From IMG/VR virus record IMGVR_UViG_3300033513_000009, positions 1 to 53,865 of that record: a stretch of DNA of 53,865 bases; one strand, written 5' to 3'. The notes beneath the pieces are model-generated. The model made no database searches and had not been told where the DNA came from. It saw only the letters and a program-made list of their open reading frames with translations. Made by a program: the position numbers and the translations under genes. How positions within the stretch are numbered: the first letter of the stretch is position 1; each line of letters begins with the position of its first letter. Shown here one piece after another: positions 1-53,865 of this stretch. The stretch is from a virus (lineage: Duplodnaviria > Caudoviricetes).

Positions 1-284
1 GCACCACTAAGTCCACCCGAGAACTCCATATGTGCACCTAATAGTGTGTTGGAAATGTTAGTTCCAAAAATGGTATAGCTGTAACTCTCCCCGACCACAT
101 TGAAGGAGGTATTCGTATTATCACCCTCCCATACTGGGAAACCAACCTTAGCTGATACACCCGTATTAGATACACCACCAACACCAAGTGTTGCGACACC
201 AACTGCTACTGTCGTAGCCATAGCATTTGTTGACAGAACTATCGCTGTTACAAGCGACATAACAAAAAACATTACTTTCCTCAT
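1..284 (-). CDS. Exported, possibly outer-membrane beta-barrel protein (partial, runs off window start)
   Basis: Manual translation from ATG 284: MRKVMFFVMSLVTAIVLSTNAMA-TTVAVGVATLGVGG... Sec signal peptide with A-x-A, then alternating beta-like sequence; own promoter upstream. Confidence 0.6.
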   Translation of the reverse strand, partial: MRKVMFFVMSLVTAIVLSTNAMATTVAVGVATLGVGGVSNTGVSAKVGFPVWEGDNTNTSFNVVGESYSYTIFGTNISNTLLGAHMEFSGGLSG

Positions 285-315
285 TTCATTTCTCTCTTAA
301 TTTTATTTCTCTACC

Positions 316-385
316 ATTGTAACATAAGAGAGGTAATTTGTCAAGCATATTTTTATTTGACAAATTATTATTGATAGGATATAAT
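316..385. promoter_or_regulatory. Divergent pair of sigma70-type promoters
   Basis: Minus: TTGACA(344-339)-17-TACAAT(321-316); plus: TTGACA(357-362)-17-TATAAT(380-385). Confidence 0.8.
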
Positions 386-410
386 AAAATAAAGTACAAC
401 TGGAGAGAAA

Positions 411-668
411 ATGTCTAATATCCTTAATTGCCTAGATATGGGTTTCTGCCCTAAGCTTTCTTACTACCAAAAACAAAAAGTGATGAAATTTTACCTAACA
501 AATATTCCAGAATTAAGCAAGGAGGATTTTCATAAAGATAGTCAGGAGAAATTAAAACAGCTAGGGATTAGGGCTTATTTCATTTCAACTTTTTCTTACT
601 GGGATTCCAGATTTGTGGTTGAAAAAAATGGAATTATTGTGAATCAGCTATATCTATGGGTTCATTGA
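411..668 (+). CDS. Hypothetical protein
   Basis: GGAGAG RBS and consensus promoter upstream. Confidence 0.6.
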   Translation: MSNILNCLDMGFCPKLSYYQKQKVMKFYLTNIPELSKEDFHKDSQEKLKQLGIRAYFISTFSYWDSRFVVEKNGIIVNQLYLWVH

Positions 669-676
669 GCATATTT

Positions 677-1105
677 TTAAGATTGGCTTGGGCGGTACAT
701 TGTTTCCATGAATTTATAGGTTTTGTTCTTGCCCTTATTCTCTATAAAATCAAATCGTTTATAGAATTCCTTTAATCTTGTTTTACTTCCTCCAAAATCA
801 GAAGAAGGAGAGAGCTTGACTGTATAGCCCATTTTGTCAGCATGTTCCACTAAATCTTCCATGAATTTAGTTCCAAGTCCCTTATTGCGTTCTTTCTTGG
901 GGATAATAATAGAGCTCAATGTAAGCATTTTGGTTGAATCATTTTGACCAATAAAAAAATCAATATTGGGATATTTGGCGGTAAGTATTTCATCAACCTG
1001 AGTTATATGGTCTTTACTAGCATTATCATTTCCTATCGGGGCTCCTTTTTGTAGTTCCGAAAGAGTATTAATTATTTTGTCAAGTTTTGCTATTAATAAT
1101 TCCAA
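677..1105 (-). CDS. GNAT-family acetyltransferase with shared leader
   Basis: Acetyl-CoA motif ERNKGLGTKFM and LKEFYKRFDF; N-terminus LDKIINTLSELQK-GAPIGNDNA. Confidence 0.8.
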   Translation of the reverse strand: MELLIAKLDKIINTLSELQKGAPIGNDNASKDHITQVDEILTAKYPNIDFFIGQNDSTKMLTLSSIIIPKKERNKGLGTKFMEDLVEHADKMGYTVKLSPSSDFGGSKTRLKEFYKRFDFIENKGKNKTYKFMETMYRPSQS

Positions 1106-1578
1106 AAAGATTTTCCACCGTCTGTACTGAATTTGATATTTTTAACTCCCAAATTTTCCAATACTTTTCTTTGACGATTCTTTAATTCATTTCTATCGCT
1201 TAATTCTGATGGTATGATACTTACCGCCCTTAAGCCATCAGAGGTTGCCCTAATAGAGAGATGCTGATATTTTCCCTTAAATTCGGAACTATTAGCTGTG
1301 AAATTAACCTCGTTTTCCCCATGTGTGCTGGATATTCCGCTTTTCCCTACATATACCGCATTGTGACCCATTAAACTAACAATAGTTGCTTTGTCAATAG
1401 GCTTCCCAATAATAGTACCTAATTTTTCTAGTGATTTTGAATCAATATTCTTGGTATTAACCACCTCACTTGCAATCACCGCTTCTTTCTTGGGATTTTT
1501 GCCACTACCAGCAGGATACCTGCCTGAACCTTCGCCGCCCTTTGCTAGTTCCAAATTATCTATTATTTTGTTTATCAT
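1093..1578 (-). CDS. Leader-bearing hypothetical (putative capsid cargo)
   Basis: MINKIIDNLELAK-GGEGSGRYPAGSG; overlaps neighbouring genes. Confidence 0.75.
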   Translation of the reverse strand: MINKIIDNLELAKGGEGSGRYPAGSGKNPKKEAVIASEVVNTKNIDSKSLEKLGTIIGKPIDKATIVSLMGHNAVYVGKSGISSTHGENEVNFTANSSEFKGKYQHLSIRATSDGLRAVSIIPSELSDRNELKNRQRKVLENLGVKNIKFSTDGGKSFWNY

Positions 1579-2318
1579 CTTGCTATCCCATAAAGTTCTT
1601 CTATCTTATCACTATCAACCCCATTTGCTTCGTAAAGCTGTTCAATCTCATCCCAGTTCTCATCCACATCATCCTGTAGTTCCGAATCGAATCTACACAT
1701 CCTAATTAATGTATCTATTTCTAGTTGCCCTGAAGCTATCTCATCTAACAAATCATCACCCGTATCAAATTTAGCAAGCATCCCAATTAATTTATTATTA
1801 GTTTCCTTGCGAGTATTATCATCCAAATTTTTGTTCTGCCATTTCAAAGCCTCAATTAGGTCTTTTTTGTCATTGGCATAGTTCTTTATTTTATCAAAAT
1901 TTCTATAAGTATCCCATTGTGTTAATAGGTCTTTTTTATCATTCCAGTCTTTTATATTTTTTAGTTTTGACTGAATATTATTGATTTCCTTGTTTACAAA
2001 TTCGGTAACATGTTTAATAGGGGCATTAGTGAATGCTAATTGCCCCATTTTTTTTGACCCATAGTTAGAAGCAAATGCTTGTTCTATTAATGAAGGTAAA
2101 CCACTTTGGTGAGCCATAACCCATTGATTACCATGGAAGGAATGACCCACTAAATCACCCTTATGAAGGAAGAAGATAATATCATCCAACTTCCTCATTT
2201 TGCGCGCTGAAGACAGGGCGATAGCGATAGCTTGCCTATGCGGATATTTTCCACTCCTCATAAGCTCTCTGATATTTTCAGAGATAACTTCCTTGCTACT
2301 ACCCTGTATCAACGGCAC
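1575..2318 (-). CDS. Putative head-associated protein with internal leader
   Basis: Phage-type N-terminus MPL..GSSKEVISENIRELM..QAIAIALS, then KLDDIIFFLHK-GDLVGHSFHGNQW. Confidence 0.7.
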   Translation of the reverse strand: MPLIQGSSKEVISENIRELMRSGKYPHRQAIAIALSSARKMRKLDDIIFFLHKGDLVGHSFHGNQWVMAHQSGLPSLIEQAFASNYGSKKMGQLAFTNAPIKHVTEFVNKEINNIQSKLKNIKDWNDKKDLLTQWDTYRNFDKIKNYANDKKDLIEALKWQNKNLDDNTRKETNNKLIGMLAKFDTGDDLLDEIASGQLEIDTLIRMCRFDSELQDDVDENWDEIEQLYEANGVDSDKIEELYGIAR

Positions 2319-3022
2319 TATCTAACGCGCCTAGCCCTTAGTATTCCAGCCCCGCCGATAGTACCAGCAGAGAACGCTGCACGACCAATCAGATATACTG
2401 TGGTTGTAGCCGCTAAACTCAATCTAACGGTTGGGGTATTCTGCGTGTAATTATCTGTATGGGTTGTCAATACAACAGGAATAGACATATATGTGTCCTG
2501 AGCCCCTAGTGTAGCAGTAGTTGTGGAAATACCAGCCGCCCAATCAGTTGTTGTCGCACCAGTGAGTACGAAATCAGCTATACCATCAACATCCCAGTCC
2601 CCCGCAGTCAGAGAAATGCTTGTTAAGTTAGCGGCAGTAGCTGTAGTTAGAGCTACTGGAGATGCTATCAGTACTTGAGCCGATACATACTCACCCAGCG
2701 TACCAGCAACGGCGTTATCATTAGTTCCCGTACCAACAATGAGTCCACTGGTTGAAGCTTCGGAACTAACAGAAGCACCATCACTAATAAGTCTAACTGT
2801 AGCGCCATTTGGAATAACTACCCCAGCGGCAGAAGCTGTTTTAACAGTAACAGTAAACCCACCTGCAACAACATTGTTTGTTACAAGAAATTCGTTAGGT
2901 ACTGATGGGACTATAACATTTATGTTAGCCGTTAAAACACCAGTAAACCTTAACCTATCATAAGCAAAATCACTTTCTGATACCGTGTAGCTTGTACCAG
3001 ACAAATAAATATTTGTATCCAT
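2318..3022 (-). CDS. Tail fibre-related structural protein
   Basis: Thr/Ala/Val-rich; LRFTGVLTANINVIVP module shared with the fibres at 7381-11254. Confidence 0.65.
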   Translation of the reverse strand: MDTNIYLSGTSYTVSESDFAYDRLRFTGVLTANINVIVPSVPNEFLVTNNVVAGGFTVTVKTASAAGVVIPNGATVRLISDGASVSSEASTSGLIVGTGTNDNAVAGTLGEYVSAQVLIASPVALTTATAANLTSISLTAGDWDVDGIADFVLTGATTTDWAAGISTTTATLGAQDTYMSIPVVLTTHTDNYTQNTPTVRLSLAATTTVYLIGRAAFSAGTIGGAGILRARRVR

Positions 3023-3069
3023 TTCTTTCCTTTTTTAATTTATCGTTCCTTCTTATTATAAGGGATAAA

Positions 3070-3774
3070 TTAGTCTTGAATAGATAAAATATGTTGTTGT
3101 GAAAATGATTTCTTGCAAAAATCGTAGGGGTAGATTACATGACATCCGTCGTATTCGCCTTTCTCATTTGGAAGATAGAATTTTGTGGCATTCCCAAAAC
3201 TATCATTCATTACGAATCCAACATCATTATAACCTATGACCCCATTAACATGTACAATAGTATCGCTTGTTCCGTTCGGACGTTTTCTGAAATAAAATCC
3301 AGCAGTAATGACAGGTATGTTCTTATCTATGCTTGCTTTGATTTGTTCAAAATTCACACCCTGAGTAAATGTGTCTTTAAGACCCAATTTTTCAAGATAC
3401 CATTTTAGCACAAAGGGATTATTCCTTGGTTTAATACAATCCTGCTGTAGTTTTTCATTTGTATTAAATGGAGCTAAGTACAGTGTCCACTTTTTCAAGT
3501 CATCATCCGATAGGGATTTGATTCTATTTGCCACTATACTATCAGGCATAGTTATGAAATGAGTATTCCACGCCTCTCGTGTAGCCAATTGCTGTGACAC
3601 ATAATCATCTAGCTGACCCACTCCATCCCATCCACAAAATTTATGAATATCTAATTTGAAATATTCACAAATCCATTGAATCACCATGGCTATTGTAGTC
3701 GCTTGACAAGTACCGAAAGGAGCGTCTTCGTTGTTCCTTTGATTATGCCATACTGCATTTAATGCTTTTTCCAT
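3070..3774 (-). CDS. C39-like cysteine peptidase, candidate endolysin
   Basis: TCQATTIAM (Cys), HVNGVIGY (His), NDSFG (Asp); next to holin-like genes. Confidence 0.7.
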   Translation of the reverse strand: MEKALNAVWHNQRNNEDAPFGTCQATTIAMVIQWICEYFKLDIHKFCGWDGVGQLDDYVSQQLATREAWNTHFITMPDSIVANRIKSLSDDDLKKWTLYLAPFNTNEKLQQDCIKPRNNPFVLKWYLEKLGLKDTFTQGVNFEQIKASIDKNIPVITAGFYFRKRPNGTSDTIVHVNGVIGYNDVGFVMNDSFGNATKFYLPNEKGEYDGCHVIYPYDFCKKSFSQQHILSIQD

Positions 3775-4247
3775 TATGCCTTATTAAATACTACTTTCTT
3801 CCCTTGAATTAAATCATCTAAATGAGACCTTATCTGATAATGGGGGTCATGGTAAACATCTTCAAGTTTTTCTTTATCTTTTTTCTCATCATAGCTCGTG
3901 CGGGTAAATCCCGGAGCTTCCGTTAGTCCTGCTCCCTCGTTGCCTAAATCAGTAGAGTACCTTAAATCACTGTTTGAACTATGTTGCTCCATAATATCTG
4001 CCATAATCTCATCATGGGATTTGCCCGATTCCATTGCTTCCTTAGCTTCTTGGATTCCTTCTGGGCTGAGTTGTAATTCAACTCTATTGCCGTATTCGTG
4101 AACAGAGGCATTGTTACTATTCCAGCTTTGAACTGGTTTGTCACCCCTTGCTTCTTTCTTTGGATTTTTGCCACTACCGGCGGGATAGCGACCCGAACCT
4201 ACTCCACCCTTTGCTAGTTCCAAATCAGCTATTATCTTGTTTATCAT
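3774..4247 (-). CDS. Leader-bearing hypothetical (putative capsid cargo)
   Basis: MINKIIADLELAK-GGVGSGRYPAGSGKNPKKEA, nearly identical to the first 33 aa of 1093-1578, with an unrelated C-terminus. Confidence 0.75.
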   Translation of the reverse strand: MINKIIADLELAKGGVGSGRYPAGSGKNPKKEARGDKPVQSWNSNNASVHEYGNRVELQLSPEGIQEAKEAMESGKSHDEIMADIMEQHSSNSDLRYSTDLGNEGAGLTEAPGFTRTSYDEKKDKEKLEDVYHDPHYQIRSHLDDLIQGKKVVFNKA

Positions 4248-4255
4248 CTTGTCCT

Positions 4256-4735
4256 CTATAAATTCGCCACATTATCTGTGTAATCAATTTCAACCTTAAA
4301 TATTACCAATCCCAAATCATTGTCTAAGCTATCACCCTGACTTTGCGCCACTATTTGAATATCATTACATAATTCATTTAGTCTTGGATAAGCATGTATA
4401 CATTGTGTTATATCTGCCGCTAAATTATTTACAAGTGTGGGCGATTGCCATCTTCTGTTATTGGTGTCAAATACCCCACTCCCGTGACCCCTTACGTAGC
4501 CATAAATTGTTTTCTGGTACTTGTTTCGCATAGCTCCGAAGTTGATAAAAACAGGTCTTTCAGGAGCAAACTCACTAAGAACCTGAATAGCTGGCAGGTT
4601 ATCTTCCGGTATTTGAAATAAACCATAACCGTCCCTAGTGGTAAATTTTATATCGGTCTTAAAGCCATTGGATATTCTTATAGTTCCAAGTATCCTTACC
4701 AACTCTAAATCAATTAGCTCTCTTTTTGCACTCAT
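4256..4735 (-). CDS. Putative tail terminator/completion protein
   Basis: KRELI..L.TIRISNGFKTD N-terminus and ..VEIDY C-terminus typical of tail terminators; 159 aa. Confidence 0.55.
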   Translation of the reverse strand: MSAKRELIDLELVRILGTIRISNGFKTDIKFTTRDGYGLFQIPEDNLPAIQVLSEFAPERPVFINFGAMRNKYQKTIYGYVRGHGSGVFDTNNRRWQSPTLVNNLAADITQCIHAYPRLNELCNDIQIVAQSQGDSLDNDLGLVIFKVEIDYTDNVANL

Positions 4736-5148
4736 TATTTATTGGTATAATCTGGCTGTACCACTGAATCTGCTGGAGGTACATCAGCTATTTTAAATAT
4801 CTTTTTAATGAGATTTCTAAACAATGCTTTTAATAGCTTCTCTTCTGGGTCAAGATTTATATAAATTGTATAAAGAACTACGACCATAAAACCCAGTACC
4901 CATCCACCATTATAACCATGATGTAGGTATTGCTGGGTGAAGAGATATACTCCCCCTTCCGCTAAAAGACCATTTATAATTAGTGCTATCAGTGTTAAAG
5001 CTGATTTGGGAAATTGCCTAATAAATGGAATTATTTTTAATGAATCCATTATTAATATTGTTGCGAAACCAGTCGAAAGCCCTATCCCCGCTATAGACCA
5101 AAATACTATATTATTAGTTAGTGTTACTATCGCTAAATTTAAATCCAT
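4735..5148 (-). CDS. Holin-like membrane protein
   Basis: Three hydrophobic segments and a basic C-terminal part; lysis context. Confidence 0.55.
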   Translation of the reverse strand: MDLNLAIVTLTNNIVFWSIAGIGLSTGFATILIMDSLKIIPFIRQFPKSALTLIALIINGLLAEGGVYLFTQQYLHHGYNGGWVLGFMVVVLYTIYINLDPEEKLLKALFRNLIKKIFKIADVPPADSVVQPDYTNK

Positions 5149-5150
5149 AA

Positions 5151-5573
5151 TTATTTCCCCTCGTGTTGTGTTGTTGTTTTATTATCTGTACCCCAATGCG
5201 TATAAACCTGTCCATATCCCCAAATCATTCCCCCAACTATAGCGACCCCTATTAAAGCCCATATGCCGTTAATCATTTTTTCGTAAAGAGGAAAGTATTT
5301 TGTTCTTTCATCAACCTTACCCGTCCTTTCCTCGACATCCTTGAGAGTTTTTTCCATCAGTAATTTTGTTTTTTCTGTTGATTCTAGCGATTCCAGTTTC
5401 TTAAAAACTCTTTCAAATGTATTGTGATGGTATTCTAATTGCCTCACTAAATCATGTTGGATTTTTGTCAGTTCCTGTAAATTTTGGGTTAAAATAGGGA
5501 GATTATCACTTATAGCATCAACTTTTTCCTCTATTTTGGCAACCTTAAGCTTTAACTCAAAACTATCATCCAT
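5151..5573 (-). CDS. Coiled-coil protein with C-terminal TM (holin/antiholin-like)
   Basis: Heptad-rich region followed by IWALIGVAIVGGMIWG. Confidence 0.55.
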   Translation of the reverse strand: MDDSFELKLKVAKIEEKVDAISDNLPILTQNLQELTKIQHDLVRQLEYHHNTFERVFKKLESLESTEKTKLLMEKTLKDVEERTGKVDERTKYFPLYEKMINGIWALIGVAIVGGMIWGYGQVYTHWGTDNKTTTQHEGK

Positions 5574-5660
5574 TCCTTCTCTCCAAAATTACTAATATTA
5601 TTATAACTAATAAATTGAACTTAAATCCAAAATCTTTAATTGTCAATAATGTACATCAAA

Positions 5661-6259
5661 TTACCAAATCACCGCCTGAATGCCAGCCACTGTCGTACAA
5701 GCATTCACTTGTGCAACCCTTGTAGCATAATTCATTCTTAATGCTTCTATTCTAATCCTGTTCGTTTCGCCTACTGCTTTAATTGTGTAGCGTTATGAGC
5801 AACATAAACCCACTTACTTGTACTGTCTAAGCACATTATATTAAATGTGCCAGCAGGATTATTTAATGCTCCAGTACATTGAACGTCAAGGTTAAATTGG
5901 TCAATAGGGAACTTAGAGGGATATGTGTAGTTAGTGCCCAACGCATTCGAGATGAAATCAGATTGGCACATAGCAGAGCAGGTACTGCCTAATTCTGAGA
6001 TTTTCTTCTGCCCCTCCTGAGCAAGCTGATACGCGTCTATCTCGGTTTGGGTGCCAGCCAGTGCAAACGATATAAGTATCATCCATGATGCTGATGGTGT
6101 CGGTATCGCCACAATGTCTTTAATTGCCTGCATAATGTACATCGTCAGTAGTATAGCGAATAGCATTACCAGTAGAACTACTCCCAGCATGTACGGGTTA
6201 TTTTGGCATATTGATATTAGTTCAATCATTTGAAGTCTTATCATTTCTCTTCTCTCCAA
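5661..6259 (-). pseudogene. Frameshifted DUF4376-like tail fibre assembly gene fused to a TM N-terminus
   Basis: GTQTEIDAYQL matches ATQAEIDAYQL of 6938-7381; after the stop at 5771 another frame continues VGETNR...VNACTTVAGIQAVIW* to 5661, like VNNATTILDVQKVVW. Confidence 0.7.
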
Positions 6260-6486
6260 GTTTATTTATTATCATAAAGTCAACCTAATAAATTATCATA
6301 GCGCATCCCGTTATTAGCATCCACACTTGCATTTAGCACCTCAATATTTTTGAATTATTTATCATTTATTAATTATATCATTTATCATGTGTTATAATAT
6401 TAACCTGATATGGATTTTCATAAATTAAAATCAGGGTACGAGATGAAGCGTACGTGTTTTGTAAACGCCCTTGATGCAATACTACA

Positions 6487-6918
6487 TCAGGGGTTTATTT
6501 TTGCAAACAAAATAATTAAAGGGTATAGCTTATCAAAAATCACATACCCTGCCGTACCGATAAATCCAATCGCAGCCCAGTGCCTCTTGATAAAAGCTAT
6601 AAACCCGTCTCTCTCCTTCCTATCCTGTAACACATCCCTGATTATTTTAGTATTCTCAGGGGTAAGCACGTTTGATAGTTTCTCCACAGCCTGTGCTAAT
6701 TTACTAATCGCCTCTTCCATACGATTATCGTTCTTGTGCATGGTGGCATGCTCTTCTTCATTTTTCCTATGCTTCTTTTCATTCTTTTGGACATACTCAA
6801 CTACCTCTTTTTCTGCGATATTGAAGCGACTTGTAATCTTGTTCATGTCGTTCCTAAGTGAAGATAACATAGGCTTAATATCCTCGTCAGCTATGTGCGA
6901 TGGCTGTAGTTCCGTCAT
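6487..6918 (-). CDS. Coiled-coil plus C-terminal TM protein (lysis-associated?)
   Basis: Heptads then WAAIGFIGTAGYVIF. Confidence 0.55.
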   Translation of the reverse strand: MTELQPSHIADEDIKPMLSSLRNDMNKITSRFNIAEKEVVEYVQKNEKKHRKNEEEHATMHKNDNRMEEAISKLAQAVEKLSNVLTPENTKIIRDVLQDRKERDGFIAFIKRHWAAIGFIGTAGYVIFDKLYPLIILFAKINP

Positions 6919-6937
6919 AATCGTCCTTGTTCATATT

Positions 6938-7381
6938 TTACCATACTACCTTTTGAACATCCAATATCGTAGTCGCATTATTCACAGCAGCCTTTTGAGT
7001 TTGCAGATGCTGAAACGCCGCAAAGAACTGCCCAGCACCAGTAGCAAGCAAATTTTGTAGGTCTACATAAGTCATAGGGATGGGATTGTTAAAGCTATCC
7101 GTCCAAAAGAAACCCGCTGGTAATGTAGTCGCCGTCCATGCGGCGAGGGTTGAGAGTAACCTTGCCCTACTCTCCTCATCGGCTTGGAATGTCGTGCCCT
7201 TAAAGGCTACTAGCCCGTAGGCTTGATTATTGAAACCCTGTTTAAGTAGTTCTATTTGTTCGGTCTTTGCTTTATCGAGTTGGTAGGCATCTATCTCGGC
7301 TTGAGTAGCTTCACGGTCGCCTACTTGCCCGCCATTTATACCTATATAAATTTGTCCATTTTTATCTATAAAATATTGCAT
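6938..7381 (-). CDS. DUF4376-like tail fibre assembly protein
   Basis: FQADEESR, FFWTDSFNNPIPMT and terminal W; directly downstream of a fibre gene. Confidence 0.75.
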   Translation of the reverse strand: MQYFIDKNGQIYIGINGGQVGDREATQAEIDAYQLDKAKTEQIELLKQGFNNQAYGLVAFKGTTFQADEESRARLLSTLAAWTATTLPAGFFWTDSFNNPIPMTYVDLQNLLATGAGQFFAAFQHLQTQKAAVNNATTILDVQKVVW

Positions 7382-8928
7382 TAGAAACCTCTATTTATCA
7401 TAAATTCCATGCCCCAATTAGCGACAGTAAAACCAGCGAGACTACTACTGTCTATTCGAACCACACCAATACCCCCATGAGTTCTGAATGAAGCAACATT
7501 ATTAGTTACGCCGGATGCTATGCCGTACCAGTTTGTTCCCGTTCCGGCGTTACCATCTTGTGTATCATATGCCCTCTGTCCAATAGTATAACCAAGTTCG
7601 GCCGTTTTGCAATATAGCCATTTGCGGGTGATGCAAAATTCAGGAGAAATGCCCATATTTGTATTAAGTGTATAGTTAGTATTAGCCGCTAATGTTGCTA
7701 TGTCGCCATAATACCTCCCCTGCAACGCATAAGCAACCGTGCTTGTTATTGTCGTAGCACCTGCGACGCATTCGCCAATTATAACATGATTTACAGCGGG
7801 AGCACTTGTGCCATTCCCTAAGAACATTGTCATTTGTTGAATATTGAACGTATATTGTCCATTCGTTACCGCAGGTGTGCCACCCCACTGATAGATTGGT
7901 GCTAAAGTTACAGGGGTTTGTGCTGTTAAAACCCCACCCAGAGCTACTGCAACAGGTAAGTAATTTGTACCACTTGAAGCCCCACATGTCCAAGAAAGGC
8001 TATTTGTTGTAGTTCTACCTATTACATCAGCACTTCGTTGAGATGCTGTCATCTCCAAGTAGTCTGTACCAGTCACGTTTTGAATTGTTAGCACTAATGA
8101 AGCTGAAGTTGCGGGAAGAAAGGTTGGTAAACCAGCAGTATCAACAGGACTATACAAAACAGTCTGTCGAACTGGTACTATAACCGCCTCTACATTGGTT
8201 GTATTAAGACCATCATCACTGGCAGTAATATTGACTCCCCTAAAATTCAAATTAGCACGAGATGGGAGTATAGTCGTTTCTTCCTGAATAATATGACCGC
8301 CGCCCCCCGCTCCTGAAGCCGTGACTGGTTCCACCAAAGTTCCTGTTGTATAAAGTATTACACGAGTTCCCTGACCCACCACAACCCCTGCTGTAGCATT
8401 GTGTTTTACTGTTATAGAGAAAGCACCAGTAGTTCCGTTATCAACTATAAATGTTTGAGGAATACCATCAGGAATAATCACATTAATGTTAGCAGTTAGC
8501 GTACCTGTTATATCAAAGGAATTATTGTTAAACTGATTGGTTGTTAAGACAATATCAGTCCCCCCTCCTACAAGGGCTAGATTGCCACGAGGTGCTTTTG
8601 AGGCTGTTGCATCTTCAAGATTGAAATTAGTACTATCATAATAAACTTGCTGTGCTCCAATAGAGGAAAGGGCAAAAGGGACTGTCCCCCTACCCATGAC
8701 TGAAACAGTAAATCCCCCAGTAGTTGCATTGTCTATAACAAAAGTATTACCTACTGCACTTGCGGGAAAATAAAGTGTAGTATTTCCCGTTAATGCTCCA
8801 GTGAGTTTCAGTAGGTGTTGCTTAACCTGAGTATCACTCAAAAATACGGAGCCCGACATCCCCGCAAGGTTTATCTCAATGGAACCACTCTGCTGAATAT
8901 CATCCAAATAATTAAATGGATTTGACAT
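7381..8928 (-). CDS. Tail fibre protein
   Basis: 515 aa, T/G/A-rich, two LTG.LT.N modules; followed by a chaperone. Confidence 0.75.
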   Translation of the reverse strand: MSNPFNYLDDIQQSGSIEINLAGMSGSVFLSDTQVKQHLLKLTGALTGNTTLYFPASAVGNTFVIDNATTGGFTVSVMGRGTVPFALSSIGAQQVYYDSTNFNLEDATASKAPRGNLALVGGGTDIVLTTNQFNNNSFDITGTLTANINVIIPDGIPQTFIVDNGTTGAFSITVKHNATAGVVVGQGTRVILYTTGTLVEPVTASGAGGGGHIIQEETTILPSRANLNFRGVNITASDDGLNTTNVEAVIVPVRQTVLYSPVDTAGLPTFLPATSASLVLTIQNVTGTDYLEMTASQRSADVIGRTTTNSLSWTCGASSGTNYLPVAVALGGVLTAQTPVTLAPIYQWGGTPAVTNGQYTFNIQQMTMFLGNGTSAPAVNHVIIGECVAGATTITSTVAYALQGRYYGDIATLAANTNYTLNTNMGISPEFCITRKWLYCKTAELGYTIGQRAYDTQDGNAGTGTNWYGIASGVTNNVASFRTHGGIGVVRIDSSSLAGFTVANWGMEFMINRGF

Positions 8929-9338
8929 TAATAGTCTCCACCGTATCCCGTTAGTGCTAAAGGAGCGGCTACGGTAGTTCCAATTGTGCAGTTCGCCTTA
9001 TATCCCGCTGGTAAATTCAGGTTAAGGGGAACTACCATATCTATCTGGGCGGCTACTTCAGTCAATGTAGCGGCTGGAACAGAATACTCCATAAATAGTG
9101 TGTTATTTGCTGGGGTAGCATTGGTTAGCCCATTGTTGATAAATATACGAAGCACTGTTGCCACCGAGGTTCCAGTGTGTCTTATTTTGATGCTATCAAT
9201 TCTTGAACCATTAACCCCTGCTGTGTAAACCGTTACAACAGTACCGGTACCATCTTTGGCAGTATTAGCAGTAGTTATAGTTTGCCCAGTTGTTACAACT
9301 GGTGTTAGTGCGAAAATAGGTGTAGTATTAGCTGGCAT
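8928..9338 (-). CDS. Tail-associated structural protein
   Basis: Beta-rich; translationally coupled between fibre genes. Confidence 0.6.
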   Translation of the reverse strand: MPANTTPIFALTPVVTTGQTITTANTAKDGTGTVVTVYTAGVNGSRIDSIKIRHTGTSVATVLRIFINNGLTNATPANNTLFMEYSVPAATLTEVAAQIDMVVPLNLNLPAGYKANCTIGTTVAAPLALTGYGGDY

Positions 9339-11254
9339 TAGAATCCTCCGAAGTTTTTATAAAAATAAATATTTTTTGAGCTTTGTAAATTTGTATAATC
9401 AGCATTTTGTGCGGTTGTCAAATGGTAGTACTCATTTACCGCTCCACCTTGTAAACCCGATAAAGCATTGTGGTCTGCCGGTGAAGATGTTACAATCATT
9501 GTAGTGAAAGCACTTGAAATATCCACAAAACTCAAGCCATTTCTCTGGATGATAACACGACCAACCAGCATACCGTGACTTGTAATTTCCGCTGGTAGTG
9601 TAGCTGGTAATGTAGAAGCTTGTGCTGCATTAAGTGTGGCATATACTGCCTGTCCGTAAACTACCACTATATGGTTATCAGTTGACGCATAGACCCAATG
9701 AACACCATACTGCCCCACAGGGACATTAGCAAGCGTACCAGTGCCGTCATCATAGTGCTGATTCTCTATTTGGGTTTGTCCCGATACGTCTGTCCACCCA
9801 CCTGTTCCATTGCGGTATGTGTAGAAGAATGTCCCACCAGTACTACTATCAAAAGCATTAGTAAGGATTGCATTATTCCCATACCAGAATTTACCCGCTG
9901 TTAAAGCAATATTCCTTGTTCCTGTAGCGGAAATCATTGCCCCAGAAGCGTGCATCCTTCCAAAAGTTTCTTCAAGAGCTTGTGATATTAGATGGGAACG
10001 ACCTGAAACTAAATCCCTGAAGGAGTTGTTTATATGTATAGTAGTTCCGTCCCTATAAACAGCCCCGATTAATAGATTGGTATTTAGGTCGGTAGGAGCA
10101 GTGGTTGATGATGTTACAATTGGAGTACCAGCATTATAAGAAATGTAAACATAGTTTATGACATTACCGCCAGCGCTATCTGTCATTAGAATACCAGAAG
10201 TTAAACCAATATCAATTGGGTAGACTGGGGAAGTATCATCATTCAGGGCGCGAATATATGCACTCCCCGCCGATATATCTATCTTGCCAGCGCCAGCAGG
10301 AGCATTTTCTGTTATGGTGAAGCCAGTTATCAAACCACCATCACCATTAATTGACATATAATCTTGTAGGGCTTTATAAGTAGGTCTAGGTTGACTTGCT
10401 AAAACAGGAAGCAGTATTCCTGTACTGATAGTTCCAATGATGTCAATTGTTGTACCATCACCATAAAGTAATACATGTCCAATTGGAATCAGTAGGGGGG
10501 CTCCTGCTGCATATTTTACACTTAGCCCGAAACCAGCACCTGTGGTTAGATTATCAATTGCAAATAATTGTGGAATAGTAGGGATAATCAAATTTCTATT
10601 TCCCGTTAAAGCACCCGAAACTACAAATTCAAAATTATGAAATTGTCCCGTAGTCAGCGTCACATCGGCAGTGGTAACAGTTACTGCTAATTTTGTGCGC
10701 GGTTGTTTTTCGTTAATAACATCGGACATTGCTGGCTTTGTATAACCAGCATAAACAGTACTAGCTATAGTATTAGCAAAATCTTCACCGCTAAAAAGGA
10801 AAACACGCAAGTCGGTGTAATTTGTGGTAAAAACTGTTCCACTCCATCCAATAGAATGAATGGTTGTTACCAATGCAGAGGTACTGATACTTGGAATACC
10901 AGAAGCCTGTACATAAATATAATATGTTCCTGCTGCTTGTCCTGCGAAATTCAAAACAGTAGAGCTGGCTGTTGTAACAAATGAATTTGTATTCATCGCA
11001 TAACCAGACCCAATAGTTATGGTTGTTCCACCTATAGTACCCCCCGTTGTTACAGAGTAACTATTTCTTCCAATAACGCCATTCCTATCGAATATTCGAA
11101 GTGGAAGAGTGGCATTAGCTCCTTGTTGAGCAGAGATAATGTCGGCTATTCGGTCGAACTCGGTTTTTATATTAAGGAAATTGGTGTCAATTTCGCTAAT
11201 ATAGGTTGTTCCCGTTTTGGTTATTGATGTTGTTAATACAATTGGTGAAGGCAT
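9338..11254 (-). CDS. Tail fibre/baseplate-attached protein
   Basis: 638 aa T/G-rich; C-terminal HNALSGLQGG..YYHLT fibre motif. Confidence 0.7.
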   Translation of the reverse strand: MPSPIVLTTSITKTGTTYISEIDTNFLNIKTEFDRIADIISAQQGANATLPLRIFDRNGVIGRNSYSVTTGGTIGGTTITIGSGYAMNTNSFVTTASSTVLNFAGQAAGTYYIYVQASGIPSISTSALVTTIHSIGWSGTVFTTNYTDLRVFLFSGEDFANTIASTVYAGYTKPAMSDVINEKQPRTKLAVTVTTADVTLTTGQFHNFEFVVSGALTGNRNLIIPTIPQLFAIDNLTTGAGFGLSVKYAAGAPLLIPIGHVLLYGDGTTIDIIGTISTGILLPVLASQPRPTYKALQDYMSINGDGGLITGFTITENAPAGAGKIDISAGSAYIRALNDDTSPVYPIDIGLTSGILMTDSAGGNVINYVYISYNAGTPIVTSSTTAPTDLNTNLLIGAVYRDGTTIHINNSFRDLVSGRSHLISQALEETFGRMHASGAMISATGTRNIALTAGKFWYGNNAILTNAFDSSTGGTFFYTYRNGTGGWTDVSGQTQIENQHYDDGTGTLANVPVGQYGVHWVYASTDNHIVVVYGQAVYATLNAAQASTLPATLPAEITSHGMLVGRVIIQRNGLSFVDISSAFTTMIVTSSPADHNALSGLQGGAVNEYYHLTTAQNADYTNLQSSKNIYFYKNFGGF

Positions 11255-11281
11255 AACTTAATTATAGATTAGAAACAGCAT

Positions 11282-11797
11282 TTAAATGTAAACCCTATTT
11301 CCGAATTTATCATAAATATAGTGAGCCCCCCAAACATCTGAGCCGTATTGGAATTGGTTGGCACCGCCCTGCGCATCCCAATTGGCTGGTACCGAAGTGA
11401 AACCCAGATTACCAGAGGAAATATAACTCCCCTTTCTGTAAACCTTGATAGTTCCATTCGCTACCACTGTATTGATAATGCCAGTTACCTCCCATCGCCC
11501 ACTTGCTACCTTCTCTACAATAACCGTTTCGTCCTTTCTGGCGTGCCATCTCATACTACTAAAATCGCGCAACGGAACATCTACAAGTATTTCATTGTTT
11601 GAGACTCCATTTATCTTAACATCTACCCCATAGTAATACAAAGATTGTGTATTGGTTGTTTGGCGGACTCCATTGGAATCAATGTATGTAGTCTGCGAAG
11701 ATGCCGCCGGATAAACCCTTTTGACATCACCTAGAATTTGCCCTATTTTTCGATTAGGGTTGACCTGAGTAGTTACTCCAACTGTAATGCTATTCAT
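11282..11797 (-). CDS. Tail tip protein (possible OB-fold)
   Basis: Position after the hub-like gene; beta-rich. Confidence 0.45.
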   Translation of the reverse strand: MNSITVGVTTQVNPNRKIGQILGDVKRVYPAASSQTTYIDSNGVRQTTNTQSLYYYGVDVKINGVSNNEILVDVPLRDFSSMRWHARKDETVIVEKVASGRWEVTGIINTVVANGTIKVYRKGSYISSGNLGFTSVPANWDAQGGANQFQYGSDVWGAHYIYDKFGNRVYI

Positions 11798-12398
11798 GTA
11801 ATCTTTTCAAAATATTCACAATTCGGTCTAATTTCCCGACAAGGGATTCAACCCTGTCAAAATTCAATCTGTCATCCACGATAAGATTTTTACCCCCAAA
11901 ACTCTTGCTACGCTCCGCCATGGGATAATGGTCAGAAACCCTTATTTTGTCTCCCGTCATTGGATTGGAATAATATTCACTGAAAATTCTGTAGGTAGGG
12001 TTCTCTTGCCCACCTTCTTTTCCATACCCCTTACTTTCCAGATAATCAATAATTGCTTTGCGTTTATATCCTGCTTGAAATATTTTATCGGGAGACTGAG
12101 TCTTAACTTCAGATGGGGGATTTTTTGTTTCCATCATATATTCACTGCGTCTCTCCCTTAAGTAAAGACTGCGTAAATGTGCGAATTTAGCTTCATCTGT
12201 TTTTAGTTCCAAATGATTATCTAAAGCATGTGGGTATCTCCCTCTTAACACATCATAAATATCCTTATTATGCGTGAGAGACATGTAGCGAATATCATCA
12301 GGCGTTGCTACCTGTAGTTTTTTCTCACTTGCCTCCTTTGCCCCTGCCACATGTGGATTTGTGGGGTTATCATGGTACCATCCTCTTCCTTTATTCAT
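11790..12398 (-). CDS. Inserted hypothetical with leader-like motifs
   Basis: N-terminal MNK-GRGWYHD and C-terminal KLDRIVNILK; own -10 box; charged composition unlike the flanking tail genes. Confidence 0.65.
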   Translation of the reverse strand: MNKGRGWYHDNPTNPHVAGAKEASEKKLQVATPDDIRYMSLTHNKDIYDVLRGRYPHALDNHLELKTDEAKFAHLRSLYLRERRSEYMMETKNPPSEVKTQSPDKIFQAGYKRKAIIDYLESKGYGKEGGQENPTYRIFSEYYSNPMTGDKIRVSDHYPMAERSKSFGGKNLIVDDRLNFDRVESLVGKLDRIVNILKRLHE

Positions 12399-12432
12399 AT
12401 TGTAATTATAATACTAAAACAAAAATTAAATC

Positions 12433-14430
12433 TTAATTTACCATAAAACAGTTAAGGGACATATTAGAAGAGACACCCCTTTCGAAATTATATTGGACGC
12501 TATTAACGACATATCGTCTTCCATCAACCAGTGTTATCATATCACATGGCTCTATCGCCAAATCATAAAGCATGGTGAGATTTCTAGGTTTTGCCTTAAC
12601 TAGTTCCCTAAAATACTCCCTTTCTGCTATCATATCTGCTTCTACTTGTGAATTTATCATCTGGTTATCTATTTGAAGAACCTTTTCTCTCCATAAAGGA
12701 ATCCCATCCTCAATAACCTCACTCCTTATTTCAGTATGGCAAAGCTCAAACAAATCACCAACTACAGTATAGGAAGGATTATATTGTTGAGAAAAGATGG
12801 TATTTACCGCAGCGTTGAATGCCGTTGCTAAAGGGGCTTCTCCAAGCCATGACCCCCCTCCTGTCACCACCGTCGAACCGCCTATAATTGCTATACCTGC
12901 TTGATAAATAGCATAAGCCGCAATTAGCTTCCCTATATTTTCATTAGCGTGGTCATTTTGGACGTATAATGTAGCCCCGAATTCTGTTGCGTTATTTAAT
13001 GTGGCATGTATCCATGTATCCCCTCCTCCGCTTACTGAAATATTTTTTGCCCTCTTTGTCCCATCAGGAGACCATTTTAGTGGTAGAGAATATTGTCCCT
13101 GAAATGCCGAGAAATGAACATCAGCAGTAGCGAGCACCACTTTAGGATGAATCACCTCCGTCAATAGGCTATCCAACCCCGTTACAATTATTCTATTAGA
13201 AGGATTATATGAAGAACCGGGTATGGAAACCGTTATCCACTGACTATCATCAGTGTATTCCCTATTAGAAGCCCTATTCACAATATTGAGGTCATATTCC
13301 CTTAAAATCCCATTACCCCGAAATTTAGGTATTTTATTTACAACTTCCAGACATTTTGAAAGAACAATTGTTGGGCTCTCGTCAATAAACTGCACTGGCA
13401 TTCCCAATACTTTTCCATTATCAAGAAATTCATATTCCCCTGTAGTCATCCCTAGATAAGTCCTTGCAAAATCATTCAAAACATCAACCATTCTGCTATT
13501 AGCTACATATTGTTTTGTGGAAAATTTAGCATTATTTAATACGAAAAGCCTATCCTGAAGATTTATTGCTACTTGGGGGATAGCTTCCCTAGTTTCGGTA
13601 TAACTAGGTTGTCCTGAAATATAACCAACAAATTTTCTCACCCACGACGTAGCCTTTATATCACTAATATCTATTGTCACCACTTGATAGTTTTGAAGAT
13701 ATTTTGAATTAGCCCCAAAATCAGGATGTAAAGAATAGGTATCATCTGTCAAGACGACAGAAGCCGAACTGGAAACTAGCCCCATATTATCAGAGATATT
13801 AACCCTTTTCACCATGCTCGTCACATCATATGGGGTTTGCAACGAAGTTCCCATAACTATTTCAGTTATGGTATCCGTTCTCGTTCTACTCAATAAAATA
13901 GTTCCCGTCGCTGAAGCCAGCGGCGCGGGAATAATATATGTAAATGAGGTAGAATTAGGAACTCCGTTAATTAAAAGATGCCCATTATATCCCGAAGGAG
14001 TTGCACCGCTAATATCAACATAATCACCACGCAGAAAACCATGTGCAGTAGTTGTTGTTACGGTTGCTATAGCACTTAGGGTAGCGGTTGTGATGGTCGC
14101 TGGAGTTGTGAGCCCTCCCACAACAGTATAGGTGAACTGAGTTGTGCTAGGTACCGATGTTATTTGCACATGCCCATTGTATCCTGAAGGGGTAACACCA
14201 GAAATATCAACATAATCACCAGTAGAAAAACCATGTGCCGCAACTGTGGTTAGAGTTGCAACAGTCGAGGTACTTACAAGGCTACTAATAGTATTTGTCG
14301 TGCTAACAATACCAGATACAGTCCTGCTAACAGTGTAATCATTGATGGCATCCCACATCCAAACCCTTAATGTGGGATTGCGCTCATTTGAGAGCATAAT
14401 TGCCTCTAAATCAGATGGAAGTGTAATCAT
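12433..14430 (-). CDS. Baseplate hub/Tal-like tail protein
   Basis: 665 aa; C-terminal DLAIEPCDMITL..YVVNSV hub-like motif; two AHGF..GDYVDISG.TPSGYNG repeats. Confidence 0.7.
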   Translation of the reverse strand: MITLPSDLEAIMLSNERNPTLRVWMWDAINDYTVSRTVSGIVSTTNTISSLVSTSTVATLTTVAAHGFSTGDYVDISGVTPSGYNGHVQITSVPSTTQFTYTVVGGLTTPATITTATLSAIATVTTTTAHGFLRGDYVDISGATPSGYNGHLLINGVPNSTSFTYIIPAPLASATGTILLSRTRTDTITEIVMGTSLQTPYDVTSMVKRVNISDNMGLVSSSASVVLTDDTYSLHPDFGANSKYLQNYQVVTIDISDIKATSWVRKFVGYISGQPSYTETREAIPQVAINLQDRLFVLNNAKFSTKQYVANSRMVDVLNDFARTYLGMTTGEYEFLDNGKVLGMPVQFIDESPTIVLSKCLEVVNKIPKFRGNGILREYDLNIVNRASNREYTDDSQWITVSIPGSSYNPSNRIIVTGLDSLLTEVIHPKVVLATADVHFSAFQGQYSLPLKWSPDGTKRAKNISVSGGGDTWIHATLNNATEFGATLYVQNDHANENIGKLIAAYAIYQAGIAIIGGSTVVTGGGSWLGEAPLATAFNAAVNTIFSQQYNPSYTVVGDLFELCHTEIRSEVIEDGIPLWREKVLQIDNQMINSQVEADMIAEREYFRELVKAKPRNLTMLYDLAIEPCDMITLVDGRRYVVNSVQYNFERGVSSNMSLNCFMVN

Positions 14431-15176
14431 TAATTTACTATCTTTAATTTCATTGTTAATGTAGCATCCTTTATAACCGTTCCTGCTGGATATGTATTAA
14501 TATTCAGCTCTTTACTACCCGTGCTCAAGTCAATTATTTTCACGTTATATACCGTAGCATTCTTATCGCGTGGCTCCCACTGAATATATTCCCCTGCCAC
14601 GGTTGGGGGATTTAGGTAATAATTATAAAGAGCCCTAAATAATTCAACAGTCGGATTCTGCCAAGTTTCGGTAATAATAATATCTGCTTTCACTTTGTTC
14701 CAAGAAAAAGTTGGATGTCCTCCATAAGTCTTTTCATGAGCATAATCTATCTGATATAATATGTCATTATCCAGATTAGTTGTTTTGTGGGGATTGGAGC
14801 TATATATATATGGGACTAGCATATTGTGGGGATATGACAATCTCCTGTATGCACCCACTGTTCCTACGGTATTTATTGGGTAAAGCCCGAAAGTAGACGT
14901 GAAACTAATAGGAGTAGGTGCTATACCCGAAGGTGCCTCTAATATCGAAATTCCAATGTCATACACCGTCGTTGTTGAAACATCAGGCGTTAATACCCCC
15001 GCTATCGTATAAGTAAAACTGGTTTCCGAAACTATAGAAGCTACTCTATAGTAACCATTATATCCTGTCGGATTTGCATTACTCACGACAATGGTACTAC
15101 CTACCGCTAACTCGTGGTGAGCTGAAGTTACGGCAGTGGCTGTAGTTCCGACCGAAGTTAAAGAGGTTATTCTCAT
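14430..15176 (-). CDS. Distal tail-like protein with decoration repeat
   Basis: Position downstream of the TMP; N-terminal AHHEL.VG..NPTGYNG..TSFTY repeat. Confidence 0.55.
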   Translation of the reverse strand: MRITSLTSVGTTATAVTSAHHELAVGSTIVVSNANPTGYNGYYRVASIVSETSFTYTIAGVLTPDVSTTTVYDIGISILEAPSGIAPTPISFTSTFGLYPINTVGTVGAYRRLSYPHNMLVPYIYSSNPHKTTNLDNDILYQIDYAHEKTYGGHPTFSWNKVKADIIITETWQNPTVELFRALYNYYLNPPTVAGEYIQWEPRDKNATVYNVKIIDLSTGSKELNINTYPAGTVIKDATLTMKLKIVN

Positions 15177-16213
15177 TGTGTATGTGTTATAGTTATGGTA
15201 TCAGGATTAACGGTAGTGGTACTACACAAATAAGTAAAATAAGCATAACCGTTTACATCTGTTATTAAACTCAATGTGGTATTTGTTTGTAATGCAATAT
15301 TTAAATTAGCTCCCAACTTAGAGAGTTCGCTTAAGGGGGAAATTGTTAGCAATCCATTAGGAGTTCCCCCCCCCGAAGCGGTTAGAACTACAGTCAGAGG
15401 CTTAAATGGCACCCCTACCCCACTAGTATCAGCTAATTGAACCGTTGCATTTGCCCCCCCACCCTGTAGTCGGGGTCTGTCCCATGCTAGATTTATGCTT
15501 GTTGCAACAGGGGTCGCGGGAACGAAATCATATACATCCCCATTTAAGGTGCTGCCGAATTGCCTATACACATTTCTATCTGTATCCCATGCAAACCATC
15601 TAACTGTGGTATTCTGATTCGCTGTAGATAGTGATTGTTGCGAAAGCTTTCCATAATATATGGGTCGATTAGTTGCTGAACCATCAAAAATAGCATAACT
15701 ATCAAAATCCTTAACATTCAAAGTCCAACCCGACTGATTAAGAGTTGCGTTCATGTCGTGGGATGGAAGAAAACTATAGGTCGATAATATAGCACCCGTC
15801 AAACCGTTTAACTTCACCAAAACGCTAGAATTATTATGCACATAAATCTCATTAGTCGCTTCATTTACGAAAAAATTACCACCCGTATTATAACTGGAAG
15901 AAGTTATGGAGTATATGGCACTGCCAGTAGGATAGAGAGAATAATCCCTTCTAAAAATCGACCAAACACCTCCAGATTGGGTTGCTAAGTACATTTGTTC
16001 AGCTCCGGTGGCTAGTTTGCCATATCCCAGATTACTGAGACCCGTTGGCATACCAGTTACTGAGGCAATTGTTCCACCGAGCGACATTAAATAGGCAGTA
16101 GTACCAGCAAACCATGTAAAGCTCTTCCTGTTTGGAATATACAAGAGGCTAACAAATAAAGGATTTGTTATGACCCCTGTATTGATTGGTGGATTTTGAA
16201 CTAATTGTAACAT
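15173..16213 (-). CDS. Tail protein with C-terminal Ig-like region
   Basis: Immediately follows the TMP; ATVQLAD..G.GV and ITDVNGYAYFTY Ig-like motifs. Confidence 0.55.
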   Translation of the reverse strand: MLQLVQNPPINTGVITNPLFVSLLYIPNRKSFTWFAGTTAYLMSLGGTIASVTGMPTGLSNLGYGKLATGAEQMYLATQSGGVWSIFRRDYSLYPTGSAIYSITSSSYNTGGNFFVNEATNEIYVHNNSSVLVKLNGLTGAILSTYSFLPSHDMNATLNQSGWTLNVKDFDSYAIFDGSATNRPIYYGKLSQQSLSTANQNTTVRWFAWDTDRNVYRQFGSTLNGDVYDFVPATPVATSINLAWDRPRLQGGGANATVQLADTSGVGVPFKPLTVVLTASGGGTPNGLLTISPLSELSKLGANLNIALQTNTTLSLITDVNGYAYFTYLCSTTTVNPDTITITHTQ

Positions 16214-19131
16214 TATCTATTCCCGTAAGCTTTAATATCATAACTTAATCTTGAAGTATTTTCGCGTATTTCACGTAGAATACTATTTGTCTCATGGAGC
16301 GCATCTTTCAAGGAAGCGCCTATTTGAGCTATAGGCACCTGAATATCACCCGCAACAATACCCCTCACTTGTTGAGTTGAGGTTATTGCACTTGGAACAT
16401 TTGCAAACCCAGTCTGTTGCCCTGTGGCAGGTGAAAGAATCGCATTTGCTAAACCCGACCCAATAAAATTCAAAGTATCTTGACTTATTCCCAATGTTTT
16501 GCTAAGATTAAAATCCTTCCCGAAAATCGCATCACCGATACCGCCTAATGTATTATCCCCCAATCCCTTAATCATTTTGGCAACATCATTGGAACTTTTT
16601 GCCATTCCCTCCGAGAAGCTTTGACTAGTAATTGCTCTCAGTGAATCGCCAAATGACTTAAAGAATTGCCCTCCCCTTAAGGAGTCAATCATCCCTTTCT
16701 GTATGCCTTCTGTGACAGTAGCGGACATTTTATTTTGTGCTATATCGTTCCAAGCTTTTTCCGCCTCTTCCATTGTCATGCCTTCCTGAACCCGTTGTCC
16801 AATAAAGCCCCATTTAGAAGCTTCTTTTTGGCGTATCATCATGTCGGTTTGTGTCATTCCAGCCATAGCAACTTTCTCTTCCAGTGCTAGTCTCGCTTCG
16901 GTAGTCGCGAAACTTTCTTTATCAAGCAATAACTGCTGTTGTTTGTCCCTTAATATCTTAGCATTTTCAATAGCCTCGTTACGTTTTTGTTCATTGACAA
17001 TATCTCCAGCCTTAATAATATCCGCCATGTAGTCTTTATCAATTTTTCGCATAACTGTCGTTATAGCATCTTCTTTTTCAAGACCAGCTAATTTATCTTT
17101 TGATAACTGAAGCAACTTATCATCAACAGAGGTGTACTTATCATCTATCATTTTTTTCTTGAGCTCGTATTCGGCGTCAATCAAATCCATCGCCTTGGTA
17201 GCTTCGGCGGTATTCATCTGCCCTTTTGCCACCATCTCGGTCATCTTGTTTAGTTTATCAGCTCGTTCATTTCCCAGAGAAACTATTTCCTTTTGATATT
17301 TTTCCTCTATGCCCAAAAGGTCATTTTTTTCCTTTAGTTTCATTAGTTCTTTTTCAAGGCTAGTAAGATAATTCTCTTTTAGTTTTGCTAATTGTTGAGC
17401 ATGTTTTGCGGCTTTGGCATTAGCGGTATCGGGGGTTTCGGCACCGCCTCCAGTTTGCTTATTTTTCAGTGCCTTAAGTGAGGCTAGTTTTGTTCTTGTT
17501 TTGAAATCAGCTATCTCGCCCTCTGTTCCCAGAAAATCAGCCATAACATTCCCAGCCTTCTTTTGGGCTTCCTCAAACTTAGCCAAATCCTCTCCCTTAT
17601 CCCATTTCATCTTAATGTCAATCATGGATTTCTTGCCGGATATGACATCAAGAACATCCCCAATGCGAGTTCCCATAAAGGTTATTCCCGCTGTAGCTTC
17701 GCTGAACATAGCTTTCAATAAATTAAGAGTATTTTTTATCCTAATTCCCCATGCCCCAATCGTTATTATGACATAATTAACAACTTTCCCAACAGTCTGC
17801 CCCCATTCCTTAATACCTTCACCGTTTCCCATGAAAGTTTTCATGAGTTCATCCAGTACAGGAATAACGGTTGCGCCTATTTGCGTAGAGAATCCCTGCA
17901 TTCTTTGTTGTAAATTGCTCATCAGGATATTATGTTGCTCAATAGCTTCCAACTGCCCCTTGGTTAATTGCAATCCAAATCTTTCTGCCGAAGCCGTGGC
18001 ACTATCCCAAGCATTTTTATTCATGGTTAGAACCTTACCCAGTGTAACACCACTACGTCCAAATAACTGTGTTAAAAGCCTTGTTCTCTCTAGTCCGGGC
18101 TCCATTTTTGAGAGCGCTTCCCTTGCTTCAGTAAAAACAGCATACGAGGATTTAATATGACCGTTGGCATCCTTAACTTCTACACCCAATTTTTTGAATG
18201 CCGCCGCTTGTTTTCCTGCACCAGTACCAGCTTGACTTACTGCATTGGAAAATGTTCTAAATGCAGGGGTTATCTGCCCTATATCCTTACCCTGAGTTCG
18301 GAAGGCATTTGCCAAATCCTGAGTTTGCTTTTCTGTGAATCCCGTCATTAACTGAACATTCTCAAGTTGATTCTGATACTTTTCCGCCTCCTCAACACCC
18401 TTCGCCGCCGCTGCCGTTACCGTTGTCAGAGCACCCGCTAATCCCATCAAAACCGGCCCTCCAACCCTCGATACTGCCATAAGTTTTTCCGCCATCGGAA
18501 TTTTGCCACTAATTTTAGCTCCCTCTTCAGCTAATTGCGGTACCGTAGTTTTCATTATCTTACGGCGTTCAGTAAGTATTTTGTTTTGAGCATGGTGCTC
18601 GGCAGAGATAGCCATGAGCTTCTCTTTGATATTTTGAAGCTCTCGTTCCTCTTTCTTTAATTCATCAACATTGACAATAAGTTGACTTCCGATAGATTTT
18701 ACTTTCGATTGTTGTTGGGCATAAAGAGAATATGTTCCCTTGACTTCAGCACGAAGGTTTTTAACGATAACGTCCTGTTGGACTACTTCATGGTTGATTT
18801 TCCCAATAGTTTCCTGTATTTCGGCATATTTATTTTTCAACCCCTGTGCACTCAGGACTTGTTTATTGGTAGCTTCTCCAACCAATGCTTTTGATTTTTC
18901 TGCTAACTGGGTAATAACGTCAAAAACCTCCCCCCTCCCTAGACTTTTGACAAAAGATTTTCCTTCGCCAGTAAGAGCCCTCATGGTTTTAAGTAGCCCT
19001 TCTGCCTGAACATGTTTGTCCATCTTGCCTTCATCTTGTAGCACTTTCATGATTTGTGCTACACTGGCAATAAACTGCTCTGAGTCTAGTGAGGCTTTGA
19101 CATTTAAGCCAACTTCTATGTTATTGTCCAT
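16213..19131 (-). CDS. Tape measure protein
   Basis: 972 aa helical, A/K/E-rich, FKKLGV..QLFGRSG TMP core; follows the chaperone. Confidence 0.9.
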   Translation of the reverse strand: MDNNIEVGLNVKASLDSEQFIASVAQIMKVLQDEGKMDKHVQAEGLLKTMRALTGEGKSFVKSLGRGEVFDVITQLAEKSKALVGEATNKQVLSAQGLKNKYAEIQETIGKINHEVVQQDVIVKNLRAEVKGTYSLYAQQQSKVKSIGSQLIVNVDELKKEERELQNIKEKLMAISAEHHAQNKILTERRKIMKTTVPQLAEEGAKISGKIPMAEKLMAVSRVGGPVLMGLAGALTTVTAAAAKGVEEAEKYQNQLENVQLMTGFTEKQTQDLANAFRTQGKDIGQITPAFRTFSNAVSQAGTGAGKQAAAFKKLGVEVKDANGHIKSSYAVFTEAREALSKMEPGLERTRLLTQLFGRSGVTLGKVLTMNKNAWDSATASAERFGLQLTKGQLEAIEQHNILMSNLQQRMQGFSTQIGATVIPVLDELMKTFMGNGEGIKEWGQTVGKVVNYVIITIGAWGIRIKNTLNLLKAMFSEATAGITFMGTRIGDVLDVISGKKSMIDIKMKWDKGEDLAKFEEAQKKAGNVMADFLGTEGEIADFKTRTKLASLKALKNKQTGGGAETPDTANAKAAKHAQQLAKLKENYLTSLEKELMKLKEKNDLLGIEEKYQKEIVSLGNERADKLNKMTEMVAKGQMNTAEATKAMDLIDAEYELKKKMIDDKYTSVDDKLLQLSKDKLAGLEKEDAITTVMRKIDKDYMADIIKAGDIVNEQKRNEAIENAKILRDKQQQLLLDKESFATTEARLALEEKVAMAGMTQTDMMIRQKEASKWGFIGQRVQEGMTMEEAEKAWNDIAQNKMSATVTEGIQKGMIDSLRGGQFFKSFGDSLRAITSQSFSEGMAKSSNDVAKMIKGLGDNTLGGIGDAIFGKDFNLSKTLGISQDTLNFIGSGLANAILSPATGQQTGFANVPSAITSTQQVRGIVAGDIQVPIAQIGASLKDALHETNSILREIRENTSRLSYDIKAYGNR

Positions 19132-19449
19132 CCTTTAGTAAATCTTCAATTAATTTATTTTTCTTTTCGTCTTTTTTAGCTTTATATTTAGCATGTACTT
19201 CATCAGCACTATCTTCAATCCCATTAGCCTGTCTCTCAACCCTCGCTAAACCATCTCCCACTGCCTGTAGCCAATCCAGAGGCTGATTAATTACATAATC
19301 AAGTGTCCAGCCCGTGATTTTACAGATACTTAAGAGTCCTGTGAGACTATCCCCGTCAGCTCCTTCTCCCTCAGTGACTGTATCAGGTTCTCCATCTCGT
19401 CGTAAGCCTCCTCCGTCATTCCCAGAGCCTTGATGTAGTATTTTTTTTT
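19121..19449 (-). CDS. Tail assembly chaperone -1 frameshift extension (gpGT-like)
   Basis: The -1 frame is open from the A9 run (19449-19441) to TAA 19123-19121: ..LSICKITGWTLDYVINQPLDWL.. Confidence 0.75.
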
Positions 19450-19758
19450 ATTGTCACCCATATTTAATGATTCCCTGCTCCTTGCAAGAATATCCATTGC
19501 GGTATCCCAATCCATCTTCTCGTACCATGATAGAATAGGGTCATTAAATATAATGCAAAATAATTGCCTCTGGTCTTCTTCCGACCATTCAACTATGTCC
19601 AGCGCTGAAGCATATTTCCCGCCAAGCCTGTTCCATCGCATAATTTGTTGAAATGTTAAGCTTGGTTTTAGTATTGGGGTAGCTATTACATTGCCTTCTT
19701 CGTCCTTTATTTCATAGGCGATTGGCTCTTTTGGTATAATTTTTTCTATTTCTGACAT
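19330..19758 (-). CDS. Tail assembly chaperone (gpG-like)
   Basis: Upstream of the TMP; contains slippery AAT AAA AAA AAA TAC. Confidence 0.8.
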   Translation of the reverse strand: MSEIEKIIPKEPIAYEIKDEEGNVIATPILKPSLTFQQIMRWNRLGGKYASALDIVEWSEEDQRQLFCIIFNDPILSWYEKMDWDTAMDILARSRESLNMGDNKKKYYIKALGMTEEAYDEMENLIQSLREKELTGIVSQDS

Positions 19759-19810
19759 ATAAATTCTCCTATTAGTATATTAACATAAAAACAGGAGTTA
19801 AATAATAAAA

Positions 19811-19832
19811 AAGCATCCAGTGAAGGATGCTT
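19811..19832 (-). terminator. Intrinsic terminator
   Basis: AAGCATCC/GGATGCTT stem followed by a T-tract on the minus strand. Confidence 0.7.
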
Positions 19833-20058
19833 ACCAAATAAATAAAGTTGCTATGATACCACCGATAATTGTCCATGTGGTATCCCATCCATCAAAAATA
19901 TGCCGCTTGGGATAGTGATAGTCATATAGTTCCTTCCCTAATCCGAGTAAAACAGCAGAAAGAAGCCCTATCTGTGGAGCTATCAGAAGCCCCACCAAAA
20001 GAGCGATTAAAAAACCAAATACAAAATGCCAGATTTTATCATATTGGAAGATTTTCAT
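19831..20058 (-). CDS. Small VanZ-like membrane protein
   Basis: DKIWHF, GKELYD, D..WT..GG pattern with TM segments. Confidence 0.6.
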   Translation of the reverse strand: MKIFQYDKIWHFVFGFLIALLVGLLIAPQIGLLSAVLLGLGKELYDYHYPKRHIFDGWDTTWTIIGGIIATLFIW

Positions 20059-20492
20059 TATTTTTCTGACCTAAGTTTTGTTGCCCAGTGCTGCATAACA
20101 TGACCATGAGCCTCCTTGAATTTGGGAGTTGTTATTCTGCCCTCATCGGCATTCTGAATAGTCTCCCTGATTGTATCAAGTTTTTTAGCGGCTTCCTCTG
20201 GGCTATTAGCTTCTTTTATTGCTTTTGAAGCATGTTCGTAGGCATTCATCATCCCATTATGTACTTCCTGCGCTTCTTTATAGCTTTGTTGCAAGGAATG
20301 AGGCACGTTCTCCTCTCCATGAGCGGCTATCATGCTTGAATTAAGTGCAGACATTGATGCTGAATGTCTTTGAGAATGTCTCTTTGTTTCCTTGGTTAAT
20401 TCTTCTTTTCTTATACCCCAGTGCATACCCTTCTTGCCATATTTAGCTATGACACTATTGGCGTGTTCCAGCCTCTTCATTAAATTGCTCAT
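20058..20492 (-). CDS. Leader-bearing hypothetical (putative capsid cargo)
   Basis: KRLEHANSVIAK-YGKKGMHWGIRK. Confidence 0.7.
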   Translation of the reverse strand: MSNLMKRLEHANSVIAKYGKKGMHWGIRKEELTKETKRHSQRHSASMSALNSSMIAAHGEENVPHSLQQSYKEAQEVHNGMMNAYEHASKAIKEANSPEEAAKKLDTIRETIQNADEGRITTPKFKEAHGHVMQHWATKLRSEK

Positions 20493-20986
20493 TTCAAGCC
20501 CCCGTCTATTAATAACAATGCTGTGTTACCATCAGCTATTTTACACCTATCAACCAATTCTCTTGCATAAGCCATTTCTTCGACCTGTTCACTAATATAC
20601 CATTCCAATAGTACCATTGTAGCATAATCTCCTACTGTTTTGGCATTATCGTATAGGAAATAAATGTTAGAGGTGATTTTGTTTTCATGGTCGTAAGAAG
20701 CCTGAACGGTATCCACTATAGTCTCGATTGTGACATCAAGCGGTGGAACATCAAAAGTCACCACTACATTTCTATCATTTAGATATTTATAAAATTTATC
20801 CGCATGGACTTTTTCTTCACCAGCCTTATCTTCATAATATTTTGCGAATCCAATAAAGCCTTTGTTCCTAGCCCAAGAAGCCATATACAAATAAATAAAT
20901 GCACTTTGTAGTTCCAGATTCATTTGAACATTCAAGTTCTCGAATAACGAGCTCGAATCCACTAGGGCGTTTTCTGCTTTCTTCAT
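20489..20986 (-). CDS. ftn: Ferritin (non-heme, Ftn type)
   Basis: Ferroxidase residues: QMNLELQS, EEKVHA, HENKIT, EQVEE; 165 aa. Confidence 0.9.
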   Translation of the reverse strand: MKKAENALVDSSSLFENLNVQMNLELQSAFIYLYMASWARNKGFIGFAKYYEDKAGEEKVHADKFYKYLNDRNVVVTFDVPPLDVTIETIVDTVQASYDHENKITSNIYFLYDNAKTVGDYATMVLLEWYISEQVEEMAYARELVDRCKIADGNTALLLIDGGLK

Positions 20987-21012
20987 TATATCATTCCTTA
21001 TAAAATTTGTAA

Positions 21013-21030
21013 AGCCCCAATTAAGGGGCT
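21013..21030 (-). terminator. Intrinsic terminator after tail tube
   Basis: AGCCCC/GGGGCT stem. Confidence 0.55.
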
Positions 21031-21035
21031 ATTAA

Positions 21036-22301
21036 TTAGACAACAGCGAATGAACTTGTATAAGTTCCCGACATAGCATTACCAGACAAATCAACAACAT
21101 CCCTTGTTACCACTATCCTATAAGTGCTTGTAGCTGTCAACGGAGAGGTTACAGGAGTTAATGTTAATACTCTTGTAGAGCTATTCCAACTTATTGTAAT
21201 AGGTACTTCAAGACCACTTGTTGTATTCACTAGGAATACGTGGTTGCTATTAGCAGTACCAGACAGGAGCTGTCTTGAGAATACAAGTGAAGGAATAACT
21301 GTTCCTGCAAGACCGGTTGTTGTTACTGGCTGATAAGACAGTGTACCCGAAGCCGCTGGAATCGAAGTTATTACGGTATAAGTAAATGTAGTTGTGCTTG
21401 GTACCGAAGCTATTGTAGCCATCGCATTAACTGCACCAGAAAGCTGAACTACATCACCTACTGCATGACCATGGGCAGTTGAAGTAGTAGCTACTCCTCC
21501 TGTCAAGCTTGCAACCACCACGCTTGGAACTATCACTGTATATGATACTGAGTTTAGTGCCGAAGCGGTAACGATTGCTACACCATTGTAAAGAGAAGGT
21601 GTTGCACCAGCTACTTTAATATAAGTACCTACTACGAGAGCGGCACCTGCATAAGTCGCTGTAGCTGTAGTTCCAGTAGCACTAAGTGCTGATACAGGAA
21701 CCGAAGTACCATAAACACCAGTGTCTAGTACTGGTACTGGCATAGCGCCACTAGTAGCTGCTACTCTTTCCGTTCTCTGAACAAGCTCACTACCAAGTGT
21801 CTGAGTTGTATCATAAAGAGCCTCTATTTTGAGATGCAAAGTAGGTTGCTGGTCACGACCAAGTGAACGGCTGATAGTATCTGTTGTTATAAGACATTTT
21901 GGTATCCAAATCACATGTATATTACCAGAAGGTGCCATAGTGTACAGATAACATGTTCTGTAATATGAAGCAAAATTATTTACACCTATCATTAGTGACT
22001 GTGTAGGTGAAGCACCTGTTACGTTCACAGGGTCAAGACCCATCGCAAGTCCTATTGATGTGAAATCATTTTCAAGTAGTTCCGCCTCTATGGTAAATGC
22101 TTGAGAAGCCTTATCTTTAGCAATAAGACCGCTGTTATATGAACCATGAGCTTCTACATATTTGAATGATGTATTTTCTTTTATTGAGCCTAGTTTCAAT
22201 TCGCCTACATCTACACATGTACTTTCGGCGGCACCATAAGCACCAATCCTAATATACGTAGGGGTATTGAATACGTTAAACGCTCCTCTTAATCCCGGCA
22301 T
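21036..22301 (-). CDS. Major tail tube protein with C-terminal decoration and Ig-like domains
   Basis: N-terminal ~180 aa tube-like region; two repeat modules; VLTLTP..PL...TYRIVV..DLSGN Ig-like (SbsA/Big_5-type) end. Confidence 0.75.
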   Translation of the reverse strand: MPGLRGAFNVFNTPTYIRIGAYGAAESTCVDVGELKLGSIKENTSFKYVEAHGSYNSGLIAKDKASQAFTIEAELLENDFTSIGLAMGLDPVNVTGASPTQSLMIGVNNFASYYRTCYLYTMAPSGNIHVIWIPKCLITTDTISRSLGRDQQPTLHLKIEALYDTTQTLGSELVQRTERVAATSGAMPVPVLDTGVYGTSVPVSALSATGTTATATYAGAALVVGTYIKVAGATPSLYNGVAIVTASALNSVSYTVIVPSVVVASLTGGVATTSTAHGHAVGDVVQLSGAVNAMATIASVPSTTTFTYTVITSIPAASGTLSYQPVTTTGLAGTVIPSLVFSRQLLSGTANSNHVFLVNTTSGLEVPITISWNSSTRVLTLTPVTSPLTATSTYRIVVTRDVVDLSGNAMSGTYTSSFAVV

Positions 22302-22303
22302 TT

Positions 22304-23146
22304 TTATCTCTCCTTAATTTTAACTTTTTTTGCTAGACCCTTTCTAATCATAGCAATAATGCTTTTTGCCATCTCTATATCGCTATCAGACATTGCCATA
22401 TCCTCACCGCCTTCAGTATCTATGGAATCACTGCCTTCGTAATCACCACCCTCTTCGACACCTACATCCACATCGCCAGCACCTTCCTCATCTTCTTTTT
22501 CGATTTTCTTCGGGTCTTTGAATATATCTTGTCCAACAACGTCATCACGTTTCTCGGTACCGCATTTTTCGCATTTACCAAAAACATCATTCTCATTATC
22601 ACCGACTTTTTCTGAAACAATTTTTACTTCACCATTCGGGTCATTATCCTTGTTTTCGAAAGAATCAAGATGAGAAGCCTGAAGAATAAAAGACTGAGCT
22701 TGCTCCAGAAGCTCCCTAATGGCTATTGATTCACCTTCTGACAGTTCTTCCTTTTTCTGATTAGCTATGAGTTGTGCTATATCCCTTAATAGGTCAGTGA
22801 ACATATACATTTCATATATTTCCATCCTTTGCTCAACTTCTGCTTCGTTAAATCCCTGTGGGAGATAATCAGCTTTTGCTAGTTCTGGTTTTCCACCGAT
22901 AACACTCTCCCATGCCTGAACAATCTTTGCCTTAATAGATTCAACATCACCAGCATTGTATTCTGCCGCATTTTTAGGCATATGGATATATGACCATGCT
23001 GCCCTGATATGTCCTTCGGTATCTATGGGATATTTTTTGTTACGGTCATCGGCAAATGTAACATCCCCGTATTTTTTTTGACCTTCTTTAGGATTAACGT
23101 CCTTGCGTTGTTTAATCCATTTTTTAATTTGTTCTATGTTGTTCAT
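22304..23146 (-). CDS. DUF6582-like head-associated protein with acidic C-terminus
   Basis: FAD..NKKYPIDTEGHIRAAWSYI motif; also PELAK-A and IRK-G motifs. Confidence 0.6.
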   Translation of the reverse strand: MNNIEQIKKWIKQRKDVNPKEGQKKYGDVTFADDRNKKYPIDTEGHIRAAWSYIHMPKNAAEYNAGDVESIKAKIVQAWESVIGGKPELAKADYLPQGFNEAEVEQRMEIYEMYMFTDLLRDIAQLIANQKKEELSEGESIAIRELLEQAQSFILQASHLDSFENKDNDPNGEVKIVSEKVGDNENDVFGKCEKCGTEKRDDVVGQDIFKDPKKIEKEDEEGAGDVDVGVEEGGDYEGSDSIDTEGGEDMAMSDSDIEMAKSIIAMIRKGLAKKVKIKER

Positions 23147-23158
23147 TTTTTTTCCGTT

Positions 23159-23656
23159 TTAAAACATTATGGCTCTCATGCTGTCCGCAAGGTGCCCAGT
23201 ATTAATTAAACCAGTATTCCCACTTAGCATACCCCTACTACTATACAAAAGTTCAACAGCATTTTTTCGAGCCCTACTAACAACAATATCTCCAACCCTT
23301 TTCATCTCTATATCCGTAATCTGTGCGGCTTGTTCGGGAGTTCCCGTAACTGCCATTGCCACAGTATTTGCTAAAATTTTCTTAACCTCTTCGACACTAT
23401 CTTGTACCGCAGGGTTCATAGTTGGTCTGGCAGGGATTTGGACACTTCTTTTCGTTACCCATCGTCCCCTATATTGGAACTTCAAATATGGTTGGTTTTT
23501 AGCCTCAATTAATGCCCCGTATTCATGGACTTTCATATACTTAAAATCAGAGGTTAAAATAACCTTTCTACCGTTTATCTCACCTACCAACATATTGGTA
23601 GTCTTGAGTAATCTTCCGATAGTATTTTCTAAGTCAGTATAATCTATTTTAACCAT
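23159..23656 (-). CDS. Virion morphogenesis/neck protein (HK97 gp10-like)
   Basis: VHEYGA..IPARP and NTGHLADS motifs. Confidence 0.7.
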   Translation of the reverse strand: MVKIDYTDLENTIGRLLKTTNMLVGEINGRKVILTSDFKYMKVHEYGALIEAKNQPYLKFQYRGRWVTKRSVQIPARPTMNPAVQDSVEEVKKILANTVAMAVTGTPEQAAQITDIEMKRVGDIVVSRARKNAVELLYSSRGMLSGNTGLINTGHLADSMRAIMF

Positions 23657-24215
23657 TTAACAATCCATAATCATTAGGTATGTAGGGTCTTTGGAAAATT
23701 TCAAGTATTTCTGTAATACGTACAGGAATCCTTTCTATCCTAGCAGAAGCTGTTTGTCCGCCACCCGTATTAACACTTTGTTGTCCTATCCTAGCTCTAT
23801 ACTTGTATGATTCAGCTATTAATTCATTTGTAGCCTGAATAATTGCATCGGGAATTGGACTGTAACCAACTTGATATGTTATTTCAATATTCCTTTTTCC
23901 TTCCGTAAAATAACTACTTGTGAGTTCTATTTTATAGCTATCAAAATAATATAAAGAAGGGTCTATCAATGCTCCGCTAATTTTGAGTGAGGCAACTGAA
24001 ATAATGGGAGCTCTTTTTACATAAAGAGTATCTTTACCACTCCCATGATATTTCTCTGTCACATTTACAGCTACTATGTCTTCCTGAACGTAATGGTCTA
24101 TCCAATCACTACTTTCATTAATAAGTTGTGTGAGGAGGGCATCACCACTAGTTTCAGCGGTAGCTATCCCCAACCACAGCTTAACGGAAGACAAGGTGGT
24201 TAGCTGTACTGACAT
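23649..24215 (-). CDS. Head-tail connector (gp6-like adaptor)
   Basis: LTTLSSVKLWLGI, ITYQVGYSPIPDAI. Confidence 0.8.
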   Translation of the reverse strand: MSVQLTTLSSVKLWLGIATAETSGDALLTQLINESSDWIDHYVQEDIVAVNVTEKYHGSGKDTLYVKRAPIISVASLKISGALIDPSLYYFDSYKIELTSSYFTEGKRNIEITYQVGYSPIPDAIIQATNELIAESYKYRARIGQQSVNTGGGQTASARIERIPVRITEILEIFQRPYIPNDYGLLNG

Positions 24216-24219
24216 TTAA

Positions 24220-24567
24220 TTATGCTCCTTTCTTTTTCTTTGCTACTGGAGCCTCAGCGGTAGCCTCTTCCTCAGCAGGTGCTTCAGCGGGAGCCTCGGT
24301 AGGTATTTCCGCAGGAGCTTCAGCAACAACCTCAACAGGTGTTTCAACCTCAGCAGGTATCTCAACAGGAGCTTCGACTGCCACTTCAACAGGGGCTTCT
24401 ACTTTTTCAATAGCTTTATCATATTCATCCAAAACAATAGCGGCAGGGTCTACCCTCATGAAAACAGCGAGTGCTTCTTCTGGCATTTCTATAATACCAT
24501 GGCGATTCTCAAAGTTTCTTCCGTACTGGTCTACATGACTTGTTATATTTGTTTTTACTTTTACCAT
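24220..24567 (-). CDS. Small head-associated protein with A/E/P/V repeats
   Basis: VEAP/AEAP tetrapeptide repeats and basic tail; directly after the MCP. Confidence 0.65.
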   Translation of the reverse strand: MVKVKTNITSHVDQYGRNFENRHGIIEMPEEALAVFMRVDPAAIVLDEYDKAIEKVEAPVEVAVEAPVEIPAEVETPVEVVAEAPAEIPTEAPAEAPAEEEATAEAPVAKKKKGA

Positions 24568-24584
24568 TTTAACCTCTAAAAAGA

Positions 24585-24602
24585 AGCGGGGTTTCCCCCG
24601 CT
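24585..24602 (-). terminator. Intrinsic terminator after MCP
   Basis: AGCGGGG/CCCCGCT stem followed by TCTTTTT on minus. Confidence 0.75.
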
Positions 24603-24610
24603 ATTATCAA

Positions 24611-26113
24611 CTATGCTCCGGGAGCTATGTTATAAATAACCATCATGCTAGGTGTGAAGTAGCAAGCTGGTGTAGCCTCTAACCTTATACCGAACTGGAA
24701 GGTAGGATTAACACGAGCATAATCTATCTCGTAGTACTCACGCCTTACTACCACTTCAATAGGATTAGCTAGGTCGGCAAGCTGGTAAGGAAGCCTTGTG
24801 CTGTAACCCAGAACTGTACCTTGTGGGATGTCAGGATGAACCTTGATGTCAATCTGCTGACCTGTCACAGGGTGAAGGACACCGATTACATAAGGAGAAC
24901 CAACGATACCAGCAGGATTAGCTTCAGTATTCTGACGAATAAGTGGGGCACCATTGTTTTTGATTATCAGGTTCCTGATTGTCTGAAGGTCAACTATGTT
25001 TACATAGATGCGGTCAACAGAGAGCTGATAGTTCTGATACATGGTAGCAAGAGCTGTATCTATTTCAGTGATACCGCCAGCACCGTTTGTTGTTAGTTTA
25101 GCTGCACCGTTGTTGCTAACATAAGAGTTAGAACCAGAAGCAAGAGCCTGATACAGAAGACCATCGTAACCATAAGCATTCTTGGAGTTATCAACAGTGA
25201 AGTTAGTAGCCGCCGCTTGTGTACCCGTAACTGGGTTAGCGAAAGTAGCTGTATTGTTTGAAGTAATACCATGTAGTACCTCGGAACCAGATGCACCAAT
25301 GAACCAAGCATAACCAGCAGCACCCTGTATAGCAGTTGTAGTAACTGTTACGCCGTGTATAGCGTCACCCGGAGTTACGGTACCAGCAGCAGATTTGATT
25401 GAAGAACCACCACCGTAGGTAAATGTATCACCCGGTTGACCACCTGTTAGAGCCTGTGGAACTACGTTAGCAGTTGTAGCAGGATAAACGTGACCATTTG
25501 TTGCACGAGCATTTGTCATACCTTGTGCTGTCAGAGCGACAACTATGCAAGACAGTGCTGATGCAGGGAATGTACCCGCCGTAGCCGCTGATGCAATAGT
25601 AGGAGTTACAGGAGTTCCGAGCGCTATTGTTGTAGCGTTACCAAAAACCACGTTCCTTTCCTCAATTTTCTTGAGCTGACCTATTGTAGCCAGTTTTGTT
25701 TTAGCAAGAACATCGTCAAAACCTGCGCCAGCGCTAACAGCTTCGAATGTTACGCTGTTGTCTACAGACAGTGTAGCGTAAGTGAAGGTTTTGCTATCTG
25801 ACTGGAATTGAAGGTCTGCGTTACGTTTACCCTCTGGAACACCACCTTGGTTAAAAGATGTGTCGTAGCTGGTTATCCTACGGATGGTTGTAGCAACACC
25901 CACCTGAGACCCGCCTGTACCAGCCATACGTCTTGGTAATTCGTTTATAACTGGGGTAACAACAGGAACAACGAGTTTAGCGCCTTCCTGAATGTCAACA
26001 CCGTAAAGACCAGCACTAGTACCAACCGATTTCTGGATGTCTGTTGAAGACTTAAACGCATTAATCGTGTCCTGTGTTACGTCTGATTGTAAAGTATAAA
26101 TACTATTTGTCAT
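24611..26113 (-). CDS. Major capsid protein
   Basis: 500 aa after the protease/scaffold; DIKVHPDIPQGT and YYEIDY C-terminal motifs; terminator downstream. Confidence 0.85.
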   Translation of the reverse strand: MTNSIYTLQSDVTQDTINAFKSSTDIQKSVGTSAGLYGVDIQEGAKLVVPVVTPVINELPRRMAGTGGSQVGVATTIRRITSYDTSFNQGGVPEGKRNADLQFQSDSKTFTYATLSVDNSVTFEAVSAGAGFDDVLAKTKLATIGQLKKIEERNVVFGNATTIALGTPVTPTIASAATAGTFPASALSCIVVALTAQGMTNARATNGHVYPATTANVVPQALTGGQPGDTFTYGGGSSIKSAAGTVTPGDAIHGVTVTTTAIQGAAGYAWFIGASGSEVLHGITSNNTATFANPVTGTQAAATNFTVDNSKNAYGYDGLLYQALASGSNSYVSNNGAAKLTTNGAGGITEIDTALATMYQNYQLSVDRIYVNIVDLQTIRNLIIKNNGAPLIRQNTEANPAGIVGSPYVIGVLHPVTGQQIDIKVHPDIPQGTVLGYSTRLPYQLADLANPIEVVVRREYYEIDYARVNPTFQFGIRLEATPACYFTPSMMVIYNIAPGA

Positions 26114-26125
26114 TTTTTCCTCTAA

Positions 26126-27631
26126 TTAATTTAAGCCTTTTGCAATTACATCCCTGAGCCTGAAACATTTCTCCCCAAGTTCCTGTTTGAGCATTGGATT
26201 TTGCTCCTTGTCAAACATCATCTTGGTGATTTCATATTCCTGCTCTACAGGAGATTTCTGCAATTCAACCATGCCACCATCCTTATCGAATGCCCTTGGA
26301 GCTGATTTAGCAACAGGGGAAGCAACGTTACTTTCGATTGCCTGTAGTCTTTTATTCATTTTCTCATCCAAATCCTTAACGAATTTAGCAAGGTCTATCG
26401 TAGCTTCAGCAACCTTGTTCACACTTTCCTGAACCTCTTCAGCCTTGGATACCGCCATTGCTGTCTTAGGTTTGATTACTGTACTTCCAGCAGAAGCCGC
26501 GTCCTGAGCAGCATTACTAACGCTTCTTTCTTTCCAAGCATTTATGCGCCCTTCACCAAAATACTTCTCCAGCTCTTCATCTGTCATATCCTCTTCGTCT
26601 TCAATTGGTTCAATATCCCTTGTTTCTTCGCCAGCTTTAAGATTTCTCTTAGCCCTGCCAGCGCCGAAAGATTTTGACATTTTGCCAGATTTGAGTTTGT
26701 ATTCGTTGCCCTCAACACCCATCTCGCCTTTTCTCATAGACTTAATAACAACAAAATCCTCGTCGTCCATAACGCCCATATCATCCTCATCCATATCATG
26801 ACCACCGCAATTAGCGCCCATGCCACATGCCTCATCGTGTATGATTTGGATTTTGTCAGCATAAGCTTTGGCAAGAGCATCACTCTTATGTACCAGTTCA
26901 CCATCTAGTCCCAGTGATTCTGATAGCGCTAGAAGGTAATCTACCTTAGTAACATCTTCATCCTCTGGTAAGCTAATATGACCAGCGGCAGTAGCAGCAC
27001 CAATTAACCCAAAAGCAGAGTTAATCAGGGGCTGTATATCACCTTTGGTTATATTTCCAGAGTCCATTCCTTCAGCAATAGCATCAAGGCTCTCAGCTAC
27101 TACTGCAAAGCTTTCAGCTTTTAGAATATCATCCATATTTTCCTCACCTGTATATAATTTAAAAATTGGTAATAGTGTAGCTTCAGGATTAGCACCCCTA
27201 TCAACTAACGATATTTCAGTTAGAAGTAGTTTTGTAATCGTGTTACCTACTTTCTCTAGTCTTTTACCGCCGATACTGTAGCCCGTAAACATGCCCATTT
27301 TGACCTTGTTTATAGCAGCGGGGTCAACGATAAAACTACCCACAAACAATCCCTTATCATCCATCAGCCATTTAATAGCTTTTCCAATTAAAGAAAACGG
27401 ATTGTGCATTTCTTTAATTGAAGGAGTTTTGATGTAGTCAGGAAGGGCATCCTCAATAGCTTTTTTTGCTACTTTTTCACCCTGCCTATCTAGTGTCTCG
27501 GTACTTGCATATCCTTCGACATACACCCCCTTAACACCATCAACCTCCATTTCCTTCCATACCTTCCCACCGTCAAATTTTCGTAGTTCTACGTCAAACT
27601 TAAACATAGCGGTATCCGCAAATTTCATCAT
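26126..27631 (-). CDS. Prohead protease (HK97-type) fused to scaffold
   Basis: VEGYAST..DRQGE, EMH, GYSIGG, EISLVDRGANPEA; acidic/helical C-terminal half. Confidence 0.9.
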   Translation of the reverse strand: MMKFADTAMFKFDVELRKFDGGKVWKEMEVDGVKGVYVEGYASTETLDRQGEKVAKKAIEDALPDYIKTPSIKEMHNPFSLIGKAIKWLMDDKGLFVGSFIVDPAAINKVKMGMFTGYSIGGKRLEKVGNTITKLLLTEISLVDRGANPEATLLPIFKLYTGEENMDDILKAESFAVVAESLDAIAEGMDSGNITKGDIQPLINSAFGLIGAATAAGHISLPEDEDVTKVDYLLALSESLGLDGELVHKSDALAKAYADKIQIIHDEACGMGANCGGHDMDEDDMGVMDDEDFVVIKSMRKGEMGVEGNEYKLKSGKMSKSFGAGRAKRNLKAGEETRDIEPIEDEEDMTDEELEKYFGEGRINAWKERSVSNAAQDAASAGSTVIKPKTAMAVSKAEEVQESVNKVAEATIDLAKFVKDLDEKMNKRLQAIESNVASPVAKSAPRAFDKDGGMVELQKSPVEQEYEITKMMFDKEQNPMLKQELGEKCFRLRDVIAKGLN

Positions 27632-28092
27632 TTTCTCACACCTCGTTTGGAAGCTTCTCCCATAAATTCCTTCTCGTGTCCGGTCTTTCCACCTTGATGA
27701 ACATGTGCCATACGAGCCCAGAATTGTCGTGACTTAGGTTTTTCCTTAGCCCACTTTCCAGTAGGATGTTTTTCCCTATGTAGAGCAGTAAGAGCAGCGA
27801 CAGTAGCTCCTATTTGTTTTTGAGCCTCCTTGTGTGCTGTTCCCTTTTCTTCTCTTGACAATCTATCTAGGTTGATTAATCGCTTAAGATGCTCCCTAAG
27901 AGCTCTTTCACCCCTGCGCTTTAATGCCTCATGAACCTGTTGGCGTTTCATACCAGTCATCTTAGTATGACCACCACCCGGCGCACTTCCACCCCAATGT
28001 CCCGGAACTCCAGCATGACCGTAATTTCCAGAAGAAGCCGTCCCTATTTTGAAAAGATTTTTCACCTCGTTCTCCATATGACTTCGTATCAT
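27628..28092 (-). CDS. Leader-bearing basic protein (putative capsid cargo)
   Basis: EVKNLFK-IGTASSGNYGHAGVPGHWGGSAPGG; between portal and protease. Confidence 0.7.
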   Translation of the reverse strand: MIRSHMENEVKNLFKIGTASSGNYGHAGVPGHWGGSAPGGGHTKMTGMKRQQVHEALKRRGERALREHLKRLINLDRLSREEKGTAHKEAQKQIGATVAALTALHREKHPTGKWAKEKPKSRQFWARMAHVHQGGKTGHEKEFMGEASKRGVRK

Positions 28093-28158
28093 ATTGTAAT
28101 ACAGAAACTACACTTAAATAATAAATATGTTATAATATTAAAGTTGAGGGAATGAATA

Positions 28159-28359
28159 TTGTTTATTTTAGAAATGATTGATGGTCAAAATACCGTTACG
28201 GATATAGTTTTGAGTGATAGTTATGCTAATGCCAGTAAGGTTTTTACAGAAAGGGCAATAGAAAAATGGCAAAAAGGAGATAAGGCAACTGGACGCTTAT
28301 TCCAAGTACGGGAGGGAAGGACGAAAGAAGTAGTTTTAGCTACTCCTTACCCTTTGTAG
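28159..28359 (+). CDS. Small hypothetical moron
   Basis: Opposite strand; TGTTATAAT and GAGGG upstream. Confidence 0.45.
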   Translation: MFILEMIDGQNTVTDIVLSDSYANASKVFTERAIEKWQKGDKATGRLFQVREGRTKEVVLATPYPL

Positions 28360-28501
28360 TTCCGAACTTCTCATCATAATAATCATTTTTGTTTTTATCA
28401 ATACTAGACCATGCTCGGTCTAGTATTTCTTCGTCCTTATTATTAAGCTGTATGCTCTCATCATAATTTTTGTTTTCTTTGATTTTTAGATTTTTGTACA
28501 T
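28340..28501 (-). CDS. 53-aa protein coupled to the GNAT-like gene (not in ORF track)
   Basis: MYKNLKIKENKNYDESIQLNNKDEEILDRAWSSID...; starts 2 nt after the upstream stop. Confidence 0.55.
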   Translation of the reverse strand: MYKNLKIKENKNYDESIQLNNKDEEILDRAWSSIDKNKNDYYDEKFGTTKGKE

Positions 28502-28502
28502 A

Positions 28503-29231
28503 TTACCCCACGTAAAACTTTTTCTCTCTTAGATAATTCTTCAAAACTTGAAGTGATTTTGAACCCTCATTCAAATCAAACTTCCCCTCAAAATCGGAGC
28601 CGTTTTTCTTCCACCAGTCACGCCCTTCTTTTGATGACATGATTTCATGAATATCATTCTTTCCTTCAAAACCCTTGGCACCTTCCTTATATGTAGGAAG
28701 TTTTTCAACATTATTATAACCAAGCCTAGCCCACGTATAATAACCATTGGCATCAGCACCCCTTCCTGCCATTGTGACTATCCTATCTACACCCATTTTC
28801 TTAGCATTAAGTACCTGATTAGCAAATACCCTTGTTCCGAATCCTTCTGGAGCACTATTATCTTTATAGAAAGATTTATTCTCAAGAACAATTTTTCCAT
28901 CTATCTTATACAATAACCTCTGTTGCACACCATCAAAATAAGGATGAGTAGCAACAAAACCTATTACCCCGCGAGAGCCCTCTAGTTTAATGGTAGTTCC
29001 TGAAGGAGCACCAATAAGACCAGCTATTTCCTCTTTATTTGGTTTCCTGCCAAATATCTCGTTCATAGCGTCTTCAACACCCTTCGCTTCTTCACTTGGT
29101 ATTTGTAGCTTTATGTTGCGATTATCAAAGAGCTCATGACCTGCATTATCGGTGTACTGATTACCATGAAAAGGATGACCTTCGAAGTCACCCTTTGCTA
29201 GTTCCAAGTTAAGTATTATTCTATCTATCAA
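28503..29231 (-). CDS. Leader-bearing GNAT-like protein
   Basis: MIDRIILNLELAK-GDFEGHPFHGNQY; GFGTRVF and NGYYTWARLGY GNAT-like motifs. Confidence 0.7.
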   Translation of the reverse strand: MIDRIILNLELAKGDFEGHPFHGNQYTDNAGHELFDNRNIKLQIPSEEAKGVEDAMNEIFGRKPNKEEIAGLIGAPSGTTIKLEGSRGVIGFVATHPYFDGVQQRLLYKIDGKIVLENKSFYKDNSAPEGFGTRVFANQVLNAKKMGVDRIVTMAGRGADANGYYTWARLGYNNVEKLPTYKEGAKGFEGKNDIHEIMSSKEGRDWWKKNGSDFEGKFDLNEGSKSLQVLKNYLREKKFYVG

Positions 29232-30663
29232 GACTAGCTATCACTCCATCTAAAACTTCCCACATTTCTTTTGATTTCCAAACTTTTTCAACCTGACCCT
29301 GTACTTCATCGGAAGGACTCTCTACCGTCTGTGGATTGGTTTTCTTTTTAGGACGAGGAGGATTACTCTTATCTGTCTCAGAACTACTTGAAGGAACCCC
29401 ACCAGCTTCCTCAGTAGGAGGAGTTGCGGTTTCTGGAAGTGGGTCTAAACCCTCTTCTGCCCTGATTTCATCAATGGTGAATACACCTGCCTGTAGATAC
29501 TGCATATTTTTTGAAACATAATTAGGGTCTTGAAGGTCTTTGCTAATCACCCAATCAAATTCAATATCATCATAACCAAAATCTTCCAGCACGATACCAT
29601 CAATTAAATCCTTTATTAGTTGTTTGTCTGTTTCCAGCCCTGCACCCGTAGCCTCTAAGTGTATCTGTTCAGCTACTGCCCTATTTGTATTAACAAGCGC
29701 CGTAGGAGAAACATAGAAAACAGCACATAATTGTTTAATCAATGTCTCCATCTGATTTAGGTCAAAAGTAGCGGGAGAAATCTGCTGAAAGCTCTTAAAG
29801 AAGTCTGGTAGGGGGATGAGTTGTCCAATTCTCTGGAAATCACCTTTATTCGTCTTATTATAGGCTTCAAGGAATCTAGCTAACTGGACAGGGTTGGTTC
29901 CCTGATTGGTGAACAAGAATCCACCCGGTATATTACCGTTGGTATAAATATTTATAGCGTGCATTTCCTGACGAATAAGCAGGTTTATATTAAAGGAAGC
30001 AATCTCGACAGGTGATTTGCCATACATGGAATCGGGTTGCGGATTCGAAACTATGTAAATCATCTCATCTCTTGTATACTGAGACTGAACTTGCCCCTGT
30101 ATTACTTGCTGGTAGGCTGGGTCTGGAGCTTCAGGAATGGTGAATAAGTCTGTTCCCAATATTTTAATAGTGGAGCCACTTACTACCCTTAGTCTATTCA
30201 GTTTATTTGCTATTGTTTTTTCTTTATAAAGATAGCTCGCATCATAGACCAGAATATCTTCCATAATACGAGATAACCAGTTATCCCATCTTGTATCTTT
30301 ATCGGGTCTTTTGAAAAATGCCGTCAATTCCTCGATTCGTTTTTCATCATTTGAATTGGGATTTTTTTTGTCTTTAGTTCTGAATTGCCATTGAAGAGCC
30401 TTTATATTATATTTACGATTAGAAATAAGAAGAGAGGTGATTGGCTCGGTTGACAGAAACTTTAATTGCTGGAAACTTGAGAGGACTTCCTTGCCCGATT
30501 TTCTCTGAGTAATATTGAAGTTATACCCAGTTGTAAAATCAGCACCACGAGGCTGTATATTATCATAAGTAGGCTTGAGTGGAAGACCAACACGGGGTAT
30601 CCCTCGTTGCTCAAACGCACTCATTTCCTCCAGTGATAATGGAACTATTCTTTCGTTAGACAA
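29221..30663 (-). CDS. Portal protein
   Basis: YGKSPVE, NGNIPGG, VFTIDEIRAEEGLDPL (HK97-type portal). Confidence 0.92.
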   Translation of the reverse strand: MSNERIVPLSLEEMSAFEQRGIPRVGLPLKPTYDNIQPRGADFTTGYNFNITQRKSGKEVLSSFQQLKFLSTEPITSLLISNRKYNIKALQWQFRTKDKKNPNSNDEKRIEELTAFFKRPDKDTRWDNWLSRIMEDILVYDASYLYKEKTIANKLNRLRVVSGSTIKILGTDLFTIPEAPDPAYQQVIQGQVQSQYTRDEMIYIVSNPQPDSMYGKSPVEIASFNINLLIRQEMHAINIYTNGNIPGGFLFTNQGTNPVQLARFLEAYNKTNKGDFQRIGQLIPLPDFFKSFQQISPATFDLNQMETLIKQLCAVFYVSPTALVNTNRAVAEQIHLEATGAGLETDKQLIKDLIDGIVLEDFGYDDIEFDWVISKDLQDPNYVSKNMQYLQAGVFTIDEIRAEEGLDPLPETATPPTEEAGGVPSSSSETDKSNPPRPKKKTNPQTVESPSDEVQGQVEKVWKSKEMWEVLDGVIASLDR

Positions 30664-30664
30664 T

Positions 30665-30919
30665 CTATCCTCCTATTTTTCTTATACATGCTTCAATCAA
30701 TAAATATACCTTGCGATAGGCTTCGGCTTCAATTTGCGCATTCTCTATCTGTTTCCCAAGGAATTCTGTAGGAACCGCACTATATTTATTCATTAAATTT
30801 TCTTCTCTTTTTTCGACACTATCCAGCATTCGATTAATTTCTTTCAGGAGGTACATTAGTGCCCCTAAATCTTCTTTGTTACTATAATCAAACTCAAGAA
30901 AGTCTTGCAATATTTTCAT
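30665..30919 (-). CDS. Hypothetical protein
   Basis: Helical 84-aa ORF between TerL and portal. Confidence 0.55.
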   Translation of the reverse strand: MKILQDFLEFDYSNKEDLGALMYLLKEINRMLDSVEKREENLMNKYSAVPTEFLGKQIENAQIEAEAYRKVYLLIEACIRKIGG

Positions 30920-30940
30920 ATTATATCCTATAAATTAAAC

Positions 30941-33900
30941 TTAAATCTTAGCCTCTTCATTATTTTCCCTTTCTGCCTCTTTTTGGGTATTATAGAAGGT
31001 TGACCACATGCGAACACTGCCTAGATTAAAGAAATTTAAGGCTTGTGATAGGGAATCACAGTTGGAAACTAGTATATTATTGGCGAAATACACATGCTCT
31101 TTATCTACTGTTAGATTGTACACGTTTTCTCCAGTTTGCCCAATTGAACTTAGCGGTACAAGATTTGCTACAGGTTCGTTTTGTTTGCTTGGGATTTTCC
31201 TTCCGTATGGTTTTGAAGGTTGTCCCGCAATATTCACATTGTAATTCGATGTCATACATTCCCGTAGATTCCCTGTGCTTTCTCCCACATTGTGGTCGGC
31301 AATATTTGGGATTGTAATAGGAAGCCAAGAATTCTTTTTTACACCACAGGCATTCATGTTTCGATTGTTCTCGTTTTCCAAAGGAATGATTTTTGGCATG
31401 TTGGCGATGCCATTCCTTTCCTGCTTCTGATTTATGCCATTCCTTTGCGTCTTCCCTAATTTTTGCCAAATGCTCAATTTGTTTTTCTTTATCCTTAACA
31501 GGATGTTGCCTACGGTGTTCCCTAACTGATATACATTCCAGATTAGAGAAGTCGTTATTAAACCAATCCCCATCCTTATGGTGAATGTGATAGCCTTTTG
31601 GAACTGCTTGCCCTGCATAAAATTCCCAAATTGCAACATGAAGTCCTTTAGCACATCTTCTTCCTGCATTGGTTTTTGACTGGCTAAGATAATATCTTCC
31701 CGCCCCCATGAGGGTATATTTTGTTCCATTGAATATAATATTTTTCTGTATTTCCATCTCAAAAGCTCTCCCCAATTTAATTGTTTTGTTTCTTCAATTG
31801 TTACCTTTCCTAAATCCCTAAAACCATCCTTCGTGAAAACTGGATGATTTGGGGTTCCTGTTAATCCAATATTCGAAACTACATTATGTTTTCCCGTATA
31901 ACCACAAGTTAATACTCTACAAATTCCCGAAGGAGTGATAACCCAATCGTTTTTTGTGATTTCCTCGATAGGTTTGTTTCCGAACAATGTAGCTATTTGG
32001 GTTCCAGCCACGAAACAAATATCATCATTCTTATGTGTTCCCGCTGGCGAAAAGGCTAAGTGTTCCTCAATAATATCCACTGTCCACGCCTTGTCAGAAG
32101 GTACGTAGACCTGAGAGCCCCTGTAATAGCCGATTACTGTACTCACCCTATAGAGTTTATCAGGAGCTCCCTTAAATCCCCCTCCCTCTGCCTGAATATT
32201 GGTTGCCATTGGAATAGAAAGACCCGATTCTCGTAATTCCTGAATAAGCTGATGTCCACTTGACCTATCCTCTATAATAATATTAGTAGGCTGGTATTTA
32301 GCATTAAGGAGCAAGAGATTTTGTTTTAATTCATGGTATTGAACCTTCTCTCTGAACATATCCACGACATAATAATGACCCTTTGCTGTTAATCCCATTA
32401 CGAGGAGCACGCTATAATCATTATGCTGACCCGTTTTTACCGCCGTGTCGCATGAGATTATCAAGTCATCAAAGGCAGGGGTCTCGGAACTATCATAAAA
32501 CTGAAAATCATCCCTGTTAAATACCGCTCCATCAAGAGGGTTGGGAACCTGCATATACTGAGCGGCAAATCCAAAAGCCATATTTCTTTTAATGCGTTCA
32601 ACCTCTTCGGCAGGAAACCTTTCACCCCAGAATAAATCACCATCTTTTGCATATCCCTCAATCACTACCCCTTCTGGTAATTTGACTATACGTTCATCGT
32701 AAGTTATAGGAAGGACAATACCGTCATATTGGTCTTTTATTTGAGCTATGATGTCATCTTCATGGAGCCTCTGCATTATCAACCAACGACTTCCAATAGT
32801 TTGCGAGTTAAGACGAGAATAAAGAGTTACATTAAACCATTCATTAGCTGAATTTAGTTTCGTTATACTACTAGCATCTTGAGGTTTGAGGTAGTCGTCG
32901 ATTATTATGCAATTGTGGACGAGTATTTCATTTGCAAAGAAGTTGTGATTTCCTTCCACTTGGATGTCATAGACCCTGACCCCTCTATCGCGTATTGGGA
33001 CAACCATTTGTACGGTGTCTCCATCGAATGATGATGAATTGTATGACATATTAAGCAAATTGCCACCAAGTTCTCCGCCACATTGTTCTTCGGATTTTCG
33101 TCTATATGGTGAATTATCATATTGGAATGTCTCATCTTTCCATACCTGTTCCTTTTTATCGAAAAGGTTTGAGGTTTGTGACAAACTACACAGGCTTCCT
33201 TCTCCCTTTCCAATATCAAGGGGCGCATCTCGTAAAACCATTTGGAGTAACTTCTTCCCTCCTTGTAATGAGAATTCCCAGTTCCAATCATTCTCTTTGA
33301 ATGAGCCTTGTTTTTGCATATCATCGAGCAATACATACTTCTTGTACTCTTCCCCATAAATTCTTTTTGACAAAAGTGACAATTGATTTGCTTCAATTTT
33401 TTCCTGCTCTTGGGCGATTTCAGACGACATTCTATCGAACAAAATCTCATCGTCTTTTTGGGTACCATACTCGAACATATCTCGCATTTTCGACGATTTT
33501 TGAAAGAATGATGTTTTTCCGAGCATGTTGCGGAGCAATAAAAATCCTTTCGTCCCTTCTTTATTGATTTTTCCACATTGAACTTGCTTCTCCTGAATTC
33601 CTTGTGACACAGGGAGCATTCCAGTACGAATACAATCTTCCTCGCTTTTTGATAACATGTCCAACATATTGTTCTGCCTTCCGATTTTTTCCCCTGACAT
33701 ATTGGGCACCCCTCCGTTGCTGATAATAAGCTTATCTCCGTTCCCAAGAAGTTGTGCTTGTGTATATCCAAATCCTGTTGTGTATATACGATGTTTTCCC
33801 GTAGCCCTGATATAACGCCCTTTATTTGTGGTGATTTCATGAATATCATTGCTAACTGAAACCTTCGTTGCAACAATATTTCTCCATTCTGTTTGTTCTG

Positions 33901-34501
33901 TCTCATGATTATATGATAATACTCTTGGCATTTCCTTTAAATTTACTATCTCCTCAATAGTCATATTTCCCCATTCAGTAGCAATCATTGTCTCCCCCAC
34001 CAGACAATCAGCACCTGAGCCGGTTATTGCCGCAGCAGTCGAGGTAGCGATACGTTCTCCACCCTGATTGTTGAAGAACTTAACCTTTTCGTTCTGAGCG
34101 CCGTGTAGTTGGTAAATCTCCCCAAACCATCTCTGGTATTTCTCACTCTGGATAATAACCCTAGATTTGACCGAAAGCTCGTTTGCTAGTGTATCGGTGT
34201 GAGAGGCTACAATGAATTTCAAATATGGATAATGTACCCACGCCCATCCAACCGACATGATTGAAAATATATAAGATTTCATACAACGGGGAGGGATATT
34301 CACATAATGGTCGCGGGTTTTTGGTAGTCTCTGCCCAACCCTGAGAATATCTTTTTGAAATTCATCGCATAGGACTTTGATATGCCAGTTATCCGAAAGA
34401 GGTGTACCCGGTTCCAGTACTTCCCAAAATTCCTTTATAAAATGATAATAACTGCGACGAGCTCTTTCACGTCGTACCAACTCATTAGGCGGTATAAACA
34501 T
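30941..34501 (-). CDS. terL: Terminase large subunit with two inteins (about 502 aa after splicing)
   Basis: NIPPRCMKS Walker A; spliced GAD-CIIIDD Walker B; MQRLHEDD; SCDTA, IEDRSSG and DDI-CDS nuclease motifs. Confidence 0.95.
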   Translation of the reverse strand: MFIPPNELVRRERARRSYYHFIKEFWEVLEPGTPLSDNWHIKVLCDEFQKDILRVGQRLPKTRDHYVNIPPRCMKSYIFSIMSVGWAWVHYPYLKFIVASHTDTLANELSVKSRVIIQSEKYQRWFGEIYQLHGAQNEKVKFFNNQGGERIATSTAAAITGSGADCLVGETMIATEWGNMTIEEIVNLKEMPRVLSYNHETEQTEWRNIVATKVSVSNDIHEITTNKGRYIRATGKHRIYTTGFGYTQAQLLGNGDKLIISNGGVPNMSGEKIGRQNNMLDMLSKSEEDCIRTGMLPVSQGIQEKQVQCGKINKEGTKGFLLLRNMLGKTSFFQKSSKMRDMFEYGTQKDDEILFDRMSSEIAQEQEKIEANQLSLLSKRIYGEEYKKYVLLDDMQKQGSFKENDWNWEFSLQGGKKLLQMVLRDAPLDIGKGEGSLCSLSQTSNLFDKKEQVWKDETFQYDNSPYRRKSEEQCGGELGGNLLNMSYNSSSFDGDTVQMVVPIRDRGVRVYDIQVEGNHNFFANEILVHNCIIIDDYLKPQDASSITKLNSANEWFNVTLYSRLNSQTIGSRWLIMQRLHEDDIIAQIKDQYDGIVLPITYDERIVKLPEGVVIEGYAKDGDLFWGERFPAEEVERIKRNMAFGFAAQYMQVPNPLDGAVFNRDDFQFYDSSETPAFDDLIISCDTAVKTGQHNDYSVLLVMGLTAKGHYYVVDMFREKVQYHELKQNLLLLNAKYQPTNIIIEDRSSGHQLIQELRESGLSIPMATNIQAEGGGFKGAPDKLYRVSTVIGYYRGSQVYVPSDKAWTVDIIEEHLAFSPAGTHKNDDICFVAGTQIATLFGNKPIEEITKNDWVITPSGICRVLTCGYTGKHNVVSNIGLTGTPNHPVFTKDGFRDLGKVTIEETKQLNWGELLRWKYRKILYSMEQNIPSWGREDIILASQKPMQEEDVLKDFMLQFGNFMQGKQFQKAITFTIRMGIGLITTSLIWNVYQLGNTVGNILLRIKKNKLSIWQKLGKTQRNGINQKQERNGIANMPKIIPLENENNRNMNACGVKKNSWLPITIPNIADHNVGESTGNLRECMTSNYNVNIAGQPSKPYGRKIPSKQNEPVANLVPLSSIGQTGENVYNLTVDKEHVYFANNILVSNCDSLSQALNFFNLGSVRMWSTFYNTQKEAERENNEEAKI
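31061..32017 (-). mobile_element. Intein 2 in the TerL nuclease domain (319 aa)
   Basis: Starts CFVAGTQIAT, block B TPNHPVF, ends YNLTV..HVYFANNILVSN|C. Confidence 0.9.
31101..31757 (-). CDS. HNH homing endonuclease in an alternate frame inside intein 2
   Basis: LHVAIWE..HIHHKDGDWFNNDFSNLECI..H plus CxxC fingers; GGGGAGAG RBS 8 nt before ATG 31757. Confidence 0.85.
   Translation of the reverse strand: MEIQKNIIFNGTKYTLMGAGRYYLSQSKTNAGRRCAKGLHVAIWEFYAGQAVPKGYHIHHKDGDWFNNDFSNLECISVREHRRQHPVKDKEKQIEHLAKIREDAKEWHKSEAGKEWHRQHAKNHSFGKREQSKHECLWCKKEFLASYYNPKYCRPQCGRKHRESTGMYDIELQCEYCGTTFKTIRKENPKQTKRTCSKSCTAKFNWANWRKRVQSNSR
32905..33906 (-). CDS. Zinc-finger HNH homing endonuclease in an alternate frame inside intein 1 (start uncertain)
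   Basis: Multiple CxxC/YCSxxC repeats then CVVC..IHHIDENPKNNVAENLVAICLICH. Confidence 0.85.
   Translation of the reverse strand: MRQNKQNGEILLQRRFQLAMIFMKSPQIKGVISGLRENIVYTQQDLDIHKHNFLGTEISLLSATEGCPICQGKKSEGRTICWTCYQKARKIVFVLECSLCHKEFRRSKFNVEKSIKKGRKDFYCSATCSEKHHSFKNRRKCEICSSMVPKKTMRFCSIECRLKSPKSRKKLKQINCHFCQKEFMGKSTRSMYCSMICKNKAHSKRMIGTGNSHYKEGRSYSKWFYEMRPLILEREKEACVVCHKPQTFSIKRNRYGKMRHSNMIIHHIDENPKNNVAENLVAICLICHTIHHHSMETPYKWLSQYAIEGSGSMTSKWKEITTSLQMKYSSTIA
32912..34006 (-). mobile_element. Intein 1 at the TerL Walker B (365 aa)
   Basis: Starts CLVGETMIAT, block B ATGKHRIYT, ends VYDIQVEGNHNFFANEILVHN|C. Confidence 0.93.
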
Positions 34502-34670
34502 AGTATCTCCCCTTAGACCCGCATGTATCGGTTGGTTTTATACCTAGATTCAATATCGCCACCTTATCCTCTCTTTCTTCGGTACATTTATGTATTTCAC
34601 CTTTTATCCTTATGCAATACTCTATCTCTCCGATTTTGTCACAATGTTTGCAATTATTACACTGTTGCAT
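34485..34670 (-). CDS. Small Cys-rich protein
   Basis: CNNCKHC..C..C..CG; overlaps the TerL start. Confidence 0.55.
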   Translation of the reverse strand: MQQCNNCKHCDKIGEIEYCIRIKGEIHKCTEEREDKVAILNLGIKPTDTCGSKGRYYVYTA

Positions 34671-34920
34671 ATTTCCTCTTCATAGAAGCTTTATATGCTG
34701 GACGACAGTGCCTATGAACAACCGTTTTTTCGTCAGTAATATCAACATCAAGGGCATCTCCACAATGCTTGCACAATTTTGCCACTTCTTCGGAATCCCA
34801 TTTAGCCCATAATTTACGAGAACAATCATCACAACGACTATTAGCCATGGCAAGAATATCAACCCATTCACCACAACTGCATTGACCTAGCACCGTTTTC
34901 CTCACTATGCGGTAATTCAC
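34657..34920 (-). CDS. Small zinc-ribbon protein
   Basis: CSCG, CDDC, CKHC, HRHC. Confidence 0.55.
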   Translation of the reverse strand: MNYRIVRKTVLGQCSCGEWVDILAMANSRCDDCSRKLWAKWDSEEVAKLCKHCGDALDVDITDEKTVVHRHCRPAYKASMKRKYATV

Positions 34921-35348
34921 TATCTCTGTAGACCATTGAAAACTTTACGTATATCACCCTTTTTAGTGACTGCCCACTTTTTGCCTTCTGATTTGAGCCA
35001 CAGGTAATTAACCTGAAAATCACTAAAGCTATCGTTGTCTATAACTATTTCCCAATCCAAAATCCTATCCCCGATTACATACCCGCTATCCAAAGCTTCG
35101 GTTTTAGTGATAACATCTATTTGTAGTTTCGGGTAGTCATAGATAATCCTATCACTCCCGTCTTTCAATGTTACCCTGAATGGGTTGGGGTCTATCTTCC
35201 CCTCCGTTACAGCATGGTACATAATGAGGCAAACGCCATCTTTTTTGCGATACTCATTCACCATTTCGACTTTTGGGAGTCTTGTTTTATTTACCATTAA
35301 TTCCTCCATGATGAAATAATTATAAAGGCACCTCTGTGTCACAGTCAA
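34920..35348 (-). CDS. Hypothetical protein
   Basis: Coupled ORF; true start possibly at MVNK after GGAGG. Confidence 0.55.
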   Translation of the reverse strand: MTVTQRCLYNYFIMEELMVNKTRLPKVEMVNEYRKKDGVCLIMYHAVTEGKIDPNPFRVTLKDGSDRIIYDYPKLQIDVITKTEALDSGYVIGDRILDWEIVIDNDSFSDFQVNYLWLKSEGKKWAVTKKGDIRKVFNGLQR

Positions 35349-35668
35349 CCCCCCTCCGTAAAAATTTCCCCTCTCACACTCTCCCTATATATAAACTACA
35401 GTAATACAAATATTCTTATACTCTTATAATAACTACTATTATAATACATATATACGCGCGCGCATGAGATTTTGAAGAACAAGGCTGTGACTGGATTTGA
35501 TGCAAATGCAATGCAAAAGTTCCAAATTTGCACGAAATCATATCGGTTTCGTGCAAAAAGTGATTTTTTGCATCAAAAATTTGTGATTTTACGTCACAAA
35601 TAGCGTATTTACCTTAAATTGTCAATATTCTTGGCTTGGAACTAAAATCATGTGGTATAATATCTGGG

Positions 35669-36133
35669 ATGAAAAAAATAATACTAATAACAATGATGGT
35701 TGTTTTTTCTGGTTTGGTTTGCGATAAAATAGAAGCTGGGGGTATGGGCAATTATGAAAAAAGTACCGCCGTCGTTATTTATCAGATTACTGGTAAGTAT
35801 ATGCCTGATGTCGCTAATGCAATTAATGAGGTATGTGAGAAATATCCAGAAATTGATAAAAAGGAATTTCTGGCAGTTGCATTTCAGGAAAGCTCATTTA
35901 ACAAAAATCTCATCAAAAATGGGGATTATGGTCTTTTCCAAGTACATTTGACATTTTGGCAAGATAAGTATGACCTTGATAGGCATAATGTTATGGATGT
36001 ACGAGTAAATACATATGTAGCGGCTGAGATTTGGCTTTGGGCTAATGAGGATTATGGCAGATATTGCGGAACAAAAAAGAATGTTAAATATTATCGTAAA
36101 AAACTTGCTGTCATAAAGAGGTTAATGGCATAA
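35669..36133 (+). CDS. Lytic transglycosylase (SLT) with N-terminal signal/anchor
   Basis: AVAFQESSF catalytic Glu, DYGLFQV motif; MKKIILIT hydrophobic start. Confidence 0.85.
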   Translation: MKKIILITMMVVFSGLVCDKIEAGGMGNYEKSTAVVIYQITGKYMPDVANAINEVCEKYPEIDKKEFLAVAFQESSFNKNLIKNGDYGLFQVHLTFWQDKYDLDRHNVMDVRVNTYVAAEIWLWANEDYGRYCGTKKNVKYYRKKLAVIKRLMA

Positions 36134-36281
36134 TGAAGGTTGTTGAAGTTAAAGTTATTGAAGAGTACAAGAAAAGAAAGGAGGTAAGCGCCTCCTTTTT
36201 GGACAAAGATAATGAGGAGTATATTGCACTAATGAGGGAAATTGCCCTATTAGACATGCTTCTTTTGTATGGGGTAGACGC

Positions 36282-36329
36282 TTGACATCCTAGTTCCGAA
36301 ATGTTATAATCTGTTTATAGCATTTCGGA
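36282..36329 (+). promoter_or_regulatory. Consensus promoter with inverted repeat
   Basis: TTGACA(36282)-17-TATAAT(36305) with TG extension; TCCGAAATG/CATTTCGGA arms. Confidence 0.8.
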
Positions 36330-36335
36330 GATAAT

Positions 36336-37288
36336 ATGAAAATCACAGCATTGGGTGTCAACTCAGCTTTCGCCATTGGTAGTTCCAAAAATGGTCTTTA
36401 CGACCCTAAATTCCAGAGTAATTTCCTAATTGAATTCCCTCAAGAAAATGGGGATACCTATAAATTCGTACTAGATTTTGGAGGAGATATTCGTCATTCA
36501 TTGGCAATGGCGGGGCTTAAGGTGGGTGATATTGATGGCTGGTACTCCTCACACCCACATGCTGACCATATAGGGGGCGTGGAGGCAATAGCACTATCAA
36601 CTATCTTTAATCCATATTATCATAAGGTTACAACAGAAATCAGCTTAAATAAATCCCTTAACGGAATCAATAATACAACAAGCCCTGATAAAAAACTTTA
36701 TTGGGCGAGAAGTCTATTGTTGAATTCCTGAATGAGGGGAATGATTTTGAGCCTTCAATGAAGCCCGACCTTTTTGGGCATCCCGAAGTTCTAAAGAAGT
36801 TATGGAAATCAGCGGAAGCAGGGCTAGATACGATTCAGGGTGTCCACAAGCCGACATTATCAACATTCTTTCACGTAATAAGAATGGAGGCTGGAGCAAA
36901 AAAGATATTCATGGAAATTAAAGATAGGAAGAGAAGAGTGTGGGCTTTCCATACGATTGAGAGCGTACATGTTATTGCTGGTTATCGCCACATGCCTTCT
37001 TATGGCTTATTTTTCGAAGCAGATGATGGAACTAAGATTTATTTTCCAACAGATACTCTTTATATGTCTCCTCCTACCATGGAAACTTTTTACAGGAAGG
37101 CTAATGTAATCTATCAGGACTGCGAAACAGGCATTAAGTCGGGCGTCCATAGTCACATAGATGATATAAAGAAAAGCGACCCCTCAATTAAGCGTAAATG
37201 TTATCTTTATCACTATAATGAGGAGCCGATTGTTGAGGAAGGTGAATTCGCAGGAATTCTAAGAAGGGGTGATGTGCATGAGTGGTAA
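36336..37288 (+). CDS. MBL-fold hydrolase (Apyc1/RNase Z-like), split by a 1-nt frameshift
   Basis: LGVNSAF, DFGGD, SHPHADHIGG, HV, TD, DC..SGVH, YHY; one extra A in the A6 run at 36690-36695 joins the two ORFs. Confidence 0.8.
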
Positions 37289-37289
37289 A

Positions 37290-37634
37290 TTATTCCACAT
37301 AGTGCCAGTCAGTTACTTCATCAATTGTGTTTAGAATAAGACGGCAGATATTTTCCAATATCTCAACCCCTTCTTTTTCGGAATAGGTTGGTGTTTGGCA
37401 ACTGCCGACAAATATACTAAACTTATCAGGACTATTATTTATCTCGAATTGAATAAGATATTTATAGTCTTGATTTGTTAGAGGGACACTTCTTTTTAGT
37501 AGTTCCGAGTGAATAGCCATTTCTACTTCAACCCTTGTTCTACCCTGTACTGTTGTATGCCCTAATGCCGATAGAATACAGTTTTGGCAAAGCACACCCT
37601 CTACAGTAGGTTTTCCACATTTAAGACATTGCAT
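37290..37634 (-). CDS. Hypothetical with N-terminal Zn ribbon
   Basis: CLKC..CQNC. Confidence 0.55.
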   Translation of the reverse strand: MQCLKCGKPTVEGVLCQNCILSALGHTTVQGRTRVEVEMAIHSELLKRSVPLTNQDYKYLIQFEINNSPDKFSIFVGSCQTPTYSEKEGVEILENICRLILNTIDEVTDWHYVE

Positions 37635-37842
37635 ACGGGAGCTCCTTCAGCTTGTTTTCTAAAAAATCAACCTTATTCCTGTAGTCAATAATATTGTTCT
37701 GGATACATTCTATAAAAGAACGATGGTCGTTTACCAGTACGGTATTACTTATCTCCCCCACAATCTCTACAAATCTTCTTGCAACCTCCAACTCTTCTTC
37801 CTCTAATGTATAATTAGGGAACTGTTTTTGAATTTTTAACAT
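37621..37842 (-). CDS. Hypothetical protein
   Basis: AGGAGG RBS and consensus promoter. Confidence 0.65.
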   Translation of the reverse strand: MLKIQKQFPNYTLEEEELEVARRFVEIVGEISNTVLVNDHRSFIECIQNNIIDYRNKVDFLENKLKELPYAMS

Positions 37843-37844
37843 AA

Positions 37845-37888
37845 AAGCCTCCTATGAATATTATATCATAAGAGGCTTAATTTGTCAA
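37845..37888 (-). promoter_or_regulatory. Consensus promoter with inverted repeat
   Basis: TTGACA(37888-37883)-17-TATAAT(37865-37860); AAGCCTC/GAGGCTT arms. Confidence 0.8.
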
Positions 37889-38571
37889 ATCCCACCAAGT
37901 AGTTTTTCCAGTGTTCTTGAGTTTTCTATTTCGTCACCTATTAGCTGTCCTTTATCAATTAGACGTGCCAAAACTTGCGCCAAACTATCGAGAGGTATAC
38001 TATAACCCTTCTTTAGGTATTTCCCTACCCTTATAAGCGACCCAGCGGGTTCTTCCTCCCTGATTGGTCTAGTATAAATCAATCTTTTCGCAGAAAGGTC
38101 TATATAGAATCTTTCAGAACAAAGAGATTGCCAATGATTGTCCTGATAATAGATAACTGCTTGGCAGAGAGAAAAATCAAAATCATTGATGACCTTTTCG
38201 GCAGTATCATACTTCCATCTTTTGACAATCTGTATTGGATAACGAAGGGTTCTAATGGTATAGGCATTTATAGTTTCATATGCTTCGGTTGCAAGAAATT
38301 CGGATACTAATAAATTAGCATCTTGTGTGAATAGGTCTATATCATTAATTTTTTCATTTGCAATAACAGCCCGAATAAATCCACCAGCAAGGAAGATTTT
38401 CCCCTGCCATTCATCTTTTTGCATTACCTTAATAAGGTCGTAAGGTATTCTCTTTACGACCTTATTAACATCGTAATTATCCAACGACCTCATCGGTATC
38501 CTTTTTAATATCAGTTTCTTTTTTAATATCGGTTTCTTTAATACTGAAAACACTACCATCATCAGCTTCAA
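37885..38571 (-). CDS. Nucleotidyltransferase (Pol-beta/CCA head-like, short)
   Basis: LAGGFIR..NDIDLF, FDFSLCQA, R..KY..KGY. Confidence 0.75.
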   Translation of the reverse strand: MKLMMVVFSVLKKPILKKKLILKRIPMRSLDNYDVNKVVKRIPYDLIKVMQKDEWQGKIFLAGGFIRAVIANEKINDIDLFTQDANLLVSEFLATEAYETINAYTIRTLRYPIQIVKRWKYDTAEKVINDFDFSLCQAVIYYQDNHWQSLCSERFYIDLSAKRLIYTRPIREEEPAGSLIRVGKYLKKGYSIPLDSLAQVLARLIDKGQLIGDEIENSRTLEKLLGGI

Positions 38572-38630
38572 TCAGGAGGGGAAAGTTCTTACTGAATTTA
38601 TCGTTAATCACCTTTCCTTCCCTGCCGTCA

Positions 38631-38918
38631 TTAGTTTTTATTGTTTTTCCTATCATTATTTTTTCTCCAAAGTTTAGCGACCAACTTCCCTAATTCCATT
38701 TTCCAGTACTTAACGGAGCCTTTTGGGGTAGGAATATTCCCATCCTTTACTTCTCTGGTGTTTTTGCTTTCCATTGCGTCAATGGTATCAATAGCATCTG
38801 TTCCTTCTATTCTAGGTAGGTCTGGTGTCGGAACTACAACCTTCACCTTGCTTTGAATATCTACCCCTGACAGCCCTGCACTAGTTCCGACTTCTTTTTT
38901 GATTTCTTTTTTATTCAT
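38631..38918 (-). CDS. Small protein with a copy of the MCP N-terminal arm
   Basis: VGTSAGLSGVDIQSKVKVVVP vs MCP VGTSAGLYGVDIQEGAKLVVP. Confidence 0.7.
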   Translation of the reverse strand: MNKKEIKKEVGTSAGLSGVDIQSKVKVVVPTPDLPRIEGTDAIDTIDAMESKNTREVKDGNIPTPKGSVKYWKMELGKLVAKLWRKNNDRKNNKN

Positions 38919-39102
38919 GGTCGCATTGTCCGCAACATTCTGATTTTGCAAAATGCAAAACATGTTTATCTGCTTCCGCATAAATAGAGACTAACTCATA
39001 ACCCTCATCTTCTAATTCCTTGATAGCACTATTGAGGACTAACTCAGTACTAGTGCTCCCTTCATAACCGCCCACTACCTTGATTTTTGATTTTATTTTC
39101 AT
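38911..39102 (-). CDS. Hypothetical protein
   Basis: Coupled small ORF. Confidence 0.5.
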   Translation of the reverse strand: MKIKSKIKVVGGYEGSTSTELVLNSAIKELEDEGYELVSIYAEADKHVLHFAKSECCGQCDHE

Positions 39103-39350
39103 GCGTTCCCCTTTAATCCATATCCCAAATCATACCCATCCTTGATTAGGCGATAAACAATTTCTTCTGGAGATGTTTTCCTGAAGGAATCCAGCATTCT
39201 TTCATCACCCCTTATTATGAGAGGATTTGGTGAAGGACTTAAAAAAATACTTAAATGACTAATAATGATTATGTACTCCTCCCCTGACTGCATAATGGTA
39301 TATGCGAATTGGTCAAAAGCGGTTCCCTTTTCAATTATTTGCATAAACAT
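39099..39350 (-). CDS. Hypothetical protein
   Basis: Coupled small ORF. Confidence 0.5.
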   Translation of the reverse strand: MFMQIIEKGTAFDQFAYTIMQSGEEYIIIISHLSIFLSPSPNPLIIRGDERMLDSFRKTSPEEIVYRLIKDGYDLGYGLKGNA

Positions 39351-39362
39351 ATTTTATCAATA

Positions 39363-40454
39363 TTACTCCATAATGTCAAGAGCTATTTTCAGACCCTGTT
39401 CCTTGGTGGAAAACTCTTCATCAAACTGCCTGTTCAGCAATTCTTTCAAGAGTCTACCCATGTGTGGAGAAGGTGTTACTCCTATCGAAATAAGGTCATC
39501 ACCATTAACTACAGGTGCAAGACTATTTTTTACTTCCTCGTATATTGAGCGGAGCCCTTCAGTCTCATAACCTTTCGCTTTATAGAACTTGATAAGCTTC
39601 GGTACGTCCACCTTATTTGCAAGTTGTCTTACAGAAGGTCTGGTAAGGTTGAACTCATACGGAATAAGCAAGCTTTTAACGCTCTCCAGCAATTTTGTTT
39701 CATTCGAAAGCCCATTAGTTCCTCCAAGAAGAGCGAACATTACATCAAGCTCTCGACTCTCTACATTGTCGATGAATCTGTAGTCATATGAAGGAAAAAT
39801 CACCTCAAGGATTCCGTTTTCCTCCATCCATTCAAATGCTATTGATGGTTTTTTACCCTTCAATAGTATTTTTTCAAATTCACCCAATATTCTCTCCCTT
39901 GAAAGAGATGGGAGTTCTGGTATGAGTTCCCTGCAAAGCTTTGTAGTTTCGGGGTCGATACCGAATTCAAAACGGGAAGCGAATTGAGCCACCCTAAGTA
40001 CCCTCAGTGGGTCTTCAGCAAAAGTATCTCTGTTGACATACCTGATAAGTTTTTTCTGAATATCTTTCACACCATTAAATGGGTCGATTATCTCTCCGCT
40101 TAGTGGGCACATCAATATAGCATTAATAGTTAAATCCCTGCGTGAGCAAGCTTCCTCAAATGACATGAAGGGGTCAGCGCTAATAGCAAATTGCGTATGT
40201 CCTACCCCTATTTTGCGTTCCCTGCGGGGGATTGAAATATCCATATCCCCCAATTTATAAATGCCGAAGGACTGACCTACCAAATTAGGTTCACCAAATT
40301 CTCGCAAAACCTCCAATAGCTGTGGTTCCGTCAAGCCATAGACCTCTATGTCTATATCCTTGTTTGGGAGACCCATTAGGGTATCACGCACGATTCCCCC
40401 AACGAGGAATGCCCTTCCTCCTTTCTCCCTAATTTGTTGCGCTATTTGTTTCAT
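39363..40454 (-). CDS. cca: CCA tRNA nucleotidyltransferase (class II)
   Basis: VGGIVRD, DIDIE, RRDLTINA, EDPLRVLR, SRERI..E, VNGDDL. Confidence 0.88.
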   Translation of the reverse strand: MKQIAQQIREKGGRAFLVGGIVRDTLMGLPNKDIDIEVYGLTEPQLLEVLREFGEPNLVGQSFGIYKLGDMDISIPRRERKIGVGHTQFAISADPFMSFEEACSRRDLTINAILMCPLSGEIIDPFNGVKDIQKKLIRYVNRDTFAEDPLRVLRVAQFASRFEFGIDPETTKLCRELIPELPSLSRERILGEFEKILLKGKKPSIAFEWMEENGILEVIFPSYDYRFIDNVESRELDVMFALLGGTNGLSNETKLLESVKSLLIPYEFNLTRPSVRQLANKVDVPKLIKFYKAKGYETEGLRSIYEEVKNSLAPVVNGDDLISIGVTPSPHMGRLLKELLNRQFDEEFSTKEQGLKIALDIME

Positions 40455-40524
40455 AACTTTATTATATCATAATACATTTAATTTGTCAATTATTCAGTGT
40501 CACAACATATGCTATAATTTTCAA
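40455..40524. promoter_or_regulatory. Divergent leaderless promoters for cca and acb1
   Basis: Minus TTGACA(40489-84)-17-TATAAT(40466-61), 6 nt to ATG; plus TGCTATAAT(40510-18), 6 nt to ATG 40525. Confidence 0.75.
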
Positions 40525-41025
40525 ATGAAGAAAATAGAAGAACTCGTAAATTTCATTAAATCGTTCACAAAGGGCACTTATGCTGGAGTGAGATTTGATG
40601 AGCAAACTCAAAATATATTGTTTCAATATGCAATAGATAATAAAATCCCTAATCCTGTTAGCAAGGAGGATTACCATACAACGCTTTTGTATAGTCGCAA
40701 ATACCTTCCTAATTATAAGGGGGCAGGAAAAATAGATATGTATGGAACTCCAGCGAAATTAGAGATTTGGAAAAACAGCAATGCCTTGATTAAAACTTCT
40801 GTTTTGGTACTTCGCTTTGAAAGTTCCGAACTTTCCAAGAGGCATAATTTTTTGATGGGGGAACATCATGCTACCTATGATTTCCCAACCTATATTCCTC
40901 ACATCACATTAAGTTATAATGTTGGTGATTTAGATATTTCGACATTACCAAAAGTTCCCTTAACAGAAATACATATGGTTGAAGAGTATAGCTCCGATTT
41001 AAATGAGGAAAAAATTAAAAAATAA
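40525..41025 (+). CDS. acb1: Anti-CBASS 2H phosphodiesterase, Acb1 (T4 57B-like)
   Basis: Two HxT motifs YHTTLLYSR and YIPHITLSYNVG; PNPV, LEIWK, LVL..S..L..RH, ATYDF match T4 57B as recalled. Confidence 0.85.
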   Translation: MKKIEELVNFIKSFTKGTYAGVRFDEQTQNILFQYAIDNKIPNPVSKEDYHTTLLYSRKYLPNYKGAGKIDMYGTPAKLEIWKNSNALIKTSVLVLRFESSELSKRHNFLMGEHHATYDFPTYIPHITLSYNVGDLDISTLPKVPLTEIHMVEEYSSDLNEEKIKK

Positions 41026-41186
41026 TGGAAGAGAAAGCAGTGGCACAAATTCAAAAAGAACTAGACAAATTGGGGCTCAGATATGAAGATAAAGATAAGC
41101 CAGACTTCCCTATCGGAAAGGTGTGGGAGGCTGGAATAGACCTTTCTAGCGCTCAGGTTGAAGGACAAACCGTCTTTTTGGACTAA
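41025..41186 (+). CDS. 53-aa hypothetical (not in ORF track)
   Basis: MEEKAVAQIQKELDKLG...; TAATG coupling at both ends. Confidence 0.6.
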   Translation: MEEKAVAQIQKELDKLGLRYEDKDKPDFPIGKVWEAGIDLSSAQVEGQTVFLD

Positions 41187-42019
41187 TGGATAGGGTTAAA
41201 GAATTACAATCAATTGTAAAATCGTTTTTCGGACATGAGGGACGGGAGGGATTAGTAGGTGGAAGCTCTCCTCGAAACTTATTCAAAAATGAAGAAGAAG
41301 CGATTACGCATTTCAAAAATATGGGTATTGGTCTCGAATTTAAGTATGGCGACCGTCAGACTAAACTAAATAGAATTGAAATAGAGCAATTGAATGATGT
41401 TGCAAAAAGTGTCGCGCATATTACTTCAAAATATCCCCTAAAAAACAAGCATATGTTCGAGAATATAGTAATTGATAACACAATGCAGGAGAATCATAGG
41501 GGAATGTGGTCTGGTTCCTTCTATCCAAGTAGTCCCATGGATTCACATGGAAATATTCTTTTGAATATGAAAGCATTAATGGATTATAAGACAGGGGCTA
41601 ATATCGCAACCTCCCTCAAGGAAACCCTTATCCATGAATATGGTCATGCCCTACATCACGAATATGAGGCATTTAATTGGGATAATTTTGCTAATCGCCT
41701 ACCACTAGAGGGGCTCAAACCAGTATCATCTAAAACAGGAGCATTAATGTCGGATTTATATGATTTAAGGGAGACTATTAGTAAGGGAATACGGGGTGAT
41801 GATGAGTTTCAAAATCTTACTTCTGCCGACCTTCATTATTTCAAAGACCTGAAGCAATATGCACCTTCGGTTTATGCGCTAAATAATATCCATGAATACG
41901 TTGCAGAAAGCTTTTTGGCTAGGGAGAAAGGGCAGGAACTATCACCATTTAGTCAGAAAGTCCTAAAGGAAATTATAGACAGTAAACCTGATTGGAAAAT
42001 AAAGAGAGCGCTTTTTTAG
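41186..42019 (+). CDS. Leader-bearing zincin metallopeptidase
   Basis: VKELQSIVK-SFFGHEGREGLVGGSSPR; HEYGH; PSVYA..EYVAESF. Confidence 0.8.
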   Translation: MDRVKELQSIVKSFFGHEGREGLVGGSSPRNLFKNEEEAITHFKNMGIGLEFKYGDRQTKLNRIEIEQLNDVAKSVAHITSKYPLKNKHMFENIVIDNTMQENHRGMWSGSFYPSSPMDSHGNILLNMKALMDYKTGANIATSLKETLIHEYGHALHHEYEAFNWDNFANRLPLEGLKPVSSKTGALMSDLYDLRETISKGIRGDDEFQNLTSADLHYFKDLKQYAPSVYALNNIHEYVAESFLAREKGQELSPFSQKVLKEIIDSKPDWKIKRALF

Positions 42020-42030
42020 GGCGCTCTTTT
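42005..42030. terminator. Probable bidirectional terminator
   Basis: AGAGCGC/GCGCTCT stem between convergent genes, flanked by A/T tracts. Confidence 0.65.
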
Positions 42031-42034
42031 GGTT

Positions 42035-42973
42035 CTATGTTAGTTTGTCGGGGAAGAATTTCACTGATTTTGCATCCTTATTCCAGAAGCATACATCTCC
42101 TTGCTGAAACCAAGACTCACCATTCACGTCATCGACGGGTATCGAAGCTAGTTTTGGCGGTTTCCTAAAGTTGATAGCATCTCTTACTGTTTTGCATTTA
42201 GGGTCAACTTCCTCTACGTGGTATACATGAATTGAAGGGTTCTTCATTTTTAGATATACGGGATAAGTGTTATTTACCTTGATACCGAATTTCAGAAGTT
42301 CATACTCATGACCATTAAAGGCATCCTTGTTCAACACTTCCGCCCCCAAATCAACAAGCATTTTCTCTATACCGATTTTGCGAACTATCTCCCTACGTAT
42401 CTCTACGTTTTTCTCTTCTGTTATCTTAGAGGAAGGTATCTGTTCAGCAGGGGTCATAACGAGCCATTCAGGAACATGTACTCCATTAAGTACGTAGAAA
42501 CCGAAACCGTCCGCATACTCAATTGCCTTACCTGTCTCAGAATGGAGCTGATTTTCCGCATTCACTTCGAACCTGATAGGTTTCTGTGACATAATGCAGT
42601 AGTCATCAAATGGATAGATAACGTCAACAGCAGTCAAATCCCACAGCAGTTCATACTCAGTTTTCTGTGCTGGTGTGAATTTCTCTACCTCTTTATTGTA
42701 TTCAGCAAATGCGAGATAAGGTGTCCACCAGTGTCCATCAAGATAAGGCCATTGGAAATCAAATTTCTCTCCAAGCCTTTTCTGTATTTCATCCCACGCC
42801 GCTTTAGGTGAAGGATAAACACTGACGGGAACTGTTTTTTGTTTACAGACAACCTCGTACAGCCTATCGGTTAGCTTCTGTGCTTCTTCATTTGTGACAC
42901 CCTTGCCACTACCCTTCTCTTTTAGTTTGAAAGTTAGGTACTGTGGTAGTGTCATATCATACATATTTGTCAT
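42035..42973 (-). CDS. DUF6745-like protein
   Basis: LHSETGKAIEYADGFGFYVLNGVHVP, NVEIRR, MKNPS. Confidence 0.7.
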   Translation of the reverse strand: MTNMYDMTLPQYLTFKLKEKGSGKGVTNEEAQKLTDRLYEVVCKQKTVPVSVYPSPKAAWDEIQKRLGEKFDFQWPYLDGHWWTPYLAFAEYNKEVEKFTPAQKTEYELLWDLTAVDVIYPFDDYCIMSQKPIRFEVNAENQLHSETGKAIEYADGFGFYVLNGVHVPEWLVMTPAEQIPSSKITEEKNVEIRREIVRKIGIEKMLVDLGAEVLNKDAFNGHEYELLKFGIKVNNTYPVYLKMKNPSIHVYHVEEVDPKCKTVRDAINFRKPPKLASIPVDDVNGESWFQQGDVCFWNKDAKSVKFFPDKLT

Positions 42974-42990
42974 TGAGCTTCCTTCCTCTT

Positions 42991-43260
42991 TTAATCTCTT
43001 ACTTTCCTAGCTTCCTCAGCAAAACTATCATATTCACGAATCTGGTCAGATGCGAAAATGATACCTTTTGTTAGGGCAATAGGTTTGTGCTCTTCATGAG
43101 TCACTTTTACGTCTTTTGTTTCTCCGCATACATAACGCAGACCATCCTGTCCTAGATAAACCTCATCGGTACACCTATGAGCGTGACCCGTTACTTCACC
43201 ATGCGCGAAAACACCCTTATCAACTCCGTCGAGTTTTTTCATATCCTCATGCCATTTCAT
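42991..43260 (-). CDS. Small His-rich partner of the DUF6745-like protein
   Basis: HGEVTGHAH, HEEHKPI, QIREY. Confidence 0.7.
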   Translation of the reverse strand: MKWHEDMKKLDGVDKGVFAHGEVTGHAHRCTDEVYLGQDGLRYVCGETKDVKVTHEEHKPIALTKGIIFASDQIREYDSFAEEARKVRD

Positions 43261-43368
43261 TTGGATTTCTCCTTCTTGTAATATTACGAAAGCTCTAGTA
43301 TTATATGTTTTTTTTTTAGGCTTGTCAAGTCTATTGACTTATAAAGTAGGATATGCTATAATAGAACA

Positions 43369-43581
43369 ATGAAATACATAAAAACGCAAAATAATGAGAT
43401 AGTACTATTTCCCGAAACTTTGACCCACTCGCAGTTTCGACACCTTCTGCCTATTTCCGCTGGCTTTGTTAGTGGATTATTTTCGGGGGAGCCAACTTGT
43501 TTTGGCTCCAGTATTTCACTTGGACTTTCTTCCGCTGAGGAGGATAGTGAGATACTGAGAAAACAAATTAGGGGTTATTAA
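43369..43581 (+). CDS. Hypothetical (leaderless transcript)
   Basis: TTGACT(43334)-17-TATAAT(43357), ATG 6 nt later. Confidence 0.7.
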   Translation: MKYIKTQNNEIVLFPETLTHSQFRHLLPISAGFVSGLFSGEPTCFGSSISLGLSSAEEDSEILRKQIRGY

Positions 43582-43864
43582 TGATTTTTTGTAACTTTTC
43601 TATTTTGGTACTATTAATATCATAATATGCAAGAGTTTGTCTTGCCCATGCCCATTGACCGCGTAAAAGTGAGCGCAATGCAGGTGATACCGTTGCATAT
43701 AGTATAAGGTTATCTATAGGAACTTCGTTACCCCCAATAAGCATGGGAAATGTTTCCACTATTCTATCTAAATATGCTCTTAGTTTTGATTCATCTATAG
43801 GCTCATTTTTCCTATTGAAATAGAGTATTCCTAATTCTCGTCCGATTTTATTACTATAGTCCAC
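43568..43864 (-). CDS. Small protein coupled downstream of a zincin gene
   Basis: Overlaps the stop of 43854-45377. Confidence 0.55.
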   Translation of the reverse strand: MDYSNKIGRELGILYFNRKNEPIDESKLRAYLDRIVETFPMLIGGNEVPIDNLILYATVSPALRSLLRGQWAWARQTLAYYDINSTKIEKLQKIINNP

Positions 43865-45377
43865 TGTATTCTCCTAGAAATTCTTTTTGATAGTCTGTTA
43901 ATTTTTTATTAGTAAGGTGTGCCTGAACAAAACTTTCAGCAAAAAATTCATACTTATTAGTCATTCCGAACTTGCTTGGAATATCGTTCTGAACTTTTTC
44001 GTAACCAAAACCAAGCAAGGAGCCACCCGCCTTATTACTAATGGATTGCGCAAAGGCATCAAATCCCCTGTCATCTTTTCTCAAGTCCCTATAACTATAA
44101 GCATGACCCATTTCATGAGCGATAACATGTTGCATTGGTGCTGAATCTGTTTTTATCAAGTCAGACATTCCTAATCCACCCATCTGGTCATAAACAAAAG
44201 CTCTTTTATTAAAGATAATCTTTGCTGTCCCATCGGCATAGGGTTGGTAAATTGCCCCCGCATCACTTTTACCACCCAAGTCCTTTGTTGTAATATGAGT
44301 TAGTCCTTTTGGCATTCCGAATTTATCATGGAGGGCAAACAATGTTTCATTTATTTGATGTACCTGCTCCAATGTGGGAATATCCCCATAGTTCACCTTT
44401 ATGCCTAGCTTTTTTGTCGCCATCTTGCTTGCTTCGGCAACAGTAGTAGCTTCCCTTGGTAAACTCCCACCTCTTTCCCCCTGACGTCCCTTATGACCCT
44501 TGAAGGATTTTGCTAGTTCCAAATCAGATATTATTTTGTTTATTCCATAATCATGGTGGTCTAAATGATATTTGGTTTTATCAACAACAGGAATGCCCTT
44601 CTTATCGGCTTCAGCTTTTAGCTCTTTATAGGTCTCGTCATCAACTATTTTTCGGTCAACTTGAATATTCTTGATGTACTTATCGGCATTTTCCAGACCA
44701 TTATTGCCACCAATTTTAAGCTCCTCTTCGCCAGCAAATGTTCCAAGAAATTTATCTCCCACCTTGACTTTATGACCGTCTTCTTTTATTTTGCCCAAAT
44801 CTAAGTCAATACGCACACCTTTATCAGCGAAGGTATAAGGCTTGTTGCCCTCTCCGTACCACTGAACAGTTGCTATATCTGGGTGGTCAAAATCGGGATT
44901 AGTTGTTGTCGATAATCCAGATACCTCACCCTCCCCATAAAGTTGATTTTCCTGTAAAATATTAATTGCAGAAGAAGGGTCAGTAAAGTGATATGTTTTG
45001 GGGGCATTTTCGTCACCTCCCATAGCAAAGGGGTTGGGTTGTTTATTAAGAATCTCTAAATTACGGGATAATTCTTTAAATGATTTATCATCCCTAGCGT
45101 GAAGTTCGTTAAATCTGGTTGTCAGTTCTTCTTCAGAGATTTTGTCTCGTTCCGCTTTTAATTTATCCCAACCTTCCGATGATTTGATGTCATGGGCTTG
45201 TTTTAAAGCGCCCCTAAGTCGAAGAATATCTTGTGGTTTTAGGGTGCCACCATCTTTAACATAATCCATGTATTTTTGATGATTTTCCATGGTGATTCCT
45301 TTTGTCCACTGGTTTCCGTGAAATTCGTGACCTTCCTTGTCACCCTTCCTTAAGTTGTAAATTATTTTATCGAGCAT
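43854..45377 (-). CDS. Two-module leader polyprotein: ART-like domain plus zincin
   Basis: LDKIIYNLRK-GDKEGHEFHGNQW; YHFT/LSTT/GEEE; internal INKIISDLELAK-SFKGHKGR; HEMGH, EFFAESF. Confidence 0.75.
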   Translation of the reverse strand: MLDKIIYNLRKGDKEGHEFHGNQWTKGITMENHQKYMDYVKDGGTLKPQDILRLRGALKQAHDIKSSEGWDKLKAERDKISEEELTTRFNELHARDDKSFKELSRNLEILNKQPNPFAMGGDENAPKTYHFTDPSSAINILQENQLYGEGEVSGLSTTTNPDFDHPDIATVQWYGEGNKPYTFADKGVRIDLDLGKIKEDGHKVKVGDKFLGTFAGEEELKIGGNNGLENADKYIKNIQVDRKIVDDETYKELKAEADKKGIPVVDKTKYHLDHHDYGINKIISDLELAKSFKGHKGRQGERGGSLPREATTVAEASKMATKKLGIKVNYGDIPTLEQVHQINETLFALHDKFGMPKGLTHITTKDLGGKSDAGAIYQPYADGTAKIIFNKRAFVYDQMGGLGMSDLIKTDSAPMQHVIAHEMGHAYSYRDLRKDDRGFDAFAQSISNKAGGSLLGFGYEKVQNDIPSKFGMTNKYEFFAESFVQAHLTNKKLTDYQKEFLGEYSGL

Positions 45378-45579
45378 ATTCTTGTAGATACGAGGAAAAT
45401 TTAACACCCTTTCTTATGAGGTTTTTGATTATACGCCCATATTTAACTGGGTCAATAGATACTCGAATAGTCAGCAACTCTTCTATGCCATAACCATTTC
45501 TATAGTTCTGATAAAGACCCTCAATCATATCTTGTTCCGACATTTCATCATCTATTAATATGTATTCCATTATTTCCAT
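45367..45579 (-). CDS. Small protein coupled downstream of a zincin gene
   Basis: 70 aa with acidic N-terminus; overlaps both neighbours. Confidence 0.55.
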   Translation of the reverse strand: MEIMEYILIDDEMSEQDMIEGLYQNYRNGYGIEELLTIRVSIDPVKYGRIIKNLIRKGVKFSSYLQEYAR

Positions 45580-46349
45580 TTGGTTATCCTTTCCAACATT
45601 GTTTTTTGAAGTTCGCTGATTTTCATTCCGGTATGAGCTTGCACAAATGATTCAGCGACAAATTCATCGGAATCTTGCATTGCATATATGCTTGGAACAT
45701 CTGCTCTTTTTTTATATACTTGTGGTGTGAGTTCACCCTCTTCATTTTCAAGCCTATCCCTAAAAGCCCAAAAGTCATGATGATTAGGGTCATTATAATA
45801 GATACGTGTATTCCCTTCTTTATCCTTCCTCTGCCCAAAATGCTCTAGTCGATAATTGAAATCATAAGCATGTCCCAATTCATGAAGTGTAGAGACCTTG
45901 ACTTGACTAGCCCCAAGGGGCATTACCGTCATGTCCCCGAATATTTTATCCATTTGCTCAAAGGTTGAATTTCTTTCTATGCACTTTGAATTAATGACCA
46001 CTTTCCCCAAAAATGGAACACCTTTTGTTACTGCCTCAAGGGGATTACTCCTAAAAGCTCCTTGTACCCCAAAATCCATTTCCTCTACAACAAATTCTTT
46101 CAGACCATCAGGCTTCCCATATTTTGAAAAAATGTCTGACATAGTTCCTATTGCATGATTCAATCCTTCTATATTTGTTTTATTAGGGATGGTTGCTTTC
46201 ATCCCTAATTTCTTTTCAATAAATACGCGGGCTTCCTTTACATTTTTGGCTCCAGTAAAACCACTGATGTATTGATTGCCATGGAATGGATGACCCTTGA
46301 AATCACCCTTCCTTAAGTTGTAAATTATTTTATCTAGTTTTATTAGCAT
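45570..46349 (-). CDS. Leader-bearing zincin metallopeptidase
   Basis: KLDKIIYNLRK-GDFKGHPFHGNQY; HELGH; PSIYA..EFVAESF. Confidence 0.8.
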   Translation of the reverse strand: MLIKLDKIIYNLRKGDFKGHPFHGNQYISGFTGAKNVKEARVFIEKKLGMKATIPNKTNIEGLNHAIGTMSDIFSKYGKPDGLKEFVVEEMDFGVQGAFRSNPLEAVTKGVPFLGKVVINSKCIERNSTFEQMDKIFGDMTVMPLGASQVKVSTLHELGHAYDFNYRLEHFGQRKDKEGNTRIYYNDPNHHDFWAFRDRLENEEGELTPQVYKKRADVPSIYAMQDSDEFVAESFVQAHTGMKISELQKTMLERITKWK

Positions 46350-46418
46350 TATTTCTTGATTATAGCACGAATATTAGATTCAAATTTTTAATTGTAGTAA
46401 TCATGGTATCATTAGGGA

Positions 46419-46862
46419 ATGATAAACAAAATTATAGACATGTTGAAGCAGTCTACTCCTTTCTATTCCGATGAAACAAGAGGATATGATGATAATATTC
46501 GAAACATTGTCCGTAGTCCTGAATATAAAAAGGCACAAAAATTACTCATGAGTTACAAAAGTGATGTTATTGATGTTATGAATGGGCTTAGAGCCAATAT
46601 CGAAAACAAAGATAAAATCATGGAATATTACAAGGAGCTAAAAGCAATTGATGACTCCGATGTACGAGAAGCAATTGACAGGGTAGCTACCGTCTATGAT
46701 GGACATGGGATAGGTAGTAAAGCCCGTTCGAAACTACAAGATGATTTACAGCGTATTAAGAACCATGCTTTTGCTATTGCTGACGAAATTAAAGGTAAGA
46801 AGATTCAGCGTAACTACACAAGCGGAATTATAGTAGTGCCTAGTAGTGAAAACCATTCTTAA
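46419..46862 (+). CDS. Leader-bearing hypothetical
   Basis: MINKIIDMLK start; TGGTATCAT 6 nt upstream. Confidence 0.65.
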   Translation: MINKIIDMLKQSTPFYSDETRGYDDNIRNIVRSPEYKKAQKLLMSYKSDVIDVMNGLRANIENKDKIMEYYKELKAIDDSDVREAIDRVATVYDGHGIGSKARSKLQDDLQRIKNHAFAIADEIKGKKIQRNYTSGIIVVPSSENHS

Positions 46863-47129
46863 TATATTGAACATGCCTGTAAGCATAGTTAATTATTTCT
46901 TCAGGTAGTTCCTTTTTCCATTTCTCCCGTACTTCTTCTATAGGAGGTAGTTCACCTCGGCAGTATCCTGAAACAAATTTATTGAGTGGTTCAAGATAGT
47001 CTTTACTAATTATTCCTTCCAAGTACTTCCTTCATCAAATTTTTATTGTCAAAAAAGTGACGTATCCCAATCATCTTTGGTATTTTATAAACATAATTAT
47101 AAAAAGCCATGTAATTATAAGACAGGGCA

Positions 47130-47399
47130 TTAATCTTCTTCATATATTGTTAGTTTCAAATCCTTTATGTTTTTTACAGTTTCTATTGAATTTAGATTAA
47201 ATTTATTATCAGCTTCACTTAACAGAAAGAGTAAGAGTGAAATCTCTTCTTTGGGCAAACAAAACGCCTGAGTTGAGAAGTCAACAAGTATAACACCTGT
47301 CTCCAGCAGACTTATATTGATACACTTTCCCTCACCCTCAAACTTCAGTGCTTTGGTGATTTTAACAGTCTCGTTACCTATTTGTGCTTCCCCTACCAT
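47130..47399 (-). CDS. Hypothetical protein
   Basis: AGGAGG RBS; TTGACT(47446-41)-17-TATAAT(47423-18). Confidence 0.65.
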   Translation of the reverse strand: MVGEAQIGNETVKITKALKFEGEGKCINISLLETGVILVDFSTQAFCLPKEEISLLLFLLSEADNKFNLNSIETVKNIKDLKLTIYEED

Positions 47400-47480
47400 A
47401 CTTCCTCCTAAAACTATATTATACCATTATGGGAAGAAGAAGTCAAGATTTAATTGTAATATCAAATGTACCAACAATAG

Positions 47481-47921
47481 TTATGCCTCATAATCACCAT
47501 CATATCTATGACCTTGTTGATTAGCAGTATCCTTTAATTGACTATGGAGAGGAGTACCGTGATAAGCATCAATAAATTTATCAACATTCCTGCTTAATGT
47601 ATGCTTGAATTGATTTCCATCCCTACCTTCCTTGTATTTAATAACCATATCCTTAATAGCCTCATGTGGAGTCGCGTCCCCCATTTTAACTTCATTAGCT
47701 GTTTTTTCGGCATAGGTATGACCAGCCTCCGTTTCCAATGAAGCATTGTATGTAGTTGGTCTTAGGTCTTCATTCTTAAGTCTATTAGATACCGTTGCTC
47801 TCTTCTCCCCAAAATGCGCACTAAGTGAATGAGCTATTTGCCTATATTGATTCCCGTGAAACTCATGACCTTCTTTGTCACCTTTTGCTAGTTCTAATTT
47901 ATCTATTATTTTATTTATCAT
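47481..47921 (-). CDS. Leader-bearing hypothetical (putative capsid cargo)
   Basis: MINKIIDKLELAK-GDKEGHEFHGNQY; own TTGACA(47963-58)-17-TATAAT(47940-35). Confidence 0.75.
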   Translation of the reverse strand: MINKIIDKLELAKGDKEGHEFHGNQYRQIAHSLSAHFGEKRATVSNRLKNEDLRPTTYNASLETEAGHTYAEKTANEVKMGDATPHEAIKDMVIKYKEGRDGNQFKHTLSRNVDKFIDAYHGTPLHSQLKDTANQQGHRYDGDYEA

Positions 47922-47966
47922 TTTACTATCCTTTATTATACCATATTTATCTTGATTTGTCAAAAA

Positions 47967-48440
47967 CTATTTGCCCTGTTCGATTTGTTCTGTTACCCTT
48001 TCTAACACTTCTAATTCGGCATCACTCAAATTAGCAAGTATTTCCTGAGCTTCTTCCTTACTAACACCTATATGGAGATTAACACCTCTTTGCTCGACTT
48101 CAATCTTCTCCGCATATCCACGTTTTTTACCTAGTGTTTTTGCCGCGAATATGATGGCAGTTGTATCCCCTGCTTGTATTTTTTTGAATAAGGCGCTCTC
48201 TACGAAGTCTAGTTTAATTTCAGATATATTCTCGACAGCCTCTCTATAGCTCTCATCTTCTTTGAGCCAGTTATAGTGTGTTTGACGAGTAATCCCGACT
48301 TTTTCTGTAGCTGTTTGAACTATCCCCAACGTACTTTTAAGTGCGGCTACCATAGCCTTCTTCTGCGGGTGTTTAGTATATAGAGCTACAGGATGTCGCC
48401 CTATTTTTGAAAGATTTTTTCCCATATTCTCACCAACCAA
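47967..48440 (-). CDS. terS: Probable terminase small subunit (HTH)
   Basis: VGITRQTHYNWLKED HTH; ESALFKKI..GDTTAIIF..KT.GKKRGY typical of phage TerS-like proteins. Confidence 0.7.
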   Translation of the reverse strand: MVGENMGKNLSKIGRHPVALYTKHPQKKAMVAALKSTLGIVQTATEKVGITRQTHYNWLKEDESYREAVENISEIKLDFVESALFKKIQAGDTTAIIFAAKTLGKKRGYAEKIEVEQRGVNLHIGVSKEEAQEILANLSDAELEVLERVTEQIEQGK

Positions 48441-48679
48441 TTTTTCTTATTTAATTCTTTGATAGCTTCCCTATACATATCAAATTCACCTTTATAGTAA
48501 GAGGATTCTTGAGGACGGGTATAAGCTTTCATGCGTTCCCTTGCCTCAACAGCCCTTGTTTGTAGTTCCGACTGAGTGGCACCATCCTGCATTATTCTGA
48601 TAGCCGCTATACGCCCCTTACTATAGGTATCCATTCTTTTACTAGCTTTTCTTAGTTCTCTTTTTAGATAGGATTTCAT
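48401..48679 (-). CDS. Hypothetical protein
   Basis: GGAGGT RBS; in frame with the upstream ORF across a TAG. Confidence 0.55.
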   Translation of the reverse strand: MKSYLKRELRKASKRMDTYSKGRIAAIRIMQDGATQSELQTRAVEARERMKAYTRPQESSYYKGEFDMYREAIKELNKKNWLVRIWEKIFQK

Positions 48680-48703
48680 TCGTCCATCACCTCCCCCGCT
48701 TTC

Positions 48704-49222
48704 CTATAGGTGTGCATCATGGTTCGATAATACTCCCTTTGTAGCTAGATTGCCAATATGTTCTATGGAAGCTTCTTTATCTATGAAATAATTTGATTTA
48801 TGTGTTCCCCATTTCATTCCACCCCTTCTCATTCCCCAGTGCATTCCCTCGACACCATATTTGCGTATATTTGATGCTATTTTGTCTAATTTATCCATTT
48901 GTGTGTAATCCATATTCTCAATATTATCTATGTGTTCATTTAGGGTATCAATATAAGACCTAGCAAAATCATCATCGCCTACGTCTTTTGTTGCTTCGGC
49001 TAGTTTATCTTGTAGTTCTTGGTGATTAGTGGAATCATGGGCGTGCATTAGTACTGTCTCATGGGCTTCCGCCTCCCCCAAAGCCTTTTGTTTGTCGGCA
49101 CCCTCTGAATTATCCGCTAGTTCACGGGCTTTGTATTGTAGTTCCGAAACTTTTCCCTGCCCGTCGGTATTTTTGTAATTGGTGATACCCCATCGCATCC
49201 CCTTCACCCCATACTTTCTCAT
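48704..49222 (-). CDS. Leader-repeat hypothetical
   Basis: MRK-YGVKGMRWG and internal KLDKIASNIRK-YGVEGMHWG. Confidence 0.7.
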   Translation of the reverse strand: MRKYGVKGMRWGITNYKNTDGQGKVSELQYKARELADNSEGADKQKALGEAEAHETVLMHAHDSTNHQELQDKLAEATKDVGDDDFARSYIDTLNEHIDNIENMDYTQMDKLDKIASNIRKYGVEGMHWGMRRGGMKWGTHKSNYFIDKEASIEHIGNLATKGVLSNHDAHL

Positions 49223-49488
49223 CTTGACCTCAAATTTTGTATTATACGTTCCAGCTTTTTATCAAATGATTGATTCATATCTTCACTATGCTTTAGGATT
49301 GTTTTCTTAAAATCCTCGTCACCATCGAGTACATCATAGAGACTGTTTTGAAGTTCCTCGTGGCTGTTGGCTTCTTTGGCAAACATGAGGACTGTTTTGT
49401 GTGCCTCTGCTTCACTTGGATTATGGGATTTTCGAATAAGCTCAACTAATTGAACCCTTCCTTCCTTACAGAGATAGTTTTTTATCAT
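49219..49488 (-). CDS. Paralog of the 48704-49222 core with C-terminal leader helix
   Basis: EAEAHKTVLM..SHEELQ vs EAEAHETVLM..NHQELQ; ends KLERIIQNLRSR. Confidence 0.65.
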   Translation of the reverse strand: MIKNYLCKEGRVQLVELIRKSHNPSEAEAHKTVLMFAKEANSHEELQNSLYDVLDGDEDFKKTILKHSEDMNQSFDKKLERIIQNLRSR

Positions 49489-49627
49489 AATTTTCGTTCC
49501 TTTAGTTTTTCAACCGATTCTTTTAGTTCGGAGACATAGTTGTTTAGTTTTTTAATTTCGTCAGTAAGAAAAACGAAATCACCCTTATTAGGGGTGTTTT
49601 TCTTAATTATCTTCCTTACCGCTGCCA

Positions 49628-50200
49628 TTACTGTATCTCTGAAAGCCTATCCAATCCTTCTTGGTCAAATAGTCTAGTTATACCTTTGTGCTCTTTTAGA
49701 ACGGCTTTATATTCCCTCATGGCTTCTTTGTTGGGACGACCATAATCATCATATTTGTCGTGGTTATAGTTCTCGGCATAATCCTCGAAAGAACCGGGGT
49801 CAGAAACAGACATAGATATTGAGCTCAAAATGTCATAAGTCGAAGGTTTCTCTCCCTTATTGGTAGCATTTATACTATTTCCCCAGTTAAAAGAATAGGA
49901 ATCTCCATCTTTGTTTTTTAGGGTAACTTTATACACATCTCTAGTGACACCCTTCTTCTTATCACTCGGAAAGTGTGACTTATTGCCCATGTGCAAGACA
50001 TGGAGAGAAGCTCCTGTATCATTCAGGAATCGTTGTGCATGTGTGTGATATTCATTTGAAGGGTCATGTTTTAATTCAACTTTTCCTCCACCATTTCCAG
50101 TGTATTGATTGCCCCTGAATGGATGTCCCTTTCTCTCACCGGAGCCAGCTCCGCCTTTTAGTATTTCGATAACTCTATTTAGTTTTTGTAATTTGTTCAT
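49628..50200 (-). CDS. Leader-bearing hypothetical (putative capsid cargo)
   Basis: KLNRVIEILK-GGAGSGERKGHPFRGNQY; GAGG RBS before ATG 50200. Confidence 0.75.
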   Translation of the reverse strand: MNKLQKLNRVIEILKGGAGSGERKGHPFRGNQYTGNGGGKVELKHDPSNEYHTHAQRFLNDTGASLHVLHMGNKSHFPSDKKKGVTRDVYKVTLKNKDGDSYSFNWGNSINATNKGEKPSTYDILSSISMSVSDPGSFEDYAENYNHDKYDDYGRPNKEAMREYKAVLKEHKGITRLFDQEGLDRLSEIQ

Positions 50201-50298
50201 ATTTTCCTCGTTTTTTATATTATACAATAAAAACTAGACTTGAAAATTTGACAGGCAAAATAAAAAATGTTAAAATGGTTCAAATTCAGAGAAAAAAA

Positions 50299-51338
50299 AT
50301 GTATATCAGCTCAAATAACTGCTTCTTTCATAGTGCGGGGGTAATGCAAACAATTGATACCCTCCCACCCAAAACTTTTGTCGTACAGTTTGACGGGATG
50401 AAAAATGAATATTACCCAGAAGTGGTTGAGAGTTCTTCCTTTTCAACCAAAATCTATGGGGATACTACCAAGATAGCTGAACGTATCCTCAATACTTTCA
50501 GGGGTCGTCCCGCAACAACTGGGGTACTACTCGCTGGAGAAAAAGATACTGGTAAAACAATGCTTGCTAAACTCCTGTCAGTAACAGGCGGAAAGGAGGG
50601 TTATCCAACCATCCTAATTAATGCCCCTCATCAGGGAGACGTTTTTAATAAATTCATTCAAAAAATAACACAACCCGCAATTATTATTTTGATGAATTCG
50701 AAAAGGTGTACGACAAGGAAGGTCAGGAGAGTATACTTACACTACTTGATGGCGTATTCCCTAGCAAGAAGCTAGTTATACTAACTTGTAACAACATTTA
50801 TAGGATAGATAGTCACCTCAAGAACAGACCGGGTCGTATTTATTACATGCTGGAATACAAGGGTCGGGAAGAGGATTTTATCAGGGATTATTGCGAGGAT
50901 AACCTAAAAGCGAAGAATCATATCCCCGCTGTTTGCGGTATCTCAAGGGTTTTCGAAGAATTTAACTTCGATATGTTGAGGGCATTGGTTGAAGAAATGA
51001 ATAGATACAAGGAATCTCCTGACGAAGCCCTGAAAATGCTCAATATTAAAATAGGAGACCCATATTCTGCTAATAGATATGCTACAGAGGTCTTTGTAAA
51101 TGGCAGAAAAAAGCGAGTAGACTACCCTGAGTTTGTTGAGGGCTCCCCATTGTCAATGAGGCAGATAGAGATTTGTTTTGGCAATAAAACTATCTTCCTA
51201 GCTCCAACAGACATATTACTAAAAGAATCAAACAAAGAGACTTTTGTGTATGAAAAAGATGGGACGAAAATTATCTTCAGGAAGCAGGAAAGACAAAATC
51301 TGTTGGGTGATTTTGCACAAGGGTTGTTGACAAGTTAG
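50299..51338 (+). CDS. AAA+ ATPase split by a 1-nt frameshift at Walker B
   Basis: GEKDTGKT; adding one T at 50687-50690 gives IIIFDEFEK; LLDG, TCN, RPGRI; promoter TTGACA(50248)-17-TAAAAT. Confidence 0.8.
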
Positions 51339-51376
51339 GGTTGGCATGATATAATGTAGAAAATTCGGAGAAAAAT

Positions 51377-51778
51377 ATGTCTACAAGGTCAGTAATAATC
51401 AGGAAAACAAGAAGGGGTTATGAGGGTGTTTATTGTCATAGCGACGGCTATCCAGAGTATAATGGGTTCTGTCTTGCTAATTTCTACAAATCAGCAGCAA
51501 GGGTTAAGGAGCTCATTTCACTAGGAGACCTATCTAGTATTAATAAGAGGGTCGAGACCAAGAAACCCCATAGCTTCAATAACCGAGCAAAGGGAGTGGT
51601 AGTTGCCTACCACAGGGATAGGGGCGAGAAAAAGCATATGGTTTCTGGAACTATCAAGGACATCCTGTCGGCATATGGCGGAATAGAGTATGTCTATATT
51701 TTTGAAAAGGGAAAATGGAGTGCTTTCGATGACGACATGCGCCCTGTTGCCATTCCCGAAACTTCGAGGTACTTTTAA
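51377..51778 (+). CDS. Conserved-type phage hypothetical
   Basis: MSTRS..YCHSDGYP..G pattern; promoter TTGACA(51327)-17-TATAAT(51350) and GGAG RBS. Confidence 0.75.
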   Translation: MSTRSVIIRKTRRGYEGVYCHSDGYPEYNGFCLANFYKSAARVKELISLGDLSSINKRVETKKPHSFNNRAKGVVVAYHRDRGEKKHMVSGTIKDILSAYGGIEYVYIFEKGKWSAFDDDMRPVAIPETSRYF

Positions 51779-51999
51779 TGCAGGTAATAGTTTGTGAGTG
51801 CCACACTCCCGAACATCATATTTTGTTTGAGTATGAGGATGGACAGGTTTGTATTCAAGTCCATCTTAATAATCTATCGTTTTGGGAAAGGCTTAAATAT
51901 TTGTTTGGTTTCAAGACTAAATATGGGGAGTACGATACAATTCTCCTAAAGAAAGAAGATGTTGAAAAAATACTAAAAGCATTTGAGGAGAAAGAGTGA
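51778..51999 (+). CDS. Hypothetical protein
   Basis: CECH..EH, FWERLKYLFG; coupled. Confidence 0.65.
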   Translation: MQVIVCECHTPEHHILFEYEDGQVCIQVHLNNLSFWERLKYLFGFKTKYGEYDTILLKKEDVEKILKAFEEKE

Positions 52000-52193
52000 T
52001 TTACCTAAAAATCTATTTAATATCATGGTTACTAACATTTGCATGGGGTCTTGTACTTGTCTATGGGAATCCCGTAATCTTTATTACCTATAGTGAATGG
52101 GCTAAACTACAGGCTTCGGTTATATGGGGATTAGTAGCAGGAACGGTCATTGGGTCGGTAATTTCACTATTGGCATTTATTTGGAAACTATAA
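51996..52193 (+). CDS. Small two-TM membrane protein
   Basis: Two hydrophobic segments; GTGA overlap. Confidence 0.55.
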   Translation: MIYLKIYLISWLLTFAWGLVLVYGNPVIFITYSEWAKLQASVIWGLVAGTVIGSVISLLAFIWKL

Positions 52194-52606
52194 AATCAGC
52201 ATTTACTTCTGCTAAAAGTCGAGATGTTTTCGGGGCGCATAGAACACCTATTGGCAAGGGAGGAATGAAGATAATGTATCTCGTTCATGCACCTCCGATA
52301 TTGAGGGAGGTGTCTCGTATTCAGACAATGATAGGATGGTATATAAGTGATTAAAAAAGCAATATTTCCAAAACTATTAAGTATCAATCGCCCTCCATTG
52401 CCAGTATTTGTAACACCCGCCCCACAATATTGGGCTTGGAGAATTAAGTATGAAATTGATTCAACTAGATAAAATGACGAGAATACGATTCGAGGTAGAC
52501 TTTCCGATACACGAGGCTTCATTCAATCCGCAACTAATGAGACCACCAGAATCAATTCTTCCTGCTTGGTATAGGGATATAAAAAAAATAATACAAGGAA
52601 TAAATA

Positions 52607-52975
52607 ATGAGAAAAGCTGATTTTTTTAAGAATATCGAAAAACAGGATGATTGTCTGATATGGACGGGTGCTACAGCCAATATAGGTAATAAGGAATATC
52701 CTATTTATAAGGGAATATATGCCCACAGGCTAATGTTCCAGCTCTATAGGGGTATAATCAAGGGAACTATTCGTCGTTTATGTGGAGATAGCCTTTGTGT
52801 TAATCCAAAACATTTGGCATATACGGGTGAAGCCCCTTGTACTATGTGCGGAGAGAATGAAAGAGCCATTAATAGGAAAACTGGTAAATTATATGGTGAA
52901 TGCCTTGTGTGTAGGAGAAAACGTGATGCCAAGTATTATAAGAAAAAACGTGCCACCAAAATCAAGGCAAGGTAA
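52607..52975 (+). CDS. HNH-like (zinc-binding loop) endonuclease, possibly degenerate
   Basis: CLIWTGA, AHRL, LCGDSLCVNPKHL, CTMC, CLVC. Confidence 0.7.
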   Translation: MRKADFFKNIEKQDDCLIWTGATANIGNKEYPIYKGIYAHRLMFQLYRGIIKGTIRRLCGDSLCVNPKHLAYTGEAPCTMCGENERAINRKTGKLYGECLVCRRKRDAKYYKKKRATKIKAR

Positions 52976-53115
52976 GATAGATTATCTCGGTAGGGCTCTA
53001 CGCCCCGTCAATAGAAGAAGCAAAAAAACAAGAGGGAGGAGCCTTAAAAAACAGGGTCTCCCTCGTCGTTTTGATGAGGCTTTTATGAATATACGCCTAT
53101 TTTTATGGCGTAATC

Positions 53116-53316
53116 TCAAGTCCTAGTTTGAGCATATCCTGAAGTGACAGTAATGGGATAGTTTGGGAAATCAGTATAAGTTTTAGTGGCGGGATATGTC
53201 CAAGTAGTATTACTGAAAAGATTATTCAGCTCCCTTTGGAGTTGTTTTGCTTCCACATCCGTTAGCTCTATTTCTTTTTTGCCAACAGTGATTTTTATTG
53301 TAGTTTCGATTTTCAT
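53116..53316 (-). CDS. Hypothetical (leaderless transcript)
   Basis: TGATATAAT 6 nt before ATG. Confidence 0.55.
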   Translation of the reverse strand: MKIETTIKITVGKKEIELTDVEAKQLQRELNNLFSNTTWTYPATKTYTDFPNYPITVTSGYAQTRT

Positions 53317-53637
53317 TCTTTAATTATATCATAGGAAAGGGATTCTAAAATATTTGGAACCTCCCTAGCTGGAGACCATCGCATATTTATCAGAAGGGGT
53401 CTCCTGTAGATTGCGTCTCTCAGCTTCTTGATTTTATACTGGTGTAATAGCCTTCGTCCTTCTTTATTCATAACATCCATCCTTAACAAGCTTTTTTGCT
53501 AGATAATATGTAGGAGGGCATAATGCTATTATTTTAAATCCCCCCAAGAATGTACATGCCTTCTCAAGCTTCTTTCGTCCATCTTGCCATTTCTTAAATC
53601 TTCCAAAGTTTCTTCTAATAAATTCTTCTCTATACAT

Positions 53638-53666
53638 TTGACAAATTCCGATAAATATGTTATAAT
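53638..53666 (+). promoter_or_regulatory. Consensus sigma70 promoter
   Basis: TTGACA(53638)-17-TATAAT(53661) with TG extension. Confidence 0.8.
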
Positions 53667-53865
53667 ATTAAAAATTCAAGAGGGAATATGACACCTTTTA
53701 TTCAGTATCTCATAGGGCTGATAATTTTCTGGATAGCATGTATCGTGGTTGTTATTGTGGTCAAAAATTAACCGTCATTTCGACGGTTTTTTATTGCTTC
53801 TTCAACTAGAAAACTATTATTGGGTATATTGGTCTCTAGGACTGACTCAACAAAGAGGTTGTCCA

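Follow-up and report, generated by a model that had tools for sequence, protein, structure and literature searches.

Endonuclease genes hidden in a second reading frame of an intein are already in print. In brucellaphage Tb, an HNH ORF lies inside the intein of the large terminase subunit (TerL), same-stranded but read in a different frame (ORF02 and ORF03; Virol J 2015, PMC4422536), and the passages of that paper on this locus give no comparative or selection analysis. A 2025 preprint on actinophages described endonucleases overprinted at +2 in inteins, with TerL among the host proteins and an in-frame middle without recognisable structure, and proposed that the design originates from a free-standing endonuclease gene invading an intein (bioRxiv 10.1101/2025.01.02.630785). 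Its main text calls the design rare, leaves the ribosome-binding site undiscussed and assigns the enzyme to endonuclease VII (IPR004211), with the core at residues 1-67. In a search of the openly accessible literature, the brucellaphage paper was the only match for an out-of-frame endonuclease in a terminase intein, the wording "alternative reading frame" was not found for a homing endonuclease that overlaps an intein, and no publication joined the word intein with phages phiCD119, TJE1, phiCDHM19 or Highwayman.

Other described systems separate the endonuclease from the host frame differently. In the fractured genes of Dassa et al. (2009; PMC2677866), an intein and an independently translated endonuclease gene (GIY-YIG or Vsr-like) form one mobile unit; a stop follows the N-intein, the C-intein has a separate start, and in 15 loci, 6-69 bp at the 3′ end of the endonuclease gene also belong, in a different frame, to the downstream intein part. 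An insertion in the methylase of phage ShiLan hides an out-of-frame HNH while the host frame stays open, and, being without splicing domains, is presumably retained in the protein (Arsenault et al., 2025, PMC11855218).

Here we describe another case, from a virus of the Caudoviricetes (Duplodnaviria). The stretch of DNA analysed, hereafter the window, comprises 53,865 nucleotides (positions 1 to 53,865 of IMG/VR record IMGVR_UViG_3300033513_000009). Its TerL precursor carries two inteins, and the second one, intein 2, is in our judgement probably a composite element, in which a Hint intein and a separately initiated HNH homing gene in the +2 frame are mobile together. The nested enzyme belongs to the HNH_3 family rather than being of the type assigned in the actinophage preprint. 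Among the 25 records matched by tblastn with the HNH of intein 2, no PhagesDB phage other than TJE1 is listed, and none besides TJE1 is found among the best 60 of 455 tblastn records obtained with the TJE1 HNH; judged from the preprint's main-text description and these listed matches, the two families may partly overlap.

The terminase gene and its two inteins

Table 1. Positions of the TerL precursor, its inteins and the genes nested in them, in coordinates of the window.
Feature	Position	Strand	Remarks
TerL (large terminase) precursor ORF	30941..34501	minus	1186 aa, two inteins; from the ORF list
Intein 1	32912..34006	minus	365 aa, CLVGETM...EILVHN then CIIIDD; Walker-B site of TerL
Second overprinted endonuclease ORF	32905..33906	minus	333 aa, +1 of TerL; zinc ribbons first, HNH last
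Intein 2	31061..32017	minus	319 aa, Cys1 (CFVAGTQ...) to ...ILVSN
N-terminal splicing part of intein 2	31733..32017	minus	residues ~1-95, including block B TPNH
C-terminal splicing part of intein 2	31061..31132	minus	residues 296-319, ends VSN
Intein-frame read-through of HNH gene	31133..31732	minus	intein residues ~96-295, no domain detected
Shine-Dalgarno-like GGGGAGAG	31766..31773	minus	8-nt spacer to ATG 31757
HNH endonuclease gene	31101..31757	minus	218 aa from ATG 31757, stop TAA 31103..31101; +2 frame of TerL
HNH_3 catalytic core	31509..31646	minus	GYHIHHKDGDWFNNDFSNLECISVREHRRQH; Pfam HNH_3
Two Cys4-type zinc-ribbon modules of HNH protein	31158..31352	minus	C136/C139/C153/C157 and C174/C177/C196/C200

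The TerL frame is unbroken from 34501 to 30944, with no in-frame stop, and its exteins total 502 aa. Pfam recognises Intein_splicing at precursor residues 179-530 (E 2.2e-20), Terminase_6C at 684-827 (E 4.6e-9) and Hint_2 at 828-863, and no domain in residues 864-1147. The limits of intein 2 follow from a Cys codon at 32017..32015 directly after ...KNDDI and from the terminal ...ILVSN at 31061, with CDSLSQ next, which places the insertion in the nuclease motif of TerL (...HKNDDI/CDSLSQ). The original prediction, that the intein ends in VSN and sits in the DDI/CDS motif, can be read directly from the sequence. Scanning IMG/VR for the pattern of the 298-aa middle extein returned no relative of this TerL, and no intein-less allele for its own lineage.

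Intein 2 is a class-1, mini-intein-like Hint domain made of ~95 N-terminal and ~25 C-terminal residues. Cys1 and Cys+1 (31060..31058), the nucleophiles of this class, are both present, as are the block B signature TxxH (here TPNH) and the C-terminal Asn; in 41 aligned relatives C1, H58 and N319 are invariant and T55 is nearly so. The penultimate residue is Ser, not His, and among the boundaries listed for relatives SN is the commonest, with HN also frequent. In the structure model, residues 1-95 and 296-319 together make a complete Hint fold, with pLDDT of 85-97 across residues 1-90 and 75-95 in the C-terminal part. This fold matches the gp41-1 intein, a split intein crystallised as a fused construct (Z 16.2, rmsd 2.4, 110 aligned), the Mtu RecA mini-intein (Z 15.7), the Npu DnaB intein (Z 15.0) and the split intein NrdJ-1 (Z 14.8). 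Substitutions in the N-terminal splicing part fall mostly on the third position of intein-frame codons (9/6/26), the usual pattern. Because TerL is an essential protein whose nuclease motif is interrupted by the insert, we infer that intein 2 is removed by protein splicing. Since its frame is never interrupted, the precursor would be one polypeptide that splices in cis, in contrast to the split systems of Dassa et al. (PMC2677866).

Intein 1 carries an overprinted ORF of its own. HNH_3 is found there at residues 255-282 as a weak match (E 2e-5, 24.6 bits, just under the cut-off of 24.8), and the ORF aligns with the annotated ORF03 HNH of brucellaphage at 32.9% over 229 aa (E 5e-24). All four loci examined in the intein 1 family have the HNH nested at +1 in an intein at the Walker-B site, the offset of the brucellaphage intein, which belongs to the same family. 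Intein 2 resembles the latter in its same-strand, out-of-frame HNH and differs from it in insertion site, offset and the order of fingers and HNH; it represents another family. One metagenomic TerL (L022) holds both designs, as the window does. As predicted from the window, the two overprinted endonucleases lie in different frames and have different domain orders; they are not wholly unrelated, however, since a zinc-ribbon module is common to both proteins in permuted order (30% over 79 aa, E 4e-5).

The HNH gene and its shadow in the intein frame

The nested gene is assigned to the +2 frame of TerL because (34501-31757) mod 3 = 2. Both this frame (equally, -1) and the extent from ATG 31757 to a stop at 31101 inside intein 2 agree with the original prediction; the stop falls within the C-terminal splicing part, 40 nt short of the intein end. 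An alternative start, TTG 31775, would give 224 aa, and in this longer ORF HNH_3 (PF13392) covers residues 44-89 (E 3.5e-13, 49.4 bits against a cut-off of 24.8) with the Cys pairs after it, so that the HNH does come first and the fingers follow. H59, H60, N68, N72 and H81 are invariant in 41 sequences, and we take individual His and Asn residues among them to be catalytic; the Cys columns of the zinc ribbons are invariant or nearly so. The AF2 model of the HNH protein has a mean pLDDT of 93.9 and displays a helical hairpin with a conserved EWHxSEEGxxWH motif, in addition to the two zinc ribbons. In both fold searches the top solved structure was I-HmuI, a modest match for the beta-beta-alpha-metal fold (Foldseek E 0.43; Z 7.0, rmsd 6.4, 108 aligned), and I-PpoI scored Z 4.8. 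I-HmuI and other homing endonucleases of the HNH_3 (His-Me finger) group have the Pfam HNH_3 core in common with the nested protein, whereas I-HmuI is intron-encoded and has DNA-binding modules other than the hairpin and zinc ribbons found here. Unlike the ShiLan element, the HNH of intein 2 is flanked by a complete Hint fold, and unlike the fractured genes its enzyme is neither GIY-YIG nor Vsr-like.

The ~200-residue middle of intein 2 is the TerL-frame read-through of this gene and contains no endonuclease domain of the kind that canonical bifunctional inteins carry in frame. Its pLDDT is mostly below 50 over residues 99-293, with the exception of one long helix (122-189) at 60-89. Because residues 141-180 are predicted as helix with pLDDT 76-89, the read-through may not be wholly structureless.

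Both frames are open beyond what chance would give. Keeping the HNH protein fixed, we drew its 218 codons anew according to codon usage in three genes nearby; only 39 of 20000 such draws left the TerL frame free of stops over this length, as did 97 of 20000 permutations of the gene's own synonymous codons. In the reverse test, which kept the peptide of the intein frame constant, 0 of 20000 draws had an open HNH frame. The third frame across the overlap is closed.

The nested frame also bears a signature of selection. Counted along 14 edges of a tree, with 2945 codons, substitutions number 153/106/273 at the first, second and third HNH positions (chi-square about 84, 2 df); the third HNH position being the most variable, it is position 2 of the intein frame that varies most. 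Over the same DNA, identity to relatives is 39.9% for the HNH protein and 28.3% for the intein-frame peptide, and the HNH is the higher in 54 of 54. Taken at the level of sequence, the HNH frame is under purifying selection, while in the overlap the avoidance of stops is essentially the one constraint on the intein frame: none occurs in it across 56 distinct relatives, against a median of 21 and a minimum of 10 in the third frame. An HNH ORF that is a decaying, untranslated relic, which would make intein 2 effectively a mini-intein with a junk middle, is highly improbable. Such a fate is discussed in the main text of the 2025 preprint (bioRxiv 10.1101/2025.01.02.630785), and one relative (L034) does have a stop inside the matched HNH region. 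Against it stand the substitution pattern, the invariant catalytic His/Asn and zinc Cys, the confident HNH model, and an HNH frame that is open in 55 of 56 distinct loci at ~40% identity.

The stop-free intein frame bears on another candidate, in which two compensating programmed frameshifts would yield an in-frame HNH intein. It was rejected because nothing would in that case require an open TerL frame across the overlap.

Relatives and the mobility of the proposed composite element

IMG/VR contains at least 564 relatives of the HNH, and conservation was assessed in the best 80. In 73 of these 80 the HNH lies nested at +2 in a long same-strand ORF, and in none at +1. The C-terminal intein piece is present in 73/73 of the nested relatives and the N-terminal piece in 69/73, at the same TerL site, with insertion site and intein ends in common, and the offset between HNH and intein is identical in all 72 inteins that could be delimited. 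Four annotated phages have the same +2 design, namely phiCDHM19, Highwayman, TJE1 and Rhodobacteraceae phage MD07, whose hosts are Clostridioides, Acinetobacter, Tetrasphaera and Rhodobacteraceae, respectively. The layout persists across deep divergence.

These counts, together with the resampling, exclude an assembly error. That a sequencing or assembly indel displaced a normal in-frame HNH intein is barely credible: the older record of phiCD119 does have broken TerL frames, but in the window 654 nt can be read without a stop in both frames, one indel would have to be compensated by another, and the single offset recurs across many independent assemblies. The original prediction had argued from the two open frames for a recurring strategy rather than an assembly error, and the comparative data with their two families bear this out. 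Recurrence in the sense of many independent inventions does not hold, however, as the fixed offset within each family reflects a single ancestor for that family.

In relatives, intein and HNH form one precise unit that is either there or missing as a whole. Phage CD1801 has a precise intein-less allele of the phiCDHM19 TerL (HDDA/PDALTG against HDDA-intein-CDATTG, flanks 91.3% identical) and no HNH at this locus; in the intein 1 family, L024 is likewise the precise intein-less counterpart of L022. Other arrangements occur as well. Free-standing relatives of the HNH lie between TerL and portal in CL2, PAE1 and EauM-23, and upstream of terS in BP10 and L051. In L060 the N-intein is followed by a stop and the C-intein starts separately, which gives, with the HNH, a split-intein form; this is exactly the fractured-gene layout of PMC2677866, but with an HNH.

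An enzyme of this kind might instead serve the terminase itself, in genome cutting and packaging, and be lodged in the TerL gene by happenstance without any homing role. Terminase-associated HNH proteins are reportedly needed for both steps, in work ascribed to Kala et al. of 2014. The free-standing relatives do adjoin terminase genes, but free-standing homing endonucleases also typically sit beside their target gene. A packaging role was likewise raised for the intein 1 family in the sections of the brucellaphage paper that deal with the nested ORF (PMC4422536). We regard this explanation as unlikely, given that intein and HNH occur or are missing together, as one precise unit, between TerL alleles of ~91% identity, that CD1801 does without the HNH at this locus, and that the family is HNH_3, with a homing enzyme, I-HmuI, as the best, if modest, solved structural match.

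A separately initiated homing gene would call for a start of its own. The Shine-Dalgarno-like GGGGAGAG that had been noticed 8 nt ahead of ATG 31757 is indeed found at 31773..31766, where it overlaps the intein 2 codons for W-G-E; its duplex energy is -8.5 kcal/mol, computed against a generic anti-Shine-Dalgarno sequence. Of 55 distinct relatives, 35 have a site as good or better ahead of the start and the other 20 lack one by the same criterion; among 2240 control windows the share with such a site is 9.5%. From sequence alone, GGGGAGAG is a plausible ribosome-binding site of the HNH. An internal promoter was considered and set aside, since the 17 promoter-like sites that a consensus scan gives for 30800..34800 are compatible with chance, shuffled sequence having 11.2 +/- 3.1. 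Two promoter-like sites on the minus strand lie upstream of the HNH start (32097..32070 and 31912..31883), likewise compatible with chance.

The HNH frame is also the -1 frame, and programmed -1 frameshifting could in principle produce a fusion of N-extein, N-intein and HNH without independent initiation. In some inteins the splicing domain helps in DNA recognition, and a canonical X XXY YYZ heptamer falls in the permitted stretch of 8 of 54 relatives. In the window, however, that stretch has no such heptamer, and the HNH frame opens only 12 codons 5′ of ATG 31757; among relatives the median distance from the match start back to its closure is 12 codons, and in 21 of 56 loci this distance is only 1-9 codons. 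The excess of Shine-Dalgarno-like sites over controls and the own starts of the free-standing and split family forms speak against frameshifting as well, and we hold it to be quite improbable.

Under the composite-element reading, ribosomes would initiate internally on the TerL mRNA at ATG 31757, guided by the HNH gene's own Shine-Dalgarno site, and the HNH made in this way would cut or nick intein-less TerL alleles near the insertion site during co-infection. Repair would then copy intein and HNH together. Protein splicing would restore TerL, the read-through peptide being tolerated as a loop between the two Hint halves.

A proposed intein architecture and its reach

The overprinted design is far commoner than reported, as the 73 of the best 80 of at least 564 relatives compare with the word "rare" in the main text of the preprint. 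On balance we lean towards a wider reading, to be taken as a whole, in which overprinting is a stable and ancient third intein architecture, rather than something rare and transient that happens by accident when an endonuclease invades. It would extend over a large, cross-phylum family at the TerL nuclease site and another one at the Walker-B site. What passes for the "endonuclease region" in such inteins would be meaningless read-through, stop-free only so that TerL gets made, and the real enzyme would come from a gene with an initiation of its own and a Shine-Dalgarno site contained in intein codons. If this is true, the split form of L060 and the free-standing HNH genes beside intein-less TerL would constitute a living series that links free-standing genes, overprinted inteins and fractured genes.

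Gene callers omit ORFs nested in a longer ORF of the same strand, and these endonucleases are therefore invisible in most annotations; those of phiCDHM19, Highwayman, TJE1 and MD07 give only "terminase large subunit" at this locus. Such inteins would be scored as endonuclease-less, and, judging by the share of overprinted forms among the best relatives, active elements appear to be undercounted when intein mobility is surveyed. A Hint domain of ~120 residues that, on its sequence, appears to tolerate an arbitrary insert of ~200 residues may also interest intein engineering. With free-standing, overprinted and split forms in one HNH family, these loci would bear on how inteins acquire endonucleases and on the origin of split inteins.

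Two inteins and two nested frames in one terminase gene

In the window (53,865 bases, an entire IMG/VR virus record with a completeness estimate of 46%) the TerL precursor is encoded by one long ORF whose exteins total 502 aa. Pfam assigns an intein splicing domain to residues 179-530 of the precursor, the terminase RNaseH-like nuclease domain to residues 684-827 and a Hint start to residues 828-863, and each of the two inteins contains one long ORF on the same strand in another frame. Intein 2 ends in VSN with Cys as the +1 residue, and in its nested ORF a Pfam HNH_3 match (residues 44-89, E 3.5e-13) is followed by Cys pairs. Its ATG lies 8 nt after GGGGAGAG (31773..31766), and its stop falls within the intein, 40 nt upstream of the intein end. 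The coordinates and motifs of the original prediction, including the order of HNH first and fingers after, all proved correct on inspection of the sequence. The ORF of intein 1 has a weaker HNH_3 match (residues 255-282, 24.6 bits, cut-off 24.8), which the Cys pairs precede. The two HNH proteins have a zinc-ribbon module in common (30% identity over 79 aa, E 4e-5) and match weakly in the core, with the module order permuted, and the two inteins are alike only at their ends. Two small Cys-rich ORFs immediately upstream of TerL stand where the small terminase subunit would be expected.

Features of the window and of L060, a compared relative with a fractured TerL (slashes mark intein boundaries)
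Feature	Position	Strand	Details
Small Cys-rich ORFs (window)	34485-34920	minus	61 and 87 aa, CxxC pairs
TerL precursor ORF (window)	30941..34501	minus	1186 aa, uninterrupted
Intein 1	34006..32912	minus	precursor residues 166-530; CLVGETM...EILVHN/CIIIDD
Nested ORF of intein 1	33906..32905	minus	333 aa, +1
Intein 2	32017..31061	minus	precursor residues 829-1147; ...HKNDDI/CFVAGTQ...NNILVSN/CDSLSQ
Nested ORF of intein 2	TTG 31775 or ATG 31757 to TAA 31103..31101	minus	224 or 218 aa, +2
L060 fractured TerL	850-3775		N-extein + N-intein ORF stops at TGA 2419-2421
L060 unrelated ORF	2632-2973		114 aa
L060 free HNH	2977-3609		follows the 114-aa ORF
L060 C-intein + C-extein ORF	from ATG 3485		own AGAAGGAA

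Distribution and selection of the overprinted frame

A tblastn search with the HNH of intein 2 matched 25 of 50,697 phage records. Four of these, phiCDHM19, Acinetobacter phage Highwayman, Tetrasphaera phage TJE1 and Rhodobacteraceae phage LS06-2018-MD07, hold the match at +2 inside an intact annotated TerL CDS, all with a Cys...(S/H)N intein at the same nuclease motif; the older record of phiCD119 has the same HNH with the TerL frame broken. A profile scan of IMG/VR matched at least 586 stretches, at least 564 of which were confirmed as relatives, and of the best 80 of these, 73 have the HNH nested at +2 within a long ORF on the same strand, none have it at +1, and in seven it is not nested. 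The enclosing ORFs carry the C-terminal intein piece in all 73 cases and the N-terminal piece in 69, inserted after the TerL motif HDDx or DNH. We delimited 72 inteins including that of the window (283-329 aa, 56 distinct nucleotide sequences; two loci were cut by contig ends), and the offset is +2 in every one. Intein 2 belongs to a large family, found in phages of several bacterial phyla, in which the +2 overprint is the rule and not an exception.

The 333-aa ORF of intein 1 matched 45 phage records by tblastn, consisting of 41 Brucella phages, two records of Gordonia phage Clown, one Synechococcus phage and one Ralstonia phage. Brucella phage Tb has its HNH annotated as ORF03 (1227..1913), lying at +1 within the TerL ORF02 (404..2950), and +1 nesting at the G..D/C...HN/C.IIDDP site was found at all four loci examined (Tb, Clown and two from IMG/VR). 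The overprinted HNH is real, and its original interpretation as a recurring strategy rather than an assembly error is right, as the counts in both families bear out.

Two relatives, L019 and L021, have TerL-enclosing ORFs of 1140 and 1194 aa, each with a second large insertion in which no ORF in another frame reaches 120 aa; these insertions may be inteins whose endonuclease is in frame or has decayed. In Vibrio phages of the 1.238/1.245 group (NC_055736.1, NC_055735.1), features named 'hedgehog/hint domain protein' and 'terminase large subunit' overlie a weak HNH match (24% identity, E 4e-8), which may represent another nested or split case.

The simultaneous openness of the HNH and TerL frames is not due to chance. 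When the HNH protein was held fixed and its codons were sampled from neighbouring genes, the TerL frame stayed open in 39 of 20000 draws, and permuting the gene's own synonymous codons left it open in 97 of 20000; in the converse test, with the intein-frame peptide fixed, the HNH frame was open in 0 of 20000. Along 14 of the 55 minimum-spanning-tree edges (70-99.9% nucleotide identity, 2945 codons), differences at HNH codon positions 1, 2 and 3 numbered 153, 106 and 273 (chi-square ~84, 2 df, the edges not being fully independent). The third HNH codon position coincides with intein-frame position 2, so the overlap evolves in the manner of an HNH gene, not of a protein read in the intein frame; the N-terminal splicing part of the intein shows the usual bias in its own frame (9/6/26 over 8 edges). 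The relatives average 39.9% identity to the window when the DNA is read as HNH and 28.3% when the same stretch is read in the intein frame; the HNH value is the higher one in 54 of 54 comparisons. Across the 56 distinct loci the intein frame has no stops, and the third frame contains at least 10 (median 21). An alignment of 41 HNH sequences contains invariant His, Asn and Cys columns, and the motif EWHxSEEGxxWH is conserved. Judged from these sequence comparisons, the selected frame of the overlap is that of the HNH. L034 (2206-2859) is the sole nested relative with a stop in the HNH match, its open frame beginning 20 codons into the match, and may hold a decaying endonuclease or a shifted start.

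Putative translation start and predicted folds

The HNH frame of the window opens just 12 codons upstream of ATG 31757, and the distance from upstream stop to match start has a median of 12 codons across 56 loci. At 35 of 55 loci there is a start whose SD duplex reaches -6 kcal/mol or better; of 2240 control windows picked by the same procedure, 9.5% have one. The pattern TCAyTAAAGGAGtTG...ATG, with the SD written in intein codons, recurs at many loci, and loci lacking an SD have A-rich leaders. The permitted stretch of the window contains no X XXY YYZ heptamer; that of 8 of 54 other loci does. Given the short open lead, the excess of SD sequences and the lack of a heptamer in the window, internal initiation is the best reading, and the HNH would be made from ATG 31757 in this way. 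We infer every functional step, namely translation start, cleavage and splicing.

The HNH structure predicted from 41 aligned sequences has a mean pLDDT of 93.9, and both searches rank the HNH homing endonuclease I-HmuI first among solved structures, although the likeness is modest (Foldseek E 0.43; VIA Z 7.0, rmsd 6.4, 108 aligned); next comes I-PpoI at Z 4.8, with all others at 4.3 or below. The predicted intein-frame protein of intein 2 has a mean pLDDT of 67.5, with residues 1-90 and 300-319 at 85-97. These confident parts form a complete Hint fold resembling mini- or split inteins, matching gp41-1 (Z 16.2), the Mtu RecA splicing domain (15.7), Npu DnaB (15.0) and NrdJ-1 (14.8). Residues 99-293 are mostly below 50, except for a long helix at 122-189 (76-89 over residues 141-180). 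This helix, with pLDDT up to 89, is predicted in the TerL-frame read-through of the HNH core (window 31400-31640), which is hydrophobic (KAITFTIRMGIGLITTSLIWNV); its motif FIIKTxIxxITTL recurs in relatives, since it is the counterpart of the GYHIHHKD...NN codons in the HNH frame.

Mobility, alternative arrangements and precedents

The TerL of Clostridioides phage CD1801 precisely lacks the intein, with flanks 91.3% identical to phiCDHM19 and a junction (HDDA/PDALTG versus HDDA[intein]CDATTG) aligned gaplessly over 120 nt. Two relatives, L022 (enclosing ORF 344-3799) and L024 (1349-3808), have flanks ~93-97% identical, and both carry the nuclease-site intein with its +2 HNH. The Walker-B-site intein with its +1 HNH is present in L022, which has both overprinted designs as in the window, and absent from L024 (flanks identical at 162/175 and 623/639 residues), a presence/absence polymorphism of the intein 1 type.

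In other relatives the HNH is free-standing. Among the seven non-nested IMG/VR loci, L040 and the group of L054 and L056-L058 (L054 and L056 read directly) have an intein-less TerL followed by a free-standing HNH, and in L051 the HNH lies upstream of terS. Annotated free-standing relatives are located between TerL and portal in CL2, PAE1 and EauM-23, and before terS in BP10. BP10 (L092; 44,443 bp; TerL 469 aa) and Highwayman (L003; 45,046 bp; TerL 760 aa, HNH nested in the intein) present one endonuclease family in two positions in Acinetobacter phages of similar genome size, of which BP10 alone is classified (Obolenskvirus). L060 is a candidate HNH-type fractured terminase, in which the ORF of C-intein and C-extein overlaps the 3' end of the HNH in the same relative frame. 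A single HNH family includes free-standing, overprinted and split forms.

The overprinting principle has already been published. A brucellaphage TerL with an out-of-frame HNH in its intein has been in print since 2015 (PMC4422536), a hidden out-of-frame HNH is described in a non-splicing insertion of ShiLan (PMC11855218), and a 2025 preprint (bioRxiv 10.1101/2025.01.02.630785), in its available text, calls such endonucleases rare in actinobacteriophage inteins and proposes invasion by free-standing endonuclease genes. The available text of Dassa 2009 (PMC2677866) reports only GIY-YIG or Vsr-like endonucleases in fractured genes, unlike the HNH of L060. According to the available text of PMC5050341, mycobacteriophage TerL intein sites are all in the ATPase domain, a set to which the nuclease-motif site of intein 2 does not belong. 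Our literature search found no published mention of an intein in phiCD119, phiCDHM19, TJE1 or Highwayman. What our analysis adds is a large, multi-phylum intein 2 family with the +2 overprint as its normal state, in which the HNH frame is the selected one, the putative SD is built into intein codons, and free-standing, overprinted and split forms are found together.

Follow-up and report, generated by a model that had tools for sequence, protein, structure and literature searches.

Why does a tailed phage encode, 12.8 kb from its head genes and inside a tightly overlapping operon, a small protein that resembles a piece of its own major capsid protein (MCP)? The window analysed here is a whole virus record (IMGVR_UViG_3300033513_000009) of 53,865 bp, with a G+C content of 39% and an estimated completeness of 46% (CheckV). 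An earlier note, made without database searches, had described a small ORF of this record as carrying a copy of the capsid N-arm, and had named an assembly modulator, a packaging tag, a decoy for capsid-sensing defences or a duplication remnant as possible explanations. Here we examine the match, the gene, its history and its surroundings; coordinates of the features are collected in Table 1.

Table 1 Features of the window that bear on the small ORF
Feature	Position	Strand	Evidence or remark
Structural module	677-34501	-	Tail fibre genes, tape measure, head-tail adaptor, MCP, protease, portal, large terminase
MCP, HK97 fold	24611-26113	-	500 aa; phrog_13692 E 1.3e-85; AF2 + Foldseek
Source segment of the copy, MCP codons 25-61 (N-arm)	25931-26041	-	Best-conserved stretch of the MCP family
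Prohead protease (Peptidase_S78) fused to long C-terminal region	26126-27631	-	PF04586 E 1.5e-5; phrog_80 head maturation protease
Portal	29221-30663	-	In structural module
Metallo-beta-lactamase (MBL)-fold hydrolase, two overlapping ORFs	36336-37288	+	PF00753 E 5.1e-10; phrog_392
Downstream 59-aa ORF	38477-38656	-	SD (GGAG) + ATG within last 26 bases of small ORF
Small accessory ORF, 95 aa (minimal form, ATG at 38918)	38631-38918	-	Open frame
Predicted C-terminal helix of small ORF, residues 69-92, lysine-rich	38643-38714	-	AF2 single-sequence model, block pLDDT 84-88
Copy of MCP N-arm, small-ORF codons 5-36	38811-38906	-	23/32 aligned residues identical to MCP 25-61
Upstream 63-aa ORF, same operon	38911-39102	-	Stop overlaps ATG of small ORF
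Possible N-terminal extension of small ORF	38919-38981	-	Starts 38963 or 38981; overlaps end of ORF 38911-39102
Sigma-70-type promoter (TTGACA-17-TAAAAT, TG)	39351-39379	-	11/12; heads operon of small ORF
tRNA nucleotidyltransferase (CCA-adding type)	39363-40454	-	PF01743 E 3.2e-17; PF12627 E 8.9e-13; phrog_2244 E 1.2e-60
Acb1 anti-CBASS phosphodiesterase homologue	40525-41025	+	PF23474 E 6.5e-33, 113.9 bits vs cut-off 27
Peptide-bearing ORFs	1093-1578, 3774-4247, 47481-47963, 28503-29231	-	Shared N-terminal peptide
Peptide-bearing ORFs	43854-45407, 45570-46349, 1575-2318, 49628-50227	-	Shared N-terminal peptide

The small ORF matches the N-arm of the capsid protein

The 95-aa protein begins MNKKEIKKEVGTSAGL. 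BLASTP aligned its residues 5–36 with MCP residues 25–61 (23 identities over 37 columns, 5 gaps, 40.4 bits, E 1e-9), and none of 2000 shuffles reached the local score of 94 (shuffles 30.3 ± 4.7, maximum 59). Consistently, an all-against-all BLASTP of the 507 stop-to-stop ORFs of the window recovered the small ORF/MCP pair at E 9.4e-9. Profile searches gave the same picture: an HMM of the MCP N-arm detected the small ORF at E 9.6e-4 among 22,789 ORFs, the N-arm alignment profile at E 7.9e-6 within its own record, and an HMM of the whole MCP at E 4e-4, with the match limited to profile positions 13–68. The family N-arm motif (G-L..D.Q..K...P..TP....PR) was present, 13 of the 14 columns conserved at ≥90% being kept. 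That a small protein carries a copy of the MCP N-arm, the core of the earlier note, is thus borne out.

The copy starts 4 residues before a conserved MCP lysine, and its Ile6 and Lys8 match a conserved Ile-x-Lys. It lacks 5 residues between MCP Pro50 and Arg61, including most of a short predicted helix. Beyond the copied segment the likeness ends, in agreement with the note's description of the remainder as unrelated: hhalign against a 45-sequence MCP alignment aligned only ORF residues 4–41 and nothing after residue 41, and the C-terminal part gave no match above shuffles against all window ORFs, the protease-scaffold included, nor any C-terminal tag shared with other proteins. An 'ELGK' likeness of this part to the scaffold end was rejected as chance, with 753 of 2000 shuffles reaching the scaffold score. 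No further MCP pieces were found in the record and window. With 95 residues and the N-arm only, the small ORF is without complete P- and A-domains of the HK97 fold. Complex prediction for the MCP and the 95-aa protein returned a score of 0.00 in two runs made without controls, and carries no weight either way.

The small ORF has the properties of a gene

Under a codon model trained on 40 genes of the window, the small ORF scored +28.5 in its own frame, and the five other frames contained 1–11 stops each. Its unrelated part (codons 37–87) scored +16.5 in frame, against references of 20.4 ± 8.3 for real-gene windows and −30.2 ± 14.2 for off-frame ones, 1% of which lie above 0. ATG 38918 overlaps the stop of the upstream 63-aa ORF (ATGAATAA), which had no family match in Pfam, PHROG or PADLOC, and the last 8 codons overlap the next gene. 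At the level of its sequence, the small ORF is shown to be a real, translated accessory gene.

The position of the start is less clear. The gene call in the source record begins at 38963 and gives a 110-aa form, codon scores in 38919–38981 are about 0 for both overlapping frames, and no clear SD precedes any of the three candidate ATGs (38918, 38963, 38981). A word search of sequencing runs found one positive DNA run, perhaps from the source sample, and no positive RNA run; two RNA-type runs of the same study contained almost none of the words.

In the AF2 model the 95-aa protein is mostly disordered, the N-arm copy included, and the C-terminal helix is the sole confident element. Residues 73–95 have a pI of 10.7. 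A claim that this helix is amphipathic was dropped, as its moment of 0.48 was equalled by 34.5% of shuffles. The protein fell into no known anti-defence family (no match in Pfam or PADLOC, no usable match in the Atlas) and into no known internal-protein family (no Pfam or PHROG match at the thresholds used). Its distance of 12.8 kb from the MCP gene, its separate operon and its mostly disordered model are not features of decoration or cement proteins.

The source segment is the best-conserved stretch of the capsid protein

The MCP had no Pfam family, its PHROG match (phrog_13692) is annotated 'unknown function', and its profile gave 0 hits against the sequences of solved structures. Its AF2 monomer model (mean pLDDT 77) matched the SU10 capsid best in Foldseek (E 3.9e-12), followed by Pa223, SPO1 and HK97. 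By this model, the MCP is an HK97-fold protein, SU10-like by fold. A tblastn search for MCP relatives in phage records gave seven hit rows, three of them annotated as major head or capsid protein (Alicyclobacillus phage MMB025, plus Arthrobacter phage Sonali in two records). The family is large: 293 proteins were found at E ≤1e-5, and 567 of 587 candidate stretches in viral contigs encode MCP relatives, none with more than 43% identity to the MCP of the window. The family alignment used below has 45 members, 34–43% identical to that protein.

In this alignment, mean conservation was 0.39 for MCP residues 1–24 and 0.80 for residues 29–65. The best 37-residue windows were 28–64, 29–65 and 30–66 (0.80), and block 25–61 ranked first among 12 non-overlapping blocks. 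The lysine at which conservation rises is kept in 82% of 44 relatives. In HK97 the maturation cut follows a lysine, and by analogy the conserved MCP lysine could be the maturation site. The earlier note had placed the copied segment right after a predicted cleavage site; conservation does jump at the lysine, with the copy starting 4 residues before it, and the cleavage itself stays a prediction. MCP residues 23–48 have pLDDT <50 in the monomer model, as expected for an arm that becomes ordered only against a partner. Taken with the model of the small protein, this shows the N-arm copy as a predicted disordered peptide made to be bound.

The MCP gene lies directly downstream of the Peptidase_S78 protease-scaffold gene, whose long C-terminal region is presumed to be the scaffold. 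Directly after the MCP gene, 24220–24567(−) encodes a 115-aa protein with a long Glu/Ala/Pro/Val repeat tail (EAPVEV...) and a lysine end, which may be a decoration or linker protein. The large terminase, 30941–34501(−), has 1186 aa; it contains an intein within its ATPase part (PF14890 Intein_splicing, residues 179–530, E 2.2e-20) and a second Hint-like stretch at residues 828–863.

The copy is old and has been kept

The DNA of copy and source had been described in the earlier note as diverged at synonymous positions, and indeed 15 of the 23 identical residues use different codons, with a nucleotide identity of 62/96. Codon-level alignment over 32 codons gave pS 0.85 (saturated) and pN 0.19, and the differences at codon positions 1, 2 and 3 numbered 6, 5 and 23; the test rests on these 32 codons only, and the preference of the MCP for T-ending codons inflates the silent differences. 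Since silent sites are saturated and replacement sites are not about half changed, the copy has not been drifting freely. The copy agreed with its own MCP at 13 of 14 conserved columns vs 10 of 18 variable ones (Fisher p 0.044). The pattern of substitutions shows residues needed by the MCP family as kept in both copies by purifying selection.

These data bear on whether the small ORF merely survives from an incomplete duplication at the MCP 5' end, unexpressed or expressed without any use of its N-arm likeness. An orphan with no relatives in the collections searched, without a clear SD at any candidate start, with low AF2 confidence and with a decayed part upstream of residue 5 (6/22 identities to the MCP) would suit this explanation. 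It sits poorly, however, with saturated synonymous sites at a pN of 0.19, with the third-position bias of the differences, with the conserved-column pattern, with gene-like codon usage in the unrelated part and with tight operon packing, and we regard it as unlikely. For the copied part, the remnant under neutral decay that the earlier note had allowed for is accordingly disfavoured, whereas its term 'capsid mimic' holds as a description, given the selection on the copied part and the coding score of the C-terminal part. The product of the small ORF is probably a molecular mimic.

The duplication took place within this lineage

Against its own MCP the copy scored 92 with 23 identities; among 119 other family members the best score was 64 (16 identities) and the median 51. 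At the 16 positions where this MCP departs from the family consensus, the copy follows its own MCP at 10, the consensus at none and neither at 6. Being nearest to its own MCP and following MCP-specific residues, the copy points to a duplication within this lineage, long ago. In a 116-aa form, the likeness found by BLASTP reaches MCP residue 3 (29/59 identities, 43.1 bits, a gain of 2.7 bits), and the whole-MCP profile alignment begins 7 codons ahead of ATG 38918. This faint upstream likeness suggests that the segment first duplicated probably reached back to the MCP start codon.

The closeness of the copy to its own MCP in sequence also bears on a role as assembly modulator or competitor weapon, in which a free N-arm peptide would compete with real N-arms and either delay or chaperone the assembly of the phage's own capsid or poison that of related co-infecting phages. 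The mimic keeps the residues conserved by the family, as such a competitor should. Competition by partial mimicry has a precedent in SaPI1 CpmB, which reportedly mimics the C-terminus of the 80alpha scaffold: there too a small protein has one short segment in common with a protein of head assembly and competes with it for one site, but CpmB copies the scaffold instead of the capsid N-arm, and its gene belongs to a satellite and not to the phage. Interference with phage assembly is also said, in a published study (PMC11364771), to serve as a defence. However, since the copy is closest to its own MCP, the first assembly to suffer would be the phage's own; no hint of an immunity partner was seen, and the gene is not conserved in relatives. 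We therefore hold this role to be quite improbable.

No relative of the small protein was found in 50,697 phage records, in 31 candidate stretches of IMG/VR contigs or in 449 candidate stretches of JGI metagenome contigs. In a set of 5.8 billion proteins, it was the only true member among 5 candidates, and phmmer against 1.84 billion representatives returned the protein itself and one match (P0124). The latter (E 6.7e-11 over 10 stretches) is a 3796-aa eukaryote-type receptor phosphatase with fibronectin-like repeats, and we take its score to reflect repeat summation, not homology. In 80 related loci (MCP ± up to 10 kb), the MCP was found in 80/80 and a second N-arm copy in none; the N-arm HMM picked a second ORF in 9 of them, each at E ≥0.28, which is chance level. 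Because the copy lies 12.8 kb from the MCP here, whole records of relatives were searched too: the 17 longest, of which 6 are at least 90% complete, gave exactly one match each and no second copy. As a control, the same N-arm profile finds both copies in the phage's own record. In the sequences covered, the arrangement is so far unique to this lineage. The earlier note had proposed a check for conservation in relatives, and the gene was present in none of those searched; as none of them is a close relative (MCP identity 43% at most), their lack of the small gene is no measure of its conservation.

The small ORF lies among predicted counter-defence genes

The operon reads ORF83, ORF63, small ORF, ORF59 and a nucleotidyltransferase (37885–38571). 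A promoter scan (TTGACA-16/18-TATAAT at 11 or 12 of 12) found 18 near-consensus sites vs 2.6 (maximum 5) in 30 shuffles. Thirteen of the 18 fall within the non-structural 35–54 kb part; most of these have an extended −10 TG and sit immediately ahead of a gene start. The next transcription unit upstream of the operon is the gene for the CCA-adding enzyme, and the Acb1 gene, which PHROGs names 'RNA ligase', is divergent from that unit. A known anti-defence gene, Acb1, thus lies within a few kb of the small ORF, and within 2.5 kb are found Acb1, the MBL hydrolase, the CCA-adding enzyme and the second nucleotidyltransferase. A match of the MBL hydrolase to Apyc1 was below threshold (22 bits vs 50). 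Judged by its predicted genes, the neighbourhood is in its make-up that of a counter-defence cluster.

Some 13 kb away from the gene for the large subunit, the small terminase gene, 47967–48440(−), also falls in the non-structural part rich in promoters. Since this gene and several tagged proteins (see below) share that part, the promoters do not prove an 'early' timing. Three promoters of the region are perfect or near-perfect sigma-70 sites that end about 7 bases ahead of an ATG: 40461–40489(−) before ATG 40454, 39351–39379(−) before ATG 39344, and TGCTATAAT before ATG 40525(+). This spacing suggests that the mRNAs of the CCA-adding enzyme, ORF83 and Acb1 are leaderless. Two genes appear to be split into overlapping ORFs, that of the MBL hydrolase (36336–36731(+) and 36701–37288(+)) and that of an ATPase (50248–50775(+) and 50706–51338(+)), whose halves match positions 2–131 and 140–286 of phrog_2376. 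A frameshift, an assembly error or programmed slippage may be the cause.

We infer that the small protein binds whatever binds the N-arm. Our leading reading, held tentatively, is that it acts in the cytoplasm and baits a host sensor that recognizes the capsid N-arm. Expressed along with other counter-defence genes from a promoter of host type, the bait would fill the site by which a host protein, an immune sensor being the most plausible candidate, would otherwise catch the N-arm of new MCP, and the occupied sensor would be blocked or diverted. The unrelated 59-residue tail, an acidic linker and the C-terminal helix, would serve as a handle or blocker. In favour of this reading are the neighbouring genes, the type of promoter, a distribution limited to one lineage and the copying of the most conserved epitope; a lineage-specific small ORF fits a bait, since accessory genes are often lineage-specific.

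Host immunity can reportedly read even a short capsid piece, the Gol peptide of T4 gp23, a stretch of about 30 residues near the mature N-terminus that acts with Lit. A further parallel is DSAD1, which is said to inhibit DSR2 by occupying this sensor of a structural protein, and to do so without sequence likeness to the tail tube. As with DSAD1, a small phage protein would here stop a sensor from reading a virion protein; the candidate inhibitor differs in being a sequence copy of the presumed trigger. In the case of CapRel, the sensor domain is bound by newly synthesized MCP, which makes capsid proteins direct immune triggers (PMC9712102). CapRel and Gol/Lit resemble the proposed case in that capsid proteins, even short pieces, are read by host immunity, but CapRel and Lit are host sensors, not phage mimics.

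Several points weigh against a bait. The bait, as a copy of the trigger, might set off the sensor itself, and the literature searched contained no experimentally shown capsid-fragment decoy. We know of no CapRel- or Lit-like sensor for this phage or its host, and the known sensors are not, to our knowledge, known to read N-arms. Promoters of this type also stand before the small terminase gene and several tagged proteins, so that the promoter alone does not make the small ORF an early gene. The selection test, with its 32 codons and the MCP codon bias that inflates synonymous differences, and a record only 46% complete also limit the case. Moreover, an N-terminal copy with Ile-x-Lys ahead of the presumed maturation site would suit a tag for head targeting no less well.

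Tagging by N-terminal peptides may be a habit of this phage

At least eight otherwise different proteins of the window share the N-terminal peptide M-I/L-N/D-K-I-I-x-x-L-E-L-A-K-G, followed by G-H-x-F-H/R-G-N-Q-Y/W. Two of the peptide-bearing proteins continue instead with a G-S-G-R-Y-P-A-G-S-G-K stretch (86% identity over 36 aa), and one is encoded beside the portal gene. The shared peptide had no Pfam family, and a string search of the literature returned nothing relevant; it may be a virion-loading or processing tag. Glycine-rich G-H-x-G-x-x-G-x-x-G-G-S stretches near the N-terminus were seen in two more proteins, 27628–28092(−) and 41186–42019(+), the latter with an HExxH motif (HEYGH) and a weak Peptidase_M3 match (E 0.017).

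With at least eight other proteins carrying a common N-terminal peptide, tagging seems a habit of this phage, and the main rival to a bait, possible though in our judgement doubtful, is that the N-arm copy is a head-docking or packaging tag that lets the small protein enter the assembling head. It might take the N-arm site on neighbouring MCP subunits, for example at empty sites around the portal, or be handled by the protease-scaffold like the MCP N-terminus. The protein would then be trimmed after Lys8 and stay as a minor internal protein with a basic C-terminus, possibly as cargo that is injected to counter defences, as with T4 IPI or the Dar proteins of P1. Because packaged cargo can be anti-defence, the gene context fits such a tag too. 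The copy is N-terminal, Ile6 and Lys8 match the Ile-x-Lys before the MCP conservation jump, and the likeness may extend back to the MCP start.

In T4, the capsid-targeting tag is removed on cleavage, whereas the well-kept part of the copy would remain after cleavage and so would not be a removable leader; what the small ORF shares is the MCP N-terminal region including Ile-x-Lys, with cleavage of the MCP predicted only. Further, a closed lattice has its N-arm sites occupied already, the 5 residues absent from the copy include most of the short predicted helix, the gene stands outside the late head module behind a host-type promoter, and no relative carries it.

Published systems offer partial parallels. 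T4 IPIII and P1 DarB bear N-terminal capsid-targeting peptides (PMC9024508). They resemble the small ORF in having a short N-terminal peptide on a small accessory protein with a link to the prohead and its protease, in genes outside the head module and in cargo that can be anti-restriction (PMC9024508). The T4 and P1 tags are, however, not known to be copies of the MCP N-arm, whereas here 32 residues are homologous to the mature N-arm. DarA-Hdf is placed on the inner capsid wall (PMC12810830). In 80alpha, the N-arm is a lattice strap, with a strand under the E-loop of the neighbour, and CP, SP and L27 share N-terminal sequence at the site of a common protease, Prp (PMC5744158). There too, proteins otherwise unrelated have an N-terminal stretch in common with the capsid protein, because one protease handles all of them (PMC5744158); but the 80alpha motif is short, lies before the cut and is served by a host protease, while the likeness here is longer and falls mostly after the presumed cut.

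Implications

In the literature searched, no phage was described as having an accessory protein based on a copy of its own capsid N-arm. A more elaborate version of the bait would be a two-layer module, in which an N-arm copy made early blinds an abortive-infection sensor of the CapRel kind that attacks tRNA 3'-CCA ends while the CCA-adding enzyme and the nucleotidyltransferase repair such damage as still occurs, as one case of an undescribed class of 'structural-fragment baits'; we consider this a long shot.

If the small protein is a bait, as we tentatively favour, phages would turn an epitope read by immunity into an inhibitor, and such genes could lead the way to capsid sensors and to the sites that these recognize. 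If it is instead a docking tag, it would represent a new route for loading HK97-type heads, one that borrows the lattice strap and may be useful for phage-based delivery. Either way, a 32-residue peptide, predicted to be disordered and kept in two genes whose silent sites are saturated, would single out the N-arm as an element that binds a partner which can be defined.
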